In this document: positions 1 through 48,815 of the stretch, one piece after another
How positions within the stretch are numbered: position 1 is the stretch's first letter
Layout: each line of letters opens with the position of its first letter
Assembly: GCA_038999215.1 (NCBI GenBank)
Contig: JAWABM010000002.1
Coordinates: 1-48,815 of the forward strand
From: Candidatus Aenigmatarchaeota archaeon
Lineage (GTDB): Archaea > Aenigmatarchaeota > Aenigmatarchaeia > Aenigmatarchaeales > JACQIB01
Direction of reading: 5' to 3'
Length of the DNA stretch: 48,815 bases
Position numbers and translations under genes: made by a program
Notes under the pieces: model-generated
The model's input: only the letters and a program-made list of their open reading frames with translations
What the model was told of the DNA's origin: nothing
Database searches by the model: none

Positions 1-1345
1 GCCCCCAAGTCAAAAGAAATGGTTCAATAATGCGAGTTTGATGCTTCTCATTTAGCTGACTTATTTCAAGTTTGCCGAATTCCTCAAGACATTGCCTATA
101 GATACAATCTACAATGCCATATTTTTCTATTGTCATTAATGGTATTTGGATTGGTGCGACTTTTCCTTCAATATTTTTTGCATATGTTACTATGTAGTTT
201 TCTGGATATACTGGTTGCAATGCTGGATAAAAGCTATACGCTGATATCATCAGTGTAATCATAATCAGAGCGGCATTGCTGTTTTTCAGGAACATTATAT
301 TAATTTTTTCCATCTTAAAGGAAAGTCTGATAAATGCCTTGTAAAATATATGGCCGCATACCATGGAAATTGGGGCAAGCTGTAATATTATATCGTCGGC
401 AATCTGCATGTCAGCTAGTATATATGTCGAAAAAAATATGTATGGCAAAATCATAGCGAACAGCATCTTGTTACTTTTCGCATATTCCATTCTTTTCATT
501 ACAAGCAACCTGGCTCCTTTTGCTACATAATAAATGGTTCCTAACGAGCCTATTGCCAAGAAAATTATTTCGGTGTTGTAGCAGGCTATTATGTTGAAAA
601 TTGCGATGAGTGTGTCTTTGAAATAGACGCCGCTCTTGTATTCCAACGGCAGAAGCACTGCAAACTCAATCATATTAGGCAATGTGTTAGTGAATATGAA
701 ATGTGCACCAACAAACGATACTGACAATGCTATACCAGCGAACAGGTAAAACGTTTTCTTGCGGTCAAAACCATCAAGATAAAAATATATAAGTGGGGCA
801 AGCAGGAAAATGCCAGTTGGTTGCCATGTCATCGGCATGAGCCCGAAAGAAATCCCGCTGAGCAGGTGTTTGCCGCTGAACAGGCTGTAAAGGCCTGCCA
901 TGAGGAGGAAGAGGGCTATTCCTTTCGGGTCGCCGAGCACGAAATATTCTGCAAAAAACGCGAAGGACATGAGTATGATGGTCGAAAAGAGGGGCATTGT
1001 CTTGTTTCCGAACATCCTGAACAGCGTCTTATAGAAGAACACCATTGTCAGGCCGGACATTATCAGCATGCCTATTCTTATTGCGACCCAATTGGGCATG
1101 AACCAGAATATCATCATCCAGAAAGCATCGACCATGTACAGGAAAGGTCCTTTGATGTCAGGAGCCGTGGAATATACAGGGTTTCCTCTGGTTAGTTCCT
1201 GCGATATGTACGAATATATTCCGTGATCCCTCAGTATCGGGAACTGGAATGCGCCGAACGCTGTGAAAATTATTATTGTGAGAAGAAACAGAACGCATTC
1301 AATTCTATTGCCATACATTGTTTTCTTTATGTTGCGCATGCTCAT
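1..1345 (-). CDS. polytopic membrane protein, possibly a GT-C-type glycosyltransferase (PMT/ArnT-like); C-terminus lies outside the window
   Basis: My own minus-strand translation gives an open frame from ATG 1345 (alternative ATG 1318) down to base 1 with no stop, so it is missing from the ORF track. Product starts MSMRNIKKTMYGNRIECVLFLLTIIIFTAFG and continues as many hydrophobic helices. ATGA overlap with the stop of the upstream reductase gene. The family call rests on overall resemblance only. Confidence 0.55.
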   Translation of the reverse strand, partial: MSMRNIKKTMYGNRIECVLFLLTIIIFTAFGAFQFPILRDHGIYSYISQELTRGNPVYSTAPDIKGPFLYMVDAFWMMIFWFMPNWVAIRIGMLIMSGLTMVFFYKTLFRMFGNKTMPLFSTIILMSFAFFAEYFVLGDPKGIALFLLMAGLYSLFSGKHLLSGISFGLMPMTWQPTGIFLLAPLIYFYLDGFDRKKTFYLFAGIALSVSFVGAHFIFTNTLPNMIEFAVLLPLEYKSGVYFKDTLIAIFNIIACYNTEIIFLAIGSLGTIYYVAKGARLLVMKRMEYAKSNKMLFAMILPYIFFSTYILADMQIADDIILQLAPISMVCGHIFYKAFIRLSFKMEKINIMFLKNSNAALIMITLMISAYSFYPALQPVYPENYIVTYAKNIEGKVAPIQIPLMTIEKYGIVDCIYRQCLEEFGKLEISQLNEKHQTRIIEPFLLTWG

Positions 1346-2322
1346 ACCCAGTCGGAATCGAACCTTATTTCGCTAGGCAGCAGCCATGGCATCCTCGTGC
1401 CGGCGAAGTTTGTTGTTTTTCTGAGCGCCCTGCCTATGATTAATTGCGGCCCGAACTTCCTTTTAACCTTTCTGTTGTAGGACCTGAAATTTGGGAAGCT
1501 CTTCACGAGCAGGTCGGCCGCTGTCAACCCCCATATCACGCCGCCCCCGCTCCAAGGCTTCGTAAGACCGGCGGCATCCCCGCAGAGCGCGACGTTCTTG
1601 GAGTCGAGCGTGGTTAGGCCGTTCGGTATCAGCGCGGAGAACTTCTTTGTATTCTTAGGAAGTTTGTACCTTTTCCTTATCCTCTCGAACTCGCCCTTGG
1701 CGCTGCCGTTCACCTCGATGGTGCCGACTTCCATGCTGTCGCCGCGCGGTATCGACCAGGAGAAGCCGTTCTTTGTCGGGAACGTCTCGACTGTCCTTTT
1801 CTGGCTCTTTTGTTTCTTGTACGTGTATATTCCCAGCCTGAATTTCGGGTCCTTTCCTCCGACCTCCCTGCGGACAAAGGAGAGTGCGCCGTCGCAGCCT
1901 ATTATCCTGTCGAACTCGAACGCCTTTATCCCTTCCGGCGTGTCGAACGACACCTGCGGCTTATGCCCTCCGTTGAAGAACAGCTTCCTTGCCTTGTGCC
2001 CAACGAAAAGCTTCGCGCCCTTCTTGTGGGCCAGCCAGGCGACGTAGCGCGTGAGCATGTTCCTGTCGACAATCATCATCGACGGCTTGAAGTAGAGGTG
2101 CACTTTCTTTTTAGGGAAGCTTATCCTGCACCTGCCTATTGCGTGCATTATCACCTTCTCGTTCCTGGGCACGAAGTCCCACAGCCGCTCGGAGATCAGG
2201 CCCGAGCACGGCTTGCTGCCTATTTTCGCCTTCTCTTCGAATAGGTAGACCTCGTTGCTTTCGGCAAGTTTCCACGCCAGGTACGCGCCGACTATGCCGC
2301 ACCCTATTATTCCTACTTTCAT
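1342..2322 (-). CDS. FAD-dependent geranylgeranyl reductase family protein
   Basis: N-terminal dinucleotide-binding fold MKVGIIGCGIVGAYLA, and a later GCDGALSFVRR motif typical of the GGR/FixC-type flavoproteins; 326 aa. Confidence 0.75.
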   Translation of the reverse strand: MKVGIIGCGIVGAYLAWKLAESNEVYLFEEKAKIGSKPCSGLISERLWDFVPRNEKVIMHAIGRCRISFPKKKVHLYFKPSMMIVDRNMLTRYVAWLAHKKGAKLFVGHKARKLFFNGGHKPQVSFDTPEGIKAFEFDRIIGCDGALSFVRREVGGKDPKFRLGIYTYKKQKSQKRTVETFPTKNGFSWSIPRGDSMEVGTIEVNGSAKGEFERIRKRYKLPKNTKKFSALIPNGLTTLDSKNVALCGDAAGLTKPWSGGGVIWGLTAADLLVKSFPNFRSYNRKVKRKFGPQLIIGRALRKTTNFAGTRMPWLLPSEIRFDSDWV

Positions 2323-2354
2323 CCGACCCCCAAAGAATATGCTCCGATTAAAGG

Positions 2355-2363
2355 TTTATATAT
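2355..2363. promoter_or_regulatory. TATA-box-like element in the divergent reductase/secF intergenic region
   Basis: TTTATATAT lies 16-30 nt upstream of the two candidate secF ATGs (2379, 2385) and about 35 nt upstream of the reductase ATG (2322). The element is nearly palindromic, so it could serve either direction. Confidence 0.4.
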
Positions 2364-2378
2364 GTATATTCTAAAGGT

Positions 2379-3212
2379 ATGATTATGAAATACAAAAAAC
2401 TGCTTTTCGTGCCATTAGTGTTGCTCATAATCTCGGTGGCATGTTTCACCTTTCTCAAGGGCGAGTTCTCGCTTGACATCGATTTCAAGGGCGGCACCCA
2501 GCTGTCGCTCGAGTCCTCCAAGCCCGTGGACGCGGCCAGCATAAGGGCCGCGATATCGCAATATGAGCCTGCTGTAAGGGTCGCCCGCGGCCTTTCGAGT
2601 TATACCGTCATCATAGATGTCGACTCGAGCGTCAACTCTTCCGCCGTGCTCGATGACCTGCAGAAGGCGGGCTACAGATTTGACAGCGAATCGTCCCAGA
2701 CAATCGGCGCCTCGCTGGGCAAGTCGTTCTTCTCCCAGGCCCAGCTGGCCTTCGCGTTCGCCTTCGCTTTCATGGCACTGGTGGTCTTCATAGTGTTCAG
2801 ACAGCCCCTGCCCAGCCTCTACATGGTCATGTGCGCTGCGCTGGACATAACAGAAGCCCTGCTGGTCTCGCAGATTCTGGGCATAAATCTTTCCCTCGCC
2901 ACTTTCGCCGCTCTGCTCCTGCTCATAGGATATTCTGTCGATTCGGACATCCTGCTCACCAGCAGGGTGCTCAAGACCAGCGAAGGCGAGCCCAAGGAAA
3001 GGGTCAGGGGCGCATTCAGGACTTGCATGACCATGAGCATGGCCGCAATAGGAGCCGTAGCAGTGCTTTATTTCGCCACGTCCTCGATGGTGCTGCAGCA
3101 GATATCCGCCGTCATCTTGATCGGCCTGCTGTTCGACATACCGAACACCTGGCTGTTCAACGCCCCGCTACTGCTGTGGTGGGTCGAAAGGAAGAGGGGG
3201 TGTCAGGAATGA
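2379..3212 (+). CDS. secF: protein-export membrane protein SecF
   Basis: N-terminal TM helix, the DIDFKGGT motif, a small extracytoplasmic domain, then five TM helices containing GYSVDSDIL; 277 aa. The stop overlaps the secD start (ATGA). Confidence 0.85.
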   Translation: MIMKYKKLLFVPLVLLIISVACFTFLKGEFSLDIDFKGGTQLSLESSKPVDAASIRAAISQYEPAVRVARGLSSYTVIIDVDSSVNSSAVLDDLQKAGYRFDSESSQTIGASLGKSFFSQAQLAFAFAFAFMALVVFIVFRQPLPSLYMVMCAALDITEALLVSQILGINLSLATFAALLLLIGYSVDSDILLTSRVLKTSEGEPKERVRGAFRTCMTMSMAAIGAVAVLYFATSSMVLQQISAVILIGLLFDIPNTWLFNAPLLLWWVERKRGCQE

Positions 3213-4888
3213 ACCTTAAGCTGCTGAAGGAGTGGAGGGTACTGCTTCTCTTAGCATTGGTCATGTTTTCAATCGCATCAATAATGCCATCTTCGCAGGA
3301 AGGTGTGATTGTTAAAAGCGTCTCTTCCGACTCCCCTTTCATCGGAAAGGTGGCCGCTGGCGACAGGATAAGTTGGGCCAATGAAAAGACTATAAACGCT
3401 CCGCAGGACCTTTACGTGTTCGACAACTACACGGGAGTGTTCAGGTTCATGAAGAACGGCGAGCTTATGCTGATAAGCATAGACAAGCCCGGTCTCAAGA
3501 TTATAGTGGACGATCCGTCCGCCAGCAGGCTGAAGTTCGGCATGGACCTCGTCGGAGGCACCAGGGTGCTGCTCAAGCCTCTGGGCAACGTCTCGGACGC
3601 GGTCGTCCAGCAGATAATGGCCACGCTTGAGACCAGGATAAACGTCTACGGCCTGCGCGAGGCCAAGTTCCAGGCGGTCAGCGACGTTGAGGGCAACAAA
3701 TATGTTCAGATAGAGATGGCCGGCGGCTCCAAGGCCGAGGTGGAGGACCTGCTGTCCAAGCAGGGCGTTTTCGAGGGCAAGGTCGGCAGGTCCGTAGAGT
3801 TCAAGAACGGCACTGGCTCGTTCTGGGGCAAGACCGTCATGTTCATAGACAATGAAACGATGAGGGTCGACGGTGCCGACGTCTCTGTCAACGGCACGTT
3901 CAGGGCAGACGGCATTGACTTCAAGCTCGTGAACATCACGCAGGAGCGCGCCGTGTTCCTTGCCGAAGTCTTCAAGGGCGCGGACATAAAGTCCGTCTGC
4001 ATGCAGGAGCAGGCCGGCATCTGCACATCGCGGCTCATCGAGCAGAAGAACGGCTGGCAGTTCATGTTCCAGGTATTCGTTTCGCAGGAAGGCGCGGAAA
4101 GGTTCGCCAAGGTCACAAAGGACATGAAGGTGATAGTCGACCCAAACAGCGGCGACAGCTATCTGGACGGCAAGATGGTCCTCCTGCTTGACAACAAGCT
4201 CATAACCGACCTCAATATAGCCTCGGAGCTCGCGGGCAAGGCCTACACGGAGCCCGTGATAACCGGCTTCAGGCAGCAGAAGGAGGACGCTCAGGCGGAG
4301 AAGCTCATGCTGCAGAGCATACTGCAGTCCGGCGCCCTTCCGACCCAGCTGGAGATAAACAGGATAGACCAGATTTCGCCGAGCCTGGGCCAGGAGTTCC
4401 TCGGTTCCGCCCTGATAGCTGGCTTGTCTGCGGTTCTGGCCGTAGGCGTCATAGTGACCGCCAGATACAGGAACTGGAAGATCTCCCTGCCGATGACGAT
4501 GACCATGATAAGCGAGGCCGTGATAATCCTCGGTGTCGCCAGCTGGATAAATTGGACCATCGATCTCGCCTCGATAGCCGGGATAATAGCCACTGTCGGC
4601 ACTGGCGTCGATGCACAGATAATGATTGTCGACGAGCTGCGCATGGGCGAGAAGAAGGTCTACACGCTTAAGCAGAAGATGAAGAAGGCCATGTTCGTTA
4701 TATTCTCATCCGCCTCCACGACTGTGGCAGCGATGGTTCCGCTGCTGTTCGTCGGCATAGGCGTTATGAGGGGCTTTGCCGTCACAACGACGCTCGGCGT
4801 CTTCATAGGCATAGGCATCGCGAGGCCTGCCTTCAGCAAGATTGTCGAGTTCGTGTTCGAGAAAGAGGAGCTCACTTCTTCAGCCTGA
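3209..4888 (+). CDS. secD: protein-export membrane protein SecD
   Basis: The track ORF 2831..4888 is trimmed to the in-frame ATG at 3209 (MNLKLLKEWRVLLLLALVMFS), which overlaps the secF stop. Features: large extracytoplasmic domain, the FGMDLVGGTRV motif, and a C-terminal six-TM bundle. Confidence 0.85.
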   Translation: MNLKLLKEWRVLLLLALVMFSIASIMPSSQEGVIVKSVSSDSPFIGKVAAGDRISWANEKTINAPQDLYVFDNYTGVFRFMKNGELMLISIDKPGLKIIVDDPSASRLKFGMDLVGGTRVLLKPLGNVSDAVVQQIMATLETRINVYGLREAKFQAVSDVEGNKYVQIEMAGGSKAEVEDLLSKQGVFEGKVGRSVEFKNGTGSFWGKTVMFIDNETMRVDGADVSVNGTFRADGIDFKLVNITQERAVFLAEVFKGADIKSVCMQEQAGICTSRLIEQKNGWQFMFQVFVSQEGAERFAKVTKDMKVIVDPNSGDSYLDGKMVLLLDNKLITDLNIASELAGKAYTEPVITGFRQQKEDAQAEKLMLQSILQSGALPTQLEINRIDQISPSLGQEFLGSALIAGLSAVLAVGVIVTARYRNWKISLPMTMTMISEAVIILGVASWINWTIDLASIAGIIATVGTGVDAQIMIVDELRMGEKKVYTLKQKMKKAMFVIFSSASTTVAAMVPLLFVGIGVMRGFAVTTTLGVFIGIGIARPAFSKIVEFVFEKEELTSSA

Positions 4889-5192
4889 GGATGGCGGCTG
4901 CAAGGTCCCCCTCCTCCTTGAGGGCCTTCTCCGCTTCCGCCTTCGAGGCGCCTGTCTGTTCCATCACGGTCTTGACGTCCTCGTCTGTGAATCCCGCCTT
5001 CCTTTCCGTGACTTCGCCTGAGACCTGGAACGTCTCCTGTCCGCCCATCTTCACGCGCGTCACCTGCGGATTGCTTATGATGAGCTCCTTCGAGGCCGTT
5101 CTTATCACGACCTCGTCCGCTTCTATGCTGTCAGATATTATGCCCATCTGCTTCATCATCTTCTCCATCTGCCTGGCGTTCATGTTGAGCAT
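4872..5192 (-). CDS. nac: nascent polypeptide-associated complex protein (archaeal NAC) with C-terminal UBA-like domain
   Basis: The track ORF 4872..5516 is trimmed to ATG 5192 (MLNMNARQMEKMMKQMGI). It has a NAC beta-barrel segment and a C-terminal GASKAEAEKALKEEGDLAAAILRL segment; 106 aa. The 3' end overlaps secD by 17 nt. Confidence 0.85.
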   Translation of the reverse strand: MLNMNARQMEKMMKQMGIISDSIEADEVVIRTASKELIISNPQVTRVKMGGQETFQVSGEVTERKAGFTDEDVKTVMEQTGASKAEAEKALKEEGDLAAAILRLKK

Positions 5193-5226
5193 AACCCTTT
5201 TTCTCGCATGAAGCTTAAAAAGATTT

Positions 5227-6432
5227 ATGCTGGAGCTGCTCCTGGCCCTCGCTTTCGGTATCCTTCTCGGCGTGATATGCGGAATAATGCCGGGCCTGCA
5301 CCCTAATAACACGATACCTATCATATTCGGCCTGTCGTTCCTCTTCGACCCGATGCAGGCAGCCGTCGTGCTGATAGCAGCGGGCGTATCGAACTCTTTC
5401 GTGAATTTCATACCTTCTATATTCGTGGGTGCTCCGGATGCCGGCGCAGAGCTATCCGCACTACCTGGCCACAGGATGCTTTTGGCCGGCAGGGGCTTCG
5501 AGGCGGTGCGCCTCACGGTGCTCGGCGGTTTGGGCGCTGTCCTGCTGTCGGTGGCGCTGCTGCCCGCGTTCTCCGTCGTGTTCCCGCTCCTTTACAGGCT
5601 GGCGCGGCCTGTGCTCCATTGGCTTCTGCTCGTCGTCGTCTTCTACATGGTTGCGGGTGAGGAAGGCCTGAAAGGCAAGGCGATCGCCCTGTATGTCATT
5701 GCTGTATCAGGCGCGCTCGGCTATTTTCTTCTTGATGTCGTGTCCGTCAATGGCGCACTGTTCCCTCTGCTCTCCGGCATGTTCGGCCTGCCCATGCTGC
5801 TGCTGGCTGTCAAGGACAAGGTCCGTCTGCCCGAAGGCATGTCGTTCGAGCACGAGAAGATAGGGAAGAAGGACCTGCTTTCAAGCGTCGGGGTGGGCAG
5901 CATTGCGGGAGTTCTCGCCGGGCTTCTGCCGGGCATCGGCAGCTCGCAGGCCACCGTGCTCGCGCAGGAGGCTGTCGGCCGAGGCTCGGACAGGAAGTTC
6001 CTGATAGCGATGGGCGGCGTGGCAGTTTCCGATGTCGTGTATTCGATAATCGCCCTTTACATCCTCGGGAACGCAAGGAGCGGGATAGCTGTCGCCGTCG
6101 GAAACCTTGTCTCCGTCGGGCTCGGCCAGGTGTTGCTCTTCCTCTCCGTCGTTCTGGCGGCCGCGGGCATCGGCGCCTGCATGACCCTCAAGATGTCCAG
6201 GCTGGCCGTCGCCTTTCTCAGAAGGGTCGATTATGCGAAGCTGTGCATGCTGACGTTCGCCGGAGTCCTTGCGATGACGGCCTGGTTCTCTGGCCCCGCC
6301 GGCGTTGCCATATCGCTCGTTGCCTTGAGCATAGGGCTGATACCGAACATCGCCGGCGTGAAGCGCAGCCACTGCATGGGCTGCCTGCTTGTTCCGACGA
6401 TAATGTTTTTTGCTCAGCTCAGTTTAGGCTGA
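5227..6432 (+). CDS. TctA-family / DUF112 integral membrane protein (putative tricarboxylate-type transporter permease)
   Basis: 401 aa and highly hydrophobic. Motifs GIMPGLHPNN and LPGIGSSQA resemble the two repeated PG(L/I)G motifs of the TctA family. Confidence 0.65.
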   Translation: MLELLLALAFGILLGVICGIMPGLHPNNTIPIIFGLSFLFDPMQAAVVLIAAGVSNSFVNFIPSIFVGAPDAGAELSALPGHRMLLAGRGFEAVRLTVLGGLGAVLLSVALLPAFSVVFPLLYRLARPVLHWLLLVVVFYMVAGEEGLKGKAIALYVIAVSGALGYFLLDVVSVNGALFPLLSGMFGLPMLLLAVKDKVRLPEGMSFEHEKIGKKDLLSSVGVGSIAGVLAGLLPGIGSSQATVLAQEAVGRGSDRKFLIAMGGVAVSDVVYSIIALYILGNARSGIAVAVGNLVSVGLGQVLLFLSVVLAAAGIGACMTLKMSRLAVAFLRRVDYAKLCMLTFAGVLAMTAWFSGPAGVAISLVALSIGLIPNIAGVKRSHCMGCLLVPTIMFFAQLSLG

Positions 6433-9079
6433 CGAACTTCCCCAGGGAGCCGTTGTGCGAGAAATAGACCTGCGAACCGCACTCCGGGCACATGCCTGTG
6501 AGCGGCGGCCGCTTCGATACCCATCTGCACTTCTTGCACGCAACCCCGTCATTGCCCCGCAGGGTGGTCTGGTCCGGAGACGGCTCCTTCGAGCCCATCG
6601 CGTCCAGCAGGCTGCGCTGTCTGCAGCCTTCCAGAAGCTCGGTCCGCGTTATGTTGCAGACCTCGAATATCCTCTCGACAGGAGGCAGCACCTGGTTCTC
6701 CGCGTAATACTGCGCATCTATCTCCATGCCCTTCTCTTTCGCGTACTCCGGCTCCTCCGCGCGCTTGGAGAGCATGTCGTTGCCCTTGATTATCACGTAG
6801 CCCAGCCGCTCCCCGACCATGTTCTGCCTGGTCGGGTCTCGCTCCTTTATCTTTTTCGCCAGCTCCACGTGCGGCTGCATTCCGTCATACGCGTCCAGAG
6901 ACTTGGTCACGCCTTTCACGACGGTCAGCTTCTCGAGCGGCACCCTGCCTTCGGCCAGGTCCTTGAGCACCTTGCGCACGTGCTGCGACGCCTTGCTGAT
7001 GTTCTGCTCCTTCAGCATTATGGATATGACTTCCTTCATCGTGTCCGAGGTGAGCTCGCACCAGTCGCGCCGCACTGTCTCGATTCCCTTCATAACTATC
7101 TTGTCCTTCCATTTGCCGTCCTTCTTCTCGAACGCCCATCCGGCATACCGCTTCTTCGTGAGTATCAGGAACGTGTTGAATATCTTCTCGAAGGCTATGC
7201 TCAGCCCGGGCAGCCTGGCAGTGATGAAGCTCGCTATCTCGTTGCCTGTCTGCTCGGCTATGTCAAGGTTGAGTATGTCAGTCTTCAGGAATATCGAGTC
7301 CGTGTCCCCGTATATCACCTTGACTGGGAAGTTGTCCTCAACGAGCTTCTTCGTGTTGATGATGTTTTCCCTTCCTATGCTCGTTATCGAGTTGGCTATT
7401 GCCATGAGGTAGAGCCTTGATCTTATGTAGCCTGTGTACCCGTAGAGGCTGTTTGCCATGGTCTTGAGCGCGAGCTGTTTTGCGTTGAGCTGCCTTGTCC
7501 TCTCGGCATTCGTTTCCTTCTTCATCTCCGCCTTCGCGCGCTTTCGCGCATCAGTCATGTCCCGGAGCATCTTGGGTAGTATCCCTTCGCGCACCTCCTT
7601 CTTCACGAACTTCGTTCCGTACGGAGACGTCACGTATTCGCTCGTCGAGTCGTCGTAGAGCACCGTCGTCGGGCAGATGTTGAACGCCATGATTATCGAC
7701 GGGTACAGCGACTGGAAATCCAGCACGAGCGTGCACCCGGACGAGTGCAGGCCGACAGCTGGCTCGAGCACTATCGCGCCTGTGAGGCCGATTTTCGCCC
7801 TTTCGCTGAGCCTCCTGCTTATTTCCGCCTGGTCCGGCTTGCATGGCATGAGCATGTCCGCCTTCCTGAACTCGTGCAGCAGCCTGCACTCATGCCTCTG
7901 CGTCTGCCCTCCGAACGCGTCCTGCAGCAGCAGCCCCGATATCTTTGAGAGCTCGAAGAATTTGTCCAGCAGCCCCTTGTCCAATACGAGCCTCATCGCC
8001 AGCTCGGAGTCGCGCCTGCAGTAGTCGACCAGCTTTTTCATATCGGATGTGTTGCCGTTCCAGAGCTTCTTTATTTCCCTCACCCCGCCTACGTCCAGCT
8101 TCTCCATCCCCAGCATCTCCTTCGCAACCGTCGCCAGGTTGTAGCGCTTGAAGCTTATCCATGGGTCCTTCTTGAGTATCTCGAACGGGTCCGCTATCAC
8201 TCTTCCTGTTATGTTGGTTATCATGCTGCCGGTCACCTTCCTTGTGTAAGGCCTCTTGTCCGCCCTTCCGAGGTCAGGCTTTATTTCCAGGGCTTCCATC
8301 CTTCCGAGCAGGTAGGGGATGTCGAAGTTGTTGATGTTGTAGCCCACGAGGACGTCGGGGTCGTATTCCTTCACTATGTCTATGAAGCGCTCTATCATCT
8401 CCTTCTCTCCGTTGAAGCCTGTGCAGTCGCTGTCGACAAAGGCCTGTTTCGAGAGCAGCACCATTGTCTTCTTTCCCTTGTATTCGGGGCTGAAATAGAG
8501 CGATATCATTATTATCGGGTCCCTGCCGGCCTCGGGCAGCCTGTCGCCTTCCGTGACGCACTCTATGTCGAGCGCCATGTACCGCAGAGGCACGTTGTCC
8601 GGCCTGTCTATCGGCTCTATCGATTCCGCCTCGATTGCCCTGCACTTCACTGCCGCGGTGCGCACCTGCTTGCCCTTTACGTCCGCCCAACCCATGCCGA
8701 ACAGGCCGTGGTCCACCAGGAAGCGGTAGGCAAACAGTATGTCCGCGTCGTAAGGGGTGCCGTATTTCTTCACAGCTTCCCTCATCTCCGGGACCTTCGA
8801 TGGGTCGGCGCACGTCGCCTTCAGCACCTTCACTGGCGATTTTGAATATCCCATAGGTAGGAACTTTTCCGCAACAGCCGCATTGGCGCCATGCCTCTTT
8901 AGTTCCTCTGTTATGGCCGGGAAATTCTTCTCGTCCGCATGCACGTAGAAGTAGGGCCTGAACTTGTCGTAGAACGCGCACACTGATGATCCGTCCTCCG
9001 TCTTTCCGTACAGCCTTATGACCGGCTTGCTGTTTATCATCGCGTAATCGCAATCGAGAATCTGCATCTGCATGCGCAT
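6419..9079 (-). CDS. polB: family B DNA polymerase with extra C-terminal CxxC-x15-CxxC zinc ribbon
   Basis: Exo I ALDIEC, Exo II YNINNFDIPYL, Exo III YCRRDSELA. Pol A LDFQSLYPSII, Pol B KQLALKTMANSLYGYTG, Pol C VIYGDTDSIF. C-terminal tail CKKCRWVSKRPPLTGMCPECG. Candidate starts are 9079, 9073 and 9067; MQILDCDY matches the usual MILDxDY start. Confidence 0.95.
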   Translation of the reverse strand: MRMQMQILDCDYAMINSKPVIRLYGKTEDGSSVCAFYDKFRPYFYVHADEKNFPAITEELKRHGANAAVAEKFLPMGYSKSPVKVLKATCADPSKVPEMREAVKKYGTPYDADILFAYRFLVDHGLFGMGWADVKGKQVRTAAVKCRAIEAESIEPIDRPDNVPLRYMALDIECVTEGDRLPEAGRDPIIMISLYFSPEYKGKKTMVLLSKQAFVDSDCTGFNGEKEMIERFIDIVKEYDPDVLVGYNINNFDIPYLLGRMEALEIKPDLGRADKRPYTRKVTGSMITNITGRVIADPFEILKKDPWISFKRYNLATVAKEMLGMEKLDVGGVREIKKLWNGNTSDMKKLVDYCRRDSELAMRLVLDKGLLDKFFELSKISGLLLQDAFGGQTQRHECRLLHEFRKADMLMPCKPDQAEISRRLSERAKIGLTGAIVLEPAVGLHSSGCTLVLDFQSLYPSIIMAFNICPTTVLYDDSTSEYVTSPYGTKFVKKEVREGILPKMLRDMTDARKRAKAEMKKETNAERTRQLNAKQLALKTMANSLYGYTGYIRSRLYLMAIANSITSIGRENIINTKKLVEDNFPVKVIYGDTDSIFLKTDILNLDIAEQTGNEIASFITARLPGLSIAFEKIFNTFLILTKKRYAGWAFEKKDGKWKDKIVMKGIETVRRDWCELTSDTMKEVISIMLKEQNISKASQHVRKVLKDLAEGRVPLEKLTVVKGVTKSLDAYDGMQPHVELAKKIKERDPTRQNMVGERLGYVIIKGNDMLSKRAEEPEYAKEKGMEIDAQYYAENQVLPPVERIFEVCNITRTELLEGCRQRSLLDAMGSKEPSPDQTTLRGNDGVACKKCRWVSKRPPLTGMCPECGSQVYFSHNGSLGKFVSLN

Positions 9080-9096
9080 ATATCAGCATCGCATGC

Positions 9097-9927
9097 TTAA
9101 GCGTTTTTCGTTTCCCTTGTCATCAGGTCGAGCTCCAGCGTGCAGCCCTTCGGGCAGCCGATTATTGTCGTGCCCTTGTAGTTCTGGACGAAGCGCTCCT
9201 TTGTCACTGCCAGAAAGATGTCCGGCGCCTCATCGAGGCAGTCGTTCGGCGGGTTGTTGATGTGCCTTCTTTTGAGGAGCTCGAGCGGGGCGTGCTTCTC
9301 TGCCACGCCAAGGGCGTTGCCTATTGCTCCGTAGTCCGCCTCATGCACCAATATCTTGACTCCGCAGCAGTCGTAGAGCCGAGAGCCCGAAAGCGGTATG
9401 TCCCTGCCGAGCACGAGCTTCGCAGGAGCTGTCGCCGGGCTGCGCAGGCACACGTCGGGAAACAGCACCTTCTCGGCTCTTATCCCTTCCGGAGAGGCGA
9501 AGCCCACCACGCCAACAACGTCCTCGTCCAGCAGCTTCGCACCAGTTATCAGCTTGGCCCTTCCGCTAAGGTCCTCTATGTAGCCGTCCCTCTTCGCGCC
9601 TATCACAGCGACAGCGCCTCGGCAGTTCTTTATGGAGACCGCGTTCTTCAGCTCGGCCTTGCCGAGCAGCATTTTCTGCAGCGTCTTGTACCTCTCCGTG
9701 TAGAGCCCTATGAGGTCTTGCATGCTGTACCTTGACGGGTTGGTGAAGTCCTTCACCAGCCTAGCCGCAGAGCAGAGCGACGTTATCTCGCCGGCGCTAA
9801 GCACGAGCGGTCTGTCGCTCATGGCCTTGAGCCGCTCAAACACCGCTGCGGAGACGCGCTCGTCCTTCAGAATCTCGGCCGCAGCCGGATCAATCATCAC
9901 CCCAAGCTCCATTATCTTTTTCAGCAT
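9097..9927 (-). CDS. degenerate PolD small-subunit (DP1) / eukaryotic polymerase B-subunit-like protein lacking phosphoesterase metal ligands
   Basis: 276 aa. OB-like segment AVAVIGAKRDGYIEDLSGRAKLITGAKLLDEDVVGVVGFASPEGIRAEKVLFPDV. C-terminal segment LELLKRRHINNP..LDEAPDIFLAVTKERFVQNYKGTTIIGC resembles, from my memory, Pyrococcus DP1 ELLKMRHLAP..VIEEVPDLVQMGHVHV..YRGVQLVNS. No DxH, GDxxDG, GNHD or GHxH motifs are present. Its ATG shares one base with the orc1 stop (TGATG), and its stop lies 17 nt before polB. Confidence 0.6.
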   Translation of the reverse strand: MLKKIMELGVMIDPAAAEILKDERVSAAVFERLKAMSDRPLVLSAGEITSLCSAARLVKDFTNPSRYSMQDLIGLYTERYKTLQKMLLGKAELKNAVSIKNCRGAVAVIGAKRDGYIEDLSGRAKLITGAKLLDEDVVGVVGFASPEGIRAEKVLFPDVCLRSPATAPAKLVLGRDIPLSGSRLYDCCGVKILVHEADYGAIGNALGVAEKHAPLELLKRRHINNPPNDCLDEAPDIFLAVTKERFVQNYKGTTIIGCPKGCTLELDLMTRETKNA

Positions 9928-11117
9928 CAGAATACTTGCTCCAAGCAGTCCTTCGCCTTCTTTATGACGGGCGGGGAAAGCGCCAGGTTTATCGTCCTTG
10001 TCCTTCCGTGCCTGCCTTTCGATATCACGCGCGTGGTTATTATCCCGAAAAGGTCCAGTTCAGCTATCAGGTCCGAAACGCGCCTTTGCGTCAGCGGTTT
10101 CAGCCCGGCCCTCCTGCAGTTGGTCTGATACAGGTCCACAACGTCGCCGGTGTCAAGGTTGCTGTTCTTTTCCGCTAGCTGTATTATCGAGTAAAGCACC
10201 ACTTTGCTCTGCTTCGGTTGCGCCTTTATCGTCTCTATTGTCCTGTCGGTGTCTATCTTGTCCTCTGCCGCATCCACATGATCTATCCTTATCTGGTCTG
10301 AGCCGTTGCGCTCCGCCAGCTCCGCCGCCACCCTGAGAAGGTCAAGGGCCCTTCGCGCATCGCCGTGCTCCTGCGCGGCCAACGCCGCGCACTTTGCGAG
10401 CACGCCATCGCCAACAGCCCCCTCCCTGAAGGCCATGTCCGCCCTCTGCTTGAGTATGTCCTGCAGCTGAACGGCATTGTACGGCGGGAACACCAGCTCC
10501 TCCTCGCTGAGGCTCGAGCGCACGCGCGGATCAAGGTTGTCGATGAAATTCAAGTCGTTTGTTATGCCCACAACGCACACTCGCGAGTTCTTAAGCTCCT
10601 GGTTTATGCGCGTAAGGTTGTAAAGCACTTCGTCGCCTGTCTTCCTTACCAGCGCGTCTATTTCGTCTATTATCAGTATCATCACCTGCTTTTGGCGGTC
10701 CAGGAGATTGAAGAATGCTGAATAGACTTGGTCGGTGGGCAGGCCTGTGAACGGAAGCTCCTCCCCAAGTTCCTTCGCTAAATATGCTATGAGACGGTAT
10801 TCGGTATCAGCCGAATGCTTCATCTTGCAGTTGGCGTATATGATTTTTATCTTGCTGTCCCGACTGGCCTTTTCGAGCTCAGCTGCCACCCTGCTGGCGA
10901 CCAGGGATTTTCCAGTGCCGGTTCTGCCGTATATGAATATGTTGCTCGGCCTTTCGCCTTTCAGTGCTGGCGCAAGTATCCTTGCTACATCCGCTATCTG
11001 CTTCTCCCTGTGCGGTATTGTCTCGGGCGTGAAGGAAATCGACAATGCGTTCCTGTTCGTTATGATGGGTTTTGCGTCCATGAACTGGTTGAACAGCTCC
11101 TGTATGTTTTGGCTCAT
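9927..11117 (-). CDS. cdc6: Orc1/Cdc6 replication initiator
   Basis: Walker A GRTGTGKS, Walker B LIIDEIDAL, a sensor region and a C-terminal winged helix (DLIAELDLFGIITTRVISKGRHGRTR). Start set at ATG 11117 (MSQNIQELFNQF), which is preceded by AAAGGAGGTG. The track ORF extends to 11183. Confidence 0.9.
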   Translation of the reverse strand: MSQNIQELFNQFMDAKPIITNRNALSISFTPETIPHREKQIADVARILAPALKGERPSNIFIYGRTGTGKSLVASRVAAELEKASRDSKIKIIYANCKMKHSADTEYRLIAYLAKELGEELPFTGLPTDQVYSAFFNLLDRQKQVMILIIDEIDALVRKTGDEVLYNLTRINQELKNSRVCVVGITNDLNFIDNLDPRVRSSLSEEELVFPPYNAVQLQDILKQRADMAFREGAVGDGVLAKCAALAAQEHGDARRALDLLRVAAELAERNGSDQIRIDHVDAAEDKIDTDRTIETIKAQPKQSKVVLYSIIQLAEKNSNLDTGDVVDLYQTNCRRAGLKPLTQRRVSDLIAELDLFGIITTRVISKGRHGRTRTINLALSPPVIKKAKDCLEQVF

Positions 11118-11357
11118 TTGTGCACCTCCTTTTCTTGTGGGATTCGGGTTTAATTGCGTGAAGGTATATAAACTTTTCTCCATGTGAAGCAGGGGGGTTG
11201 GCGTGAAGTTCCATGGGAAATCATGGGGTTCACATGACTCCTAGAAAAAATGGTCCTGAAGCTTAAAATAAGCCTTTTTACGGCTTTTGCCGTTCTGTGA
11301 ACTTCATTTTAGTGGTGTCATGTTCATTTTGTTCATTTTCAGTTCACAAATGACTAT

Positions 11358-11372
11358 ATAACAATGTTATAA
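11358..11372. promoter_or_regulatory. 15-bp palindrome TATAAC-AAT-GTTATA (copy 1 of 4)
   Basis: Read directly from the sequence. Perfect 6-bp arms with a 3-nt spacer, inside the oriC-like region. Confidence 0.6.
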
Positions 11373-11477
11373 TTGGTTCCATGAGCAGAAATTTCCACAG
11401 GAAAGCCATACCCCTTACTTTCCTTTGAATATTGCAAATTATTATCGATAACGTCAGGAACGGTACCTTTATTTCCT

Positions 11478-11492
11478 ATAACGATGTTATAT
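11478..11492. promoter_or_regulatory. 15-bp palindrome TATAAC-GAT-GTTATA (copy 2 of 4)
   Basis: Read directly from the sequence, 120 bp from copy 1 and inside the oriC-like region. Confidence 0.6.
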
Positions 11493-11554
11493 ACATACAT
11501 ACGCAACAAAATCTAATTATAAAAAGCACTTCGACAAGAAATCATGGGGAGGCC

Positions 11555-12304
11555 TTATTTGCTGGTGTACGCTGCTTTGAGGGCCTCGATAAGGATTTTC
11601 GGATCGCTGCCTTTGGAGATTGCCAGAGGTATCCTTTCTATTTCAGCTATCCTTCTAGCCAAGTCATCAACAGTGCTTGCGCCCTGTAGTACCACCAAAC
11701 CGGGCTTGAGGTTGGTCACTTTCAGGGCGACCATGCTGCTTCTTCCGCGGTTGGCGCCTGTGAATATCAGCGCCCTTTCGGTGGTCAGGCCGTATAGTTT
11801 TACCAGCTCGGTCGGCGGCAGCTCCATTATGGCCTTCATGCTGTCTATGACCGTATAGCCGTATATCTGGCCGTTCGGATCTTCCTTTGTCTGCATTTCC
11901 GCGCCTATTGCCTTGCAGAATTCCTTTATGGATATTGGCATTGAGAATTCCTTCAGGTCGAGCACAGCGTCGGAGAGCATGTTTTTGGACGGCACGACGG
12001 AGAATTCCTTGATTATCTTCCCTCCGGCTTTCTCATCCAGGGTTATCATAGCGTCCACTATCTTCTTTACCACGCGTATTCCCGGGCTCTTCCTTCTGCT
12101 GTTCTCATAGTCGCTTATCACCGAAGGCATGACAGACATCTGCTCCGCCAGCACGCGCTGCGGTATCTTGAATATGTTCCTCCATTTCTGTATGGTTTTT
12201 CCTGCGTCAGAACTCAGCACTATCTCGCCCGCGATCCTTTTCGCGACAATTTCGCGCGTCAGGCCGTCTTCCTCGACCATTCCAAACATATTGTCGAAGT
12301 ACAT
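11555..12304 (-). CDS. XRE-type helix-turn-helix transcriptional regulator with C-terminal uncharacterised domain (conserved archaeal type)
   Basis: HTH segment TIQKWRNIFKIPQRVLAEQMSVMPSVISDYENSRRKSP, followed by a domain of roughly 170 aa; 249 aa. Confidence 0.65.
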   Translation of the reverse strand: MYFDNMFGMVEEDGLTREIVAKRIAGEIVLSSDAGKTIQKWRNIFKIPQRVLAEQMSVMPSVISDYENSRRKSPGIRVVKKIVDAMITLDEKAGGKIIKEFSVVPSKNMLSDAVLDLKEFSMPISIKEFCKAIGAEMQTKEDPNGQIYGYTVIDSMKAIMELPPTELVKLYGLTTERALIFTGANRGRSSMVALKVTNLKPGLVVLQGASTVDDLARRIAEIERIPLAISKGSDPKILIEALKAAYTSK

Positions 12305-12377
12305 ATTTATAATTAACGATGGTGCGCCAGGGATAACAATTTAAATAGCGGACGCATAAGATGGTGAATGTGATTTC

Positions 12378-12920
12378 ATGGCAGTCAAGGTAAAGGACAT
12401 CATGTCCTCCCGCGTCATAACTTGCACGCCTTCTACCAAGGTCAGCGACGCCTCGAAAATGATGAGGACGGAGGACGTCGGCAGCATCGTAGTGGTCGAA
12501 GGCGGCAAGCCGGTCGGAATCGCGACGCGCGAGGACGTGACGAACAAGGTTGCTGCCGAGGACAGGCAGCCCTCGAAGGTCGCCGTCCGGGAGATAATGA
12601 CCTCGCCGGTCATAACCGCTTCGCCTGACGAGGATTTGGCGGACGTGGCAAGAAGGATGAACCAGTTCGGCTACGAAAGGATGCCGGTGAAGTCCGCCGA
12701 TAAGCTTGTCGGTTTCATTTCCGTCCGCGACATACTCAAGGTTTCGCCCGGCCTGCTTGAGCTCATGAGGGAAAGCTTGGAGCAGGAGGGGCCGGAGGAC
12801 GTAGAGAAGGAGTACACCTCTGGGGAGTGCGAGCTCTGCGGCAACTTTGATGAACAGCTCAGGAACGTGAACGACCGTTGGGTCTGCTCTTCCTGCGAGG
12901 ACGAGGCAGAAGAGCTCTAG
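12378..12920 (+). CDS. CBS-domain pair protein with C-terminal CxxC..CxxC zinc ribbon
   Basis: Two CBS repeats (VKDIMSSRVITCTP..., VREIMTSPVITASP...) and the tail CELCGNFDEQLRNVNDRWVCSSC. The TATA-like TTTAAATA at 12338-12345 lies 33 nt upstream. Confidence 0.85.
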   Translation: MAVKVKDIMSSRVITCTPSTKVSDASKMMRTEDVGSIVVVEGGKPVGIATREDVTNKVAAEDRQPSKVAVREIMTSPVITASPDEDLADVARRMNQFGYERMPVKSADKLVGFISVRDILKVSPGLLELMRESLEQEGPEDVEKEYTSGECELCGNFDEQLRNVNDRWVCSSCEDEAEEL

Positions 12921-12955
12921 TTTAGTTTAAATTCCTTTCTCCCCAAGACTTATCC

Positions 12956-13282
12956 ATGGAAAGGCCCTTGCTTGAGGCATACATGAGGAAGATTGAGCAG
13001 GCTTTCTTCGACGAGGCGATATGTGAGAGCGATTACAATTCCCTTTTGGATGCGCTCAATGAGGGCTGGCTGGACGGCGGCAAGACGTATGCGGAGGGCG
13101 TCGAGGCGCGGCTCACTGCGGCCATGGACGCTGTCCTGGCGAACCACCTCAGGCCGCTGGAGGCGGGATATGAAAAGAGCGTTTCTGGCGGGGCGGGCGA
13201 GATTTCAGGCGAGATAGCAGATGATCTTAGGAAGAAGCTCAAAAGCGAGAGGTGGGCCGGACATAAAGACGGGTTTTCGTGA
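12956..13282 (+). CDS. hypothetical protein
   Basis: 108-aa ORF in a gap between confident genes. Its stop overlaps the start of the next ORF. No family recognised. Confidence 0.45.
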   Translation: MERPLLEAYMRKIEQAFFDEAICESDYNSLLDALNEGWLDGGKTYAEGVEARLTAAMDAVLANHLRPLEAGYEKSVSGGAGEISGEIADDLRKKLKSERWAGHKDGFS

Positions 13283-13539
13283 ATCGTATGATGATCAGGA
13301 TAAGGGCGCATCCGTCGTCGAAAAGGCTTTCTTTCAGGTTCGTCGGCGAGGTGCTGCATGCGCATCTCACCGAGCCGGCCGAAGGAAACATGGCCAACAC
13401 GCAGCTGGTAAAGGAGCTCGCAAGGGCGTTCGGAGGCTGCACGCTGGTGCGCGGAGCCGGATCCAGGAGCAAGGTGGTGGACGTTCCGCTCGCCTCCATC
13501 GATGAGGCCGAGCAGCGTCTGCGCGCAGCATATCTTTAA
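13279..13539 (+). CDS. DUF167 (YggU-like, UPF0235) family protein
   Basis: MIRIRAHPSSKRLSFRFVGEVLHAHLTEPAEGNMANTQLVKELARAFGGCTLVRGAGSRSKVV matches the general DUF167 pattern. The start is either GTG 13279 (overlapping the upstream stop) or ATG 13288/13291. Confidence 0.7.
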   Translation: MNRMMIRIRAHPSSKRLSFRFVGEVLHAHLTEPAEGNMANTQLVKELARAFGGCTLVRGAGSRSKVVDVPLASIDEAEQRLRAAYL

Positions 13540-13685
13540 AAAGCTTGGTTCCGTATATACATGTAGTACTGTTAAGGTCACGGAGAGATCACGTATCATG
13601 ATCATACGGCCGCATGGCGCGGCGCCACGTATGCGTAAGCGCGTTTTTTCTTCGCAGACCTGCAGAAGGCAAGGGTGATGTTGAA

Positions 13686-14894
13686 ATGGGAAAATTGGCG
13701 CAAACTTCGTCGAAATACATAATTTACGCTAAGTTTGAGGCAGACGGCACCGTCGAGAAGCCCGATGTTATAGGCGCGGTGTTCGGTCAGACGGAGGGGC
13801 TCCTTGGTCAGGAGATGGATCTGAGGGAGCTGCAGCAGACAGGAAGGATAGGCAGGATAGACGTGGAGCTCAGGACAGAGGGCGGGAAGACGTCCGGGAT
13901 GATAATAATCCCTTCTTCCCTTGACTCATCTGAGACCGCGATGATTGCCGCAACAATCGAGACCATTGAGCGCGTCGGCCCATGCAAATCCAAAATAACC
14001 ATAGACAGGATCGACGATGTCCGCATCGAGAAGCGCAGCTACGTCGTCAGCAGGGCGAAGGAGCTGCTCGGCAAGATGGTCCATGAGACCGGCGTGCCTG
14101 AGGCGCAGGAGATTTCCGAGGAAATCAAAAGCGCCGTGCGCAGCTCCGAGGTTGTGGAGTACATGGGTCTGCCCGCCGGTCCTGATGTGGAGACGAGCGA
14201 AAAGATAGTGATCGTTGAGGGCCGGGCTGACGTGGTCAATCTGCTCAGGGCCGGCATAAGGAACGCGATAGCAATCGAGGGCACGTCGGTGCCTGAGGTT
14301 ATAAAGGAAATATCGAAGGAGCGCGAGACTACCGCGTTCCTTGACGGCGACCGCGGAGGGGACCTTATATTGAAGGAGCTCGCAGCGGTGGCGAACATCG
14401 ATTTCGTTGCGCGCGCACCCGAGGGCATGGAGGTCGAGGAGCTCAGCAAGAAGGAGATATTCAAGGCCCTCAGGGACAAGGTTCCCCTGTCCGACGCTAC
14501 TGGAAAAAAGTACGATATATCCAAGAAGCAGCATCAGCGACAGCAGGAGCCGCAGCGCGAGGAAGCCTATGAGGAGAGGCAGCGGCCGAAGCCGAAGGTG
14601 GAGCCTGAAAAGCTGCAGAAGCTGAAGCAGATTCTGGAGAGCCTGACTGGCACGAGGGCGGCATACTTCCTGGACAGGGAAGGCAGCCCTATAGGCAAGG
14701 TGCCTGTCAAGGAGATGTTCAACGCCATAAGGGAGCTGGACGCCGAATACATGCTCCTCGACGGCGACATAGATCAGAAGCTCGTAGGATTCTGCTCCAA
14801 GAAGGGCATCAAGTGCCTCGTGGGTATGAGGATAAAGGGCAGGATAAAGGTCCCGAGCAACATAGAGGTCCTGACGATGAAGGACCTTTCCTGA
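13686..14894 (+). CDS. dnaG: archaeal DnaG primase (Toprim domain)
   Basis: Start trimmed to ATG 13686 (MGKLAQTSSKYIIYAKFEADGTVEKPDVIGAVFGQTEGLLG), preceded by GGTGAT. Toprim segment IVIVEGRADVVNLLRAGIRNAIAIEGT...FLDGDRGGDLI. Confidence 0.9.
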   Translation: MGKLAQTSSKYIIYAKFEADGTVEKPDVIGAVFGQTEGLLGQEMDLRELQQTGRIGRIDVELRTEGGKTSGMIIIPSSLDSSETAMIAATIETIERVGPCKSKITIDRIDDVRIEKRSYVVSRAKELLGKMVHETGVPEAQEISEEIKSAVRSSEVVEYMGLPAGPDVETSEKIVIVEGRADVVNLLRAGIRNAIAIEGTSVPEVIKEISKERETTAFLDGDRGGDLILKELAAVANIDFVARAPEGMEVEELSKKEIFKALRDKVPLSDATGKKYDISKKQHQRQQEPQREEAYEERQRPKPKVEPEKLQKLKQILESLTGTRAAYFLDREGSPIGKVPVKEMFNAIRELDAEYMLLDGDIDQKLVGFCSKKGIKCLVGMRIKGRIKVPSNIEVLTMKDLS

Positions 14895-14898
14895 ATTC

Positions 14899-14904
14899 TT
14901 TTTT
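14899..14904 (+). terminator. oligo-T tract after dnaG
   Basis: A TTTTTT run starts 5 nt after the dnaG stop. Archaeal termination typically uses oligo-T. Confidence 0.35.
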
Positions 14905-14924
14905 AATGGGAAGCAAATAGTATT

Positions 14925-15986
14925 ATGAGGAAACTGAAGGATCTGGCTTCCCTGGCTTCTAGGAGGGGCCTTGATGCGATTTTCATTTCGCAGGCTAGCA
15001 ACGTGCGCTATTTTACCGGCATCGCCGAAACGCAGCTCCTCCTCGTCGTCCCGCGGAGGGACGAGCCGTTCGTTCTTACCTCGTCGCTTGGAAAGGCCGA
15101 CATAGGAAGCTGCGGCGTAGAAATCTGTTCGGTCGGCCCTGACGGCGACATCAGGGCGAAGTCATTCTACGCGGCTGCGAAGAAGAAGCTCGGTTCCTGT
15201 AGGAGGATAGGCTTTGAGGCGGGCATGCCGCATGACAGGTTCCTCAAGATGCAGAGGATCGTCAGGGCGAAGTTCAAAGACATATCCAGCCAGATAGCGG
15301 CCATGCGGGCCGTCAAGTCCGAGGACGAGGTCGCGAAGATAAGGAGGGCCCTCGAAATAGCGGAGAAGGGCATGAAGGTTGCCCGCGATTTCATAAGGGA
15401 TGGGGCGACTGAGCGCGAGGTGGCCGCCGCAGCCGAGGGCGCCATGCGCCTCTCTGGCGCCGATTGGTTCTCGTTTTCGAGCATAGTGGCCTCGGGCCCG
15501 AACCCCGCGAGGCCGCATTTCATCCCGTCAGATAGGAAGATAGGCCGCAGCGACCTCGTCGTCGTTGACATAGGGGCAGTTTACGACGGCTACTGCTCGG
15601 ACATCACAAGGACCTTCTGCGCCCGTCCATCGCCCAAGCAGAAAAGGCTGTACAATATCGTGCTCAGGGCGCAGGCCGCAGCCGAGGCCAAGGCAAGGCC
15701 GGGCGTTGCGGCGGCTGCCGTCGATGCCGCGGCCAGGAATGCCATCAAGAAGGCGGGATACGGCAAAGAGTTCGTGCATGCGACAGGCCACGGCGTCGGG
15801 CTCGACATACATGAAGAGCCTTCGATATCTCCGAAGTCGAAAGGCGTGCTCAAGCCGGGGATGGTGTTCACCATCGAGCCGGGCATATACACGAAGGATA
15901 TGGGAGTGCGCCTCGAGGACATGGTTTTATTAACAAGGAAAGGAAAAATCATTCTCAACAGGTTTCCGAAAGAACTGGAGGTGTAG
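14925..15986 (+). CDS. M24-family Xaa-Pro aminopeptidase/dipeptidase
   Basis: Creatinase-like N-domain plus a pita-bread domain with metal-ligand contexts VVDIGAVYDGYCSDITRT, HATGHGVGLDIHE, FTIEPGIY and RLEDMV. Confidence 0.85.
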   Translation: MRKLKDLASLASRRGLDAIFISQASNVRYFTGIAETQLLLVVPRRDEPFVLTSSLGKADIGSCGVEICSVGPDGDIRAKSFYAAAKKKLGSCRRIGFEAGMPHDRFLKMQRIVRAKFKDISSQIAAMRAVKSEDEVAKIRRALEIAEKGMKVARDFIRDGATEREVAAAAEGAMRLSGADWFSFSSIVASGPNPARPHFIPSDRKIGRSDLVVVDIGAVYDGYCSDITRTFCARPSPKQKRLYNIVLRAQAAAEAKARPGVAAAAVDAAARNAIKKAGYGKEFVHATGHGVGLDIHEEPSISPKSKGVLKPGMVFTIEPGIYTKDMGVRLEDMVLLTRKGKIILNRFPKELEV

Positions 15987-15988
15987 AT

Positions 15989-17065
15989 ATGATTGATCCG
16001 CGCGTGAAGAAGCTCGCCGAAGTTTTGGTCGATTATTCCGTCTTCGTCAAGAAGGGCGAGAACGTGATGATAAGCGGCTCCTCGACGGAGGCGGACCTGA
16101 TAAGGGAGATTTATCGCCTTGTGATCAAGCGAGGCGCTTACCCGTTCGTCGATATCGGCGTGCCAGGCATGAGCTACATCTATTACAAGAACGCTTCAAT
16201 AGAGCAGCTGAAGAAGTTCCCGAATATCAGGGACTACATAGTCAGGAATTGCCAGAAATACATCGGCATAGGCTCCCCGACAAACACGCGCGAGTTCAGC
16301 AACATCGACCCAAAGAGGCTCGCGATAAGGAGCAAGGTCGTCCGTCCGATCACAGACTATATCGTCAACAGCCAGCCGAAGATGTACAGGGTCACGCTCG
16401 ATTACCCGACGCCTGCGCTGGCGCAGGACGCCGAGATGAGCACTGAGGAGTATGAGGACTTCCTTTTCGGAGCCTGCCTTCTTGACTGGAAGAAGCTATC
16501 AAAGGAGTTCAGACGGCTGCAGAAGATATTGAATGCGGGGAAGGTGGTGAGGATAGTTGGCGAGGACACCGACCTGACGCTTAGGATATATAAGAAGTCC
16601 TTCATTGTCGATGACGGCAAGGAGAACATGCCCGGCGGAGAGATATTCTGCGCACCCGAGAAGTTCTCCGCAGAGGGTCACATCCGCTTCACCTATCCGG
16701 CTATAAGGGACAGCGTGCAGGTCGACAACATCTATCTCGAATTCAAAAAAGGGAAGGTCGTCAAGGCCACGGCGGACAAGAACGAGAAGTTCCTGAAGCA
16801 GATGATCGCAATGGACAAGGGTTCCTGCTACCTTGGAGAGCTCGGCATAGGGATGAATCCCAAAATCACGAAGTTCACAAAGAACCTCCTCTTCGACGAG
16901 AAGATAGGAGGCACGATCCACCTCGCGCTCGGCATGGCTTACAAAGCCTGCGGCCAGCCCAACAAGTCCGCGCTCCATTGGGACATTGTCAAGGACCTCC
17001 GCAGGGGCGGCAGGCTTTATCTCGACGGCAGGCTCATACAAAAAGACGGGAAATGGCTCGTTTGA
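15989..17065 (+). CDS. M29-family aminopeptidase (AmpS/PepS type)
   Basis: MIDPRVKKLAEVLVDYSVFVKKGENVMI start, with GGEIFCAP, LGELGIGMNP and HLALGMAY segments typical of thermophilic metalloaminopeptidases; 358 aa. Confidence 0.8.
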   Translation: MIDPRVKKLAEVLVDYSVFVKKGENVMISGSSTEADLIREIYRLVIKRGAYPFVDIGVPGMSYIYYKNASIEQLKKFPNIRDYIVRNCQKYIGIGSPTNTREFSNIDPKRLAIRSKVVRPITDYIVNSQPKMYRVTLDYPTPALAQDAEMSTEEYEDFLFGACLLDWKKLSKEFRRLQKILNAGKVVRIVGEDTDLTLRIYKKSFIVDDGKENMPGGEIFCAPEKFSAEGHIRFTYPAIRDSVQVDNIYLEFKKGKVVKATADKNEKFLKQMIAMDKGSCYLGELGIGMNPKITKFTKNLLFDEKIGGTIHLALGMAYKACGQPNKSALHWDIVKDLRRGGRLYLDGRLIQKDGKWLV

Positions 17066-18302
17066 GGTCCTCAAGCGCTTCGGGCAGCGACAGAGGATTT
17101 TTTTCCGTCTTTATCTTTTCGTACGTCTCTTTGCTGATGCAATTCATGAGCGGTAGCCCCAGCTTCTTGCAGGCAGCCTCGAGCGCCTTGAATGATTCGC
17201 TGTCCGGCTTGAAATAGGAACATATCTTCTTGTAGTGCTTCCCATGCTCTTCGAGGAAGCGCTCAATGCGCGCCTGCGTGACCTCGATATAGCGCTTCTT
17301 TATCTCCGGCGTTTCCTCCCATTCAGGCCAGTCGTAGGCATTGAACGGGTATTTGCCCGCGAATTCATAGGGAATGACGCCCGGAGAACTTATCGCTACC
17401 CAGTGCAGGCGCGGATTGGTTGCTACAGATGCGATTGCTTTGTGCAGCTTTGATTTGAAGTACGGCTTCCTGAAAGCGCAGGGCACGAAGAACAGCGCGT
17501 CCTTGTCTTTCGGCGGCTCGTACAGCCGCACAATATAGTCCTGCCAAACCTCGTAGTAGGGATGCGTCAGCTGCGCTTCTGTCGCCCCGAGTATCGCCGG
17601 CTTCTCGTGGAAGTTCGGTATGAACGCGAAATTGTTCGATTCCTTTTCGCAGTCCTCGTACGGCGCGGTGAGCTTGGAGAATTCCCTGTTGGACAGGGGC
17701 TTCCATTCCCCCGCGATCCACATGTTGTAGAGCGGCGCTTTCGAATGCGGGAAAACGTTTATCAGGACGATGCTATCCGAATGCTCGCGTGCGAATTCCA
17801 CAGATTTCTTTAGGCTCGCTGACTGGTCCCCCACGAACGGCAGTCCGACCATCAGGTAGGTCCGCACCCCGCAGCCGTTCTTGTGCAGCGTTTCTGCCGC
17901 CCGCACGTAGTCTTCGGTAGTGAATCCCTTGTTGTACCTCTTCAAAACGGCATCGTCCGCGCACTCGAGCCCGATGGCGACGATCGTCTTTATTCCGCGA
18001 AAGTCCGCGAGATTCTCGTCCGTTATGAACTCCGGTCTGCTTTCAATTATCAGTTCCTTTACTCCGGCTGCCGCCGCGCGCATTGCCAGGTACTTGCGTA
18101 TGCTTCGCGGGAATTGCTTGTCGTCGAGGAGCGATCCGCTCGCGAACACCTTCAGGCGCTCGGCATGCGTCACTTCCTTGTCTATCACTGCCTTGAGCTG
18201 GTGCATGTTGGGAGCCGGCCCAACGAGCCTGCCCCATCCGCAGCCGAAGCACTCGCCCCAGGCGCACCTCCCGCTCTTCAATATTATGATTTTCTCGTTC
18301 AT
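17034..18302 (-). CDS. radical-SAM RaSEA-like domain fused to ArcS-type (PCx3KPY, DUF5591-like) domain; archaeosine biosynthesis
   Basis: The N-terminus has a Cys cluster GRCAWGECFGCGWG and TIM-barrel-like radical-SAM segments (IIESRPEF, AIGLECADD). The C-terminal third has FFVPCAFRKPYFKS (the PC-x3-KPY motif reported for ArcS) and ISSPGVIPYEF. A TATA box TTTATAAA at 18324-18331 lies about 25 nt upstream of the ATG. Confidence 0.65.
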   Translation of the reverse strand: MNEKIIILKSGRCAWGECFGCGWGRLVGPAPNMHQLKAVIDKEVTHAERLKVFASGSLLDDKQFPRSIRKYLAMRAAAAGVKELIIESRPEFITDENLADFRGIKTIVAIGLECADDAVLKRYNKGFTTEDYVRAAETLHKNGCGVRTYLMVGLPFVGDQSASLKKSVEFAREHSDSIVLINVFPHSKAPLYNMWIAGEWKPLSNREFSKLTAPYEDCEKESNNFAFIPNFHEKPAILGATEAQLTHPYYEVWQDYIVRLYEPPKDKDALFFVPCAFRKPYFKSKLHKAIASVATNPRLHWVAISSPGVIPYEFAGKYPFNAYDWPEWEETPEIKKRYIEVTQARIERFLEEHGKHYKKICSYFKPDSESFKALEAACKKLGLPLMNCISKETYEKIKTEKNPLSLPEALEDLKRAISRLFV

Positions 18303-18323
18303 AACCGATTTTTGCTGGGAAAG

Positions 18324-18331
18324 TTTATAAA
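18324..18331 (-). promoter_or_regulatory. TATA box for the RaSEA/ArcS-like gene (leaderless geometry)
   Basis: TTTATAAA is centred about 25 nt upstream of ATG 18302. Confidence 0.45.
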
Positions 18332-18401
18332 TGACTTCCTCTATTTTTCTCGTTTTGCCTAGATGTTAGTTTTATATTTATGCTTACTCATAACAGGACG
18401 C

Positions 18402-19010
18402 ATGGCTTCGAAGGGGCAGGAGATGGAGCTTTACGGCGAGGAGGTGCAGGCCAGCGTTTCCTTCACGTCCTTCATGACTGCCGTCTCCATGTTCTTCGTC
18501 GGCCTGATACTCACGCGCTACGAGACCTTCGAGGCGACCATAAGGATACCCGTGCTTTTCCTGATAGTCAGCACGTTCGGCTTCCTCTACTCCACGTTGG
18601 TTTATTCCAATGCCTCCGACCCGATAACGAGGATGGATCGCAAAAGGACCAGGGAATACATGTTTATCGGCGACGTCATTTCCGAGTACGTCGGGGTCTA
18701 CATGCTGATATTCTCGCTCCCGCTCACGATCACGGCGATAACCAAGGACGCCTTCCTGCAGTTCGCGGTTCTGGCCGCGTCCATCATGGGCCTGGTGTTG
18801 TATTCCTTCTCCAGGTATTCCATCATCTACAGGCAGATAGGAAGCGTTCCCAGGGAGCTGTTTGTTGTGGTCATGTGCGCGTTCGAGGCCGTGCTCTTCT
18901 TTGCCCAGGCCGGTTCGCTGCCGTTCTTCACCGAGCTGTCCATAGCGTTCCTCGCTCTCATAATGCTCTTCAGCTACGACATGTCAAGGTACAAGGAAAG
19001 GCGCGTCTGA
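18402..19010 (+). CDS. integral membrane protein, unknown function
   Basis: Five to six predicted TM helices. Start chosen at ATG 18402 (MASKGQEMELYGEE), about 25 nt downstream of the AT-rich TTTTATATTTAT. The track ORF starts at 18363. Confidence 0.55.
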   Translation: MASKGQEMELYGEEVQASVSFTSFMTAVSMFFVGLILTRYETFEATIRIPVLFLIVSTFGFLYSTLVYSNASDPITRMDRKRTREYMFIGDVISEYVGVYMLIFSLPLTITAITKDAFLQFAVLAASIMGLVLYSFSRYSIIYRQIGSVPRELFVVVMCAFEAVLFFAQAGSLPFFTELSIAFLALIMLFSYDMSRYKERRV

Positions 19011-19016
19011 ACAGCC

Positions 19017-19026
19017 TTTTTATTTT
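19017..19026 (+). terminator. oligo-T tract after the membrane-protein gene
   Basis: TTTTTATTTT lies directly downstream of the stop at 19010. Confidence 0.35.
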
Positions 19027-19047
19027 CTCCGGCACCTTATTTGTCCT

Positions 19048-20733
19048 ATGCTCGAGCTCATCGACCGCGATGCTGCCGGCCGCATATGCAGGTGGGCCAT
19101 AAGCAGGCATTCCATAACCACGCCGAACATCTGCGTGGTCGTCAATCCGAACAGGCTGACCGTTCCCCCGGAGGAGCTGAAGCGGGAATTTGGGGCCGAA
19201 ATCATCATAACAAACTCCTATATTATAAGGAGGTCCGACAGGCTAAGGCCCCTGGCAGAAGCGGGCCTCCATCAGATGCTGGGTTGGGGCGGACCCGTTT
19301 ACACCGACAGCGGCACGTTCCAGATGTATTCCCAAGGAAACGTGGACGTCAATCCGGACGAGATAATAGGCTTCCAGAAGAAGATAGGCTCGGACATAAT
19401 CACTCCCCTTGATATGTTCACCCGGCCGGACGACAATTTGAAGATGGCCAAAGCCAATCTGGCCGAGACAGTGAGGCGCGTAAAGGCCGCCCGCGGCGAG
19501 GTGAAGGACAGGCTTCTCGTCGGCCCGATACAGGGCGGCCGCTTCCTCGACCTGCGCAGGAAGGCCTGCAAGGAGGTCGCGAAGCTCAGCCCGGACGTGT
19601 TCGCGATAGGCGGCATAGTCCCGCTGATGGAGCAGTACCGCTTCGCGGAGCTCGCGGACATAGTGCTCGCATGCAAGGCCGAGCTCCCTGCGCACGCGCC
19701 TGTGCACGCCTTCGGTGCAGGCCATCCCATGGTTTTCGCCTTGCTAGCGGCCTTCGGCTGCGACCTTTTCGATAGCGCCATGTACAGCCTGGCAGCCGAC
19801 CGCGGCGCCTACCTCACGGTCAGCGGCACGCGCCAGCTCTCCGATATTTCCGAGTTCCCCTGCTCCTGCCCGCTCTGCTCTAAGCACGAGCCGAAAGGCG
19901 TGCTCGGCCTGCCTGAGCAGGAGAGGAAGGCCTGGCTTGCCAGGCACAATCTTTACGTCACCTTCGAGGAGCTGCGCACCGTGCGCCAAGCCATCCGCGA
20001 GAACAGCCTGTGGGAGCTTGTCCAGGAGCGCAGCCGGGCGCATCCGGCGCTCCTGGAAGCGTTGGCGCACGCGCTCAAGGCCCATTCAAAACTGCTTTTG
20101 GAAAAGGACCTGTTCTCGAAAAGGTCCGCCCTGATGTGGTCCGGCCCGGAGACTGCTGTGCGGCCCGAGGTCGTCCGCGCTAAACAGCTGCTCAGGCGCG
20201 TCCGCGCGAAGAACGCCGTGGCAAAGGAGCCTTTCGGTCGCGTGCCCGCTGCGCTCATGCACGTCTATCCCTTCGGCCAGTCGGTAATGCCGGCTGCTCC
20301 GAAATTCAGGCCTGCCAAGCCTGAGGACGTTGTCAGGTCTGTCGTGCGCTATCAGTACGGTTCGGATCTCAAGGCGAAGAGCATAAGCGTCGAAGTCTCA
20401 AGAAAGACCGGGATGGTGAGACGGGTCTGGCAGAAAAAGAAGCTGCTCGGTACCGTGAGGCCTCATGACGGCCTCTTCCTTCCGACAATGGAAGGCGCCA
20501 AGCTTTTGAAGATGAAGAAGGTGCTCATAGATGACCCTGAAGTGGCGAAGTACGTGCGGGAAGGCAGGAGCGTTTTCGCGAAGTTCGTCTCGAAGGCCGA
20601 TGACATAGTTCCGGGAGAGGAGGTGGCAGTGTTCCACGGCAGGGAGCTTATTGCGGTGGGTTCGGCTTTGCTTTCAGGCAAAGAGATGAAAGAGATGAGG
20701 CGCGGCACTGCCGTCAGCGTGCGCGCTTCCTAG
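19048..20733 (+). CDS. tgtA: archaeosine tRNA-guanine transglycosylase (ArcTGT) with C-terminal PUA domain
   Basis: TIM-barrel TGT motifs (ITNSYII, YTDSGTFQM, AIGGIVP), the Zn site FPCSCPLCSKHEP, and a C-terminal PUA-like segment (VAKYVREGRSVFAKFV...GEEVAVFH...LIAVGSALLSGKEM); 561 aa. Confidence 0.9.
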   Translation: MLELIDRDAAGRICRWAISRHSITTPNICVVVNPNRLTVPPEELKREFGAEIIITNSYIIRRSDRLRPLAEAGLHQMLGWGGPVYTDSGTFQMYSQGNVDVNPDEIIGFQKKIGSDIITPLDMFTRPDDNLKMAKANLAETVRRVKAARGEVKDRLLVGPIQGGRFLDLRRKACKEVAKLSPDVFAIGGIVPLMEQYRFAELADIVLACKAELPAHAPVHAFGAGHPMVFALLAAFGCDLFDSAMYSLAADRGAYLTVSGTRQLSDISEFPCSCPLCSKHEPKGVLGLPEQERKAWLARHNLYVTFEELRTVRQAIRENSLWELVQERSRAHPALLEALAHALKAHSKLLLEKDLFSKRSALMWSGPETAVRPEVVRAKQLLRRVRAKNAVAKEPFGRVPAALMHVYPFGQSVMPAAPKFRPAKPEDVVRSVVRYQYGSDLKAKSISVEVSRKTGMVRRVWQKKKLLGTVRPHDGLFLPTMEGAKLLKMKKVLIDDPEVAKYVREGRSVFAKFVSKADDIVPGEEVAVFHGRELIAVGSALLSGKEMKEMRRGTAVSVRAS

Positions 20734-23700
20734 CCTTCTTTGCTTTCTTTTTGGTCTTCTTTTTCGGCTTGCCGCGCGTCACGTAGAACACGAGCGCGCA
20801 TGCCGCTATTGCGGCCGATGCCAGCGTGCCCGTCGCAGGCATTATGAAGTAGCCTGTCGGGCTATCGGTGGCCGTTTCTTCTGTTTCTAATGCGATGGCG
20901 AAGTAGCTGAAGCCCGGTGTGGTCGCTATGTAATAGGTCTTTTCTCCGTCGCTGCTTTCCTTCTTTGTAGGCAGTGATGCCCAGTAACCGTCATGCCAGC
21001 GCTTGAGCGTTATCTTGCCGGGGTCGTAATTGTTCGTGGCCAGCCAACCGTTGTCGATTGCGAATCTTATTGACGCCTCTGCTATTTCTTCGTCCGTGGC
21101 GCTGTTGTCAATCTGCATGTATTGGTATACCGTTCCGTGGAGTTCGTCTGTCTCAGACGGCCTTTCAGGCAAGTGTTTTATGTGTATTTTCATGTCCTGC
21201 AAGTCCTTCGCCGGGGTTATCAGTATCTGCACGACAGACGTCTTTTCGGCGTTTATTTCCTCCGTTTCGCCTTTTTTGCAGCCGCCCTTGCATGCCTCTT
21301 TCTTTTCCTCGTAATAAAAGGTGGTCGGGCAGTCGTCTTGGTTGATGGCGCCGTCGCCGTTCGTGTCCGTTACGGGTATTACGTCCCCGGCGTGATGGGA
21401 GTGGTCGTTCTTTCCGTTCCCGTCCGCTGCGTTCTCGCTCACGCAAAGGAAATTATAGGGATTTGTTTCCGATGAGGTTGCATGGCATATAGGTATCTTG
21501 TCCTTGCCGCAGCCGCTTTTGTTTTCCTCCTTTTTGGTCTCGTTAGCGGAGGTATTGCCGCTCCTGAAGTCGTCCTCATTGTATTTTTTTCTCTCCGTAT
21601 CGTTAGCCGGCGGTCCTCTGAGCGTCAGCGGCAGCCAGTCCCTCCATTTCGGAACCTCGGTGTCGCCGATTCCGTCGCTGTCAATGTCATATCCGCTGTA
21701 ATCGTGCCAGTAATTGCCCGCTATGAATTTGCCGCCAAGTATGTTCGTTCCGCCGGCCTTAGTGACGTTCCACTGGTTGTTCAGCTGCAGGTGCGTGGCG
21801 TTGCACTGGAAGACCACGTCCTCCGCGTTGTCGAAGTAGTTGTCCCATATGACGTTGTCTACGGTGTCGTTGCTCTTGAACAGGAGGCCTATTTTCCCTC
21901 CGACGAACCTGTTGCGCGTCACGTTGTTCCTCATCGTCGCTATCGATCCTCCGAGCTTGAGGCCCCTTGAGCAGTCGAAGCTGTTTCCGCTTATGCTGTT
22001 TTCGTTGCCCTCTATGTGCACGCATTCGTCGTCTCCCGCCTTGTTAACGGAATATATCTTGTTGTCGGCCACAACAGACCCTCTGGTTCCGGACGTGAAG
22101 AAGGCCAGGTCTATGCCGGTCGCGCCCGTGAAGTTGATTGCGTTGCCGATTATTTTGACGCTTGGCGCAGGATTGGTCTGCGATTGTGAATATATCGTGC
22201 CGTTGATTATCGTGCTGTCCCTGAGCGTGTTGTTGTTCTGGTAGCCCCACGGGAAATAGAAGTCCCCTGTTATGCGGCTGCCCTTAACGACATTGTCGGC
22301 TCCGGAAAGTTTGAAACCTGCGTTGGCCGTTATGTCCCGCAGCTCGTTCCTTCCGCCGTATACCTCTGGCGCAGCAGTGCCGAACGTCAGGTTCCAGGCA
22401 GTGCTTTCGTTCGTCTGGAACTTCAGGGATTTAAGCGTCATGTCGTGGGCGCTGTTGTAAAGTCCGCCCTCGATAATGAGGCCGTCGAGCTCGTTGCCTG
22501 CGATGTCCGCGTTTGACGTGCTGCCAAGATATATTGTGGTAAGTCTGTTGTTCAGTATCTTCGCCGACTGCGAGCTGTTTATGCTCAGGCCGTCCATCGT
22601 GTTGCCTGTTATTGTTGCGTCCGAACCGATAATGCCGACGGCGCAGTTCGTGAACGTGCTGCCGGTCAGTTCGGTGATGTCCGATCGCATGTTCAGCGAG
22701 CAATCGTTCATCTCCGAGTTTCTCACCCTTATTATGGTCTTTCCTTCGGAGCTGAGGCTCCAAGAGCTTGATTGCGCATAGACGTTCGAGTCCTCTATGT
22801 AGAGCTTGCCGTATTCCTTCACTGTCACCGTCCCGAAGGTGACGTTGCAGTTTGTGAAGTTGTAGGTCCTTCCGGCCTCCACGGTCAGCGTGCCGAATGT
22901 CTGGTTGCAGTTCTCGTAAGTATAGGGCGGAAGCACAAGCGGCAGGTAGTCATTGTGGTGCGGCAGGTTGGTGTCTCCTATCCCGTCCCCGTCAAGGTCC
23001 TCGCCGACATAGTCCCACCACCAGTTCCCCCCGAGCCAGCTGCCGCCGATTATGTTCGTCGCAAGCGTCTTGGTGATGTTGAAGATGTTGCTCGCGTCTA
23101 TGCCGGACCCTATGACATAAAAATAGTTGTCCCAGAACAGGTTGCCCGAGGATCCGTACTGGAGTTTCATCGCGAGGTTGACGTCGGTGAAGTTGTTGGA
23201 GCTTATGTTGTTGCCGTCCGAATTGGATATCTCCATGGCGACGTAGGTCTTTCCAGTGTCGGTCCCGCCGAACACGTTGTTCCTTACCACGTTGTTGTCC
23301 GAGGGCCCATGGAACTTGATGCCGACATACCTGCAATGCAGTTCGTTGTTTTCTATTCTGTTGTTGTGGCCGTAGAGGTAGATGCAGTATGAGTCGCCCG
23401 ATGCGGTGGCATTTATCTTGTTGCCGGTTATCTCTGCATAGGCCAGCGGCTTTATCGTTGCCACGCCTATGGCGCTCGCCAGGTGCGATGTCATGGTTAT
23501 GGTGTTGTTGATGAGCCTGAACCAGGGCGCGTCGCCTGCGTGCTGCGAGGCGACGCTTACAGCGCCGTTTATCGTGTTTTCAATGATAGTGTTGTTCTCG
23601 TTGTAGCCTATCGCGAGGCTGAGCCCGCTCATGGTGTTGTTCTGTATCCAGGCGTGGCCGCCCGTGAGCTTCAGCCCGCCGAGAACGCTGTTCAACAGCG

Positions 23701-24022
23701 TGCTGGAGTTGCCGCTGAACCAGACGTCCGATGAGTATCCGCTGACGTTGCAATTCTTCACGTTCGTGCGGTCCTTGCCCGAAACTATCCCATAACCTGT
23801 TCCATTCCCGACTATCTGCGCCCATCCGCAGTCCAGCGACACATCGCTCGCGTTTATTATTATGGCGCCGTCGCCGTTCGCATCGGTCACGTAGCACGGC
23901 GTCTCGTTGGCAGAAAGCGTCGTATCGGAAGTTATCGCGGTATCATCAGTGATGTTGCAAGCGCCCAGCACCATGCCTGGGAGCAGGAACAGTACGATTG
24001 TAAAAATTACCCCCCATTTCAT
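20714..24022 (-). CDS. large secreted/surface-anchored protein: signal peptide, two right-handed beta-helix (PbH1/NosD-like) modules, Cys/His-rich linker, PGF-pre-PGF-like domain, C-terminal TM anchor with poly-Lys/Arg tail
   Basis: Start set at ATG 24022 (MKWGVIFTIVLFLLPGMVLGA). The two modules end in GGNWWWDYVGEDLDGDGIGDTNLPHHNDYLPL and AGNYWHDYSGYDIDSDGIGDTEVPKWRDWLPL. Very many N-x-S/T sequons. Near the C-terminus: TYYIATTPGFSYFAIA, then ASAAIAACALVFYV and KPKKKTKKKAKKARKRAR. Confidence 0.85.
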   Translation of the reverse strand: MKWGVIFTIVLFLLPGMVLGACNITDDTAITSDTTLSANETPCYVTDANGDGAIIINASDVSLDCGWAQIVGNGTGYGIVSGKDRTNVKNCNVSGYSSDVWFSGNSSTLLNSVLGGLKLTGGHAWIQNNTMSGLSLAIGYNENNTIIENTINGAVSVASQHAGDAPWFRLINNTITMTSHLASAIGVATIKPLAYAEITGNKINATASGDSYCIYLYGHNNRIENNELHCRYVGIKFHGPSDNNVVRNNVFGGTDTGKTYVAMEISNSDGNNISSNNFTDVNLAMKLQYGSSGNLFWDNYFYVIGSGIDASNIFNITKTLATNIIGGSWLGGNWWWDYVGEDLDGDGIGDTNLPHHNDYLPLVLPPYTYENCNQTFGTLTVEAGRTYNFTNCNVTFGTVTVKEYGKLYIEDSNVYAQSSSWSLSSEGKTIIRVRNSEMNDCSLNMRSDITELTGSTFTNCAVGIIGSDATITGNTMDGLSINSSQSAKILNNRLTTIYLGSTSNADIAGNELDGLIIEGGLYNSAHDMTLKSLKFQTNESTAWNLTFGTAAPEVYGGRNELRDITANAGFKLSGADNVVKGSRITGDFYFPWGYQNNNTLRDSTIINGTIYSQSQTNPAPSVKIIGNAINFTGATGIDLAFFTSGTRGSVVADNKIYSVNKAGDDECVHIEGNENSISGNSFDCSRGLKLGGSIATMRNNVTRNRFVGGKIGLLFKSNDTVDNVIWDNYFDNAEDVVFQCNATHLQLNNQWNVTKAGGTNILGGKFIAGNYWHDYSGYDIDSDGIGDTEVPKWRDWLPLTLRGPPANDTERKKYNEDDFRSGNTSANETKKEENKSGCGKDKIPICHATSSETNPYNFLCVSENAADGNGKNDHSHHAGDVIPVTDTNGDGAINQDDCPTTFYYEEKKEACKGGCKKGETEEINAEKTSVVQILITPAKDLQDMKIHIKHLPERPSETDELHGTVYQYMQIDNSATDEEIAEASIRFAIDNGWLATNNYDPGKITLKRWHDGYWASLPTKKESSDGEKTYYIATTPGFSYFAIALETEETATDSPTGYFIMPATGTLASAAIAACALVFYVTRGKPKKKTKKKAKKARKRAR

Positions 24023-24283
24023 ACAAATGTTTAGGTGGCGCGCATTTAAATACCTTTTCATTACAGCGAAGTAGCAACAAGCAACAATTGTCGATTTGTG
24101 CTTGCCGGCGAAGCCTATTTCGGGCTATAATGATTGCTGCGCTCGGAAAGAATTGAGGGCAGCCCCCCGGTGTTGAAAAGAGCTGTAATGCATCGATAAG
24201 AAAAGGTCTTTCCTGAGTGTGCATGGCAACCAAATCTCATATTCAGATAGCAAAATTGCGGTGAAATGCCTATAAGCAGCCTA

Positions 24284-24298
24284 TATAACACCGTTATA
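24284..24298. promoter_or_regulatory. 15-bp palindrome TATAAC-ACC-GTTATA (copy 3 of 4)
   Basis: Read directly from the sequence, in the 360-bp divergent region between the surface-protein gene and the wHTH gene at 24422. Confidence 0.6.
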
Positions 24299-24421
24299 CC
24301 TTCCTTTTCCGTGAGACTTTGGCCTTTGAAGGATGGCCCGAATCAGCCAGGAAACGCCGAATTCTGAGGAAAACAAGGAATTTAAGCTTGCGAACTCTTA
24401 ATATGTCACAGGCGTGGCATT

Positions 24422-24718
24422 ATGGTGAAAGAAATGCAGCCTGAGACAGTAAAAAAAATAGCCCGTGTGCTGACCCTGTTAAAGACGGCTGGTACCGAGA
24501 TCCATTTGCGCGGCATAGCCAAGAACTTGGGAATGGATCCAAAGACCGTTTCAAGGATAGTGGACAATTACCTTGCGCCTTTCGTCGATTCGCGGAACAT
24601 AGAGCTCTACGGCTTCAGGGCCAGATTGGTCAAGCTCAAAGACGACAAGCGCGGCGTTACCCTGAAGGATATCCTCAACTACGCCGAGGTAAGGAAAAAA
24701 ATCAGGCAGCCGGCATGA
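24422..24718 (+). CDS. small winged-helix DNA-binding protein
   Basis: 98 aa. The segment IHLRGIAKNLGMDPKTVSRIVDNYL reads as an HTH followed by a beta-wing (YGFRARLVKL). Confidence 0.55.
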   Translation: MVKEMQPETVKKIARVLTLLKTAGTEIHLRGIAKNLGMDPKTVSRIVDNYLAPFVDSRNIELYGFRARLVKLKDDKRGVTLKDILNYAEVRKKIRQPA

Positions 24719-25046
24719 TTTCTTCGGCTATTATTTCCTTCTCGTTCTCGTAGGTGGTGTACGTGCCTGTTACTGTTATGTTCGAGCCTTCCTTGGCTCC
24801 GTTGAGGCTTGTGCCCTTGAAAGCCACTACTCTTATGCTGCCTGTCCCGTCCGTCAGCGTCAGGAAGCTGTGCCCTTCATTTGTCGTATATAGGGAGATT
24901 ATTGTGCCATTCAGCGCCACGTTGTTGCCCAGATCTGCTGCCTTTAGCCCCCCTATGGTATACGTTACAGGCTCTTTGGGTGAGAATATGATTATTCCGG
25001 CCACGCCGAGCAGGGAACAAAGCAAGCAGGTCCTGAGCATGTTCAC
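24702..25046 (-). CDS. membrane-anchored OB-fold protein
   Basis: N-terminal TM/signal segment LLCSLLGVAGIIIF, followed by an OB-like barrel (VALNGTIISLYTTNEGHSFLTLTDGTGSIRVVAFKG...ITVTGTY). Start is GTG 25046 or ATG 25040. Its 3' end overlaps the wHTH gene by 17 nt. Confidence 0.55.
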   Translation of the reverse strand: MNMLRTCLLCSLLGVAGIIIFSPKEPVTYTIGGLKAADLGNNVALNGTIISLYTTNEGHSFLTLTDGTGSIRVVAFKGTSLNGAKEGSNITVTGTYTTYENEKEIIAEEIMPAA

Positions 25047-25053
25047 GTGATAT

Positions 25054-25608
25054 TCACCTTAGCTTCACGCTATGGATTTCGCTGTATATAGGCCCTTTGG
25101 GAGTCAGTTTGGATTCAAACAGCGTTATCTCTTCTACTTTGAATGAGCCTATGTCAATGCCTTTCAGTTCCCTTATGACGGATATGAGTTCTGGGCTGCA
25201 TCTGCCTTTCACCCTGGCCAGCGTTAGGTGCGGGGTGAAGCCCCTTTCGTCCTTGGTTATGCCAAGGCTTTCGAGCCCCATTTCAATGGATTCTGCTATT
25301 GCCGAGAGCGCCTGACCGCCTTTCTTCATGCCCAACCATATTGTCCTTATGAAGGTCGGTGACGGGAATGTTCCTATATCGGCTATATGGGCGTCGAATG
25401 CCTCGAACTGGCTGCATATGCTGTCCATGGCAGCTTTGAGCTTTGGCAGGCTGTTCAGCTCGTATTCGCCTATGAATTTGAGATTGAAATGCAGGTTTTC
25501 AGGCTCGACAAGCTTTATGTCATCGTCTGTGCTGTCAAGCCTGTCCTGTATTGAGGCTATTTTTGCCTTAAGGTCCTCCGGAATTTTGACAGCTATGAAC
25601 AGGCGCAT
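25054..25608 (-). CDS. thpR: RNA 2',3'-cyclic phosphodiesterase / 2'-5' RNA ligase family (2H phosphoesterase, ThpR/LigT)
   Basis: MRLFIAVKIP start. The first 2H motif reads HFNL (usually H-x-T/S-x) and the second is the canonical HLTLARV; 184 aa. Confidence 0.8.
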   Translation of the reverse strand: MRLFIAVKIPEDLKAKIASIQDRLDSTDDDIKLVEPENLHFNLKFIGEYELNSLPKLKAAMDSICSQFEAFDAHIADIGTFPSPTFIRTIWLGMKKGGQALSAIAESIEMGLESLGITKDERGFTPHLTLARVKGRCSPELISVIRELKGIDIGSFKVEEITLFESKLTPKGPIYSEIHSVKLR

Positions 25609-25646
25609 AGGATAATCTTATGTGTTTAGGGCCTTAAATAAGCGCT

Positions 25647-25661
25647 TATAACAGTGTTATA
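25647..25661. promoter_or_regulatory. 15-bp palindrome TATAAC-AGT-GTTATA (copy 4 of 4)
   Basis: Read directly from the sequence. It lies 39-53 nt upstream of the thpR ATG, just distal to a TATA-like TTATTTAA (minus strand, 25632-25642). Confidence 0.6.
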
Positions 25662-25743
25662 AGGACCGTTGGCAGCTGAGAGGCAAGAAAGTTCCATAAA
25701 ATCTTTTTTCCGTTTGCCAACCTTCATTCATCTTCACGTAATA

Positions 25744-25933
25744 TTCACGTGAAGGTAACGTGAAGATAGCACATTCACCCTCACTATCACCAACAATTGA
25801 TAAAATATTCACGTGAATATGCGTGAAGTTCACGTGAACATATACATGAATATGTAACTTTCTGTTTGTTGCTAAACAAAACTAAACAAAATAAACGTGA
25901 ATTCACGTGAACGAAACGTGAATAAGACGTGAA
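25744..25933. repeat. iteron clusters, GTGAA orientation (ACGTGAA / TTCACGTGAA units, 10-12 bp phasing)
   Basis: GTGAA starts at 25749, 25760; 25813, 25823, 25834, 25846 (ATGAA variant); 25897, 25907, 25918, 25929. Perfect palindromes TTCACGTGAA at 25744, 25808, 25829 and 25902, GTTCACGTGAAC at 25828-25839, and ACGTGAATTCACGT at 25895-25908. Confidence 0.85.
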
Positions 25934-26110
25934 CTTAAAATAGGATCAGAAAGCTGATTTTTGGCTCAATCAGGGTTTACCCTGCGGTTCCGGCAAATCA
26001 GCAAATTTTTCCTTTTTTCCCTGCTATTTTACTGGCTGAACTCTCACAAACCAGAAAAATCGGCCAAAAACAGGCATTTTTCTGTGAAATATATGTTTCA
26101 ATATATATTT

Positions 26111-26187
26111 ATCTTCACAAAACCTTCACTTTTCGTTCATTTGCTTCACGCGACCTTCACAAAATCTTCACATGCCCTTCACGTGAA
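26111..26187. repeat. tandem array of seven ~11-bp iterons, TTCAC orientation
   Basis: CTTCAC/GTTCAT hexamers start at 26113, 26124, 26135, 26144, 26155, 26166 and 26177, giving spacings of 11, 11, 9, 11, 11, 11. The last unit is TTCACGTGAA (26178-26187). Confidence 0.85.
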
Positions 26188-26196
26188 TGTAAAACC

Positions 26197-26204
26197 TTTA
26201 TATT
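26197..26204 (+). promoter_or_regulatory. TATA box for the AAA+/winged-helix gene (leaderless geometry)
   Basis: TTTATATT is centred about 26 nt upstream of ATG 26227. One further GTGAA unit (26211-26215) lies between the TATA box and the ATG. Confidence 0.45.
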
Positions 26205-26226
26205 TCTGGCGTGAATATATGTTTTG

Positions 26227-27321
26227 ATGGCAATGGAGCAGAATTTCAGCAAATTCGGATGGAAGGAAGACCCTTTCACTTTAAAAATAGACCCTTCGCT
26301 TTTCACAGGGTATGGCGAGCAGGTAAATGCCTTGGAAAATCATGTTTCCGAGCACCACAAGATAGCTCTTGTGACAGGCCCGACAGGATCCGGCAAAACG
26401 ACCCTTCTGAAATGGCTGGAAACCAACATGCCCGGCTGCGCAAAGCTCTATGTGAGCAAGCCGCCTGAGAAGCCCGAGCAGTTCGTGGGCATTTTTACCG
26501 ACATCTTCGGCATCAGCTTCTTTGACAGGCTTATTGGCAGGAAGGTCACGCTTTTCAATCTGCCCAAATATGTCAATTCCAAGCTCAGGGGCCACCACCT
26601 GGTTTTTCTGCTGGACGAAGCCCATGAGACCAACAGGGAGGTCATGGAATGGCTGCGCGTGCTTATCGACCAGATAAGCAGCATAAGTCTTGTCATGGCC
26701 GGCATGCCCGTCCTCGAAAGGAAGATAAAGGAGGAGCTGGAAACGCTTGACCAGCGCATAACGACCAGGGTGGCGCTCCAAGCCCTGAACAGGGACGATA
26801 CAAGGTCGCTCATAAGGAAGAGGATAGAGGCCGCCGGCGGCACCGGCATAGCGCCTTTCTCAGATTCGGCTGTTGACGCGATTTATAGCAAGACTGGCGG
26901 CTTCCCCAGGGAAGTAATAAAGCTATGCGACAAGCTCGTGAAGGACGCCATTGAAAAAGGCTTCGATGTGATAGAGGCCGCCAACATCGATACCTATAGG
27001 GAATTCGACCAGAATGTGAGAGTTGAGGAGCAGACCGTGACGTTCACGCCCAAGCCGCCGAGCGAGGAGCAGTTCAACAACCTGCCATACAAGCAGAAGA
27101 AGATTCTTGAGGTCCTGGCCAAGCAGGACTGGCTCACCCCGTCCGCGATTGTGGACGCGGTTGAGATGAAATCCTACAAATCCAAGGGCCATGCGGTCCG
27201 CTCCGTGAACAACATCCTTCATAGGCTGATGTTCGAGGGCTATATTCAGCGCGAGTCCCGCGGCAAGGCTTTCATGTACGCTTTGTCCCCGAAGGTAAAG
27301 ACGCTCTTCGTCGAAAAGTGA
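26227..27321 (+). CDS. AAA+ ATPase with C-terminal winged-helix domain (divergent Orc1/Cdc6-, ExeA- or Arch_ATPase-like)
   Basis: Walker A GPTGSGKTTLLKWL and Walker B LVFLLDEAHE. An arginine-containing sensor-like region (RITTRVALQALNRDD). C-terminal wH KKILEVLAKQDWLTPSAIVDAV...VNNILHRLMFEGYIQRESRGKAFMYALS. About 364 aa. Confidence 0.8.
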   Translation: MAMEQNFSKFGWKEDPFTLKIDPSLFTGYGEQVNALENHVSEHHKIALVTGPTGSGKTTLLKWLETNMPGCAKLYVSKPPEKPEQFVGIFTDIFGISFFDRLIGRKVTLFNLPKYVNSKLRGHHLVFLLDEAHETNREVMEWLRVLIDQISSISLVMAGMPVLERKIKEELETLDQRITTRVALQALNRDDTRSLIRKRIEAAGGTGIAPFSDSAVDAIYSKTGGFPREVIKLCDKLVKDAIEKGFDVIEAANIDTYREFDQNVRVEEQTVTFTPKPPSEEQFNNLPYKQKKILEVLAKQDWLTPSAIVDAVEMKSYKSKGHAVRSVNNILHRLMFEGYIQRESRGKAFMYALSPKVKTLFVEK

Positions 27322-27734
27322 AAGTTAAATCCTTTTTCTATGAACCTTTTTGCATGGTTGAGACAGGCTTGGTGGCGTGCGGCACTGTAATGGGCGTGAC
27401 TGTTGGCGGCTCGCTGCTGCTGTATCATTCGACTGAGTTTGCCAAGGGAGAAGATAGGCGCGTGGAGTCTGAATACAGGGAAATCTGCGAGAAATACGAG
27501 GGTCTCACTTCTCCGAACGGCGTTAGGGCTTTCAGGGATTCGATGCGCGCCATGTTCGAGTCCGCCAAGGAGCGCGCGCGCAACGACGGCTGGCTCGTCT
27601 ATCCGGCAATAAGAAGGATGATGGTGAAGGCCTGGCAGGCGGATATCGACGTTCTTGATGCGATAGACCCTGCCGACGCAGACGCTTATCAGCGCATAAG
27701 GGACGTTTTCAAGGCGACCGGCCAGTGGAAATAA
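27318..27734 (+). CDS. hypothetical protein with N-terminal TM helix
   Basis: GTG 27318 overlaps the stop of the AAA+ gene (GTGA); the alternative start is ATG 27354 (MVETGLVACGTVMGVTVGGSLLLY). The rest is helical and charged. No family recognised. Confidence 0.5.
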   Translation: MKVKSFFYEPFCMVETGLVACGTVMGVTVGGSLLLYHSTEFAKGEDRRVESEYREICEKYEGLTSPNGVRAFRDSMRAMFESAKERARNDGWLVYPAIRRMMVKAWQADIDVLDAIDPADADAYQRIRDVFKATGQWK

Positions 27735-27770
27735 AAGCGAGATTTTTTATTATGCAGACAATTATGTTTT

Positions 27771-28325
27771 ATGCCAAAGCTGCTCATAGTCGTGGTCGGG
27801 CTGCCGGCTTCCGGCAAGACCTTCACTGCGGAGTTGATAGCGAAGCGCTACCATGCGGCTTTCGTCAGTTCCGGAGATGTGATAAGGCGAGAGATCAAGC
27901 GGAGGCGCTTGCCCTACACAAGGGATACCGAGGCCTCGGTTTCGGCATGGTTCCACGAGAAGAACAGGGAGGCGCTCGTTGCGAAGCACGCATGGAACAT
28001 GATAAGGGGCCGCCGCAATGACATCTTTGTCATCGAGGGTTTGCGCACCTGCAGCCAGCTGAAGACGCTGGAGAGGCTTGCCGGGATGAAAGCCGTCGTA
28101 ATAGAGACTTATGCTCCACTGAAATTGAGGGTCCTGCGCTCGGCCCGCAGGCGCAGGTTCAGTGACCATAATCTGGAATACATCCGCGAAAGGGACAGGA
28201 GGGAGAAAAAGCGCGGTCTTGGCAGGCTCATTGCGCATGCTGATGCCAGGATAGACAACAGCGGCACGAAAAAGGACCTTGAAAAAAGCATTGATAAGGT
28301 CATGAAAGGGCTGCTCAAAGCTTAA
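27771..28325 (+). CDS. P-loop nucleotide kinase-like protein (archaeal UPF0200 / dephospho-CoA-kinase-like family)
   Basis: Walker A VVGLPASGKTF, then VIEGLRTCSQL and a C-terminal RERDRREKKRGLGRLIAHADARIDNSG pattern that matches UPF0200 proteins as I remember them. Confidence 0.75.
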   Translation: MPKLLIVVVGLPASGKTFTAELIAKRYHAAFVSSGDVIRREIKRRRLPYTRDTEASVSAWFHEKNREALVAKHAWNMIRGRRNDIFVIEGLRTCSQLKTLERLAGMKAVVIETYAPLKLRVLRSARRRRFSDHNLEYIRERDRREKKRGLGRLIAHADARIDNSGTKKDLEKSIDKVMKGLLKA

Positions 28326-28371
28326 ATATTTGCGGCTTACCAATTATATACAGGCTTTGAGGTGAGCATAG

Positions 28372-28629
28372 ATGAGCAAAGCGAACGTAAAGAACATGAT
28401 TGGCAAAGTGATCGTGTCTGAGGAGACCGGAAGGAGGTTCGGCATTGTGGGCGACGTTGCTTTCGTGACAGAATCTGGCGAATTGATGAACATAGTCGTC
28501 ACAGAGCCCACAAAAACCGCCACGGAGCTCGGGCTTCAGGAGGACAGCAACGGAAAGGTGGCTATACCGTTCTCGGCAGTGAAGTCCGTCGGGGATTTCA
28601 TCATAATCTCGGAAAAGGACATAGTCTGA
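28372..28629 (+). CDS. PRC-barrel domain protein
   Basis: 85 aa. The segments MIGKVIVSEETGRRFGIVGDVAFVTESGELMNIVV...VAIPFSAVKSVGDFIII follow the typical PRC-barrel pattern. Confidence 0.7.
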   Translation: MSKANVKNMIGKVIVSEETGRRFGIVGDVAFVTESGELMNIVVTEPTKTATELGLQEDSNGKVAIPFSAVKSVGDFIIISEKDIV

Positions 28630-28730
28630 AGTGCTTTCCTGGATTCTTTGGCCGTCCGGCCGTTTTTCATAGCTTTGCCAGCTAGGTCTCGGTCCGCAAG
28701 CACTTATTTCCATAATGCCTTGATCAGCGC

Positions 28731-29702
28731 CTAGTCGTCGCCCTTCTTCTTGTCGTCGACGTCGCGGACGCCGTCCTCGGTTATCTGGAACACGCACTCG
28801 GCCTCGGGCAGATTGGGCGAGTCCACCATCCTCGCGACCCTTGTTCCTGCCTTCCCTCTCCTCACGTACACCCTATATGTCGAGAAATGGCCCATCACGT
28901 GCCCGCCTATCGGTGTGGTTGGGTCGCCGAACAGCAGCCCCGGGTTCGCCATAACCTGGTTCGTTATGTAGACGGCGATGTTGTACACGTCCGCGAGCCT
29001 CTGTATGGAGTGCAGGTACCTGTTGAGCTTCTGCTGCCTCGACGCCAGGTCGCCTCTTCCAGAAAAATCGACCCTGAAGTGCGCGGTCGCCGAGTCCACG
29101 ATTATGAGCTTCACGTTCCTTTCCTTTATCATCTCGCCGGCCTTCTCGATGAGGACCTTCTGGTGGTCCGAGTTGTACGCCCTTGCCACAAATATGTTTT
29201 CTAGCGCCTTCTCCTGGTCCAGCCCCACAGCCTTGGCCATCTGTATTATCCTTTCCGGCCTGAAGGTCGCTTCTGTGTCGATGAATATGCACGTGCCGTC
29301 CAGCCCGCCCTTCTCTTTCGGCAGCTGCACGTTCACAGCAAGCTGGTGCGCCACTTGGCTCTTGCTCGAGCCGTAAGCCCCGTGGAATTCTGTGACAGCG
29401 CCTGTTTCTATTCCTCCCCCCAGAAGGTTGTCGAGCGCTTTGCTGCCGGTCGTTATCCTAGCTATGGCAAGCCTCTTTTCGTAAACTTTCGTGGCCTGCT
29501 CGAACCCGAGGTCGAGCGCCTCTCTTGCGGCTTCGATTATCTTTTCAGAAGTTGCGTCGCCAAGCCCCGCCACCGCCGCAAGCTCGGCCGGCGCGGCCGC
29601 TGCTATCGACATCATGTCTATGAATCCGGCCTCTTTCAGCTTTTCCGCAGTTTTTTCCCCTACGCCAGGTAGGTCTGCGACATCAGTGATTTTTTTCGCC
29701 AT
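28731..29702 (-). CDS. radA: DNA repair and recombination protein RadA
   Basis: N-terminal HhH domain (LPGVGEKTAEKLKEAGF), then a RecA core with LLGGGIETGAVTEFHGAYGSSKSQVAHQLAVNVQLP, Walker B LIIVDS and L2 NQVMANPG. Note the atypical Walker A, GSSKS in place of GSGKT. Confidence 0.95.
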   Translation of the reverse strand: MAKKITDVADLPGVGEKTAEKLKEAGFIDMMSIAAAAPAELAAVAGLGDATSEKIIEAAREALDLGFEQATKVYEKRLAIARITTGSKALDNLLGGGIETGAVTEFHGAYGSSKSQVAHQLAVNVQLPKEKGGLDGTCIFIDTEATFRPERIIQMAKAVGLDQEKALENIFVARAYNSDHQKVLIEKAGEMIKERNVKLIIVDSATAHFRVDFSGRGDLASRQQKLNRYLHSIQRLADVYNIAVYITNQVMANPGLLFGDPTTPIGGHVMGHFSTYRVYVRRGKAGTRVARMVDSPNLPEAECVFQITEDGVRDVDDKKKGDD

Positions 29703-29714
29703 CCAACCCCCTTC

Positions 29715-30701
29715 TTATTGATTGGACCCCAAAGCATTTATTTGCAGTTCTATTTCCTTCCTGAGGTCCACGTTCTCGACCTCGTTGACAATGAATTCCT
29801 TCCTGTTGAACATCTTGTTCTTCCTGACTTTTCCCCTGAAAACGAACTCCTTCCCGATTATATCGACGTCCTCGAAAAGGTGCCCTTTCTTCGCGATCGC
29901 CGCGTCCATATCCATGTCAAGCAGCTTCGCGCCTGCCTCCCGGAAGAACACTGCCCTTATGTTGCCTGTCCCGTCGTCTATCACTCCGGAAATCACGAAC
30001 GTCTGCTTAGGCGTCACGGCTCCATGCTTCGGGCATTCGTACTTGCCGTTGGTCTGCTTCGCCCTTGACCCGCAGGTCGGGCACACATCGTAGAAAATTT
30101 CAGTCTCGAACAGCTGCACTATCGCCGCCCTCACATCGTAGAAGTTTCCTTCAATGAGTTCGCTTATCTTGGCCCTTCCGCCCTCCTCCCTGGTCTTGCT
30201 CATCTCCTCGATCTTCGGCAGGCTGCTGTCCTCTATCACCTTCAGCCCTCCGCGCCTGCCTATCCTGAGCTCCGGTTCTCCACGGTTGTTCTCCTTCGTG
30301 TAGGCGCCGAAGACCTCTATCGCGATGCCAGGCTCGAGGTTCTTCACAACCTCGGCCTGTTGGTCCCAAAGAGTGAGCCTCATCCTGCCGCTCGCGTCTG
30401 CGATTATCATGCTTGCGACCACGCCTTTCCTGCCCTTGCTCTCGAATTCGCGCGGCTCAGATATCCTTTCTATCCTGCCGCGCACGCTGATGTTGGTGAT
30501 GCCCGCCCCGACCTTTCCGAGCTCTAGCGTCTTCCTCATGGCTTTGACAAGGTCCAGTCCGAGCTCCTTCGCCACTATGTACGCCGCCCCTTCCTTGGAG
30601 ACAAGCCCTGAGAGCTCCATCTGTTTCTCCTCTATCTTCTTCTCGACGGCGGTCCTGTCCATGCCCGTTGTAGAAATTATCTTCTGTATGATGTCCTCCA
30701 T
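29715..30701 (-). CDS. replication protein A-like ssDNA-binding protein (OB folds plus Zn ribbon)
   Basis: N-terminal MEDIIQKIISTTGMDRTAVEKKIEEKQMELSGLVSKEGAAYIVAKELG as in euryarchaeal RPA, two OB-fold segments, and CPTCGSRAKQTNGKYECPKHG. Confidence 0.8.
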   Translation of the reverse strand: MEDIIQKIISTTGMDRTAVEKKIEEKQMELSGLVSKEGAAYIVAKELGLDLVKAMRKTLELGKVGAGITNISVRGRIERISEPREFESKGRKGVVASMIIADASGRMRLTLWDQQAEVVKNLEPGIAIEVFGAYTKENNRGEPELRIGRRGGLKVIEDSSLPKIEEMSKTREEGGRAKISELIEGNFYDVRAAIVQLFETEIFYDVCPTCGSRAKQTNGKYECPKHGAVTPKQTFVISGVIDDGTGNIRAVFFREAGAKLLDMDMDAAIAKKGHLFEDVDIIGKEFVFRGKVRKNKMFNRKEFIVNEVENVDLRKEIELQINALGSNQ

Positions 30702-30741
30702 CGAACCACCCTATAACTAATGCACTGAAACTATAAATCCT

Positions 30742-30951
30742 TTAGGAGGAAAGCAGCTCCTTCACGGCCTCCCTCACTTCAGCCGCGCTCACGCACTTTT
30801 TCTTGGCCCTCATGGCTATTGCGTCGGCTTCCGAGGCTATGTCGGCCGTTATCTCCTCTAGCAATTGCGAGAACTCCTTGGCGGCGGCCTTGTCTGCCTT
30901 CAGTCCCGTCCTTTTCAGCATTTCTTCGGCCACAGCAGGGTCGTATTCCAT
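30742..30951 (-). CDS. archaeal histone (histone-fold protein)
   Basis: From ATG 30951: MEYDPAVAEEMLKRTGLKADKAAAKEFSQLLEEITADIASEADAIAMRAKKKCVSAAEVREAV aligns by eye with the HMf-type ...[55 protein letters not shown]. KKC replaces the usual RKT. Confidence 0.7.
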   Translation of the reverse strand: MEYDPAVAEEMLKRTGLKADKAAAKEFSQLLEEITADIASEADAIAMRAKKKCVSAAEVREAVKELLSS

Positions 30952-31080
30952 GCAAAGCCTATTGTTTTCCGGCAAATATAACTTTATTCTTTGTGCAGGA
31001 AGGCGAAAATTTCCCTGTTCCGCAGGAAAAATTGCACTTTAGGAGGGTTCAAAGCGGAAGAAAAATAGTATGTTCTATGT

Positions 31081-31104
31081 AATAGATATGTCAACATATC
31101 TATT
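31081..31104. promoter_or_regulatory. inverted repeat AATAGATATGT-CA-ACATATCTATT (11-bp perfect arms)
   Basis: Read directly from the sequence, in the divergent region between the histone gene and the wHTH gene at 31233. Confidence 0.55.
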
Positions 31105-31232
31105 AAGAAACATATACGTAAACAGATAGCGTTAAATATTGGTGATACGATATTTATTTAGAAACAATTGTCGCATAAAATATATCATCAATACATCATA
31201 CAACCTTTATATGCGATAGCTGACCAATAAAA

Positions 31233-31571
31233 TTGAGGTGTAAGTGCTTGAAATTCAAACAACAGAAGAAAAATGTGTTCGAAATTCTGTTTTTGCACGA
31301 CAAGCCAGTGAAAATGCTCACCTCGTTGCGTTCTGACCAGATACAATACGCCACGCAGGTCTCCAAATATGTTGACTGCACCTATTCGCACACCGTCAAG
31401 GTGCTGGAAATGTTCAAGGATCTCGGTTTGGTGCAGTTCGAGAAGAAAGGAAGGGTGAAAATGATTAAGCTGACCGGCGAGGGCGAGGAAATCGCGCATC
31501 ATTTCGAGGGATTAAGGAAGAAATTCGACAACCTTGAGAAGGATTTGAAAATACCGCAGCAGGGCAGATGA
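31233..31571 (+). CDS. winged-helix transcriptional regulator (ArsR/MarR-like)
   Basis: QYATQVSKYVDCTYSHTVKVLEMFKDLGLVQFEKKGRVKMIKLTGEGEEIA reads as HTH plus wing. The start codon is uncertain: a non-ATG start at 31233 or a downstream GTG. Confidence 0.55.
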   Translation: MRCKCLKFKQQKKNVFEILFLHDKPVKMLTSLRSDQIQYATQVSKYVDCTYSHTVKVLEMFKDLGLVQFEKKGRVKMIKLTGEGEEIAHHFEGLRKKFDNLEKDLKIPQQGR

Positions 31572-31806
31572 TTTCTCCGCGCGCCATGGCACAACTGAAC
31601 GAAAAATACCATACTTTTTCTTTCTGCTTTTTATGAAAAGGTGCAATTTCCGGCAAAATTCCGTTTGTCATTTTTCATGAACTGGAGGAAACGGCCATTC
31701 CCCCGGAAAATCCACGAAAACTGACAATATGGGCTATAGCCCGCTCCATCCCCATGGCCGGCCGAAAAGATGTCTGAAAAATGCCTTTGCTATTGGAACA
31801 TACAAA

Positions 31807-31815
31807 TTTTTATAA
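31807..31815 (+). promoter_or_regulatory. TATA box upstream of the ORF at 31839
   Basis: TTTTTATAA is centred about 28 nt upstream of ATG 31839. Confidence 0.45.
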
Positions 31816-31838
31816 GGTAGTCAGTTTATGTATACTAC

Positions 31839-32237
31839 ATGGCGAGGCAGTTCAAGCAGCGACGCACGAAGTCCACCAGAATGCTCTTCTCTGCAAATAC
31901 GATACCTTCGGATATAAAGATTGAGGAGATAATGGAAATCGTTTTCGGAACATCGATAAATGGCGTCAACAAGGCCGCTGAAGCTTCCAAGGTAATCTTT
32001 CAATATTTTAAAGACAGCGGCACGCATATGATAAGCGATAGGGAGCTTTCCAAGATAGCCAATGCCGCCAGTTTCAGCCGGGGCCAGTTTTATAACGTGG
32101 TGCATGACATGATTTCCATGGGAATCCTGAGAAGGAGCGAGTTCGGCGACTATGAGCTTTCAACTGATTTCTCTTCCGCGCTCACCAGGATAGCAGAAAG
32201 CTATAGAAATACCGTTAAAGGCCTCGTCAAGAAGTGA
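31839..32237 (+). CDS. hypothetical protein, possible winged-helix domain
   Basis: 132 aa. The segment ISDRELSKIANAASFSRGQFYNVVHDMISMGILRRSEFGDYELS looks like HTH plus wing. Preceded by a good TATA box. Confidence 0.5.
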   Translation: MARQFKQRRTKSTRMLFSANTIPSDIKIEEIMEIVFGTSINGVNKAAEASKVIFQYFKDSGTHMISDRELSKIANAASFSRGQFYNVVHDMISMGILRRSEFGDYELSTDFSSALTRIAESYRNTVKGLVKK

Positions 32238-32538
32238 AAAAACAGGCCGAAATAAAATTGGCTAGTATAACTGTTATGCTATCTAGGTTGCGATACTCGT
32301 AATTGTTTACATATGACCTAACAGTTGTAAGGTAAAAGATAGGTTACATTATTTGTAATTTGTTAAAACCAACATAGGATATAGTATGTAAAATATACTT
32401 TACAGTAGATGATGGTCGGAAACCCTCGCGGCCAAATGTGAGAGTTCAGGCGGAAAGTGAAGATGAAATGAAGGTCTGTGCTTTGCCGCAATCCCTTGCA
32501 ATCGGTTTAAATTTTTTCGCCGCCTACATGTATGTGCC

Positions 32539-32997
32539 ATGTTCAATGAAAAGGAAAAGAAGGAAGAACCTGAGGAAGAGCCGGATGTTGCGCCTTGGGA
32601 CGACGGACCACAAAAATCCGCAGCGCCGCCGGCGTCAGCCGAGCCAGTGAAGGCCGAAGAACGCCCGATGCCTTCGGAGCCGCCCAATACAGAAGAAAAG
32701 CGTGATGGTTCGTCAGTATATGCGGCTTTCATGCCTAAGCGTCACAAGACTGCTTATTGCAAATGGTGGTCCAAGAGCAGGCTTCTCGAAATATATCCAG
32801 GCAGGTGCGAGAACATGAATTGCGACATCTTCATAATCGAGATGGCAGGCAGTGACGGCAAATACCCGAAAAAGGCGAGGGAAGCATTCCCGTATTGCTG
32901 CGAATACTGCACGACGGACATCAACGAGGCCGTCAAGGCGCTCCAGGAATACAGGAAGAGTCAGGAAAAGGTGAGCGATGTCTTTATTGATATGTGA
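32539..32997 (+). CDS. hypothetical protein: acidic/Pro-rich N-terminus, Cys-rich C-terminal domain
   Basis: 152 aa. TATA-like TTTAAATT at 32506-32513. Cys pattern CKWW..x13..CENMNC...YCCEYC suggests metal binding. No family recognised. Confidence 0.5.
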   Translation: MFNEKEKKEEPEEEPDVAPWDDGPQKSAAPPASAEPVKAEERPMPSEPPNTEEKRDGSSVYAAFMPKRHKTAYCKWWSKSRLLEIYPGRCENMNCDIFIIEMAGSDGKYPKKAREAFPYCCEYCTTDINEAVKALQEYRKSQEKVSDVFIDM

Positions 32998-33038
32998 GCG
33001 CTATTGCTGGCGCTAGTTCTTTGAGCAGAATGAAAATT

Positions 33039-33470
33039 CTATTTCTTTTCCGGGGGCCTTATTCTTGCATAAGGCAGGGCTATTGATGGCGGCAGCTGCA
33101 AGTCGTCCGAGAGTTCGAGCGACTTGGTTATGCACTTTCTGAGTATGGTGTTCAGCACGTCTATGTTCAGCGCTTCCGGTATTTTCTTCTCCTTCGCCCA
33201 CATTTCCAGCACCTTTTTGTCGTCCTCGCCGAGATAGAAGACGTCGCCTTCCATTTCTATCATTGCGAAGCTCTTCCCGTTCTCTTTCTTGTATTCCACA
33301 TCAAAGACGAAGGTTATTTCAAGGCCCTTCTTGCCTATCATGGGTATGTCCTTCTCCCTGACATCCTTTATCTTTGTCCTGTTCTCGACTCCGGCCATCC
33401 CTTCAAAATCCTCGCTTTTGCTCGCGTTTATCAGCTTCAGTTTCATTCCGACTGCTGGCATTGTTCTCAC
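33039..33470 (-). CDS. hypothetical protein
   Basis: 143-aa ORF (alternative start M9 at 33446) with mixed beta/alpha character. No family recognised with confidence. Confidence 0.5.
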   Translation of the reverse strand: MRTMPAVGMKLKLINASKSEDFEGMAGVENRTKIKDVREKDIPMIGKKGLEITFVFDVEYKKENGKSFAMIEMEGDVFYLGEDDKKVLEMWAKEKKIPEALNIDVLNTILRKCITKSLELSDDLQLPPSIALPYARIRPPEKK

Positions 33471-33532
33471 CTTAAAACTTTAATATTATGGAGGCATATT
33501 AGTATTAATAGTTTCATGACGGAGTTGATGAT

Positions 33533-34066
33533 ATGCCAAAAGCAGCAGTGTTGCTTTATGAGGGATTTGAGGAGATAGAGGGAGTGGCAGCCATAGACAT
33601 ATTGAGGCGGGCTGGCATAGAAGTCTCGCTCATCGGCGTGGGCGGGGTTATAGTGGCCGGCGCGCACGGTATGAAGATTCACACGGACATGCGCTTCCTT
33701 GACGCGAACTTCGACGGTTTCGATTGCCTTGTGCTTCCCGGAGGCCCTGGCCACGACGCGCTATTGAGGAACGATTCAGTGATAAAGCTCGTGCACAAGA
33801 TGAACAGGGAGGGGAAGATACTCGCCGCCATATGCATGGCGCCCAAGGTCCTGCTGAAGGCCGGGATACTGACGGACAAGAGGGCGACGATTTATCCGGG
33901 CTTCGAGAAGTTGTTGGACAGGCCGAGGGACAATCCTGTGGTCGTCGACGGTAACATAATAACCTCGCAGGGGCCTGGCACCGCGCTGGAATTCGGCCTA
34001 AAGATAGTGGAAGTAATGATGGGCGCCCCGAAGGCGGCCGAAGTGAGGAAACAGCTGGTCGCATAG
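33533..34066 (+). CDS. DJ-1/PfpI family protein
   Basis: KAAVLLYEGFEEIE start, the nucleophile-elbow context LAAICMAPKVL, VVVDGNIITSQGPGTALEF, and DCLVLPGG. Confidence 0.85.
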   Translation: MPKAAVLLYEGFEEIEGVAAIDILRRAGIEVSLIGVGGVIVAGAHGMKIHTDMRFLDANFDGFDCLVLPGGPGHDALLRNDSVIKLVHKMNREGKILAAICMAPKVLLKAGILTDKRATIYPGFEKLLDRPRDNPVVVDGNIITSQGPGTALEFGLKIVEVMMGAPKAAEVRKQLVA

Positions 34067-34076
34067 CGCTGATTGG

Positions 34077-34283
34077 ATGATCTCCGAAAACGAACGCGAA
34101 GTGTTAGAAATAGTCAGACAGAAGGGTCTGATGAAAAAGTCCGAGCTCGGCGAGAAAGCTTCTGTCGCCAAATCCCTTAAGGAGAAGGGCTACCTTGGAA
34201 AGGTGGTTTTCGGCGAGGAAGCATTCGTCCTCACTGGAGCGGGCAGCCGCGCTCTTTTTGCGGCGCAACAGAAATCTTCTTAA
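34077..34283 (+). CDS. small hypothetical protein, possible winged-helix fold
   Basis: 68 aa; NEREVLEIVRQKGLMKKSELGEKASVAKSLKEKGYL. Weak call. Confidence 0.4.
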   Translation: MISENEREVLEIVRQKGLMKKSELGEKASVAKSLKEKGYLGKVVFGEEAFVLTGAGSRALFAAQQKSS

Positions 34284-34310
34284 GGATAAAAGATAAAAGA
34301 ACAGAATCAT

Positions 34311-34386
34311 AGCCCCGTAGTCTAGCGGCCAAGGATAGCTGGCTCTGAACCAGCGGACCGAGGTTCGAATCCTCGCGGGGCTACCA
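34311..34386 (+). tRNA. tRNA-Gln (anticodon CUG), CCA encoded
   Basis: Cloverleaf folded by hand. Acceptor AGCCCCG/CGGGGCU with an A1-U72 pair. Anticodon stem GCUGG/CCAGC with loop CUCUGAA. T arm CGAGG-UUCGAAU-CCUCG. Discriminator A followed by CCA. Confidence 0.9.
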
Positions 34387-34470
34387 CTTTGCTCTGTGCA
34401 TCTTGACCGCGAAAAGCTCCTTTTCTCGCTGTAAAAACCTATAAATTCTTTGACCCCCATAATCTTACCC

Positions 34471-34809
34471 ATGCCAAAAATAGACAGCACTTATTTCGGT
34501 TCTGTTGTCGTCGACGGAAGGAAGTTTGACACCGACATGGTGGTCTGCTGGGACGGCGAGCTGAAGGAAAGGCAGAAGTCGCACGTCTTCGACAGGAGGG
34601 AGCTTGATGATCTGATGATGAAGGATCCGGACGTGATAATCGTCGGCACCGGCCAGTCCGGCCTGGTGAAGGTCGACCCTTCCGCTGAAGTGGCTGCCAA
34701 GGTCAGCGGGATTGAGCTGGTCGTTGCCAAGAGCCCCGTTGCCATAGCGGAGTTCAACAAAGTCGCTAGGAAGAGGAAGGCGATCGCTGTAATACACGTG
34801 ACTTGTTGA
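34471..34809 (+). CDS. Mth938-like domain protein (DUF498)
   Basis: From ATG 34471: MPKIDSTYFGSVVVDGRKFDTDMVVCWDG...DVIIVGTGQSGLVKV...GIELVVAKSPVAIAEFNKV fits the Mth938/NDUFAF3-like pattern. Confidence 0.7.
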   Translation: MPKIDSTYFGSVVVDGRKFDTDMVVCWDGELKERQKSHVFDRRELDDLMMKDPDVIIVGTGQSGLVKVDPSAEVAAKVSGIELVVAKSPVAIAEFNKVARKRKAIAVIHVTC

Positions 34810-34855
34810 CTCAGGAAAGGATAAGTCTATAAGCAGCTTGCGCCAAATTCTTTGC

Positions 34856-35686
34856 ATGGTTTGGATAAGGAAAGCCTCAGGCGACAGGGCCGAGTTTGAC
34901 CAGGAGAAGATAAGGTCGACCTGCCTAAAGGCTGGCGCCACCAAAAGGCTTGCGGACGAGGTCGCACGGGAAGTGTCGGAAAGGGTATACGACGGCATCT
35001 CGACGAAGAAAATCCTCAAGATGACTATCTCGCTCCTAGAGAGGAAGATGCCTGAGGTGGCCGCAAAATACGACCTCAAGGGAGCCATAATGAGGCTCGG
35101 TCCTGCGGGCTATGCTTTTGAGAGCCTTGTGGCGGAAATATTGCGTGAATATGGCTATAGCACAGTGGTGCATTCCATTGTTGAGGGCGGCTGCGTGGAA
35201 CACGAGATAGACGTCGTCGCCGAGAAGTCAGCCAAGCGCTCGATGATAGAGTGCAAGTACCACAACATGCCTGGAATATACACCGGCATAAAGGAGGCGC
35301 TCTACACCTATGCGAGGTTCCTTGATATCGGGGAGGGCGCGAAGATGGGAAGGTGCAGGCGGTTCGACGAAGTTTGGCTGGTATGTAACACCAAGTTCTC
35401 GCCTGATGTGCTCAGATATGCCGCATGCAAGAAGATGCGCCTCATAGGATGGTCCTGGCCAAAGGCCAATTCGCTTCAGGCGATGCTCGACGAGAAGAAG
35501 ATGTATCCGATAACCGTGCTGAGAACGCTGGACAGGGAGAGCCAGGCCAGGCTGTCAAAGGCCCGGCTCATGTTCTGCAAGGACCTGATTGAGAACGACA
35601 TCGGCGCCGTGATGAGCCTCACAGGGATACCTAAGGCTAAGCTCAACGAGCTGAGAAAAGAGGCCGAGGAAATAATCAGGGCGTGA
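34856..35686 (+). CDS. ATP-cone domain fused to a PD-(D/E)xK (Mrr-type restriction-endonuclease-like) domain
   Basis: The N-terminus MVWIRKASGDRAEFDQEKIRSTCLKAGATKRLADEVAREVSERVYDGISTKKI is an ATP cone. It is followed by FESLVAEILREYGYSTVV...VEHEIDVVAEKSAKRSMIECKYH, which gives the D...E-x-K nuclease-core signature. Its 3' end overlaps nrdG by 11 nt. Confidence 0.7.
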   Translation: MVWIRKASGDRAEFDQEKIRSTCLKAGATKRLADEVAREVSERVYDGISTKKILKMTISLLERKMPEVAAKYDLKGAIMRLGPAGYAFESLVAEILREYGYSTVVHSIVEGGCVEHEIDVVAEKSAKRSMIECKYHNMPGIYTGIKEALYTYARFLDIGEGAKMGRCRRFDEVWLVCNTKFSPDVLRYAACKKMRLIGWSWPKANSLQAMLDEKKMYPITVLRTLDRESQARLSKARLMFCKDLIENDIGAVMSLTGIPKAKLNELRKEAEEIIRA

Positions 35687-36392
35687 CTTTTTCCTCCCCG
35701 GCTTCGGCTGTTCTTATTTTTACGACAGGGTTGTCGAAAAGGTCTGCGAGCGCCACCATCTTTTCCCTGCTCGGGCCCCTCTTTTTCGCATAGGACTTGT
35801 CAAGCGTGCTGTTGTCCGGCCTGAATTGTTCGAGCACCACGGTCCTTGCGGCTCTGAGGCCTTTTGCAATCATATCGATATTCCTGTCGTTGATTCCTTC
35901 CACGAGAGGGATCCTGATTTCATAATCCGTTTTAGATGAGATGATAAGTTCAAGGCATTCCTTCACCTTTTCTACGAACGGTTCTGCCTTTGCAAATAAG
36001 TAGCCTTTCTTGTCCAGCGTGTTCTTCACGTCCATTGCGATGAAATCCACAAGGCCTTCTGATATGAGCTCTCTTATGGCTTCAGGCTTGCTGCCGTTGG
36101 TGTCCAATTTCACCGAAAGTCCCTTGTCCTTTGCGAGCCTGCAGAGCCTCCTGATGTCCTGCAATGTCGGCTCGCCTCCAGTTATGACCACGCCTTCTAT
36201 GAAGCTTCCGCTTTCCTCCACCTTTGCAAGTATGTCCTCCTCTCTCATTTCCTTGTAGTTTCCGCCTTCAACGAGCTTGAAATTGTGGCAGAATGGGCAG
36301 CGGAAGTTGCATCCGTAAAGAAAAACTACGGCCGCGGGCCTGCCGGGATAGTCCACGGTCGACAGCCCGATAATCCCCCCGACTTTCAGCAT
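35676..36392 (-). CDS. nrdG: anaerobic ribonucleoside-triphosphate reductase activating protein (radical SAM)
   Basis: DYPGRPAAVVFLYGCNFRCPFCHN (CxxxCxxC), VVITGGEPT; 238 aa. Located downstream of nrdD and the glutaredoxin-like gene. Confidence 0.85.
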   Translation of the reverse strand: MLKVGGIIGLSTVDYPGRPAAVVFLYGCNFRCPFCHNFKLVEGGNYKEMREEDILAKVEESGSFIEGVVITGGEPTLQDIRRLCRLAKDKGLSVKLDTNGSKPEAIRELISEGLVDFIAMDVKNTLDKKGYLFAKAEPFVEKVKECLELIISSKTDYEIRIPLVEGINDRNIDMIAKGLRAARTVVLEQFRPDNSTLDKSYAKKRGPSREKMVALADLFDNPVVKIRTAEAGEEKVTP

Positions 36393-36401
36393 GGCTTTCG
36401 C

Positions 36402-36779
36402 CTAAACTTTCATGTTCCTTATCTTTTCAATGAGCTGGTCCTTTTGAGGCAGCTCTCCCCTGTAGATTGTGCCATCCGCAAGCACAAGCGATGGAACCGA
36501 GGCTATGTTCAGGGTGAGCGCCTCTATGAAGAAATCCTTGCCGGCAAGGGCGCATGGCGCGGTCTGTGGGGTTATCTTTGAGGCGTCCTGCACGATATGA
36601 TAAGGTTTTCCTTCCAGCTCCATCACCTGTTCTGTTTTGATATTCTCGCCGTCTATGAGCTTCTCTATGAAGTCCCTGCCTTCCACCCAGCCAAGGGTCT
36701 TTGCAACCTCCCTTACCGTCTCTCTTGCCTTGGGGCACTTCGGGCAGGTTGTGGCCGTATATAGCACAAGATTCATCAT
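36402..36779 (-). CDS. glutaredoxin/thioredoxin-like small redox protein (NrdH-like context)
   Basis: Track ORF trimmed to ATG 36779 (MMNLVLYTATTCPKCPKARE), which overlaps the nrdD stop (ATGA). CPKC active-site motif and a VPSLV cis-Pro-type context; 125 aa. Confidence 0.7.
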   Translation of the reverse strand: MMNLVLYTATTCPKCPKARETVREVAKTLGWVEGRDFIEKLIDGENIKTEQVMELEGKPYHIVQDASKITPQTAPCALAGKDFFIEALTLNIASVPSLVLADGTIYRGELPQKDQLIEKIRNMKV

Positions 36780-39118
36780 ATCCTCTCCGGTATCTCGTAC
36801 CTTCTCCTGTCCTTCAGCTCCGCGAGCTTGCCCTTGTTCCACCCCTCGACATTTTGATAATATCCTGTTATTCTTGACCATATCTGCATGCGGTCGCTGT
36901 TGCACTTTGCGCAGGTCTTGTGCATGCCTCCCGTTGTGAAGCCGCAGCTGTCGCATATGCTGAGGTCCCTTGTGTATGCGAAGTATTGTATAGCAGTCTG
37001 CGTCGCTATCTTCTTGGTTAGCTTCATCAACGCCTCCGGCTCGGGATTCCTTTCGCCAAGCCAAGCGTGGCTCATTGCTCCCCCGTCAGTTAACGGATGG
37101 AATGCTCCTTCGAGCTGGAGCCTTTGGAAGAGCGAGACGTCTGCGCTCGGCCTAACCTGGAACGAGTTGGTATAGTAGATTGAGTTCGTGTTCTTGTCGC
37201 CCTGCACCACAGCCCTTTCTCCGAACCTCCTGTAATCTATTCTCGCGAGCCTGTGGGAGCACGATTCAGCCGGGGTCCTTGCGAGGGCAAAATTCATTCC
37301 TGTTTCCTCCCTGAGCTTCGCGACTTTGTCCTTTAGGTACTTCATCACTCTCAATCCGAACATCCAAGAGTCCCTGCTCTCGTGTATTTCCTTCCCCGTG
37401 TGCGCTTTCACCATCTCGTTCATCCCGACTATTCCTATGGTATAGCTCTGCTTCGACGGTTCAAGGTATCTGCTCCCTTTATCATCAACAATTTGCGCAA
37501 GGAACGGCAGCATGCCGCTCTTGAGGTTCTTTTCTATTATGCTCTTTCTCAGGAGCATTATCTCCTTTATTTTCGCTACCCTGTCGTCTATGATGTTGTA
37601 GATTTCGCTGTCTTCGCCGCGCGCAAGGTAGGCTATCTGCGGCAGATTGAGCGTCACGACCTGCAGGCTGCCGCCGCGCACGGTGCCGTTGTATATGTCA
37701 CTGTCCTCAGTCGACTTGTCGAGGGGCATGAGGAAGCTGCAGCACTGGTAGCACGAGAAGTCCGGCATGTAGGGCTGGTTTATTATGAAATAGGGCGTTC
37801 CGAACTTGGCCGCCAGCTCCGAGACCTTCATCATCTGTTCGTCATACTTGCCGTTAGCGAGGTCCGATGGATAGAGCTGCACTTCCATCTTCGGGAAGTT
37901 GAACGGCTTTCCTTTGTAGTCGCCCTTCAGATAGACGTCGGTGAAGGCGTCGAAGAGCATCTTTATCTCGTCCTCGTAATCCGCATAAGTCACTCCGTCC
38001 TCGACGATGCCGCCGAGCTGTATCGCCGGCACGTCCTTGAACAGCTTCGGAGTGTGCATGTCAAGGTCTATGCTCGAGAACACTGTCTGCCCGCCTCTTG
38101 CTATGTACATCTGGCTCATTTCGTAGATGAACATCTGCGCCATCTGCTTTACCCTGACGTAGTCCAACCCCTTGACGACAGGCGCCATGAACGTGTTGAA
38201 GTAGGAAAAGCCTTGCCCTCCCGAGCAGTTCACCTGGGCTGCTGCCAGCACCTTCGCCGCATGCAGGAACGCGACTTCTGCCTTCTTTGCCGGACCTGCG
38301 ATCGATGTGTGGTTCCCCGTGCCGTCCGGCTTGAATCCGTTCTTTAGGAAGAACCTTATGTCGTGCGAGAAGCAGAACGGCCTTGTCACGAAATAGTCCA
38401 GGTCGTGTATGTGTATCTGGCCCTCGAAGTGCGCTTCAGACAGCCTGTGATCCAGCACGTTTGCCAATGTGTAATCCTTCGAGACCTCGTCGGCCATGAG
38501 TTTGTGTATCGTCTCGGGGTTGTGCTGCAGGTTAGCGTTCTCCTTCGAGCCTTTGTCAATCATCATCGTTATGTCGTAGACCGGAAGCCCTATTCTGGTG
38601 TAGCGCATCCTTTCCTTTTCAAGGCCGTGCTCAAGCAGCTTGAAGCAGACTATCTCCCTTATTAGCTGGGAGGAGAGGTAGCTCAGATTCAGCCCTCTGA
38701 GGAACTTTTCCGTTTCAAAGGCTATCTTGTCTGCTATGTCCTGCGCCAGACCTGTCTCTTTGACTATTGATGCCGAGATTTTTTCTCTGCCGAACCTCTC
38801 GAAAACCTCCCCTGACGTTCTCACATACATTTCTCCTGCGCCAAATTTTCTTGCCGCAGTGGGGTCCCTTTTCTGCAGCAGTGCGAAAATCAGCGGCCTC
38901 ACGTCTGACATCTTCATCCTGTTGTCGACCAGCCTGTCGACATCTTCGGCGATATCTCTTGCGACCTTCTCGTTTGCTCCTGCCCACAGGCAGGCCTTGT
39001 AGGTCCTTTCCTTGTCATACCTTTCCGCGCGCGCGGCCCAGAAAAGTATGTTCCCCTTGTCCTTTGAGTAGAAATCATCAACTAATTTCGGGCTTATTGA
39101 AGATTCTTTACCAACCAT
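36776..39118 (-). CDS. nrdD: anaerobic (class III) ribonucleoside-triphosphate reductase
   Basis: 780 aa. ATP-cone-like N-terminus (MYVRTSGEVFERFGREKISASIVKETGL). C-terminal Zn site CDSCGFTTGGMHKTCAKCNS. Glycyl-radical context SRITGYYQNVEGWNKGKLAEL. Confidence 0.9.
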   Translation of the reverse strand: MVGKESSISPKLVDDFYSKDKGNILFWAARAERYDKERTYKACLWAGANEKVARDIAEDVDRLVDNRMKMSDVRPLIFALLQKRDPTAARKFGAGEMYVRTSGEVFERFGREKISASIVKETGLAQDIADKIAFETEKFLRGLNLSYLSSQLIREIVCFKLLEHGLEKERMRYTRIGLPVYDITMMIDKGSKENANLQHNPETIHKLMADEVSKDYTLANVLDHRLSEAHFEGQIHIHDLDYFVTRPFCFSHDIRFFLKNGFKPDGTGNHTSIAGPAKKAEVAFLHAAKVLAAAQVNCSGGQGFSYFNTFMAPVVKGLDYVRVKQMAQMFIYEMSQMYIARGGQTVFSSIDLDMHTPKLFKDVPAIQLGGIVEDGVTYADYEDEIKMLFDAFTDVYLKGDYKGKPFNFPKMEVQLYPSDLANGKYDEQMMKVSELAAKFGTPYFIINQPYMPDFSCYQCCSFLMPLDKSTEDSDIYNGTVRGGSLQVVTLNLPQIAYLARGEDSEIYNIIDDRVAKIKEIMLLRKSIIEKNLKSGMLPFLAQIVDDKGSRYLEPSKQSYTIGIVGMNEMVKAHTGKEIHESRDSWMFGLRVMKYLKDKVAKLREETGMNFALARTPAESCSHRLARIDYRRFGERAVVQGDKNTNSIYYTNSFQVRPSADVSLFQRLQLEGAFHPLTDGGAMSHAWLGERNPEPEALMKLTKKIATQTAIQYFAYTRDLSICDSCGFTTGGMHKTCAKCNSDRMQIWSRITGYYQNVEGWNKGKLAELKDRRRYEIPERI

Positions 39119-39269
39119 TAATGCTCACCTCTGTTTCACGGGACTGAACGTCACTAAGCTTGTGGTGCAAATAACTTGTGAAGCATATTTCAATTGCTTG
39201 GCGCTATTTAAAGCGATTTGTTTGCTCGAGAATATGCTTCGGAAAACTTTGTAACAGTTACAGAGTGAT

Positions 39270-39779
39270 TCAATATGTTATGCCGCGCTTGGTTATGAAC
39301 CTTTTCGGAGACTTGATCGCCTTCAGTTCTGTCGCCGAATCCGCGCGCCTGATGAATGATTTTGGTGCGGACCTGCCTGTCAGCACTACGTCAGTCTTTC
39401 CAGACCTGTCTAGGAGCCTGATTACGTCCTTTTCTTCGAGCAGGCCTATCCTTGCAGCCAGATTTACCTCGTCCAGGACCATGAGATCGGGCCCGCGCTT
39501 GAGCGCCTGCATTGCGAACTTGAGCCCGGCCTGCGCAGCAGATGCGTCCTTTGCGTCAGGTTTCTTGAGGTTCACCCATCCTTTGCGGCCGAACTGGTGT
39601 ATCTCGAAATTCCTTCCGAGCCTGCTTCTCACCTTGTACTCTCCGATGTCTTTTCGGCCTTTCATGAACTGGATTATTATGACCTTCTTTCCCTGTCCGA
39701 CCGCCCTGAGTGCCAGGCCGAAAGCTGCGGTCGTCTTCCCGATGCCGTTGCCTGTGTACAAGAAGATTTTTCCCACCAA
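39270..39779 (-). CDS. cobA: ATP:cob(I)alamin adenosyltransferase, CobA/BtuR type
   Basis: IFLYTGNGIGKTTAAFGLALRAVGQGKKVIIIQFMKG P-loop, then LMVLDEVNLA and VVLTGRSAP. Uses a non-ATG start (TTG 39779 or GTG 39776), 1-4 nt after the nrdJ stop. Confidence 0.8.
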   Translation of the reverse strand: MVGKIFLYTGNGIGKTTAAFGLALRAVGQGKKVIIIQFMKGRKDIGEYKVRSRLGRNFEIHQFGRKGWVNLKKPDAKDASAAQAGLKFAMQALKRGPDLMVLDEVNLAARIGLLEEKDVIRLLDRSGKTDVVLTGRSAPKSFIRRADSATELKAIKSPKRFITKRGITY

Positions 39780-39780
39780 A

Positions 39781-41868
39781 TCACCCCGGAACCGGGCAGG
39801 TCTTTGTCGGGCAGCCTCCTGCGAATTCCGCTTCGGCCGTGACGAACGTATCGCCCACGTAAAGCACCTGCTCCGATTTGCTGCCGTATCTGTATACCGT
39901 GATGCCCTTGCATTTCAGCTTTCTGGCAAGATTGTAAACCTTTTTGACATCGTCCGGCGTGGCGTCCTGAGGAAGGTTTACCGTCTTGCTTACGGCGTTG
40001 TCCGTATATTTCTGGAACGCCGCCTGCATCCTGACGTGCCATTCCGGCGGTATGTCGAGCGCGGTCACGAATATCCTTTTGATATCTTCAGGCACGCCCT
40101 TCACTTTCTGCAGGGAGCCGCTTTTTGCTATCTGCGCCAGAATCTCGGCGCTGTAGAAGCCCCTCTTCTTTGAGGCCGCTTCGAAGGCCGGATTGACCTC
40201 GAAGAGCGTCCTGCCCCCCAGTATGTGCTTCCTTATGAAAGATATGGCAAAAATCGGTTCTATCCCGCTGCTGCAGCCCGCTATTATGCTTATCGAGCCG
40301 GTGGGCGCGATTGTCGTCACTGTAGCGTTCCTCATGGCCTTGTAGCTGCCAGCGAGCGTGCTTCTGGCGAAGTTCGGGAACGAGCCCCTCCTTTTCCCTA
40401 TCTCCTCTGACGCCTTGCGCGCCTCGTCCGTTATGAACCTCATGAGCTTCTCCCCCATGGTCACTGCGCGCTCGGAGTTGTAGGGGATGCCAAGAGTTAT
40501 GAGCATGTCGGCGAATCCCATCACGCCGAGCCCTATCTTCCTGTTCGCCTTGGTGACGGCCTCTATCTCCTTCATCGGAAATCTGTTGGAGTCTATGACG
40601 TTGTCTAGGAAGTGCACGGCGGTCCTGACGGTCTTCCTTATTTTTTCCCAGTCCACATCGCCGTTCTTTACCATTTTCGAAAGGTTTATGCTGCCCAGAT
40701 TGCAGCTCTCATACGGCAGCAACGGTTGCTCGCCGCATGGATTGGTGGCTTCTATCCTGCCGGCCTGCGGCGTGGGGTTATGCCTGTTCACCTCGTCTAT
40801 GAATATCACCCCCGGGTCCCCGCTCGACCAAGCGTTTTCGATAATGCTGTTCCATACGCTTTCCGCGCTCGCCTTGCCCACGACCTTTCTCGTCCTCGGG
40901 CTCATGAGGACGTAGTCCTTCCTGAAGTCTAGCGCGTTCAGGAATTCGTCCGTCACAGATACGGACAGGTTGAAATTTGAAAGGGCTTTGCCTTCGGATT
41001 TTGCGGTTATGAATTCCATTATGTCGGGGTGGTGCACGCTCAGTATGCCCATCATGGCGCCGCGCCTCCTTCCCCCCGCCTTTATGGCGTCAGTGGCCGC
41101 GTCAAAGACCTTCATGAAGGATACTGGCCCGGAGGCGACCCCTGCGGTTGACTTGACAACGTCCCCTTTCGGCCTCAGCCTTGAGAATGAGAATCCCACC
41201 CCTCCGCCGGACTGCTCTATGAGCGCAGTATGCTTTACCGCGTTGAATATGCTCTCGAGGGAGTCCTCAACAGGAAGCACGAAGCATGCCGCAAGCTGAC
41301 CCAACGGCGCATTGGCATTGAAAAGCGTCGGGGAGTTAGGAAGGAACTCCAGTCTGCTCATCACCCCGAAGAACTCCTTCTCGGCCGCTTCCGGAGACAC
41401 GCCGTATATCTTGTCCGCGGAAGCTACAGCTTTGGCCACTCTTTCGAACATCTGTACGGGAGTCTCGATTATCTTGCCCTTCTCGTTCTTTAGGAGATAC
41501 CGGTTCTTCAGCACTTCCATGGCGTTGACGCTCAGCTTCATTTCGGGCTCAAGACCGAGCCTTTTACCCAGTTCTCTTATTTCTGTCTTGGCCTTTCTGT
41601 AGCTGGAATATTCCTCTGCCACGTTCTTCAGGCCGTTTTGGTTTAGCACTTCGATGACGGCGTCCTGGGCATCCTCGACCGTAGGTATGGCCTTCTCGAA
41701 CCTCTTTCCGAGCAGCTTCACAGCCAGGATGGAGAGCTTTTTCGCGTGCTTGCCATCCTTCTCGCCTGTCGCGAGCAGTGCCCTATGTATGGCATGCGTT
41801 ATCTTGTCTTGGTCAAACGGCACTATCTTGCCGTCTCTTTTCTTTATTTTTGAAATCATTCCAATCAC
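39781..41868 (-). CDS. nrdJ: adenosylcobalamin-dependent (class II) ribonucleotide reductase
   Basis: N-terminal ATP cone (ISKIKKRDGKIVPFDQDKITHAIHRAL), active-site contexts LAACFVLP and ATNPCGEQPLLPYESCNLGSINL, and a C-terminal Cys pair (GGCPTKTCPVPG); 695 aa with no intein. Confidence 0.85.
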   Translation of the reverse strand: MIGMISKIKKRDGKIVPFDQDKITHAIHRALLATGEKDGKHAKKLSILAVKLLGKRFEKAIPTVEDAQDAVIEVLNQNGLKNVAEEYSSYRKAKTEIRELGKRLGLEPEMKLSVNAMEVLKNRYLLKNEKGKIIETPVQMFERVAKAVASADKIYGVSPEAAEKEFFGVMSRLEFLPNSPTLFNANAPLGQLAACFVLPVEDSLESIFNAVKHTALIEQSGGGVGFSFSRLRPKGDVVKSTAGVASGPVSFMKVFDAATDAIKAGGRRRGAMMGILSVHHPDIMEFITAKSEGKALSNFNLSVSVTDEFLNALDFRKDYVLMSPRTRKVVGKASAESVWNSIIENAWSSGDPGVIFIDEVNRHNPTPQAGRIEATNPCGEQPLLPYESCNLGSINLSKMVKNGDVDWEKIRKTVRTAVHFLDNVIDSNRFPMKEIEAVTKANRKIGLGVMGFADMLITLGIPYNSERAVTMGEKLMRFITDEARKASEEIGKRRGSFPNFARSTLAGSYKAMRNATVTTIAPTGSISIIAGCSSGIEPIFAISFIRKHILGGRTLFEVNPAFEAASKKRGFYSAEILAQIAKSGSLQKVKGVPEDIKRIFVTALDIPPEWHVRMQAAFQKYTDNAVSKTVNLPQDATPDDVKKVYNLARKLKCKGITVYRYGSKSEQVLYVGDTFVTAEAEFAGGCPTKTCPVPG

Positions 41869-41915
41869 TTATTTTAAATATGTGCCCCCCATATAAAATA
41901 TCAAGCGGTGTTACC

Positions 41916-42818
41916 ATGACTAGCATCTACGATTGCATAATCATAGGCGGCGGGCCTGCGGGCCTGGGCGCCGCGCTCTACGCAAGCAGGCTCAGGATGA
42001 GCACATTGCTCTTCACCAACCTCGAGCAGCCGGCGCAAGTGTCTTGGGCTATGGATGTGGAGGACTATCTCGGCATAGAGAGCATGCGCGGCGCAAAGCT
42101 ACTTGAGATTATGAAGAAGCACGCCTTAAAATTCGGTGCTGAGCTCAAGGAAGAGAAGGTGGTCGAGATAAGGGACCTAGGCAAGGTTAAGGCCGTGATG
42201 ACTGAGAAAGCCAGCTATCAGGCGAGGACGGTGATAATTGCTACCGGGTCCGTGCACAGGCATGCCGGAATAAAGGGCGAGGAAGAGTTCGCTGGGAAGG
42301 GAGTGAGCTATTGCGCTGTTTGCGACGGGTGGTTCTTCAAGGGCAGGAAGGTCGTGGTCGTCGGAGGCGGGGATTCCGCGACGATGTATGCCCTGTATCT
42401 GAGGGAGCTTAACTGCGATGTCACGCTTGTTCACAGAAGGAAGGAGCTCAGGGCGGTGCCAATTCACGTTGAGAACATAAAGAAGGCCGGGGTGAAGCTC
42501 GCCCTTGGCCATGAGATAAAGGAGATAAAGGGTGACAAGGCGGTAAATGAGGTGGTGCTTGACGACGGCACAAGAATCGAGACCGCAGCGGTCTTCATAG
42601 CTGTCGGCGAGGTGCCGTCAGCCACGCTGCTGGGCAAGGCCGGGATACAGGCTGATGAAAATGGCTATGCCATAGTTGATGCCGTCCAGGCCACGAACAA
42701 GAAAGGAATTTTTGCTGCAGGCAACATAACCATAAACACGCCGAAGAGGATAATAACTGCTGTTGCAGAGGGCTGCAAAGCTGCCTTTGGCGCCTACAAT
42801 TACCTGAAGGGCGAATGA
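41916..42818 (+). CDS. trxB: thioredoxin-disulfide reductase
   Basis: Start trimmed to ATG 41916 (MTSIYDCIIIGGGPAGLGAALYA). Redox motif YCAVCDG, second dinucleotide fold VVVVGGGDSA, and FAAGN near the C-terminus. Confidence 0.9.
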   Translation: MTSIYDCIIIGGGPAGLGAALYASRLRMSTLLFTNLEQPAQVSWAMDVEDYLGIESMRGAKLLEIMKKHALKFGAELKEEKVVEIRDLGKVKAVMTEKASYQARTVIIATGSVHRHAGIKGEEEFAGKGVSYCAVCDGWFFKGRKVVVVGGGDSATMYALYLRELNCDVTLVHRRKELRAVPIHVENIKKAGVKLALGHEIKEIKGDKAVNEVVLDDGTRIETAAVFIAVGEVPSATLLGKAGIQADENGYAIVDAVQATNKKGIFAAGNITINTPKRIITAVAEGCKAAFGAYNYLKGE

Positions 42819-42819
42819 G

Positions 42820-43284
42820 ATGAAAAGGGAGACCAAGAACAGACTATTCGCGCTTTTCGTGCTGTTCACTTTCATCGGGGGCAGCGCGGCGCTCGCGATA
42901 ATGTCGGCCTTCGAGCCTGCGGTAAAGCCCAGCGTGCAGCTGGCCTATACGAAGCCGTTGGCTAATGAGGAGGAGGCCTCTTTCTTCAGGGAGAACAAGA
43001 TAGTACTGAAGTATTTCACATCAGATGATTGCGGCAAGCCGTGCGAAGACGCGTCATTACTTGTAAGCGACCTCTTCCAGCGCATGCAGGGAAGCATGGT
43101 GGTAGAAACAATAAGCATTGACGACTATCCTGATGAGGCTGCCAGGTATGACATTGCGGCAGCTCCCTATTTTGTCTTCAGAGGCAAGACCGAAGCGAAG
43201 CTTAACGGCAGCGCGACATATGACGAACTTGTGGCAACGGCCTGCGGCATGTTCTTCTCGGAGAATGACGTCTGTATCACTTAG
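42820..43284 (+). CDS. membrane-anchored thioredoxin-fold protein with atypical CGKPC motif
   Basis: N-terminal TM LFALFVLFTFIGGSAALAIM, then VLKYFTSDDCGKPCED (CxxxC at 43030-43044) and AAPYFVF (cis-Pro-like context). It starts 2 nt after the trxB stop. Confidence 0.55.
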   Translation: MKRETKNRLFALFVLFTFIGGSAALAIMSAFEPAVKPSVQLAYTKPLANEEEASFFRENKIVLKYFTSDDCGKPCEDASLLVSDLFQRMQGSMVVETISIDDYPDEAARYDIAAAPYFVFRGKTEAKLNGSATYDELVATACGMFFSENDVCIT

Positions 43285-43417
43285 ATTCGGCTATTTCCCT
43301 TTCCGCTTCCTCTATTTCCTTTTGGAACTTCCTTATTATCGCCACGAGTTGCTCTGGCTCTGTATTGAGCGTTCTTGCGGCTTCGCTTACCAATTTTTCC
43401 TTCTCTCTCAGGTTCAT
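43277..43417 (-). CDS. small coiled-coil ORF (46 aa), not in the ORF track
   Basis: My own translation gives MNLREKEKLVSEAARTLNTEPEQLVAIIRKFQKEIEEAEREIAESK. AAGGTG lies 7-8 nt upstream of the ATG, which sits 2 nt after the HAD gene stop. Confidence 0.4.
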   Translation of the reverse strand: MNLREKEKLVSEAARTLNTEPEQLVAIIRKFQKEIEEAEREIAESK

Positions 43418-43419
43418 AG

Positions 43420-44061
43420 TCACACCTTAAGATCTGTCACTTTGTCGATTATTATGTCGGCTCCCTCGTCTTCGGCATCCTTCCTGCTCATCGCGCCGGT
43501 GAGAACTGCCACCGTCTTCACTCCGGCGGCCTTTCCCATCCTAATATCGTCCGGCGCGTCGCCGACGTAGAGCATGTCCTCCTTCTTCACCTTGTAATAT
43601 GATGCCATTTTCGCCAGCATGTCCGGGTAGGGCTTGCCGCGTTTTATGTCGTCCGGCGTCAATATCATGTTGAACATTCCGGCAAGCCCTAGTTCTTTCA
43701 GCCAGAACTCCATCACTTCCCTCTTGTTTCCTGTTGCGACGGCAATCAGTATGCCCCTTTTCTTGAGCCCGCTCAGAAAGTCTTCGATGCCTTCCAGCTT
43801 GTTGAGCTTGCTAGGATAGTCCGGGGCCGTAAGCTCTTTCATGAGTTCGGCCATTACGTCCCTTCTGTTTTCGAAGCTTTCTTCGGGCAATATGCTCCTT
43901 GCTATCTCGTCATAGGACTTGCCGAAGTTTTCCTTTATCACCTGCTCGGTAAGCTTGCAGCTTATGCCGCGCTTTTTCATGACTTTCATCCATGTCTCAA
44001 TGTGGGCCTTTGTTGACCTCACAATGACGCCGTCGAAATCGAATACGATGAGCCTTATCAT
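43420..44061 (-). CDS. HAD-superfamily hydrolase (phosphoglycolate phosphatase/PGMB-like)
   Basis: Track ORF trimmed to ATG 44061 (MIRLIVFDFDGVIV), which overlaps the alaS stop (ATGA). HAD motifs DFDG, VATGN, KPYP and YVGDAPDD. Confidence 0.85.
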   Translation of the reverse strand: MIRLIVFDFDGVIVRSTKAHIETWMKVMKKRGISCKLTEQVIKENFGKSYDEIARSILPEESFENRRDVMAELMKELTAPDYPSKLNKLEGIEDFLSGLKKRGILIAVATGNKREVMEFWLKELGLAGMFNMILTPDDIKRGKPYPDMLAKMASYYKVKKEDMLYVGDAPDDIRMGKAAGVKTVAVLTGAMSRKDAEDEGADIIIDKVTDLKV

Positions 44062-46769
44062 CTTATCAGCTCGGATATCATTCTGTTTATGAGCCCATCC
44101 AATTTGTTCTTCTCCATGCCTACGCCTTGCGCGAAGCTCTCGTTGCCTCCGCCCTTTCCTCCAAGATCTTTGCAGGCCTCGTGAACGAGCACAGAGGCGC
44201 TGAAGCCCATTTTTGCCGCCTGCTCTCCGACCGAGGCCAGGACAGATATCTTTTCCTTGCCTATGCCGAACAGGACGAACAGAGCATCGGGGGCATTGAG
44301 CCTCTTTGATATCTCCTGCAGCTGCCTGGCATCCGCTCCCTTGACTTTCTCGACAAGGACCCTCAATTCTCCCGATTTCTTGAAATTCAGCCCGCCCGTC
44401 ACGGCTTCGGCCTTCTTTTTCTTCAGCTTCTCCGCTTCCTTCCTCTTTTCCTTCCATTCCTCAAGGAGCTCGGCTGTCGCAGAGGGCACGTCCTCTTCCT
44501 TTACTCTCAAGGCCTCGGCGGCCAGCTTCAATATTTCCTCCCGCCTTTTGAGGAGATTTTCCGCCGCCTTGCCAGCCATGTAGATTATCCTGACTGTTCC
44601 GTCCGTCGGACGTTCTACCTTCGAGATTACTATCTGCCCTATCTCTTTTGTGTTGTCCACGTGCGTTCCGCCGCAGGCCTCATGCTCGAAGTCCCCGATG
44701 GAACACACCTTTAGCTTGCTGCTAGGCACCGCCGCCCCTTGGTATATCGTGAAGCCGAATTTCTTTTCCGCCTCCACCCTGTCCCACACCTTCTTGTCAA
44801 CAACATATCCTTTCTTCACGGCGTCATTCGCCATTTTTTCTATCTTTTCCACTTCTTCCGGCATGAGCGGCTCGTAGTGCGCCAGGTCTATGTGCGCCTT
44901 GTCCTCATCTTTCTTGCTCCCTTCCTGCCACATCCATGGGCCGATTATCTTTCTGGCCGAGCCGCTTATGAGGTGCGTCGCGGTGTGATGCGCGGTTATC
45001 TGCTCCCTTCTGGCCCTGTTCACGGAGCATTTGACTGTATCGCCCTCCTTGAACGAGGGCTCTTCGACCATATGCACTATAACATTGTTAGCGTTCTCCA
45101 CATCGTATACCCTGCAGTTTTCAATCAGGCCGTGGTCGGGTTCCTGCCCCCCTCCGCGCGGATAGAATGCGGTTTGGTCGAGCACCACCTTGCTGCCGTC
45201 AATTTTCAGAACATTGGCGCTGAATTCGAAGAGCTTGTCGTTGTCAAAGTAGAGCTTTCTTGTGGCCGGCAGCCCTTTGGTGTCCATTATTTCCTTCTTC
45301 TGCTCGGCCTTCTCGGCCGTATGCAGATCCGCCACGCTCGCCCAGAAGCCGGCCGGAATATTGACCTTCATTCCTTTCTTCGACGCCACCTGGGATACGA
45401 GTTCTGGCGTTATGCCTTGGCTGTCATAGAGCTGGATGAGCTTGTCTTCAGTAATAGGTTCTTCCCTTTCGAGCATGAGCTCAACGGCGCGCTGCGTGCG
45501 CTCCATCGCCCCGCGGTAGCGCTTCTCCTCCACGTCTATTATCTTTCGGAACTGCGGCATTGCCGAGGGCAGTTCTGGGAACATGGGCTTCAGGAACTGG
45601 GCCACATTCTCGGCGACCCAGCACACATCGAACGGGAAATTGTACTTCTCTATGAAGTTAAGCGCGCGCCTTAGCACGACCCTGAGGTTGTATCCGCCGC
45701 CGACGTTCGAAGGTATTCCGCCGTCGCTGATTGCGAACAGCAGGGTTTTCGCATGGTCGGCTATCGAGTATATTGCGACCATCGGGTCTATCTTCGAGAC
45801 CATCTCAGCCTTGTCTATGCCGAGCTTCTTCGCTATGTCGGCCCTGGCAGCCTCCACGTCTGGGCAGTCGTCAAAGTTCAGCTTCCCTGCCAGAGGCGAG
45901 TAGCGCATGAACAGATCTTTGTCGTACTTTATTCCGGCCTTCTTCTTGAGTGCGTCTATCACAGGACCGTATGTCGCATCATACAGCGTGGGTGCTCCTG
46001 AGCTTGCCCACACAAACCGTTCTAGTCCGGCGCCCATGTCTATTACTTTCTGCTTCATCTGGACATACTTGTCTGGCGTTCCTGCGAACTCGGTGAACAC
46101 GCAGTTTCCAAGTTCGACGCCTGAGACATGGTACTCGAGGCTGTAGCCGAATGCTCCGGCCCCCAGCCATACGTCCTCTAGAAAATTTATCTTCTCCGGC
46201 TTTATGCCGAAGACCTTGGTGAGCATGTTGTAGTCCAGTTCGATTGCTTTGTCCTTCCAGTAGCCTTGCTTGCCGTCCCATAGCGCGCTCTGTTGGACCA
46301 TGCAGAAGGAAGTGTCTGCCCTTCCTGTCACGCCGACGTTCGGTATGTTGTTGAACCTTAGGCACGGCTGGAGCATTATCGACGGGTTGGCCGGGAACTC
46401 GAACATCAGGTTCCCGTTGTCAATCCTGTAGAAATCCACTATGCCGGCGATTGTGAAGTACAGCGGGTACCAGCGGCAGACTGTAGGGAATCTTTGCAGC
46501 GGGACATGCCCCTCCTTTACGAAGTGTCTTTTGATAGCGTCCCATGCCTGGAAATAATCAAATTTCTTTTTTGTCACAGGTTTGCCCAAGAATTCGTACG
46601 GCCTGCATGAGGAGTCGTTGCAAACGTCCTGTTCCACCAGCGACCAGAAGAACTTGCCGCAGTTCTTGCAATGATATCTCTTGAAGCCGTTCTTCTGCAG
46701 CCATTCCAGCCCCCAATACCTCTTCCAGTCCTTCTGGAATTCCTTCATGAGACCCTTTTTGTCCATCAT
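44058..46769 (-). CDS. alaS: alanine--tRNA ligase (archaeal type)
   Basis: N-terminal Zn-binding start FKRYHCKNCGKFFWS, catalytic core, editing-domain HxxxH (TAHHTATHL) and CGGTH, and a C-terminal DHHA1-like segment GGKGGGNESFAQG. Start chosen at ATG 46769, which forms ATGA with the methyltransferase stop; the track ORF starts at 46796. Confidence 0.95.
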   Translation of the reverse strand: MMDKKGLMKEFQKDWKRYWGLEWLQKNGFKRYHCKNCGKFFWSLVEQDVCNDSSCRPYEFLGKPVTKKKFDYFQAWDAIKRHFVKEGHVPLQRFPTVCRWYPLYFTIAGIVDFYRIDNGNLMFEFPANPSIMLQPCLRFNNIPNVGVTGRADTSFCMVQQSALWDGKQGYWKDKAIELDYNMLTKVFGIKPEKINFLEDVWLGAGAFGYSLEYHVSGVELGNCVFTEFAGTPDKYVQMKQKVIDMGAGLERFVWASSGAPTLYDATYGPVIDALKKKAGIKYDKDLFMRYSPLAGKLNFDDCPDVEAARADIAKKLGIDKAEMVSKIDPMVAIYSIADHAKTLLFAISDGGIPSNVGGGYNLRVVLRRALNFIEKYNFPFDVCWVAENVAQFLKPMFPELPSAMPQFRKIIDVEEKRYRGAMERTQRAVELMLEREEPITEDKLIQLYDSQGITPELVSQVASKKGMKVNIPAGFWASVADLHTAEKAEQKKEIMDTKGLPATRKLYFDNDKLFEFSANVLKIDGSKVVLDQTAFYPRGGGQEPDHGLIENCRVYDVENANNVIVHMVEEPSFKEGDTVKCSVNRARREQITAHHTATHLISGSARKIIGPWMWQEGSKKDEDKAHIDLAHYEPLMPEEVEKIEKMANDAVKKGYVVDKKVWDRVEAEKKFGFTIYQGAAVPSSKLKVCSIGDFEHEACGGTHVDNTKEIGQIVISKVERPTDGTVRIIYMAGKAAENLLKRREEILKLAAEALRVKEEDVPSATAELLEEWKEKRKEAEKLKKKKAEAVTGGLNFKKSGELRVLVEKVKGADARQLQEISKRLNAPDALFVLFGIGKEKISVLASVGEQAAKMGFSASVLVHEACKDLGGKGGGNESFAQGVGMEKNKLDGLINRMISELIR

Positions 46770-47362
46770 ATCTTCCTCGCGTGCAGGTTTATCCATCTTA
46801 TTTTCTTGAATTTTTTGTCTCTTGTTATGTGGGACTTAATTATTTTAAAGCCGCTGTCCCTTAATAATCTTTCCAGTTCGTCTTTTCGGTAATAGGAAAA
46901 GAACCTTTTGCCAAGATCTTTATGACTTTCATATTTTTCTCTGCTGCCAGCCTTGACGGCAATGAACATAATGCCCCCATGCTTAAGCACCTTCCTGAAG
47001 CCCGTCAGCACCTTTTTTACCTGGGATTTTTTGATGTGTAGCAGCGAAGCACATACCCACAGGCCGTCAAAGCTGTTTTCGGGGAACCGCAACTTCCGCA
47101 TGTCCATTTTGACGAACCTTGCCGTCTTCACCCTTTTTCTTGCTTCTTTAAGCATGCCAACGGAAGCGTCTATTCCTATGGCCCTACAACCATGTTCTGT
47201 CAGCCATTTACAATCCTGTCCAGGCCCGCATCCAATATCTAGTACGTTTTTCCCTTTAAGGCGGCTCCTGAAGAATTTCAGTTCGCCGACAAGCAATCTT
47301 TTGAACCAGCGCTCTGCAAAAGTGCCGGCTAGCTCGTCGTATGTATCGATGGTCTTGTTCAT
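46766..47362 (-). CDS. class I SAM-dependent methyltransferase
   Basis: Motif I VLDIGCGPGQD, then AIGIDAS and FDGLWVCASLLH; 198 aa. Confidence 0.8.
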   Translation of the reverse strand: MNKTIDTYDELAGTFAERWFKRLLVGELKFFRSRLKGKNVLDIGCGPGQDCKWLTEHGCRAIGIDASVGMLKEARKRVKTARFVKMDMRKLRFPENSFDGLWVCASLLHIKKSQVKKVLTGFRKVLKHGGIMFIAVKAGSREKYESHKDLGKRFFSYYRKDELERLLRDSGFKIIKSHITRDKKFKKIRWINLHARKI

Positions 47363-47440
47363 AATACTTACTAAACATCCGCATAGAAAAACCTAATGCT
47401 AGGGCTAACGGTGAGGAGCAGGGAAGGACTGATTCAGCCT

Positions 47441-47740
47441 TCAACCGAAAAGTGCCCCTAGTCCTGCCGCAGCCTCTTCAGCCTTCTTTTCCACGTCCTC
47501 TTCTTTCTTCTCTTCCTTCTTCTCTGCAGGTGCCGCAGCAGCCGCAGGTGCCGCAGCCACCGGCATCGCCGCCTTGCTTATAGCCTCGTCGATGTTCACT
47601 CCCTCGAGCGTCGAGACGAGCGCCTTTACCTTGGCTTCGTCAACCTTTCCGCCCGCAGCTTCCATGATTTTCTTGACGTGCTCCTCGTTTATCGGTTGCT
47701 TCATGCTGTGCAGCAACAATGCCGCATATATCATTTCCAT
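47441..47740 (-). CDS. rpl12: 50S ribosomal stalk protein P1 (L12e)
   Basis: [30 protein letters not shown], an Ala/Pro hinge, an acidic [13 protein letters not shown] tract, and the C-terminal GLGALFG. Confidence 0.9.
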
Positions 47741-47758
47741 TTTTTATTACCTCCTTGA

Positions 47759-48613
47759 TCATTCTGGGACCTTTTCCTTCAGGGCATCAGCCTGCCTTTT
47801 CCCTTTGGCAAGCAGGTCCTCTATCACGCCCTTCTCGAGTATTCCGGCCTCCAAACCCAGCGTTTTCGCGTTTATGAAGGCCTTGATTATCATTGGTCCG
47901 ATTGTCTGCTTCGTCGCCCAGCCGGCGTTCACTGCCAAATTGAGCGCCTGGGCAGCGGCCAGGCTGATGTCGCCGAGCATCTTGCCCTCGTCGACTGCCA
48001 GCACGTCCTTCGTGAATATTGTGCCGTTCTCCCAGAGCGCTGTGACGTCCAGACCTACCTCCATTGGCTGTATCTTGAGCATGCTCAGCACTGCTGCAAG
48101 GTCGGGCGATATCACGTCGCCCTTCTTCGCGACAACGGTGTCCTTTATCACTGCTATTTTGCCGCCCTCGACCTTGGCCTGTATCTTCACCTTGCTCAGG
48201 GTTGTTATTGCAGGGCCTGGCGGAAGGTCTGTCGGCCCCGCGGGCGCGACTATATCGTCCATAGCGACGTCTCCTGCCTTGGCAGCGACCTTGCTCTTGG
48301 ATTTCTGTATCGTTTTGTAAAGCTTGAAAGGGTTCATGTTGGAGAATATGAGGCCCGGTTGAGTGACCATATGCCCCTTGAGCGCGCTCTTCTCTCCGGC
48401 TTTCTCTAGCGCCCTCATTATGAGTTCCTTCTTCGTAACTACGATTTTCGCCCCTTCCTTGAGCGAATAGCGCATGCTCTGCAACGGCGCAGCTGGCATC
48501 TTGTGGATGTTTATTATACCAACTACCGGGCTCTCGGCTATGAGCCTGCTGAGCTCTTCCACTTTCTCCAGCTTGTCCTTCCTCGGCTCCTTTCTGCCCT
48601 TCTTTTCTGGCAT
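47759..48613 (-). CDS. rpl10: 50S ribosomal stalk protein P0 (uL10)
   Basis: Lies between L1 and P1 genes as in archaeal stalk operons. Segments: LEKVEELSRLIAESPVVGIINIHKMPAAPLQSMRYSLKEGAKIVVTKK. Confidence 0.85.
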   Translation of the reverse strand: MPEKKGRKEPRKDKLEKVEELSRLIAESPVVGIINIHKMPAAPLQSMRYSLKEGAKIVVTKKELIMRALEKAGEKSALKGHMVTQPGLIFSNMNPFKLYKTIQKSKSKVAAKAGDVAMDDIVAPAGPTDLPPGPAITTLSKVKIQAKVEGGKIAVIKDTVVAKKGDVISPDLAAVLSMLKIQPMEVGLDVTALWENGTIFTKDVLAVDEGKMLGDISLAAAQALNLAVNAGWATKQTIGPMIIKAFINAKTLGLEAGILEKGVIEDLLAKGKRQADALKEKVPE

Positions 48614-48617
48614 AGCA

Positions 48618-48815
48618 TCACTTTATTATTATTTTCACAGGCTTACCCATCGTGAGCTTGACATAAGCGTTCCTTATCTGGTTGATGCCTTTCGGCAGCG
48701 CGCTTTCGACTGCCTTGACAACAGCGAAGGCGTTGTCAGCTATGTCCTCGTCGCTCATGTCCTCGTGACCTATCCTGCAGTGCGCTGCGGGGCTGTCCTT
48801 GACAGCCACCCTCAC
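48618..48815 (-). CDS. rpl1: 50S ribosomal protein uL1, C-terminal part (N-terminus outside the window)
   Basis: HCRIGHEDMSDEDIADNAFAVVKAVESALPKGINQIRNAYVKLTMGKPVKI matches the uL1 C-terminal pattern. It sits upstream of P0. Confidence 0.8.
   Translation of the reverse strand: MRVAVKDSPAAHCRIGHEDMSDEDIADNAFAVVKAVESALPKGINQIRNAYVKLTMGKPVKIIIK

Follow-up and report, generated by a model that had tools for sequence, protein, structure and literature searches.

An Aenigmatarchaeota family-B DNA polymerase with a C-terminal DP2-type zinc ribbon, a predicted docking module for a nuclease-dead DP1 homolog

A family-B DNA polymerase (PolB) of Candidatus Aenigmatarchaeota very probably carries at its C-terminus a DP2 Zn-III docking module that tethers it to a nuclease-dead DP1, giving a eukaryote-like two-subunit replicase in a lineage that lacks DP2. 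The gene lies within a 48,815-nucleotide stretch of DNA, hereafter the window, and its features are listed in Table 1. We propose that a family-B polymerase resembling Pol delta once ended at its PIP box and had a cut-down Zn-III module appended there, and that this tail would tether PolB to the nuclease-less DP1 encoded upstream. With DP2 lost, the pair would form a replicase built like eukaryotic Pol alpha, delta, and epsilon, in which a catalytic subunit is joined to a B-subunit. By analogy with PolD and the eukaryotic B-subunits, the N-terminal helical domain of the DP1-like protein may link the polymerase to other parts of the replisome, and the internal PIP-like box of PolB would bind PCNA.

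Table 1. Features of the PolB/DP1-like locus in the window
Feature	Coordinates	Strand	Description
polB	6419..9079	-	886-aa family-B DNA polymerase with C-terminal add-on
Beta-strand tail GSQVYFSHNGSLGKFVSLN	6422..6478	-	PolB residues 868-886; homolog of the strands after DP2 Zn-III
Zn ribbon CKKC-RWVSKRPPLTGM-CPEC	6479..6538	-	C848/C851/C864/C867; homolog of DP2 Zn-III
Linker end	6539..6550	-	PolB residues 844-847, between PIP-like motif and Zn ribbon; low confidence, pLDDT 57-66
PIP-box-like motif QRSLLDAM	6551..6574	-	PolB residues 836-843; from alignment with relatives
dp1-like	9097..9927	-	276 aa; truncated, inactivated DP1 (PolD small subunit/B-subunit homolog), upstream of polB
orc1/cdc6	9927..11183	-	NCBIfam NF001625, E 2e-153, above cut-off

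The catalytic motifs of the polymerase are intact. All the exonuclease and polymerase motifs that the original prediction described as intact can be read in the translation (DIE, NINNFDIPY, YCRRD, DFQSLYPS, KTMANSLYG, YGDTDS, and KKRY). Pfam places the exonuclease domain at residues 109-318 and the polymerase domain at 390-806, and finds no domain in the last ~80 residues. Among solved structures the best relative is the catalytic subunit p125 of human Pol delta (E 2.8e-113), which scores 383 bits compared to about 340 bits for Thermococcales PolB. The PIP-like box, which reads QKSLFDF or QQNLFDFY in relatives and forms a short helix in the AF2 model, occupies the point where tail-less archaeal PolBs end. 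The original statement that classical archaeal PolBs have no Cys4 module is consistent with two observations. First, Thermococcales PolB structures align up to the position of the PIP box and then stop. Second, the PolBs of one Aenigmatarchaeota family (f40), which occur alongside PolD, are tail-less proteins of 762-778 aa that end in QKSLxxF.

Beyond the PIP-like box, the open reading frame ends in exactly the residues originally quoted for a Cys4 C-terminal module, which is hereby confirmed, and the cysteines lie at the nucleotides given in Table 1, in agreement with the predicted placement at about 6476-6538. The spacing had been given as CxxC-x15-CxxC. Because 12 residues (RWVSKRPPLTGM) separate the two knuckles, the motif is instead CxxC-x12-CxxC. 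All four cysteines are invariant in an alignment of 30 relatives, as are W853, L860, G862, P865, F873, and G880, and the mean column identity over the 120 C-terminal residues is 58%. Given this invariance, and the recurrence of the tail in 334 of the 371 genomes of the phylum, conservation indicates that the Cys4 motif is no chance feature. The four invariant cysteines alone suggest that the ribbon binds zinc. In the AF2 model, a single short helix leads into the PIP-like turn, from which a linker of low confidence runs to the ribbon, and a conserved SPExTVL segment lies immediately upstream of linker residues 844-847. The 19 residues left after the ribbon are predicted to form strands (pLDDT 82-89).

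A profile of the tail, when compared with the whole PDB, gave significant matches only to DP2 chains, namely 6knb_B residues 1130-1157 and 6hms_B residues 1122-1149 (E 3e-7 to 6e-7). The tail consensus (vCkkCxWxFRRPtLsGkCPeCg) aligns with Pyrococcus abyssi DP2, and the ribbon does so residue for residue over DP2 positions 1122-1149. Within it, K856-R857-P858-P859-L860 is the equivalent of the DP2 docking loop [K/R]-R-P-x-L, such that S-K-R-P-P-L here and F-R-R-P-x-L in relatives are aligned to K-F-R-R-P-P-L of DP2. NCBIfam DP2 models match the tail weakly, and the alignment of the tail profile with DP2 from within the phylum reaches position 63 of 65. In PolD, R1131 and R1132 of the Zn-III loop are lodged in an acidic groove between the OB and PDE domains of DP1; a Zn-III peptide of 20 aa has nanomolar affinity for DP1 (Raia 2019, PMC6355029). 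Like the DP2 CTDs of P. abyssi (6hms and 6t8h) and T. kodakarensis (6knb), the PolB tail has a CxxC-x12-CxxC motif, a K/R-R-P-x-L loop, a second knuckle reading GKCP, and strands thereafter, and the DP1 surface that it is predicted to meet, the acidic EDxTG region of the OB domain, is the one used in PolD. These alignments identify the PolB ribbon specifically as Zn-III of DP2, including the basic loop by which DP2 docks to DP1. The possibility that the module is left over from an intein or an HNH domain is rejected, because it is located past the thumb and has DP2 Zn-III as its sole aligned match.

There are several differences between the PolB tail and its DP2 counterpart. The module is carried here by a family-B polymerase rather than by a two-barrel polymerase, and it lacks the C-terminal PIP box as well as the flanking helix bundle, formed by the clamp-1 helices alpha1' and alpha3', through which DP2 touches the phosphodiesterase domain of DP1 in PolD. 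DP2 proteins from within the phylum continue for about 55 further helical residues after Zn-III, which are missing from the PolB tail. In addition, of the three ribbon residues that are basic and face the DNA in DP2, just one is retained. As for the donor of the tail, the DP2 of family f40 finds no support, since it scores 20-28 bits against the tail profile, below the 32-33 bits of Thermococcales DP2, over what is a short region.

These differences bear on whether the tail might instead serve mainly to contact DNA, or PCNA in the manner of Pol delta CysA, rather than to dock a subunit, which we regard as unlikely. The PIP-like box just upstream of the ribbon would suit such a role, as would the linear alignment of a thumb-inclusive tail profile to yeast Pol3 residues 936-1036, a region that we take to include CysA, and to Rev3 regions (E 2e-7 to 7e-7). 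However, the Pol3 and Rev3 scores come mostly from the thumb, and once the thumb is removed DP2 alone is significant. Zn-III and clamp-1 of PolD do supply basic residues that lie around the duplex (Raia 2019, PMC6355029), but the aligned ribbon, which spans three clamp-1 basic residues (R1122, K1125, and K1129), conserves just the second of them, as K850. At the positions of the other two it has A847 and V854, in columns that are non-basic in relatives, and the AF2 model of the tail has no clamp-1 helices. In contrast, the RRP-x-L loop that would dock DP1 is nearly invariant. A role in contacting DNA or PCNA and a role in docking DP1 are not mutually exclusive.

The candidate partner is encoded directly upstream, in an operon that runs from orc1/cdc6 through dp1-like to polB. 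The TGA stop of orc1/cdc6 overlaps the ATG of dp1-like (TGATG), and 17 nt separate dp1-like from polB. Although the DP1-like protein has no Pfam match, its profile matches DP1 structures with E values of 1e-23 to 1e-20 (best 1.2e-23). A Foldseek search with its AF2 model (pLDDT 93.7) returned as top matches DP1 (E 3e-10) and the B-subunits of Pol epsilon, delta, alpha, and zeta, the fold matching p59, p50, p70, and Pol31. The model shows an N-terminal helical domain and an OB fold, together with what is left of the phosphodiesterase domain. None of the DxH, GNHD, and GHxH motifs is present in the protein, and the central part of the phosphodiesterase domain is deleted, whereas the acidic EDxTG motif is kept as the invariant residues E118, D119, and G122. 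Profile and model thus support the identification of the neighbor as a genuine DP1 homolog that has lost its nuclease motifs.

Prediction of the complex between the PolB tail and the product of 9097-9927, which had been suggested as a check on docking, gave a score of 0.75 (0.74-0.75 in three runs) compared to 0.01 for the best control. Of 80 solved complexes, 58 reach the mark for this score, as do 2 of 110 mismatched pairs, although our prediction used its own alignments and a zinc ion riding along, conditions that differ from those of the tool's calibration. At least 98% of the contacts are common to the three runs, and the pLDDT of the partner is at least 74. The predicted interface comprises PolB residues 846, 855-862, 865, 871-873, and 880-886 and DP1-like residues 65-80, 111-123, 134-135, and 226-227, and it centers on the K856-L860 loop and the invariant E118-D119 pair of the OB domain. 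Specifically, the basic loop and the beta tail are predicted to dock on the acidic E118-D119 surface and on the helix before it. The invariant PolB residues L860, G862, P865, F873, and G880 all fall within this interface. It may be that the high score arises because the predictor had learned from solved complexes of DP1 with DP2 and of B-subunits with CTDs. Moreover, because the PolB module has no helical bundle and its partner lacks most of the phosphodiesterase domain, the affinity of the two proteins could be much lower than in PolD.

The genomic distribution of these genes follows the same pairing. The 97-aa tail is matched in 334 genomes of the phylum (see above), and the DP1-like gene is found in 342 of 371. 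In contrast, the DP2 N-terminal domain occurs in only 17, 16 of which belong to family f40. Its sole occurrence elsewhere is on a 3-kb contig of one genome, and it is found in 0 of the 95 high-quality genomes outside that family. The source genome contains no DP2 (PF03833) and no canonical DP1/B-subunit phosphodiesterase domain (PF04042), but as it is only 88% complete, it is chiefly the pattern across the phylum that argues for DP2 being absent. At 49 of the 69 named tail-matched loci, the DP1-like gene is in the same locus (at most 8.4 kb long), in tandem at 37 and on the opposite strand at 12. Across the phylum, the tail therefore co-occurs and is linked with the DP1-like gene and with DP2 loss. 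We did not find the tail to be common in PolB clades that lack the DP1-like gene, in that family f40, which keeps PolD, has tail-less PolBs. The proposal, drawn by analogy with eukaryotic CysB and its B-subunit, that the ribbon is the docking site for the DP1-like protein is thus supported by its Zn-III homology, the inactivated DP1 neighbor, the predicted complex, and the co-occurrence and linkage in the phylum, with binding of this particular pair being predicted.

The same data make it very unlikely that the tail is a decaying relic of a DP2 fusion that no longer binds an equally decayed DP1-like protein, with both genes kept for other reasons (for example, the DP1-like protein as a lone OB-fold replisome adaptor). 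It is true that the Aenigmatarchaeota CTD has been termed "degenerate" (PMC12680538), that the helical bundle is missing, and that the DP1-like protein of this genus has been cut down, with the center of its phosphodiesterase domain deleted. However, the tail is strongly conserved, including its cysteines and docking-loop residues, and has been kept in most of the phylum. The invariant residues of both partners coincide with the predicted interface, and the linkage of polB and dp1-like persists even after a change of orientation. In addition, a positive yeast two-hybrid result has been published for the phylum (PMC12680538). Finally, an independently gained, generic Cys4 ribbon of the RpoP, LysW, or Nop10 type with convergent likeness to DP2 is highly improbable: Zn ribbons are short and widely recurrent, and the tail has weak, sub-threshold matches to Rpb12, LysW, HypA, and adenylate kinase lids (E 0.09-0.9), but no other Zn ribbon in the PDB comes within about five orders of magnitude of its DP2 matches, and identity with DP2 runs through the non-Cys loop (FRRPxLxGKCP) into the strands past the ribbon.

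Relatives were gathered as 80 related loci by means of the 120-aa C-terminal alignment, a collection hence seeded on thumb motifs. Most of these are from Candidatus Aenigmatarchaeota, as is the nearest protein that carries a name, whose tail is 75% identical. A CTD-only profile (65 positions) gave 63 matches at E <= 1e-3 among 1.84 billion representative proteins, a query too short to gauge spread beyond the phylum. These include about eight long proteins matched at the very C-terminus, many short fragments, and some unrelated multi-ribbon proteins. A word-indexed protein search, limited by its index, returned three proteins only.

The docking arrangement favored here has precedents, and the pairing and its significance have already been published (2020 and 2025), so that the window adds one ortholog. 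Kazlauskas et al. 2020 (PMC7544198) described the "B6-aenigma1" PolB of Aenigmarchaeota with an inactive DP1 ("Aenigma_GB_GCA_002789635-like") and proposed that its tail docks to DP1. The same polymerase was named "PolB-DP2CTD" in 2025 (Nat Ecol Evol, PMC12680538), where Aenigmatarchaeota DP1 was found by yeast two-hybrid analysis to interact with PolB-DP2CTD and not with CTD-less PolBs, and where AlphaFold3 provided evidence for the pairing as well. The window's pair shares with B6-aenigma1 the phylum, the lack of DP2, and an inactivated DP1; it is an ortholog from which nothing essential differs. The PolB core of B6-aenigma1 belongs to the Delta-like clade, as the window's PolB may also do, given that Pol delta is its best solved relative. 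Two lesser distinctions are that the DP1-like protein has only 276 aa here compared to 280-352 aa in the relatives, and that A-M replaces the aromatic pair of the PIP-like box.

A comparable fusion is known from the Asgard Baldrarchaeia, whose PolB3-DP2CTD likewise joins an archaeal PolB to a DP2 CTD, with DP1 kept and DP2 absent, and also gave a yeast two-hybrid interaction (PMC12680538). By the descriptions in that report, the two are set apart by a full CTD in Baldrarchaeia and a degenerate one in Aenigmatarchaeota. Sequences with two-motif tails (CysA plus CysB, "B6-aenigma2") have been reassigned to Baldrarchaeia (PMC12680538), and the presence of none among our 80 related loci agrees with this reassignment. 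In eukaryotic Pol alpha, epsilon, delta, and zeta, too, the PolB core is followed by a Cys4 module to which an inactivated subunit of the DP1 type binds, binding that is predicted in our case. However, the eukaryotic CTD consists of CysA and CysB separated by or packed on a helical bundle, whereas the PolB tail has one Cys4 motif and no bundle, and a eukaryotic B-subunit is about twice as large as the DP1-like partner. The PolB tail would work like CysB but does not belong to the CTDs with two motifs.

The count over 371 genomes sharpens the published statement, in that PolD persists in family f40 alongside a tail-less PolB, with DP2 found elsewhere only once, and the residue-level interface prediction could guide mutagenesis. 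A PolB with a DP2-derived zinc finger and a dead DP1 would be an archaeal counterpart of the eukaryotic catalytic-subunit/B-subunit design, and for this reason the pairing is used in models of the origin of eukaryotic replicases. We tentatively suggest that this genus may carry the smallest natural joint of this kind, a bare Zn-III ribbon and beta tail without a bundle, gripping for the most part the OB domain of a DP1 that has 276 aa and a deleted phosphodiesterase core, and that the phylum holds both the state before (PolD and tail-less PolB in f40) and the state after. If this is true, Aenigmatarchaeota would offer a natural series for asking which contacts suffice for the PolB/B-subunit architecture of eukaryotes.

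The orc1/cdc6, dp1-like, and polB genes of the window stand head to tail (see table). Because the stop codon of orc1 overlaps the start codon of the dp1-like gene, and only a short gap separates the latter from polB, we read the three genes as one operon. Thus arranged, an initiator and both replicase subunits look translationally coupled beside a candidate origin. A Pfam search of the polymerase (PolB) finds an exonuclease domain (residues 109 to 318) and a polymerase domain (390 to 806), with no match past residue 806. Every catalytic motif is legible in the translation (DIE, NINNFDIPY, YCRRD, DFQSLYPS, KTMANSLYG, YGDTDS, and KKRY), and the earlier claim that the enzyme is intact therefore holds.

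Genes and sites of the replication cluster and of related frames (window positions unless a locus label is given)
Feature	Positions	Strand	Remarks
orc1/cdc6	9927-11183	minus	first of three head-to-tail genes
TGATG junction	9925-9929		orc1 TGA stop overlapping ATG of the 276-aa gene
dp1-like	9097-9927	minus	276 aa; between orc1/cdc6 and polB
dp1-like to polB gap	9080-9096		17 nt
polB	6419-9079	minus	family-B DNA polymerase, 886 aa; last of three head-to-tail genes
Ribbon cysteines C848, C851, C864, C867	6479-6538
Short PolB-like gene	L002:1468-2940	minus	own-genome contig C12, outside the window
DP1-like/PolB frame	L017:913-2373	minus	genome G244; 487 aa

The short PolB-like gene on contig C12 encodes about 370 aa from an internal Met and comprises palm, fingers, and thumb only (motifs LDFRNLYPS, YADTDA, and KKKY), with no exonuclease domain, PIP box, or zinc tail. 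Such a gene might represent one half of a split PolB, or else a mini-polymerase that acts alone. In several relatives (L034, L038, L040, L047, L051, and G190), the orthologous PolB frame spans 1300 to 1400 aa versus about 890 aa, and the closest named relative among them carries the intein domain PF14890. The window PolB has no intein.

The C-terminal end of PolB, ...GVACKKCRWVSKRPPLTGMCPECGSQVYFSHNGSLGKFVSLN, matches the residues quoted in the original prediction exactly, and the four-cysteine ribbon described there is present. However, its knuckles are separated by 12 residues rather than 15; this spacer length is the sole error in an observation that is otherwise confirmed. Two NCBIfam models of DP2, the large subunit of PolD, match residues 845 to 883 weakly with their C-terminal part (E = 9e-4 and 2e-3, both far below the model cut-offs). 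Profiles were then built from the C-terminal 120 and 65 residues using 29 to 30 relatives gathered by whole-genome searches. Against all PDB sequences, the 65-residue profile gives three significant matches, all to DP2 Zn-III (Thermococcus kodakarensis 6knb_B 1130-1157; Pyrococcus abyssi 6hms_B/6t8h_B 1122-1149; E = 3e-7 to 6e-7), and the next match has E = 0.04. The likeness of the tail consensus, vCkkCxWxFRRPtLsGkCPeCg, to Zn-III extends beyond the four cysteines, and DP2 proteins from the same phylum align over profile positions 25 to 63, through the strands past the ribbon. These alignments identify the ribbon as a specific module, DP2 Zn-III, and not a generic zinc ribbon.

In PolD cryo-EM structures, R1131 and R1132 of the Zn-III loop (“KxRRxP motif”) enter an acidic groove at the junction of the DP1 OB and phosphodiesterase domains, and a Zn-III peptide of 20 residues has nanomolar affinity for DP1 (PMC6355029). 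At the equivalent positions, the window PolB carries K856-R857-P-P-L860. In PolD, Zn-III additionally runs along the DNA duplex, with R1122, K1125, and K1129 among the basic residues listed (PMC6355029), and DNA contact might instead be the conserved role of the ribbon. Among these three residues, which fall within the aligned ribbon, only K1125 has a conserved counterpart (K850), whereas the docking loop is nearly invariant. This pattern favors subunit docking as the conserved role, with some DNA contact possible beside it. A profile that includes the thumb also aligns to the C-terminal regions of yeast Pol3 and Rev3 (E = 2e-7 to 7e-7), but DP2 alone remains once the thumb is removed, and we attribute the Pol3/Rev3 score mainly to the thumb.

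The neighboring 276-aa protein has no Pfam match. A profile of 32 relatives nevertheless aligns to crystal and cryo-EM structures of DP1, the small subunit of PolD, across the OB and phosphodiesterase domains (E = 1e-23 to 1e-20), with very large deletions in the phosphodiesterase part; in the window genus, the center of this domain is wholly missing. The AF2 model is confident (pLDDT 93.7) and best matches DP1 (8ppt_A, E = 3e-10) and the B-subunits of Pol ε, δ, α, and ζ. The alignment lacks the nuclease motifs DxH, GNHD, and GHxH altogether, while E118-D119-x-x-G122 is invariant and corresponds to the EDxTG motif also found in canonical DP1. By profile, fold, and motif loss, the neighbor is a dead DP1. 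At L017, a single open frame of 487 aa matches the DP1-like protein over its C-terminal half and PolB at its N terminus; it is either a DP1-like/PolB fusion or an assembly frameshift.

The DP1-like protein was folded together with PolB residues 806 to 886 and a zinc ion, with alignments supplied for both chains. The complex scores 0.75 (runs of 0.75, 0.74, and 0.75) compared to 0.01 for the best control; among solved complexes, 58 of 80 attained this mark, as did 2 of 110 mismatched pairs, although the supplied alignments and riding zinc depart from these calibration conditions. At least 98% of contacts are common to the runs, and partner pLDDT is at least 74. On the PolB side, the predicted interface takes in V846, the docking loop S855-G862, P865, V871-F873, and G880-N886; on the DP1-like side, it takes in the helix preceding the OB fold (65-80), OB strands (111-123, with E118, D119, and G122), and residues 134-135 and 226-227. 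All of the invariant tail residues L860, G862, P865, F873, and G880 lie inside it. Thus, the prediction supports binding of the tail to the DP1-like protein, as originally proposed. The score may, however, reflect recall by the model of DP1-DP2 and B-subunit/CTD complexes that have already been solved.

The AF2 model of the last 120 PolB residues (pLDDT 76.7 overall, 82 to 89 over the ribbon) consists of the thumb end, a short helix, a helical turn over QRSLLDAM, a low-confidence linker, the ribbon, and two strands, with no helical bundle. A PIP-like box precedes the ribbon in PolB, whereas DP2 proteins of the phylum continue for about 55 residues past Zn-III and end in a PIP box, QFSLSSF. Thermococcales PolB structures cease aligning exactly at the PIP-like box, and tail-less PolBs of Aenigmatarchaeota end in ...QKSLxxF at this position. 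In the simplest reading, a fragment of Zn-III was joined on past the original PolB C terminus, an intact PIP-type end.

The window genome (571 kb, 24 contigs, 88% complete) contains neither a DP2 N-terminal domain nor a canonical DP1/B-subunit phosphodiesterase domain. Among 371 species genomes of the phylum, 98 of them high-quality, the 97-aa tail is found in 334 (94 high-quality), the DP1-like profile in 342 (97), and the DP2 N-terminal domain in 17 (3). Sixteen of these 17 belong to one family, f40 (17 genomes, G354-G370; loci L067-L072 and L153-L157); the sole other match is on a 3-kb contig from another family, in a tail-bearing genome. Weak f40 “tail” matches (E about 1e-3) probably come from Zn-III of the family's own DP2, which the same profile matches. 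The f40 PolBs are 762 to 778 aa long, are about 28% identical to the window PolB, end in QKSLxxF, and lack the tail. In the f40 DP2 proteins (1103 to 1111 aa), Zn-III is followed by helices and then by a PIP box at the C terminus. Among high-quality genomes outside f40, 91 of 95 carry the tail and 0 of 95 carry DP2.

Named relatives are nearly all “Candidatus Aenigmatarchaeota archaeon.” The tail profile matches in 69 of 80 named loci. Of these 69, 49 also contain the dp1-like gene (locus length ≤8.4 kb); it precedes polB in tandem in 37 and is encoded on the other strand in 12. Comparing coordinates by hand gave the same picture, with tandem order in most families, convergent neighbors in a few, and no case of the two genes far apart on one contig. 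Such a distribution is the reverse of a tail widespread among PolB clades that lack a dp1-like gene, which would have counted against the docking proposal. The pattern CxxC...CxxC has no match in 31 of the 69 tails (L103-L149); regex-negative tails read by eye have CxC (e.g., ...GKCECGGE...) rather than CPxC as second knuckle. The resulting CxxC-x12-CxC is an unusual variant of the ribbon that seems fixed in several families.

The pairing of this tail with a dead DP1 is already known (PMC7544198, PMC12680538). In 2020, Kazlauskas et al. placed the Aenigmarchaeota PolB group B6 within a “Delta-like” clade, with which human Pol δ as best solved relative of the window PolB core is consistent; they noted that DP2 is missing from most of the phylum and that an inactive DP1 group co-occurs, and proposed that B6 PolB replaced DP2 (PMC7544198). 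The window PolB has the defining features of their group B6-aenigma1 that were tested. A 2025 paper calls the tail a “degenerate DP2CTD” and reports AlphaFold3 models and yeast two-hybrid assays in which, for both Aenigmatarchaeota and Baldrarchaeia, DP1 interacts with PolB-DP2CTD but shows no interaction with PolBs lacking the CTD (PMC12680538). It also reassigned the two-motif “B6-aenigma2” sequences to Baldrarchaeia, consistent with the absence of two-motif tails among the 80 named loci. The eukaryotic CTD, with two motifs and a helix bundle, does not describe the window tail, which by analogy would work like CysB without being a member of that form.

Modest contributions here are the residue-level interface prediction and the apparent addition of the tail past an intact PIP-type end. 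In addition, the 371-genome count indicates that the PolD and PolB-tail states hardly ever coincide within the phylum, and it refines the published statement that the phylum is without DP2, in that one family keeps PolD.

What the first reader, a model, noticed from the sequence alone, without database searches (positions are those of the whole stretch)
9097..9927. Truncated, catalytically dead DP1 / eukaryotic B-subunit-like gene wedged between orc1/cdc6 and polB
Seen: a 276-aa product with an OB-like core (LLDEDVVGVVGFASPEGIRAEKVLFPDV) and a C-terminal block LELLKRRHINNP..LDEAPDIFLAVTKERFVQNYKGTTIIGC. From memory, that block lines up with Pyrococcus DP1 ELLKMRHLAP..VIEEVPDLVQMGHVHV..YRGVQLVNS. 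The calcineurin-type metal-ligand motifs (DxH, GDxxDG, GNHD, GHxH) are missing; the GHVH position reads AVTK. Most of the phosphoesterase middle is deleted. The gene is tightly coupled: TGATG with the orc1 stop, and 17 nt before polB. Established: eukaryotic Pol alpha/delta/epsilon/zeta B-subunits are inactivated DP1 homologues, and they dock onto the Cys-rich C-terminal domain of a family-B catalytic subunit. In archaea DP1 normally partners PolD (DP2), not PolB. Inference: this is a PolB plus inactivated B-subunit pair in an archaeon, which is the eukaryote-like arrangement. I cannot verify whether this has been described for this lineage.
Basis: partly seen in the sequence, partly recalled or inferred. 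Interest (0 to 1): 0.8.

Follow-up and report, generated by a model that had tools for sequence, protein, structure and literature searches.

The report
Dead DP1 subunit beside archaeal PolB

Summary
ORF 9097-9927(-) encodes 276 aa, overlaps the orc1/cdc6 stop (TGATG) and ends 17 nt before polB. A profile of 42 short homologues matches canonical DP1 (hhalign 99.9%, E 2e-34). It also matches solved DP1 (T. kodakarensis, E 2e-16). An AlphaFold model (pLDDT 94.9) finds only DP1 and eukaryotic Pol alpha/delta/epsilon/zeta B-subunits in the PDB.

A 112-115-residue block holding phosphoesterase motifs I-III is deleted, and the motif IV and V ligands are replaced. The protein cannot be a metallo-nuclease.

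The downstream PolB has intact exonuclease and polymerase motifs, and its best solved match is human Pol delta. It ends in a single Cys4 finger homologous to DP2 Zn-III, the DP1-docking module (profile E 5.5e-9), including the KRPP loop.

orc1 followed by the DP1-like gene is conserved in 9 of 9 related loci, with PolB always within 6 kb.

Kazlauskas et al. 2020 (PMC7544198) described Aenigmarchaeota group-B6 PolB with a DP2-type tail plus inactive DP1. A 2025 study (PMC12680538) reported the interaction by AlphaFold3 and yeast two-hybrid.

What remains new here is small: the halved phosphoesterase domain, the Zn-III-only tail and the gene order mirroring cdc6-DP1-DP2.

The parts
9097..9927 (-). 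Gene for the 276-aa non-catalytic DP1/B-subunit homologue. NCBI names it 'hypothetical protein QXU82_00420' from a Candidatus Aenigmatarchaeota MAG.
   Evidence: ORF. Source name. Homology to DP1. Confident model and DP1/B-subunit fold matches.
9763..9927 (-). Residues 1-55: four-helix N-terminal domain equivalent to DP1N. In Thermococcus this is the GINS (Gins51C)-binding module of DP1, and it is shared with the Pol alpha and Pol epsilon B-subunits.
   Evidence: The NCBIfam DP1 alignment starts at residue 2. The hhalign alignment covers the N-terminus. The model shows helices 2-7, 14-19, 23-35 and 45-52. G9 and P14 are invariant in the family. The function of DP1N comes from PMC9023282; GINS binding here is inferred.
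9457..9630 (-). Residues ~100-157: OB-fold barrel, ending in the conserved FPD linker.
   Evidence: Five strands in the model: 104-113, 116-118, 123-127, 137-145 and 148-155. This is the best-aligned stretch against solved DP1. E118, D119, T121, G122, D136, V137, G139 and G142 are nearly invariant or invariant.
9100..9450 (-). Residues 160-276: remnant (~117 aa) of the calcineurin-type phosphoesterase domain. Motifs I-III are deleted and the motif IV and V ligands are replaced. The ELLKRRH helix, the PDIF strand and the YKGxTII strand are kept.
   Evidence: Alignment to canonical DP1 and counts of deleted blocks. hhalign. PDB profile alignment of the C-terminal block.
6419..9079 (-). Family-B DNA polymerase of 886 aa. 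It is Pol-delta-like (group B6 in Kazlauskas et al.) and has intact exonuclease I-III and polymerase A-C motifs.
   Evidence: Pfam PF00136 and PF03104. Best solved match is the human Pol delta catalytic subunit, E 2.8e-113. Motifs DIE, NINNFD, YCRRD, DFQSLYPS, KTMANSLYG and YGDTDS are present.
6422..6544 (-). PolB residues 846-886: a single Cys4 zinc ribbon (C848, C851, C864, C867) with a KRPP loop (856-859). It is homologous to DP2 Zn-III, the module that docks into the OB/PDE groove of DP1. No helical bundle follows it.
   Evidence: NCBIfam DP2 models, E 9e-4 and 2e-3. phmmer to T. kodakarensis DP2 residues 1129-1166, E 1.1e-3, pairing 'RRPPLTGKCPKCGG' with 'KRPPLTGMCPECGS'. Profile of 8 PolB tails against the PDB: 6knb_B E 5.5e-9 and 6hms_B E 3.5e-7. 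All 8 tails match DP2 models. The role of Zn-III and its KxRRxP loop comes from PMC6355029.
9927..11183 (-). orc1/cdc6 replication initiator gene, translationally coupled (TGATG) to the DP1-like gene.
   Evidence: NCBIfam NF001625, E 2e-153, above its curated cutoff. orc1 followed by the DP1-like gene is adjacent in 9 of 9 distinct loci.
11184..11554 (.). AT-rich (37% GC) intergenic region upstream of orc1 with ORB-like boxes; the probable replication origin.
   Evidence: Sequence. TTCCATGGGAAATCATGGGG at 11209 and TTCGACAAGAAATCATGGGG at 11530; the second box is conserved in L001 and L003. The origin function is inferred.
11555..12304 (-). Conserved HTH_3 gene that flanks the origin/orc1/DP1-like cluster in relatives that carry the upstream flank.
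   Evidence: Pfam HTH_3. An orthologue is present in L001, L003, L004, L006, L007 and L009.

Best explanation
The 276-aa protein is a non-catalytic, structurally reduced DP1. It serves as the 'B-subunit' of the adjacent Pol-delta-like family-B polymerase.

Shown here: it keeps the DP1 N-terminal four-helix domain, the OB fold and about half of the phosphoesterase fold, and it has lost every metal-ligand motif. The PolB downstream has intact polymerase and proofreading motifs and ends in a single zinc ribbon homologous to DP2 Zn-III, including its basic K/R-R-x-P loop.

Inferred mechanism:
- The PolB zinc ribbon inserts its KRPP loop into the groove between the OB fold and the phosphoesterase remnant, as DP2 Zn-III does in PolD and the second Zn module does in eukaryotic Pol alpha and Pol epsilon. 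This gives a heterodimeric replicase.
- Proofreading comes from PolB itself, so the DP1 nuclease was dispensable and decayed.
- The retained DP1N domain probably tethers the polymerase to GINS/CMG, as DP1N and Dpb2N do.
- Co-transcription and translational coupling with orc1 next to the probable origin supply initiator, adaptor and polymerase together.

The same arrangement is published for Aenigmarchaeota, and the DP1-PolB tail interaction was reported there by yeast two-hybrid.
For: - Homology: NF003118 E 4.8e-6. Family profile against canonical DP1, hhalign 99.9%, E 2.2e-34. Solved DP1s at E 1.9e-16 and 2.7e-12.
- Fold: pLDDT 94.9. All 34 top PDB matches are DP1 or eukaryotic B-subunits.
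- Inactivation: motifs I-III sit in a 112-115-residue deletion, and motifs IV and V are replaced across the 46 short family members.
- Real gene under selection: 813 clusters at 50% identity match the profile, and the best 150 are all 195-387 aa long.
- Partner: the PolB tail is DP2 Zn-III, and it is conserved in all 8 PolBs that accompany a DP1-like gene.
- PolB exonuclease and polymerase motifs are intact.
- Linkage: orc1 followed by the DP1-like gene in 9 of 9 loci. PolB lies directly downstream in 5 and within 6 kb in the other 4.
- Literature: PMC7544198. PMC12680538, AF3 and Y2H interaction in an Aenigmatarchaeota pair, in a lineage that lacks DP2. PMC6355029, Zn-III docking at the OB/PDE interface. 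PMC9023282, DP1N binds Gins51C.
Against: - No complex was modelled or measured for this particular pair.
- The PolB tail lacks the helical bundle that contacts the phosphoesterase domain in PolD and in eukaryotic enzymes.
- Half of that domain is gone, so the interface must be smaller than in any solved complex.
- The DP1-like protein evolves faster than its neighbours: 60%, 52% and 25% identity, against 86%, 75% and 56% for Orc1 and 82%, about 72% and 44% for PolB.
- Linkage to orc1 is stricter than linkage to PolB, since PolB is on the opposite strand in 4 of 9 loci.
- Absence of DP2 from this genome could not be checked, because only this 48.8-kb contig is available.
Confidence: 0.85

Rival explanations
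1. The protein works mainly with Orc1 at the origin, or as an OB-fold single-stranded-DNA binder. On this view it is an initiation accessory factor, not a stable polymerase subunit, and its position next to PolB is secondary.
For: orc1 followed by the DP1-like gene is the strictly conserved pair (9 of 9 loci; start and stop overlap here). PolB is on the other strand, 2-5 kb away, in 4 of 9 loci. cdc6-DP1 linkage next to oriC is widespread in Euryarchaeota and prompted the proposal that Cdc6 recruits DP1 (PMC2643942). The OB fold gives weak structural matches to RPA OB domains (ranks 37-38).
Against: The cdc6-DP1 linkage also exists where DP1 is a bona fide PolD subunit, so it does not argue against a polymerase role. 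Every accompanying PolB keeps the DP1-docking Zn-III module. A DP1-PolB tail interaction is reported for this lineage (PMC12680538). The two roles are not mutually exclusive.
Confidence: 0.08
2. The gene is a decaying remnant of DP1 left behind after DP2 was lost. It has no remaining function and is on its way to becoming a pseudogene.
For: There are large deletions, complete loss of catalytic motifs, and faster sequence divergence than in the flanking replication genes.
Against: The reading frame is intact and of conserved length in hundreds of divergent clusters. Residues in the N-domain, OB fold and C-terminal block are invariant. The predicted fold is very confident and compact. Translational coupling to orc1 is conserved. 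The docking module on PolB is kept.
Confidence: 0.04
3. The protein is still a nuclease or phosphoesterase that uses a non-canonical active site built from the remaining half-domain.
For: A His (H195) is conserved in the four closest sequences. The remnant keeps part of the calcineurin-like sandwich.
Against: H195 does not align with any metal-ligand position and is not conserved beyond the closest clade. Motifs I-III are physically absent, and motifs IV and V are replaced by Y-K/R-P and I/V-S-x-E in the family. PolB carries its own intact proofreading site.
Confidence: 0.03

Closest known systems
[quoted passage not shown] Described in Kazlauskas et al. 2020 (PMC7544198); interaction tested in PMC12680538.
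   Same: Same phylum. The DP1 homologue is inactive. The PolB is Pol-delta-like and has a single DP2 Zn-III-type motif at its C-terminus. Physical DP1-PolB tail interaction is reported for a member of the lineage.
   Different: Nothing essential differs. This sequence belongs to an extra-short subclade (275-289 aa, against a family median of about 320 aa) that is only 23-35% identical to most family members. The main texts of the two papers do not mention the halved phosphoesterase domain or the orc1-DP1-PolB gene order.
Archaeal PolD small subunit DP1 (NCBIfam NF003118; PDB 5IHE, 6KNB).
   Same: Same domain order: DP1N, then OB, then phosphoesterase. Clear sequence and fold homology. Same genomic habit of sitting directly after cdc6/orc1 beside oriC.
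   Different: No nuclease motifs, and about 155 residues of the phosphoesterase domain are missing. The score is far below the family cutoff (25.8 against 445 bits). The partner is a family-B polymerase rather than DP2.
Eukaryotic B-subunits: POLA2, POLD2/Pol31 and POLE2/Dpb2, bound to the CTD of the catalytic subunit (PDB 4Y97, 5VBN, 6TNY).
   Same: A catalytically dead DP1 homologue paired with a proofreading-capable family-B polymerase that docks through a C-terminal zinc module. The N-terminal helical domain is of the Pol alpha and Pol epsilon B-subunit type.
   Different: Eukaryotic B-subunits keep a full-size (inactive) phosphoesterase fold. Their partner CTDs have two metal modules plus a helical bundle. 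Here the fold is halved and the tail has one zinc ribbon only.
Baldrarchaeia (Asgard) PolB3-DP2CTD with DP1 (PMC12680538).
   Same: An archaeal lineage that lacks DP2, keeps DP1 and has a PolB fused to a DP2-derived tail that binds DP1.
   Different: According to that paper the Baldrarchaeial tail is full-length and resembles DP2 and eukaryotic CTDs, whereas the Aenigmatarchaeota tail is shorter and 'degenerate'.

Membership tests
DP1, active small subunit of PolD (NCBIfam NF003118 / Pfam PF04042 + PF00149) | N-terminal DP1N helical domain | tested here: met
   The NF003118 alignment starts at residue 2. hhalign covers the N-terminus. The model has four helices in residues 2-52.
DP1, active small subunit of PolD (NCBIfam NF003118 / Pfam PF04042 + PF00149) | OB fold preceding the phosphoesterase domain | tested here: met
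   Profile alignment to the OB region of solved DP1, E 1.9e-16. The model has a five-stranded barrel. Fold matches.
DP1, active small subunit of PolD (NCBIfam NF003118 / Pfam PF04042 + PF00149) | Complete calcineurin-type phosphoesterase domain with five metal-ligand motifs (DxH, GDxxDG, GNHD, H, GHxH) | tested here: not met
   Motifs I-III lie in a 112-115-residue deletion. Motifs IV and V are replaced; GHVH reads AVTK.
DP1, active small subunit of PolD (NCBIfam NF003118 / Pfam PF04042 + PF00149) | Score above the curated family thresholds | tested here: not met
   NF003118 gives 25.8 bits against a cutoff of 445. No Pfam family matches at E<=1, including PF04042.
DP1, active small subunit of PolD (NCBIfam NF003118 / Pfam PF04042 + PF00149) | A DP2 catalytic partner encoded in the genome | not testable with these tools
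   Only this 48.8-kb contig is available, and it holds no DP2. The 1115-aa ORF is a PGF-pre-PGF surface protein. The literature states that Aenigmatarchaeota lack DP2.
Eukaryote-type B-subunit system (inactive DP1 homologue + family-B polymerase with Cys-rich CTD) | DP1-like OB + phosphoesterase fold without catalytic residues | tested here: met
   Fold matches to POLE2 (7pfo_A, E 2.6e-9), POLD2 (6tny_B, E 9.1e-9), Pol31 and POLA2. Catalytic motifs are absent. The phosphoesterase fold is only about half-size.
Eukaryote-type B-subunit system (inactive DP1 homologue + family-B polymerase with Cys-rich CTD) | The partner is an active family-B polymerase carrying a DP2-related zinc module at its C-terminus | tested here: met
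   PolB motifs are intact. The tail is homologous to DP2 Zn-III. The gene lies 17 nt downstream.
Eukaryote-type B-subunit system (inactive DP1 homologue + family-B polymerase with Cys-rich CTD) | CTD with two metal modules (CysA, CysB) and a helical bundle | tested here: not met
   There is one Cys4 motif only, and 19 residues follow it. PMC12680538 calls the Aenigmatarchaeota tail degenerate and shorter.
Eukaryote-type B-subunit system (inactive DP1 homologue + family-B polymerase with Cys-rich CTD) | Physical complex between the two proteins | not testable with these tools
   No multimer prediction is offered. Yeast two-hybrid and AlphaFold3 evidence is published for an Aenigmatarchaeota pair (PMC12680538), not for this one.
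Aenigmarchaeota inactive-DP1 / B6-aenigma1 PolB pair (Kazlauskas et al. 2020) | Aenigmarchaeota origin, inactive DP1, and co-occurring Pol-delta-like PolB with a single DP2-type zinc motif | tested here: met
   NCBI source name. Family members come from other Aenigmarchaeota MAGs. Best solved match of the PolB is Pol delta. Single Zn-III motif.
Aenigmarchaeota inactive-DP1 / B6-aenigma1 PolB pair (Kazlauskas et al. 2020) | Placement with the paper's named reference sequences in a phylogeny | not tested
   The reference sequences (the GCA_002789635 DP1 and OIN85950) were not on hand, and no tree was built.

The most novel reading that the evidence does not exclude
This subclade may hold the smallest B-subunit/CTD interface known. 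Both partners look reduced in step: the polymerase tail is cut down to Zn-III alone, and the DP1 phosphoesterase domain is cut down to the half that borders the OB fold. On the same reading, the orc1-DP1like-PolB operon beside oriC is the old cdc6-DP1-DP2 operon in which the polymerase part of DP2 was replaced in place by a PolB, leaving only the DP2 3' end. That would be a preserved intermediate of the PolD-to-eukaryotic-type holoenzyme transition. The published papers do not discuss the halved domain or the gene order in their main texts.
Probability: 0.3. Interest if true: 0.5.

Novelty: already known. Interest (0 to 1): 0.3.

Why it matters
Eukaryotic replicative polymerases are chimeras: a family-B catalytic subunit docked through a DP2-derived zinc tail onto a dead DP1. 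Aenigmatarchaeota show that all of these steps can occur inside an archaeon, which is why the system drew attention in 2020 and 2025. This window adds one more clean, complete example, with origin, initiator, adaptor and polymerase in a row. It also makes a practical point: Pfam and NCBI pipelines label the whole short family 'hypothetical', so replication-gene surveys that rely on PF04042 will report these genomes as lacking DP1. The minimal interface could be a convenient model for defining what a B-subunit needs in order to bind its polymerase. The central discovery, however, is not new.

Tried and rejected
- A Pfam scan of the 276-aa protein at E<=1 gave nothing. Single-sequence phmmer against the PDB also gave nothing. 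Homology appeared only with NCBIfam and with family profiles.
- The search for related loci with the 42-sequence alignment failed because no stretch was conserved enough. With the 5-sequence alignment the GTDB genome scan returned only 3 loci, too few for a distribution survey.
- Foldseek against viral predicted structures gave no significant match, so a mobile-element origin finds no support here. It is not excluded.
- I considered whether a stand-alone Metallophos gene next to orc1 in relatives L004 and L007 is the split-off half of the DP1 phosphoesterase domain. BLASTP to canonical DP1 shows nothing beyond the generic GNHD motif (E 0.17), and NCBIfam places it with YfcE/SbcD-type enzymes. 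It is also absent from this window. Rejected.
- I considered H195 as a surviving motif IV histidine. It does not align with that position. Rejected.
- The 1115-aa ORF 20714-24061 was checked as a possible DP2. It is a PGF-pre-PGF/NosD-like surface protein.
- No complex was modelled. The structure tool folds one chain of window sequence only, so I did not submit an artificial fusion. The second structure job and the third large protein search were left unused because the sequence evidence was already decisive.
Full report
**Observation**

Its ATG shares one base with the TGA of an upstream ORF (9927..11183), giving TGATG. Its TAA lies 17 nt before the first ATG of an 886-aa ORF (6419..9079). 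The upstream ORF is an Orc1/Cdc6 initiator (NCBIfam NF001625, E 2e-153, above its cutoff). The downstream ORF is a family-B polymerase (PF00136 E 2e-111; PF03104 E 3e-35). The window is an entire 48.8-kb contig of a Candidatus Aenigmatarchaeota MAG, in which the gene is annotated 'hypothetical protein QXU82_00420'. Housekeeping genes around it mark the contig as chromosomal: AlaRS, SecD, DnaG, archaeosine tRNA-guanine transglycosylase and two ribonucleotide reductases.

**Is it a DP1 homologue?**

Pfam finds nothing, and single-sequence phmmer against the PDB finds nothing. The NCBIfam model for the PolD small subunit does match residues 2-163 (E 4.8e-6, far below the family cutoff).

A word-indexed search found only four close relatives (52-60% identity, 275-280 aa) and one distant one. 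Searching again with their alignment recovered about 45 short proteins of 251-352 aa. None has a Pfam domain, and several come from Aenigmarchaeota MAGs. Behind them came canonical DP1s of 472-519 aa carrying PF04042, PF00149 and PF01336 (E 2.6e-16 to 2.7e-5).

An exhaustive profile search of 1.84 billion cluster representatives gave 813 matches at E<=1e-3, and the best 150 are all 195-387 aa long. This is therefore a large, conserved family of short proteins, not a one-off truncation.

Three further tests agree:
- hhalign of the short family against canonical DP1 gives probability 99.9%, E 2.2e-34, over 307 columns.
- The family profile hits solved DP1s: T. kodakarensis 6knb_A at E 1.9e-16 and P. 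abyssi 5ihe_A at E 2.7e-12.

**Structure**

With the 51-sequence alignment, AlphaFold2 gives a very confident model (mean pLDDT 94.9, pTM 0.87). It shows:
- four N-terminal helices (residues 2-52);
- a long helix (69-88);
- a five-stranded OB barrel (104-155);
- a compact beta-rich C-terminal domain with two helices (170-275).

Foldseek against the PDB returns, as its 34 best matches, only P. abyssi or T. kodakarensis DP1 and eukaryotic B-subunits. These include POLE2 7pfo_A, POLD2 6tny_B, Pol31 in Pol zeta, Dpb2 and the Pol alpha B-subunit, with E from 2.4e-10 to 1.9e-3 (33 of them at or below 1e-3). Generic metallophosphoesterases and RPA OB folds appear only after that.

**Catalytic state**

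In the alignment with canonical DP1s:
- A block of 112-115 residues is missing after residue 179. It holds motif I (SDxHxGS), motif II (GDxVDG) and motif III (GNHD).
- Three further blocks of 13, 12 and 17 residues are absent.
- The motif IV position (YHG) reads Y-K/R-P in most of the short family and has no counterpart in this protein.
- The motif V position (GHVH) reads AVTK here and I/V-S-x-E in the family.
- H195, conserved in the four closest sequences, does not align with a ligand position.

No metal ligand survives. About 117 residues of a roughly 270-residue phosphoesterase domain remain. They include the ELLKRRH helix, the PDIF strand and the YKGxTII strand, and these carry family-invariant residues (L218, R221, P235, G252) that are also conserved in active DP1. 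The missing part is the first half of the domain rather than its middle.

**The partner**

The PolB has intact exonuclease motifs (DIE, NINNFD, YCRRD) and polymerase motifs (DFQSLYPS, KTMANSLYG, YGDTDS). Its best solved relative is the human Pol delta catalytic subunit (E 2.8e-113), ahead of Thermococcales PolB. This fits the 'Delta-like' group B6 of Kazlauskas et al.

After the thumb it carries a 67-residue tail with one Cys4 motif: C848-x2-C851 ... C864-x2-C867. Evidence that this tail is DP2 Zn-III:
- It matches the C-terminus of DP2 in two NCBIfam models (E 9e-4 and 2e-3).
- It aligns to T. kodakarensis DP2 residues 1129-1166, pairing KRPPLTGMCPECGS with RRPPLTGKCPKCGG.
- I extracted the tails of the eight PolBs that accompany DP1-like genes in related loci. 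All keep the motif C-x-K-C-x3-[YS]-[RK]-[RK]-x-P-L-x-G-x-C-x(1,2)-C-G.
- Their profile hits DP2 Zn-III in the PDB at E 5.5e-9 and 3.5e-7, with nothing else significant.
- All eight tails match DP2 family models, best E 3.4e-10.

In the PolD structure, Zn-III with its KxRRxP loop sits in an acidic groove at the OB/phosphoesterase interface of DP1, and a helical bundle contacts the phosphoesterase domain (PMC6355029). Here only 19 residues follow the zinc ribbon, so the helical bundle is absent.

**Genomic context**

I compared nine distinct loci: the window, L001, L003 (same as L009), L004 (same as L005), L006, L007, L008, L010 and L011. Findings:
- orc1 followed by the DP1-like gene is adjacent and co-directional in every locus.
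- PolB follows directly on the same strand in five loci. One of these is a distant member whose DP1-like protein is only 25% identical (L010).
- In the other four, a TctA gene intervenes and PolB lies 2-5 kb away on the opposite strand. This looks like a simple inversion of the TctA-PolB segment.
- An HTH gene and an AT-rich spacer precede orc1.

The spacer here (11184-11554, 37% GC) holds ORB-like boxes: TTCCATGGGAAATCATGGGG and TTCGACAAGAAATCATGGGG. The second is conserved in L001 and L003. It is probably the replication origin.

The cdc6-DP1 pair beside oriC is the most recurrent replication-gene linkage in Euryarchaeota, and in Pyrococcus it continues into DP2 (PMC2643942). The order here is the same, with PolB in the DP2 position.

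The DP1-like protein diverges faster than its neighbours. Identity to the window is 60%, 52% and 25%, against 86%, 75% and 56% for Orc1 and 82%, about 72% and 44% for PolB. This fits a scaffold freed of catalytic constraint.

**Mechanism (mostly inferred)**

The protein most likely acts as a non-catalytic second subunit of PolB.
- The PolB zinc ribbon docks at the OB/phosphoesterase-remnant groove.
- PolB supplies the proofreading.
- The DP1N domain probably links the polymerase to GINS/CMG, as shown for Thermococcus DP1N-Gins51C and yeast Dpb2N-Psf1 (PMC9023282).

Loss of the CTD helical bundle and loss of half the phosphoesterase fold would be a coordinated reduction of the interface. This is an inference that I could not test, because no multimer prediction or model coordinates were available.

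Three rivals are less likely; the reasons are given under each one:
- a primarily Orc1-linked or ssDNA-binding role;
- a functionless relic;
- a cryptic nuclease.

**Comparison with the literature**

Kazlauskas et al. 2020 (PMC7544198) reported that group-B6 PolBs of Aenigmarchaeota carry a CTD with one ('B6-aenigma1') or two metal motifs most similar to DP2. They also reported that most Aenigmarchaeota lack DP2, that an 'Aenigma_GB_GCA_002789635-like' DP1 group is inactive, and that eukaryotic B-subunits might derive from such a group.

A 2025 study (PMC12680538) makes four relevant statements:
- The Aenigmatarchaeota PolB tail is a shorter, degenerate DP2CTD.
- The two-motif 'aenigma2' sequences are Baldrarchaeial contamination.
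- DP1 binds PolB-DP2CTD in both clades, by AlphaFold3 and yeast two-hybrid.

Neither main text mentions the halved phosphoesterase domain, truncation, operons or Orc1 linkage. Their supplementary figures could not be read.

**Verdict**

The locus is a clean orthologue of a known system, from an extra-short subclade that annotation pipelines miss. The residual open points are modest in interest and testable with the steps listed: co-minimised interface, possible in-place replacement of DP2 in the cdc6-DP1-DP2 operon, and GINS tethering.

Noticed in passing
window 11184-11554: AT-rich (37% GC) spacer upstream of orc1 with ORB-like boxes: TTCCATGGGAAATCATGGGG at 11209, the palindromic TTCCACAGGAAA at 11393, and TTCGACAAGAAATCATGGGG at 11530. 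A 17-nt inverted repeat (TATATAACAATGTTATA) lies at 11355 and 11477. The 11530 box is conserved in the same place in L001 and L003. This is probably the chromosomal replication origin.
   Followed up: partly
L003 6867-10781 (same as L009 8867-12769): The orthologous PolB in a close relative is 1304 aa long because an intein (PF14890) interrupts it near window-PolB residues 587-593, at the YGDTDS motif C region. The window's PolB has no intein.
   Followed up: no
window 6596-6622 (PolB residues 820-828): A conserved Q-x-x-[LI]-x-[DE]-x-[IVAM] stretch (RQRSLLDAM) sits between the thumb and the zinc ribbon in all eight PolB tails. From memory, Thermococcales PolB has its C-terminal PIP box (QxxLxxWL) at about this position. 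If so, the zinc module was appended after a degenerate PCNA-binding motif. Not tested.
   Followed up: no
L004 3739-4428; L005 3291-3974; L007 5706-6386: In more distant Aenigmatarchaeota loci a 226-229-aa stand-alone metallophosphoesterase (YfcE/SbcD-like) lies between the HTH gene and orc1, divergent from orc1. It shows no specific similarity to the DP1 phosphoesterase domain, and it is absent from this window.
   Followed up: partly
L006 8924-9316: In one relative, a 130-aa OB-fold gene (PF01336) overlaps the stop of the DP1-like gene and sits between it and TctA. Its role is unknown.
   Followed up: no
window 36776-39118 and 39781-41868 (both minus strand): Two ribonucleotide reductases of different classes lie side by side. 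One is an anaerobic class III NrdD. The other is a B12-dependent class II enzyme with an N-terminal ATP-cone-like segment.
   Followed up: no
window 20714-24061 (minus strand): This 1115-aa ORF has NosD-like beta-helix repeats and a PGF-pre-PGF domain, so it is a likely surface protein. I checked it only because its size suggested DP2.
   Followed up: partly
window 5227-6432 (+) and related loci: A TctA-family membrane protein gene always accompanies the orc1/DP1-like/PolB cluster. Its position and orientation relative to PolB differ between two arrangements, consistent with a single inversion of the TctA-PolB segment.
   Followed up: partly
window 13614-14894 (+): An archaeal DnaG (NF003108, E 1e-145) lies 2.4 kb from orc1, so several replication-related genes cluster around the putative origin.
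   Followed up: no

Follow-up and report, generated by a model that had tools for sequence, protein, structure and literature searches.

A helically phased GTGAA/TTCAC repeat field beside a conserved AAA+/winged-helix gene in the orc1 neighbourhood of Aenigmatarchaeota

Results

A dense field of short repeats precedes an AAA+/winged-helix gene

The window analysed is a 48,815-nt stretch of Candidatus Aenigmatarchaeota archaeon DNA from a MAG (contig JAWABM010000002.1, assembly GCA_038999215.1). It contains an intergenic field of GTGAA and TTCAC units (25730-26215, recognised from the sequence and from ortholog fields in relatives), followed on the forward strand by a gene for a 364-aa AAA+/winged-helix protein (26227-27321), and, nearer its start, a region adjacent to orc1 (11118-11554). 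The locus lies inside an island of replication and repair genes, and downstream of the AAA+ gene are a non-conserved 138-aa ORF, a gene for an adenylate-kinase-like P-loop protein and RadA. Searches across the window gave no actin-, tubulin- or ParA-like match that might indicate a motor of the ParA, ParM or TubZ kind.

The non-coding gap upstream of the gene had been given as 618 bp in a first-pass annotation, a length that holds up to the ATG at 26227 but is 615 bp (25609-26223) if counted up to the TTG at 26224. This 615-bp gap contained 24 strict GTGAA/TTCAC pentamers, where the composition of the remaining window predicts 1.39 (Poisson P = 1.2e-21); in 5000 shuffles of the gap itself the count averaged 1.3 and never exceeded 6. 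The units were divided between the two orientations, 12 as GTGAA and 12 as TTCAC. The palindrome TTCACGTGAA started at 25744, 25808, 25829, 25902 and 26178, the first four as claimed previously and the fifth in addition, and these are all the copies in the 48.8-kb window; with one mismatch or none, six were seen against 1.16 expected, a number reached in 0 of 100 shuffles. Rfam and tRNA scans of the gap gave no match. The GTGAA/TTCAC array is a genuine feature of this DNA. The GTGAA starts listed in the first-pass annotation (25749, 25760, 25813, 25823, 25834, 25897, 25907, 25918 and 25929) were all present in the sequence, but a further unit placed at 25846 is actually ATGAA.

Organisation of the field

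The left part of the field is made up of three modules. Module 1 (25730-25767) is a 38-bp extended palindrome with spacerless 19-nt arms that are 84% complementary, and it presents 2 + 2 half-sites (TTCAC at 25733, TTCACGTGAA at 25744-25753 and GTGAA at 25760). It is followed by a non-repeat spacer block of the type GCAC..CTCAC..ATTAACAAT (25768-25803), which is conserved in the alignment across relatives, and by Module 2 (25804-25850), in which TTCACGTGAA at 25808 precedes GTGAA at 25823, the previously reported GTTCACGTGAAC at 25828-25839 and the ATGAA unit. The first palindrome of Module 2 was invariant in 11 aligned genomes. Module 3 (25893-25936) consists of GTGAA at 25897, TTCACGTGAA at 25902 and GTGAA at 25918 and 25929. 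Just ahead of it, the direct repeat CTAAACAAAA x2 (25872-25891) was found where it had been described; it is missing from the other rows of alignment A2 and would appear to be a lineage-specific insertion outside the conserved design.

The central stretch (25937-26075) is poor in units, and in comparison with relatives only AACTCTCACAAA (26039-26050) recurs. The two hairpins noted there earlier (25945-25958 and 25971-25984) do exist in the sequence, with no conservation in relatives. The AT-rich stretch reported to the right of them is also present, although its bounds of 26088-26112 are better drawn as 26076-26112 (37 bp, 14% GC). Only one 40-mer of the window is less stable than 26076-26115, several other intergenic regions being comparable, and the stretch may be an unwinding element or a TATA-like promoter element.

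Module 4 (26113-26187, forward strand) is a promoter-proximal array whose consensus is conserved in alignment A2. It comprises six CTTCAC units (26113, 26124, 26144, 26155, 26166 and 26177) and one GTTCAT (26135), each at the position previously assigned to it, in steps of 9-11 bp, and closes with the palindrome at 26178-26187. On the same strand there follow, by reading of the sequence, a TATA-like box TTTATATT (26197-26204) and a GTGAA (26211-26215), which together span 12-30 nt before the ATG at 26227. The box is the putative promoter of the AAA+ gene and, as the GTGAA lies downstream of it and Module 4 upstream, this promoter would be bracketed by units. A satellite mini-array of three phased GTGAA units on the reverse strand (25042-25068), correctly recorded earlier as TTCAC at 25042, 25053 and 25064, ends on the start of the OB-fold gene and is also found at the equivalent position in two relatives (L001 and L031).

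The units share one helical phase

The 12 GTGAA units fell in one phase at a period of 10.5 bp (resultant 0.84) and the 12 TTCAC units did so at 10.6 bp (resultant 0.92), so the description of the locus as a helically phased, iteron-type field is borne out by a common phase at ~10.5 bp in both orientations. In the related arrays, spacings between units of the same orientation peaked at 11, 22, 31-32, 42, 52 and 62-63 bp; the best period was 10.25-10.75 bp in 77 of 88 arrays, and pair distances gave a period of 10.45 bp that was coherent to about 200 bp (~20 turns). A period of 10.45 bp is the helical repeat of B-DNA. Around 190 palindromes TTCAC was enriched on the left side (400 against 269) and GTGAA, in phase, on the right (291 against 198). 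As this enrichment is only about 1.5-fold, a model of nucleation and growth from the palindromes has to be held loosely.

The field is conserved together with the adjacent gene

The comparison set comprised 80 species-level relatives, with genomes of 25-53% GC. The 800 bp upstream of the AAA+/winged-helix ortholog held 15-38 units at 52 of 80 loci, compared with a background of 1-4 units per 800 bp elsewhere; this synteny backs the proposed tie between the field and its neighbouring gene. Clusters of at least three phased units occurred between -1100 and +30 of the gene at 52 of 81 loci, and seven times in 813 kb of flanks. The array was directly 5' of the gene whether the upstream neighbour was thpR, g24422 or an NrdG-like gene, and in two relatives (L018 and L019) a homing-endonuclease gene is inserted between the promoter and the AAA+ gene with the full array kept. 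The largest array, of 38 units, was that of L035. In one clade of Aenigmatarchaeota (L067, L073, L076 and L078) the protein is retained alongside just 1-2 units, and units are missing altogether upstream of the Nanopusillus ortholog, which indicates that a large array is dispensable for the core function of the protein.

The layout of two opposed halves around an AT-rich core, proposed on the basis of the single sequence, was not conserved. Several relatives have a continuous field, the largest unit-free gap in L007-L015 being 51-81 bp.

Viral contigs scanned for four GTGAA at exact 11-bp spacing yielded at least 120 unrelated iteron or tandem-repeat arrays, none of them with an AAA-WH homolog or the palindrome. 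The viral-contig array most like the field (L096) has neighbours that carry no annotation. In the literature searched, we found no description of an origin or array of this kind from Aenigmatarchaeota or other DPANN archaea.

The adjacent protein combines an AAA_22 ATPase with a winged helix

Sequence and predicted structure indicate that the adjacent gene, whose product presumably reads the units, encodes an AAA_22 (ExeA/TniB/MuB-like) ATPase fused to a C-terminal winged helix. Pfam recognised AAA_22 (PF13401; E 1.7e-13, above the cut-off) and no other family, PF22703, PF09079 and Bac_DnaA included, and among NCBIfam models TIGR03015 matched the ATPase module (E 1e-28) whereas no Orc1 model did. 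Walker A (GxxGxGK) and Walker B (DEAH) are invariant in the orthologs, as are R178, a candidate arginine finger, and the sensor-2 residue R229 within GGFPR229. The predicted recognition helix (H-A-[VI]-R-S-[VI]-N-N-I-L) is invariant across the phylum and so is the DNA motif, with the consequence that co-variation between the two is uninformative.

In the predicted structure the AAA+ fold was nearest to MuB and TnsC (TM 0.64-0.68; MuB 8xvb, E 1e-4, TM 0.66; TnsC 7plh, TM 0.64). The best fold match of the winged helix was AspA (4rs8_A; TM 0.74, rmsd 1.8 A), although E-values for this domain were about 4e-4 and AspA was barely separated from ArsR and MarR repressors; TubR was also among the matches, at rank 50. 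The full-length model resembles Orc1/Cdc6, its top match being Sulfolobus solfataricus Orc1 on origin DNA (2qby_A, E 5e-10). The likeness to Orc1 in hhalign was at 63% probability and confined to the AAA core, and no Cdc6 winged helix was present among the top 50 fold matches of the winged-helix domain. An assignment to the Orc1/Cdc6 family of initiators thus fails, since both the Cdc6 lid and the Cdc6-type winged-helix domain are lacking: the adjacent protein is not an Orc1/Cdc6.

The gene is conserved, housekeeping-like and, apparently, single-copy. The C-terminus is a winged helix and not the PG_binding domain of ExeA, and no transposase was found in the conserved neighbourhood. A mobile-element origin of the protein was rejected, because tblastn against plasmids and phages gave no full-length relative and matched the ATPase part only (bacterial ExeA/TniB-like proteins and Mu B). 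A role in a defence system was likewise rejected, PADLOC yielding weak P-loop matches only.

An ORB-type origin candidate beside orc1 shares units with the field

The orc1-adjacent region (11118-11554) contains an ORB-type origin candidate, in which TTCC..GGAA dyads with G-strings stand in inverted orientation on either side of an AT-rich stretch. ORB-like elements occupy 11209-11228, 11393-11414 and 11529-11549, and exact TTCCANNGGAAA occurs in the window only at 11209 and 11393, both near orc1, and nowhere in 25730-26215. The region also carries units of the field type: a phased GTTCAT/GTTCAT/GTTCAC run at 11322-11347, and GTGAA at 11158 and 11184, which bracket the orc1 TATA box (11165-11172). 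The suspected link between the field and the orc1-proximal region is therefore real. The 11-mer GCGTGAAGTTC on which it was partly based does match there, at 11201-11211 and not at 11202-11212. In six genomes GTGAA units both bracket the TATA box of orc1 and occur within the region's AT-rich core; in L035 there is no GTGAA beside orc1.

Distances between orc1 and the AAA+ gene were obtained by taking the contigs common to the Orc1 and AAA homolog lists and looking up coordinates, a direct metagenome scan with Orc1 having returned 2 loci only. They were 6, 11.6, about 12, 14.3, 15.0 and 19.7 kb in six genomes, and every genome examined had an ORB origin candidate beside orc1, 6-20 kb from the array. 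A four-fold-site GC/TA skew regression over the 48.8 kb, based on crude gene calls and with gene orientation as a covariate, had weak minima around 11 kb and 20 kb and none at 26 kb; a clear switch was seen neither at 26 kb nor at 11 kb. The canonical ORB candidate at orc1, together with an orc1 linkage of 6-20 kb that is kept across the phylum, weakens the earlier suggestion of a second independent origin, which we now consider unlikely. The field is most likely close to, but distinct from, an ordinary Orc1 origin.

Discussion

Linkage, and conservation on both the DNA and the protein side, lead us to infer that the AAA+/winged-helix protein binds the units. With roughly even confidence, we propose that this downstream protein has its cognate, high-capacity binding platform in the field, where it would form an origin-proximal organising complex. 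Winged-helix dimers would nucleate on the TTCACGTGAA palindromes and additional protomers would occupy the flanking half-sites at one per helical turn, such that all sites are on one face of the DNA. Linked through their AAA+ modules, the protomers might then form a cooperative, ATP-dependent oligomer and bend or wrap about 450 bp. The complex may repress its own gene, given that the last module abuts the TATA box and a further unit separates this box from the start codon, and the few satellite units (by the TATA box of orc1, within the AT-rich core of the orc1-adjacent origin candidate and at the start of the OB-fold gene) could couple it to replication genes. Its biological role would be centromere-like, or that of an initiation-control or titration site, and not that of a second firing origin. 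Several points speak against the platform reading: the units could be bound by Orc1 or by a different factor, an origin too might have such an AT-rich stretch next to an oriented array, and a partner motor (ParA, ParM or TubZ) is absent nearby.

The arrangement can be compared with known segregation systems. In R1 parC/ParR and tubC/TubR, phased 11-12-bp iterons form two sets that flank the operon promoter, and the type II/III centromere-binding protein also represses its own operon and assembles a segrosome that is curved or ring-like (PMC2241845, PMC6009700). Phased iterons likewise flank the putative promoter of the gene for the presumed binding protein here, and TubR is a winged helix. The field differs in being chromosomal and phylum-conserved, with 20-38 sites against 7-10, and its putative DNA-binding domain is fused to an AAA+ ATPase, with no ParM or TubZ nearby. 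AspA of the Sulfolobus plasmid pNOB8 has its nucleation site in a palindrome that precedes the aspA gene, and from there it covers more than 200 bp to give a continuous protein-DNA helix (PMC5120986). This archaeal protein is the best fold match to the modelled winged-helix domain, but AspA is only 93 aa long and stands alone, spreads along DNA without sequence specificity and has ParB and ParA as partners, whereas here the spread would be hard-wired as specific phased sites and the partner would be the fused AAA+ module. For the ATPase module the closest family in both sequence and fold is MuB/TnsC/TniB/ExeA (AAA_22). With ATP, MuB and TnsC assemble into helical filaments on DNA; unlike them, the protein studied here has no transposase partner and carries a predicted sequence-specific winged helix that is absent from those proteins.

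A bolder extension, which we offer tentatively and consider doubtful, is that a MuB/TniB/ExeA-like AAA+ joined to a winged helix might be a chromosomal DNA-tracking machine that polymerises on the phased array, either as a centromere with a built-in motor or adaptor or as a non-Orc1 replicator-initiator pair beside an Orc1 origin, in Aenigmatarchaeota and perhaps other DPANN archaea. In either form it would amount to a chromosome-maintenance system undescribed in any domain. To our knowledge, little is understood of how archaea segregate their chromosomes and control replication, and nothing in the case of DPANN archaea, which cannot be grown alone. The locus is a compact and testable protein-DNA pair (364 aa and 480 bp) of unusually regular geometry, kept throughout a phylum with genome GC contents between 25 and 53%. 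Should the protein polymerise on the array, this would be a case of a sequence-specific domain targeting a MuB/TniB-type filament ATPase, and the pair would be either the first candidate for a DPANN chromosomal centromere or a new regulator of Orc1-dependent initiation. The array and the ORB site together provide a sequence signature for the origin region in Aenigmatarchaeota MAGs.

It is unlikely that the field and the gene instead constitute an independent replicator-initiator pair, as a second or the true chromosomal origin, in which the protein, as a non-Orc1 initiator, would form a DnaA-style oligomer on the arrays, melt 26076-26112 and recruit MCM. A repeat field in cis with an initiator-like AAA+/winged-helix gene is a hallmark of archaeal origins, and the field resembles the oriC1 type of Orc1/Cdc6-ORB origin in this respect as well as in its AT-rich stretch and its replication-gene neighbourhood (PMC4010727). 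The top fold match of the full-length model, Orc1 on origin DNA, points the same way, as do the surrounding replication and repair island and the 37-bp, 14% GC stretch that adjoins the oriented promoter-proximal array. The opposed arrays recall the DnaA-oligomerisation region of Escherichia coli oriC, where closely spaced sites of one orientation are described as giving cooperative oligomers in two subcomplexes of opposite polarity (PMC5716108, citing Rozgaja 2011). With DnaA the likeness is in architecture only, both proteins joining an AAA+ module to a DNA-binding domain at the C-terminus: homology to DnaA is lacking in the adjacent protein, the sites in the field are far more numerous, and the field has no evident conserved counterpart of the DUE or DnaA-trio. 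ORB origins have 13-36-bp ORBs with a TTCC..GAA core (PMC1904270), whereas in the field 5-bp cores recur with a period of 10.5 bp, the adjacent protein belongs with AAA_22/ExeA and has a winged helix of ArsR/AspA type and no Cdc6 lid or Cdc6-type winged helix, and the canonical ORB site is separate, at orc1. Two origins 6-20 kb apart would be redundant in a ~1-Mb genome. A central unit-free or AT-rich core is unconserved, as shown by the short gaps in L007-L015, the duplex-stability minimum at 26076-26115 is not unique, and the hhalign relationship to Orc1 does not extend beyond the AAA core.

We regard it as quite unlikely that the field is an ordinary, if oversized, operator and the protein an autorepressor with a small regulon (orc1, the OB-fold gene and possibly thpR) and no higher-order structure. 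Units do bracket the TATA boxes of both the AAA+ gene and orc1 and cover the start of the OB-fold gene, 1-2 units suffice in one clade, and the winged helix is as close to the ArsR, MarR and MecI repressors as to AspA. AAA+ initiator paralogs can be transcription factors, as with Sulfolobus Orc1-2 in the DNA-damage response, which lends this reading a precedent. Against this, 20-38 sites over about 450 bp, phased over ~200 bp and conserved across the phylum, are more than repression needs, a fused and (by prediction) catalytically intact AAA+ module is left unexplained, and L018 and L019 retain the full array despite the gene inserted between promoter and AAA+ gene.

Very unlikely is the view that the units are a lineage-specific mini-ORB for Orc1 and the field an accessory Orc1 sink or regulatory cluster: the GTGAA units are interleaved with ORBs beside orc1, TTCAC-GTGAA has in common with the ORB dyad its outer TTC...GAA (a comparison that rests on PMC1904270), and the second ORB cluster in Pyrococcus dp1 and the inhibitory ORB cluster of Haloarcula oriC2 are parallels, but the canonical TTCC..GGAA and G-string core is separate, beside orc1, with none in the field, the field follows the AAA+/winged-helix gene and not orc1, and L035 combines the largest array with no GTGAA at its orc1. 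There are indeed origins at which Orc1 binds a large number of short mini-ORBs cooperatively, and ORB clusters that are not origins occur as well (PMC1904270, PMC4010727).

Plasmid iteron origins, which consist of 17-22-bp direct iterons and a Rep protein, were set aside, as the cores of the field are 5 bp long at a 10.5-bp period and in both orientations; no Rep-family match was found among the neighbours. The palindrome TTCACGTGAA is also the 10-bp core of the parS consensus (PMC7022226), and the field, like parS, is near a replication origin. Membership of the ParB-parS system was rejected: neither ParB nor ParA was found in the window, the flanks differ from the 16-bp parS in all five copies, and most units are phased half-sites. 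The core that TTCACGTGAA has in common with parS is probably a coincidence.

A phased field of GTGAA/TTCAC units upstream of the AAA+ gene

Between the thpR/LigT-like gene (25054-25608, minus strand) and the AAA+ gene (plus strand, from a TTG at 26224 or an ATG at 26227 to 27321) lies a gap of 615-618 bp with a GC content of 36%, compared with 53% for the contig. Twelve GTGAA and 12 TTCAC pentamers lie in it, where 1.39 would be expected from the 133 pentamers of the window scaled to the gap length (Poisson P = 1.2e-21); 5000 shuffles of the gap never gave more than 6. The palindrome TTCACGTGAA occurs five times in the window, each time inside the gap. The helical phasing proposed in the first-pass annotation was borne out: the 12 GTGAA units keep a common rotational phase with a period of 10.5 bp (resultant 0.84), as do the 12 TTCAC units with a period of 10.6 bp (resultant 0.92), in both cases across the whole 480 bp of the field (25730-26215). 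Its coordinates were also correct overall, except that the unit placed at 25846 reads ATGAA and not GTGAA, that the 11-mer common to the field and the orc1-proximal region lies at 11201-11211 rather than 11202-11212, and that the AT-rich stretch of the gap (14% GC) is better bounded at 26076-26112 than at 26088-26112. Pairs of units 9-12 bp apart occur at three places in the window, namely the gap, a mini-array of three units at 25042-25064 and, if relaxed units are counted, 11323-11343 near orc1.

As a separate observation, the bacterial parS consensus, tGTTTCACGTGAAACa, has a central 10 bp identical to TTCACGTGAA (25744-25753 and the four other copies). With different flanks and no ParB encoded in the window, the match is probably a coincidence.

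The field is conserved and tied to one gene

One genome per species was scanned for relatives, which gave 80 loci with AAA+ relatives of 39-76% identity; motif analysis covered flanks of at most 10 kb, and taxon labels are those deposited with the MAGs (nearly all Aenigmatarchaeota, with a few Nanoarchaeota, Nanohalarchaeota or Aminicenantia). A helically phased, multi-site field is conserved in this set and tied to the AAA+ gene. Within 800 bp upstream of it, 52/80 loci have 15-38 units and 70/80 have at least nine, the background density being 1-4 per 800 bp; the genomes with arrays span 25 to 53% GC, and GTGAA is the most enriched upstream 5-mer in most loci. Clusters of at least three phased units lie between -1100 and +30 of the AAA+ gene in 52/81 loci, and the other 813 kb of flanking sequence yielded just seven. 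The upstream neighbour may be thpR, a homolog of g24422 (L002-L015) or an NrdG-like gene (L021, L026, L027, L030-L032, L041), yet the array remains immediately 5' of the AAA+ gene. The array is also kept in L018 and L019, where an ORF with LAGLIDADG-like motifs (in L018 at 5242-6000, 252 aa, GFIEGDGSF and GFIEAEGSF; likewise in L019) has been inserted so that it separates the AAA+ gene from the array and its promoter; this looks like a free-standing homing endonuclease settled in the leader.

Orthologous modules were visible in an alignment of 11 upstream regions, in which one TTCACGTGAA is invariant and two non-repeat blocks, GCAC..CTCAC..ATTAACAAT and AACTCTCACAAA, are conserved; the CTAAACAAAA duplication and both hairpins are confined to the lineage of the window. 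Two clades are exceptions, one (L039, L049-L052, L059, L079, L080) having fewer GTGAA units together with TAACGTTA palindromes, the other (L067, L073, L076, L078) a short intergenic region with 1-2 units.

When 1373 units were pooled, same-orientation spacings peaked at 11, 22, 31-32, 42, 52 and 62-63 bp over a flat background. The best-fit period fell at 10.25-10.75 bp in 77 of the 88 arrays with at least eight same-orientation units (median resultant 0.82). Pair distances gave a period of 10.45 bp both below 60 bp and at 61-200 bp, with coherence weakening beyond. This is the helical repeat of B-DNA, and thus, for about 20 turns, same-orientation sites lie on one face of the duplex. The extended consensus of the pooled units is a-C-GTGAA-(G/C)-w-T. 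Around 190 palindromes, TTCAC was enriched on the left (400 vs 269) and GTGAA on the right (291 vs 198), both in phase, which indicates that many modules are extended palindromes, such as that at 25730-25767, where inverted half-sites surround the palindrome. The first-pass picture of two opposed halves around a core did not prove general: the longest stretch free of units varies between 51 and about 400 bp, and measures just 51-81 bp in L007-L015.

An AAA+ ATPase with an invariant winged helix

The product of the gene linked to the field is an intact AAA+ ATPase whose winged helix is invariant in sequence; it matches an 'AAA family ATPase' from a Candidatus Aenigmatarchaeota MAG at 100% identity. 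Pfam assigned AAA_22 (E 1.7e-13) and gave no match to the Cdc6 lid or winged helix. The top NCBIfam match was the ExeA-like TIGR03015 (E 1e-28, below the cut-off of the model), and the best sequence match among solved structures was MuB (8xvb, E 1e-4). The AlphaFold model (pLDDT 78) consists of an AAA+ base, in which three helices separate beta2 from beta3, then a lid, a linker and a winged helix at the C-terminus. At full length, Foldseek ranked Sulfolobus solfataricus Orc1 on DNA first (2qby_A, E 5e-10), followed within one order of magnitude by RFC, MuB (TM 0.66) and TnsC (TM 0.64); profile-profile comparison with an Aenigmatarchaeota Orc1 alignment gave 63% probability, limited to the ATPase core. 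Modelled alone (pLDDT 83), the winged helix best matched AspA, the pNOB8 centromere-binding protein (4rs8_A, E 4e-4, TM 0.74, rmsd 1.8 A), with ArsR/SmtB, MecI and MarR repressors close behind and TubR at rank 50; the top 50 matches include no Cdc6 winged helix.

Even distant relatives keep Walker A and B, R178 and the GGFPR229 sensor unchanged, and the predicted recognition helix, H-A-[VI]-R-S-[VI]-N-N-I-L-[KH]-R-L, is invariant across the phylum. Clustering at 50% identity divides the full-length family into about 45 groups, and its range extends to Nanopusillus/Nanobsidianus, Jingweiarchaeum and a single Asgard MAG. Outside it, TPR/zinc-ribbon proteins and ExeA/GspA have the ATPase part alone in common, and plasmid and phage collections yielded only ATPase-part relatives, beside transposases, plus Mu B. 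The members with both AAA_22 and a winged helix in Nanoarchaeota, Jingweiarchaeum and an Asgard MAG include the Nanopusillus ortholog (L085, 4001-5017) and P0165, P0209 and P0205; the recognition helix has diverged in these groups. No array lies upstream of the Nanopusillus ortholog, whose locus was the one examined from these groups and has PolB within 4 kb.

The field lies near an ORB-type origin candidate

Annotation of the window revealed a replication and repair island: PolB (6419-9079), a canonical Orc1 (9927-11117/11183; NF001625, E 2e-153), then HTH_3, CBS and Toprim/DnaG-like proteins, the OB-fold protein, thpR, the field, the AAA+ gene, an adenylate-kinase-like gene, RadA, an RPA-like protein and, further along, two ribonucleotide reductases. 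No ParA, ParB, ParM, TubZ or SMC gene is among the annotated genes. The order PolB, orc1, HTH_3, CBS, DnaG-like Toprim ... thpR, OB-fold, AAA-WH, ADK-like, RadA, RPA-like, histone is kept across the phylum (window 6419-30701; L083, L084, L087-L091). The longest orc1 ORF starts at 11183 (418 aa), but the deposited protein has 396 aa, and the ATG at 11117, with an AGGAGG-like sequence before it, is probably the true start; the intergenic region then grows to 437 bp.

Archaeal origins are defined by ORBs flanking an AT-rich stretch and adjoining orc1 (PMC4010727). Both exact TTCCANNGGAAA dyads of the window lie in the intergenic region 11118-11554, one of them within an ORB-like element with a classic G-string (TTCCATGGGAAATCATGGGG, 11209-11228); further ORB-like elements lie at 11393-11414 and 11529-11549, and the elements are placed around an AT-rich stretch. 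The same layout, made up of ORB-like elements with G/C-strings, two TATAAC-N3-GTTATA palindromes and an AT-rich core, recurs in L082, L087-L089 and L091 (Orc1 identity 63-87%), and L035 and L081 have a reduced version of it. Because ORB-like elements and an AT-rich core adjoin orc1 and the layout recurs in relatives, we take 11118-11554 as a canonical origin candidate. The conserved signature of ORB and mini-ORB elements is a TTCC...GAA core (PMC1904270), and that the GTGAA/TTCAC field is itself a mini-ORB cluster bound by Orc1 seems very unlikely.

TATAAC-N3-GTTATA occurs four times in the window (11357-11371, 11477-11491, 24284-24298, 25647-25661) vs 0.04 expected. The orc1/HTH_3 intergenic region has two copies in L082, L087, L088 and L091 and one in L089, and 12/81 loci have one at the field's left edge, by the promoter of thpR. 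The HTH_3 protein encoded next to orc1 may bind this palindrome.

Orc1 and AAA+ homologs are encoded on common contigs, some of only 28-40 kb. The two genes are 15.0 kb apart in the window, 14.3 kb in Ga0366824_1000001, 11.6 kb in Ga0315282_10000091, 19.7 kb in CAYGWB010000002.1, about 6 kb in L035 and, by synteny, about 12 kb on a 727-kb contig, and they are divergent in all four contigs for which both strands were recorded, the window among them. The position of the field is stable, 6-20 kb from the origin candidate. Satellite units accompany orc1 and the OB-fold gene. At orc1, in six genomes, GTGAA/TTCAC units flank the TATA box on both sides and a few phased units lie inside the adjacent AT-rich core; L035 and L081 have none at orc1. 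Three phased GTGAA units (25042-25068, minus strand) reach the start codon of the 114-aa OB-fold gene within the thpR 3' end, and as this mini-array is repeated in L001 and L031, the factor that acts at the field may also target the OB-fold gene.

Proposed assembly and role

What we propose for the function of the field and its protein is drawn from sequence. The winged helix would read GTGAA, and the palindromes would serve as nucleation points for dimers, after which one protomer would be added per turn. Much as in MuB and TnsC filaments, the AAA+ modules would make assembly on the field ATP-dependent and cooperative. A model is DnaA, which assembles cooperatively on closely spaced boxes of the same orientation (PMC5716108). 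The outcome may be a bent or wrapped complex that shuts off its own promoter, much as ParR represses from parC (PMC2241845) and AspA acts upstream of its own gene (PMC5120986). As to the biological role we favour, at about even odds, an origin-proximal organising complex, either centromere-like or controlling or titrating a factor that acts at oriC and orc1.

The first-pass annotation had also suggested an independent second origin. This now appears unlikely, because an ORB site lies very close by in every genome examined, the layout with an unwinding core is not conserved, and the AAA+ protein fails Orc1/Cdc6 tests. The promoter of the AAA+ gene is embedded in the field (promoters were assigned from TATA-like boxes picked by eye); that the field is a plain operator we consider quite improbable. 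The parts of the proposed organising complex are familiar, namely iteron-type phased sites, an initiator-like AAA+ protein with a winged helix, and autoregulation. What is undescribed in the literature searched is their combination, in which an ATPase of the ExeA/TniB/MuB type, fused to a winged helix of the AspA/ArsR type, is paired with a hard-wired array of 20-38 sites beside the Orc1 origin, conserved throughout a phylum; the searches found no Aenigmatarchaeota or DPANN origin or repeat field.

Other observations

Unrelated 11-bp-phased (C)TTCAC(A) iteron arrays were seen in IMG/VR viral contigs (L096 11030-11320; L162, L172, L142, L104), none of which encodes an AAA-WH homolog. The neighbours of the L096 array have no Pfam or PHROG matches, and the array itself is similar to the promoter-proximal module of the field. 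In the window, a 138-aa ORF (27318-27734) overlapping the AAA+ stop codon has no Pfam match and no homolog in the 80 related loci, and is either lineage-specific or no gene at all. The sole Rfam or ARAGORN match in the window is a tRNA-Gln (CTG) at 34311-34386.
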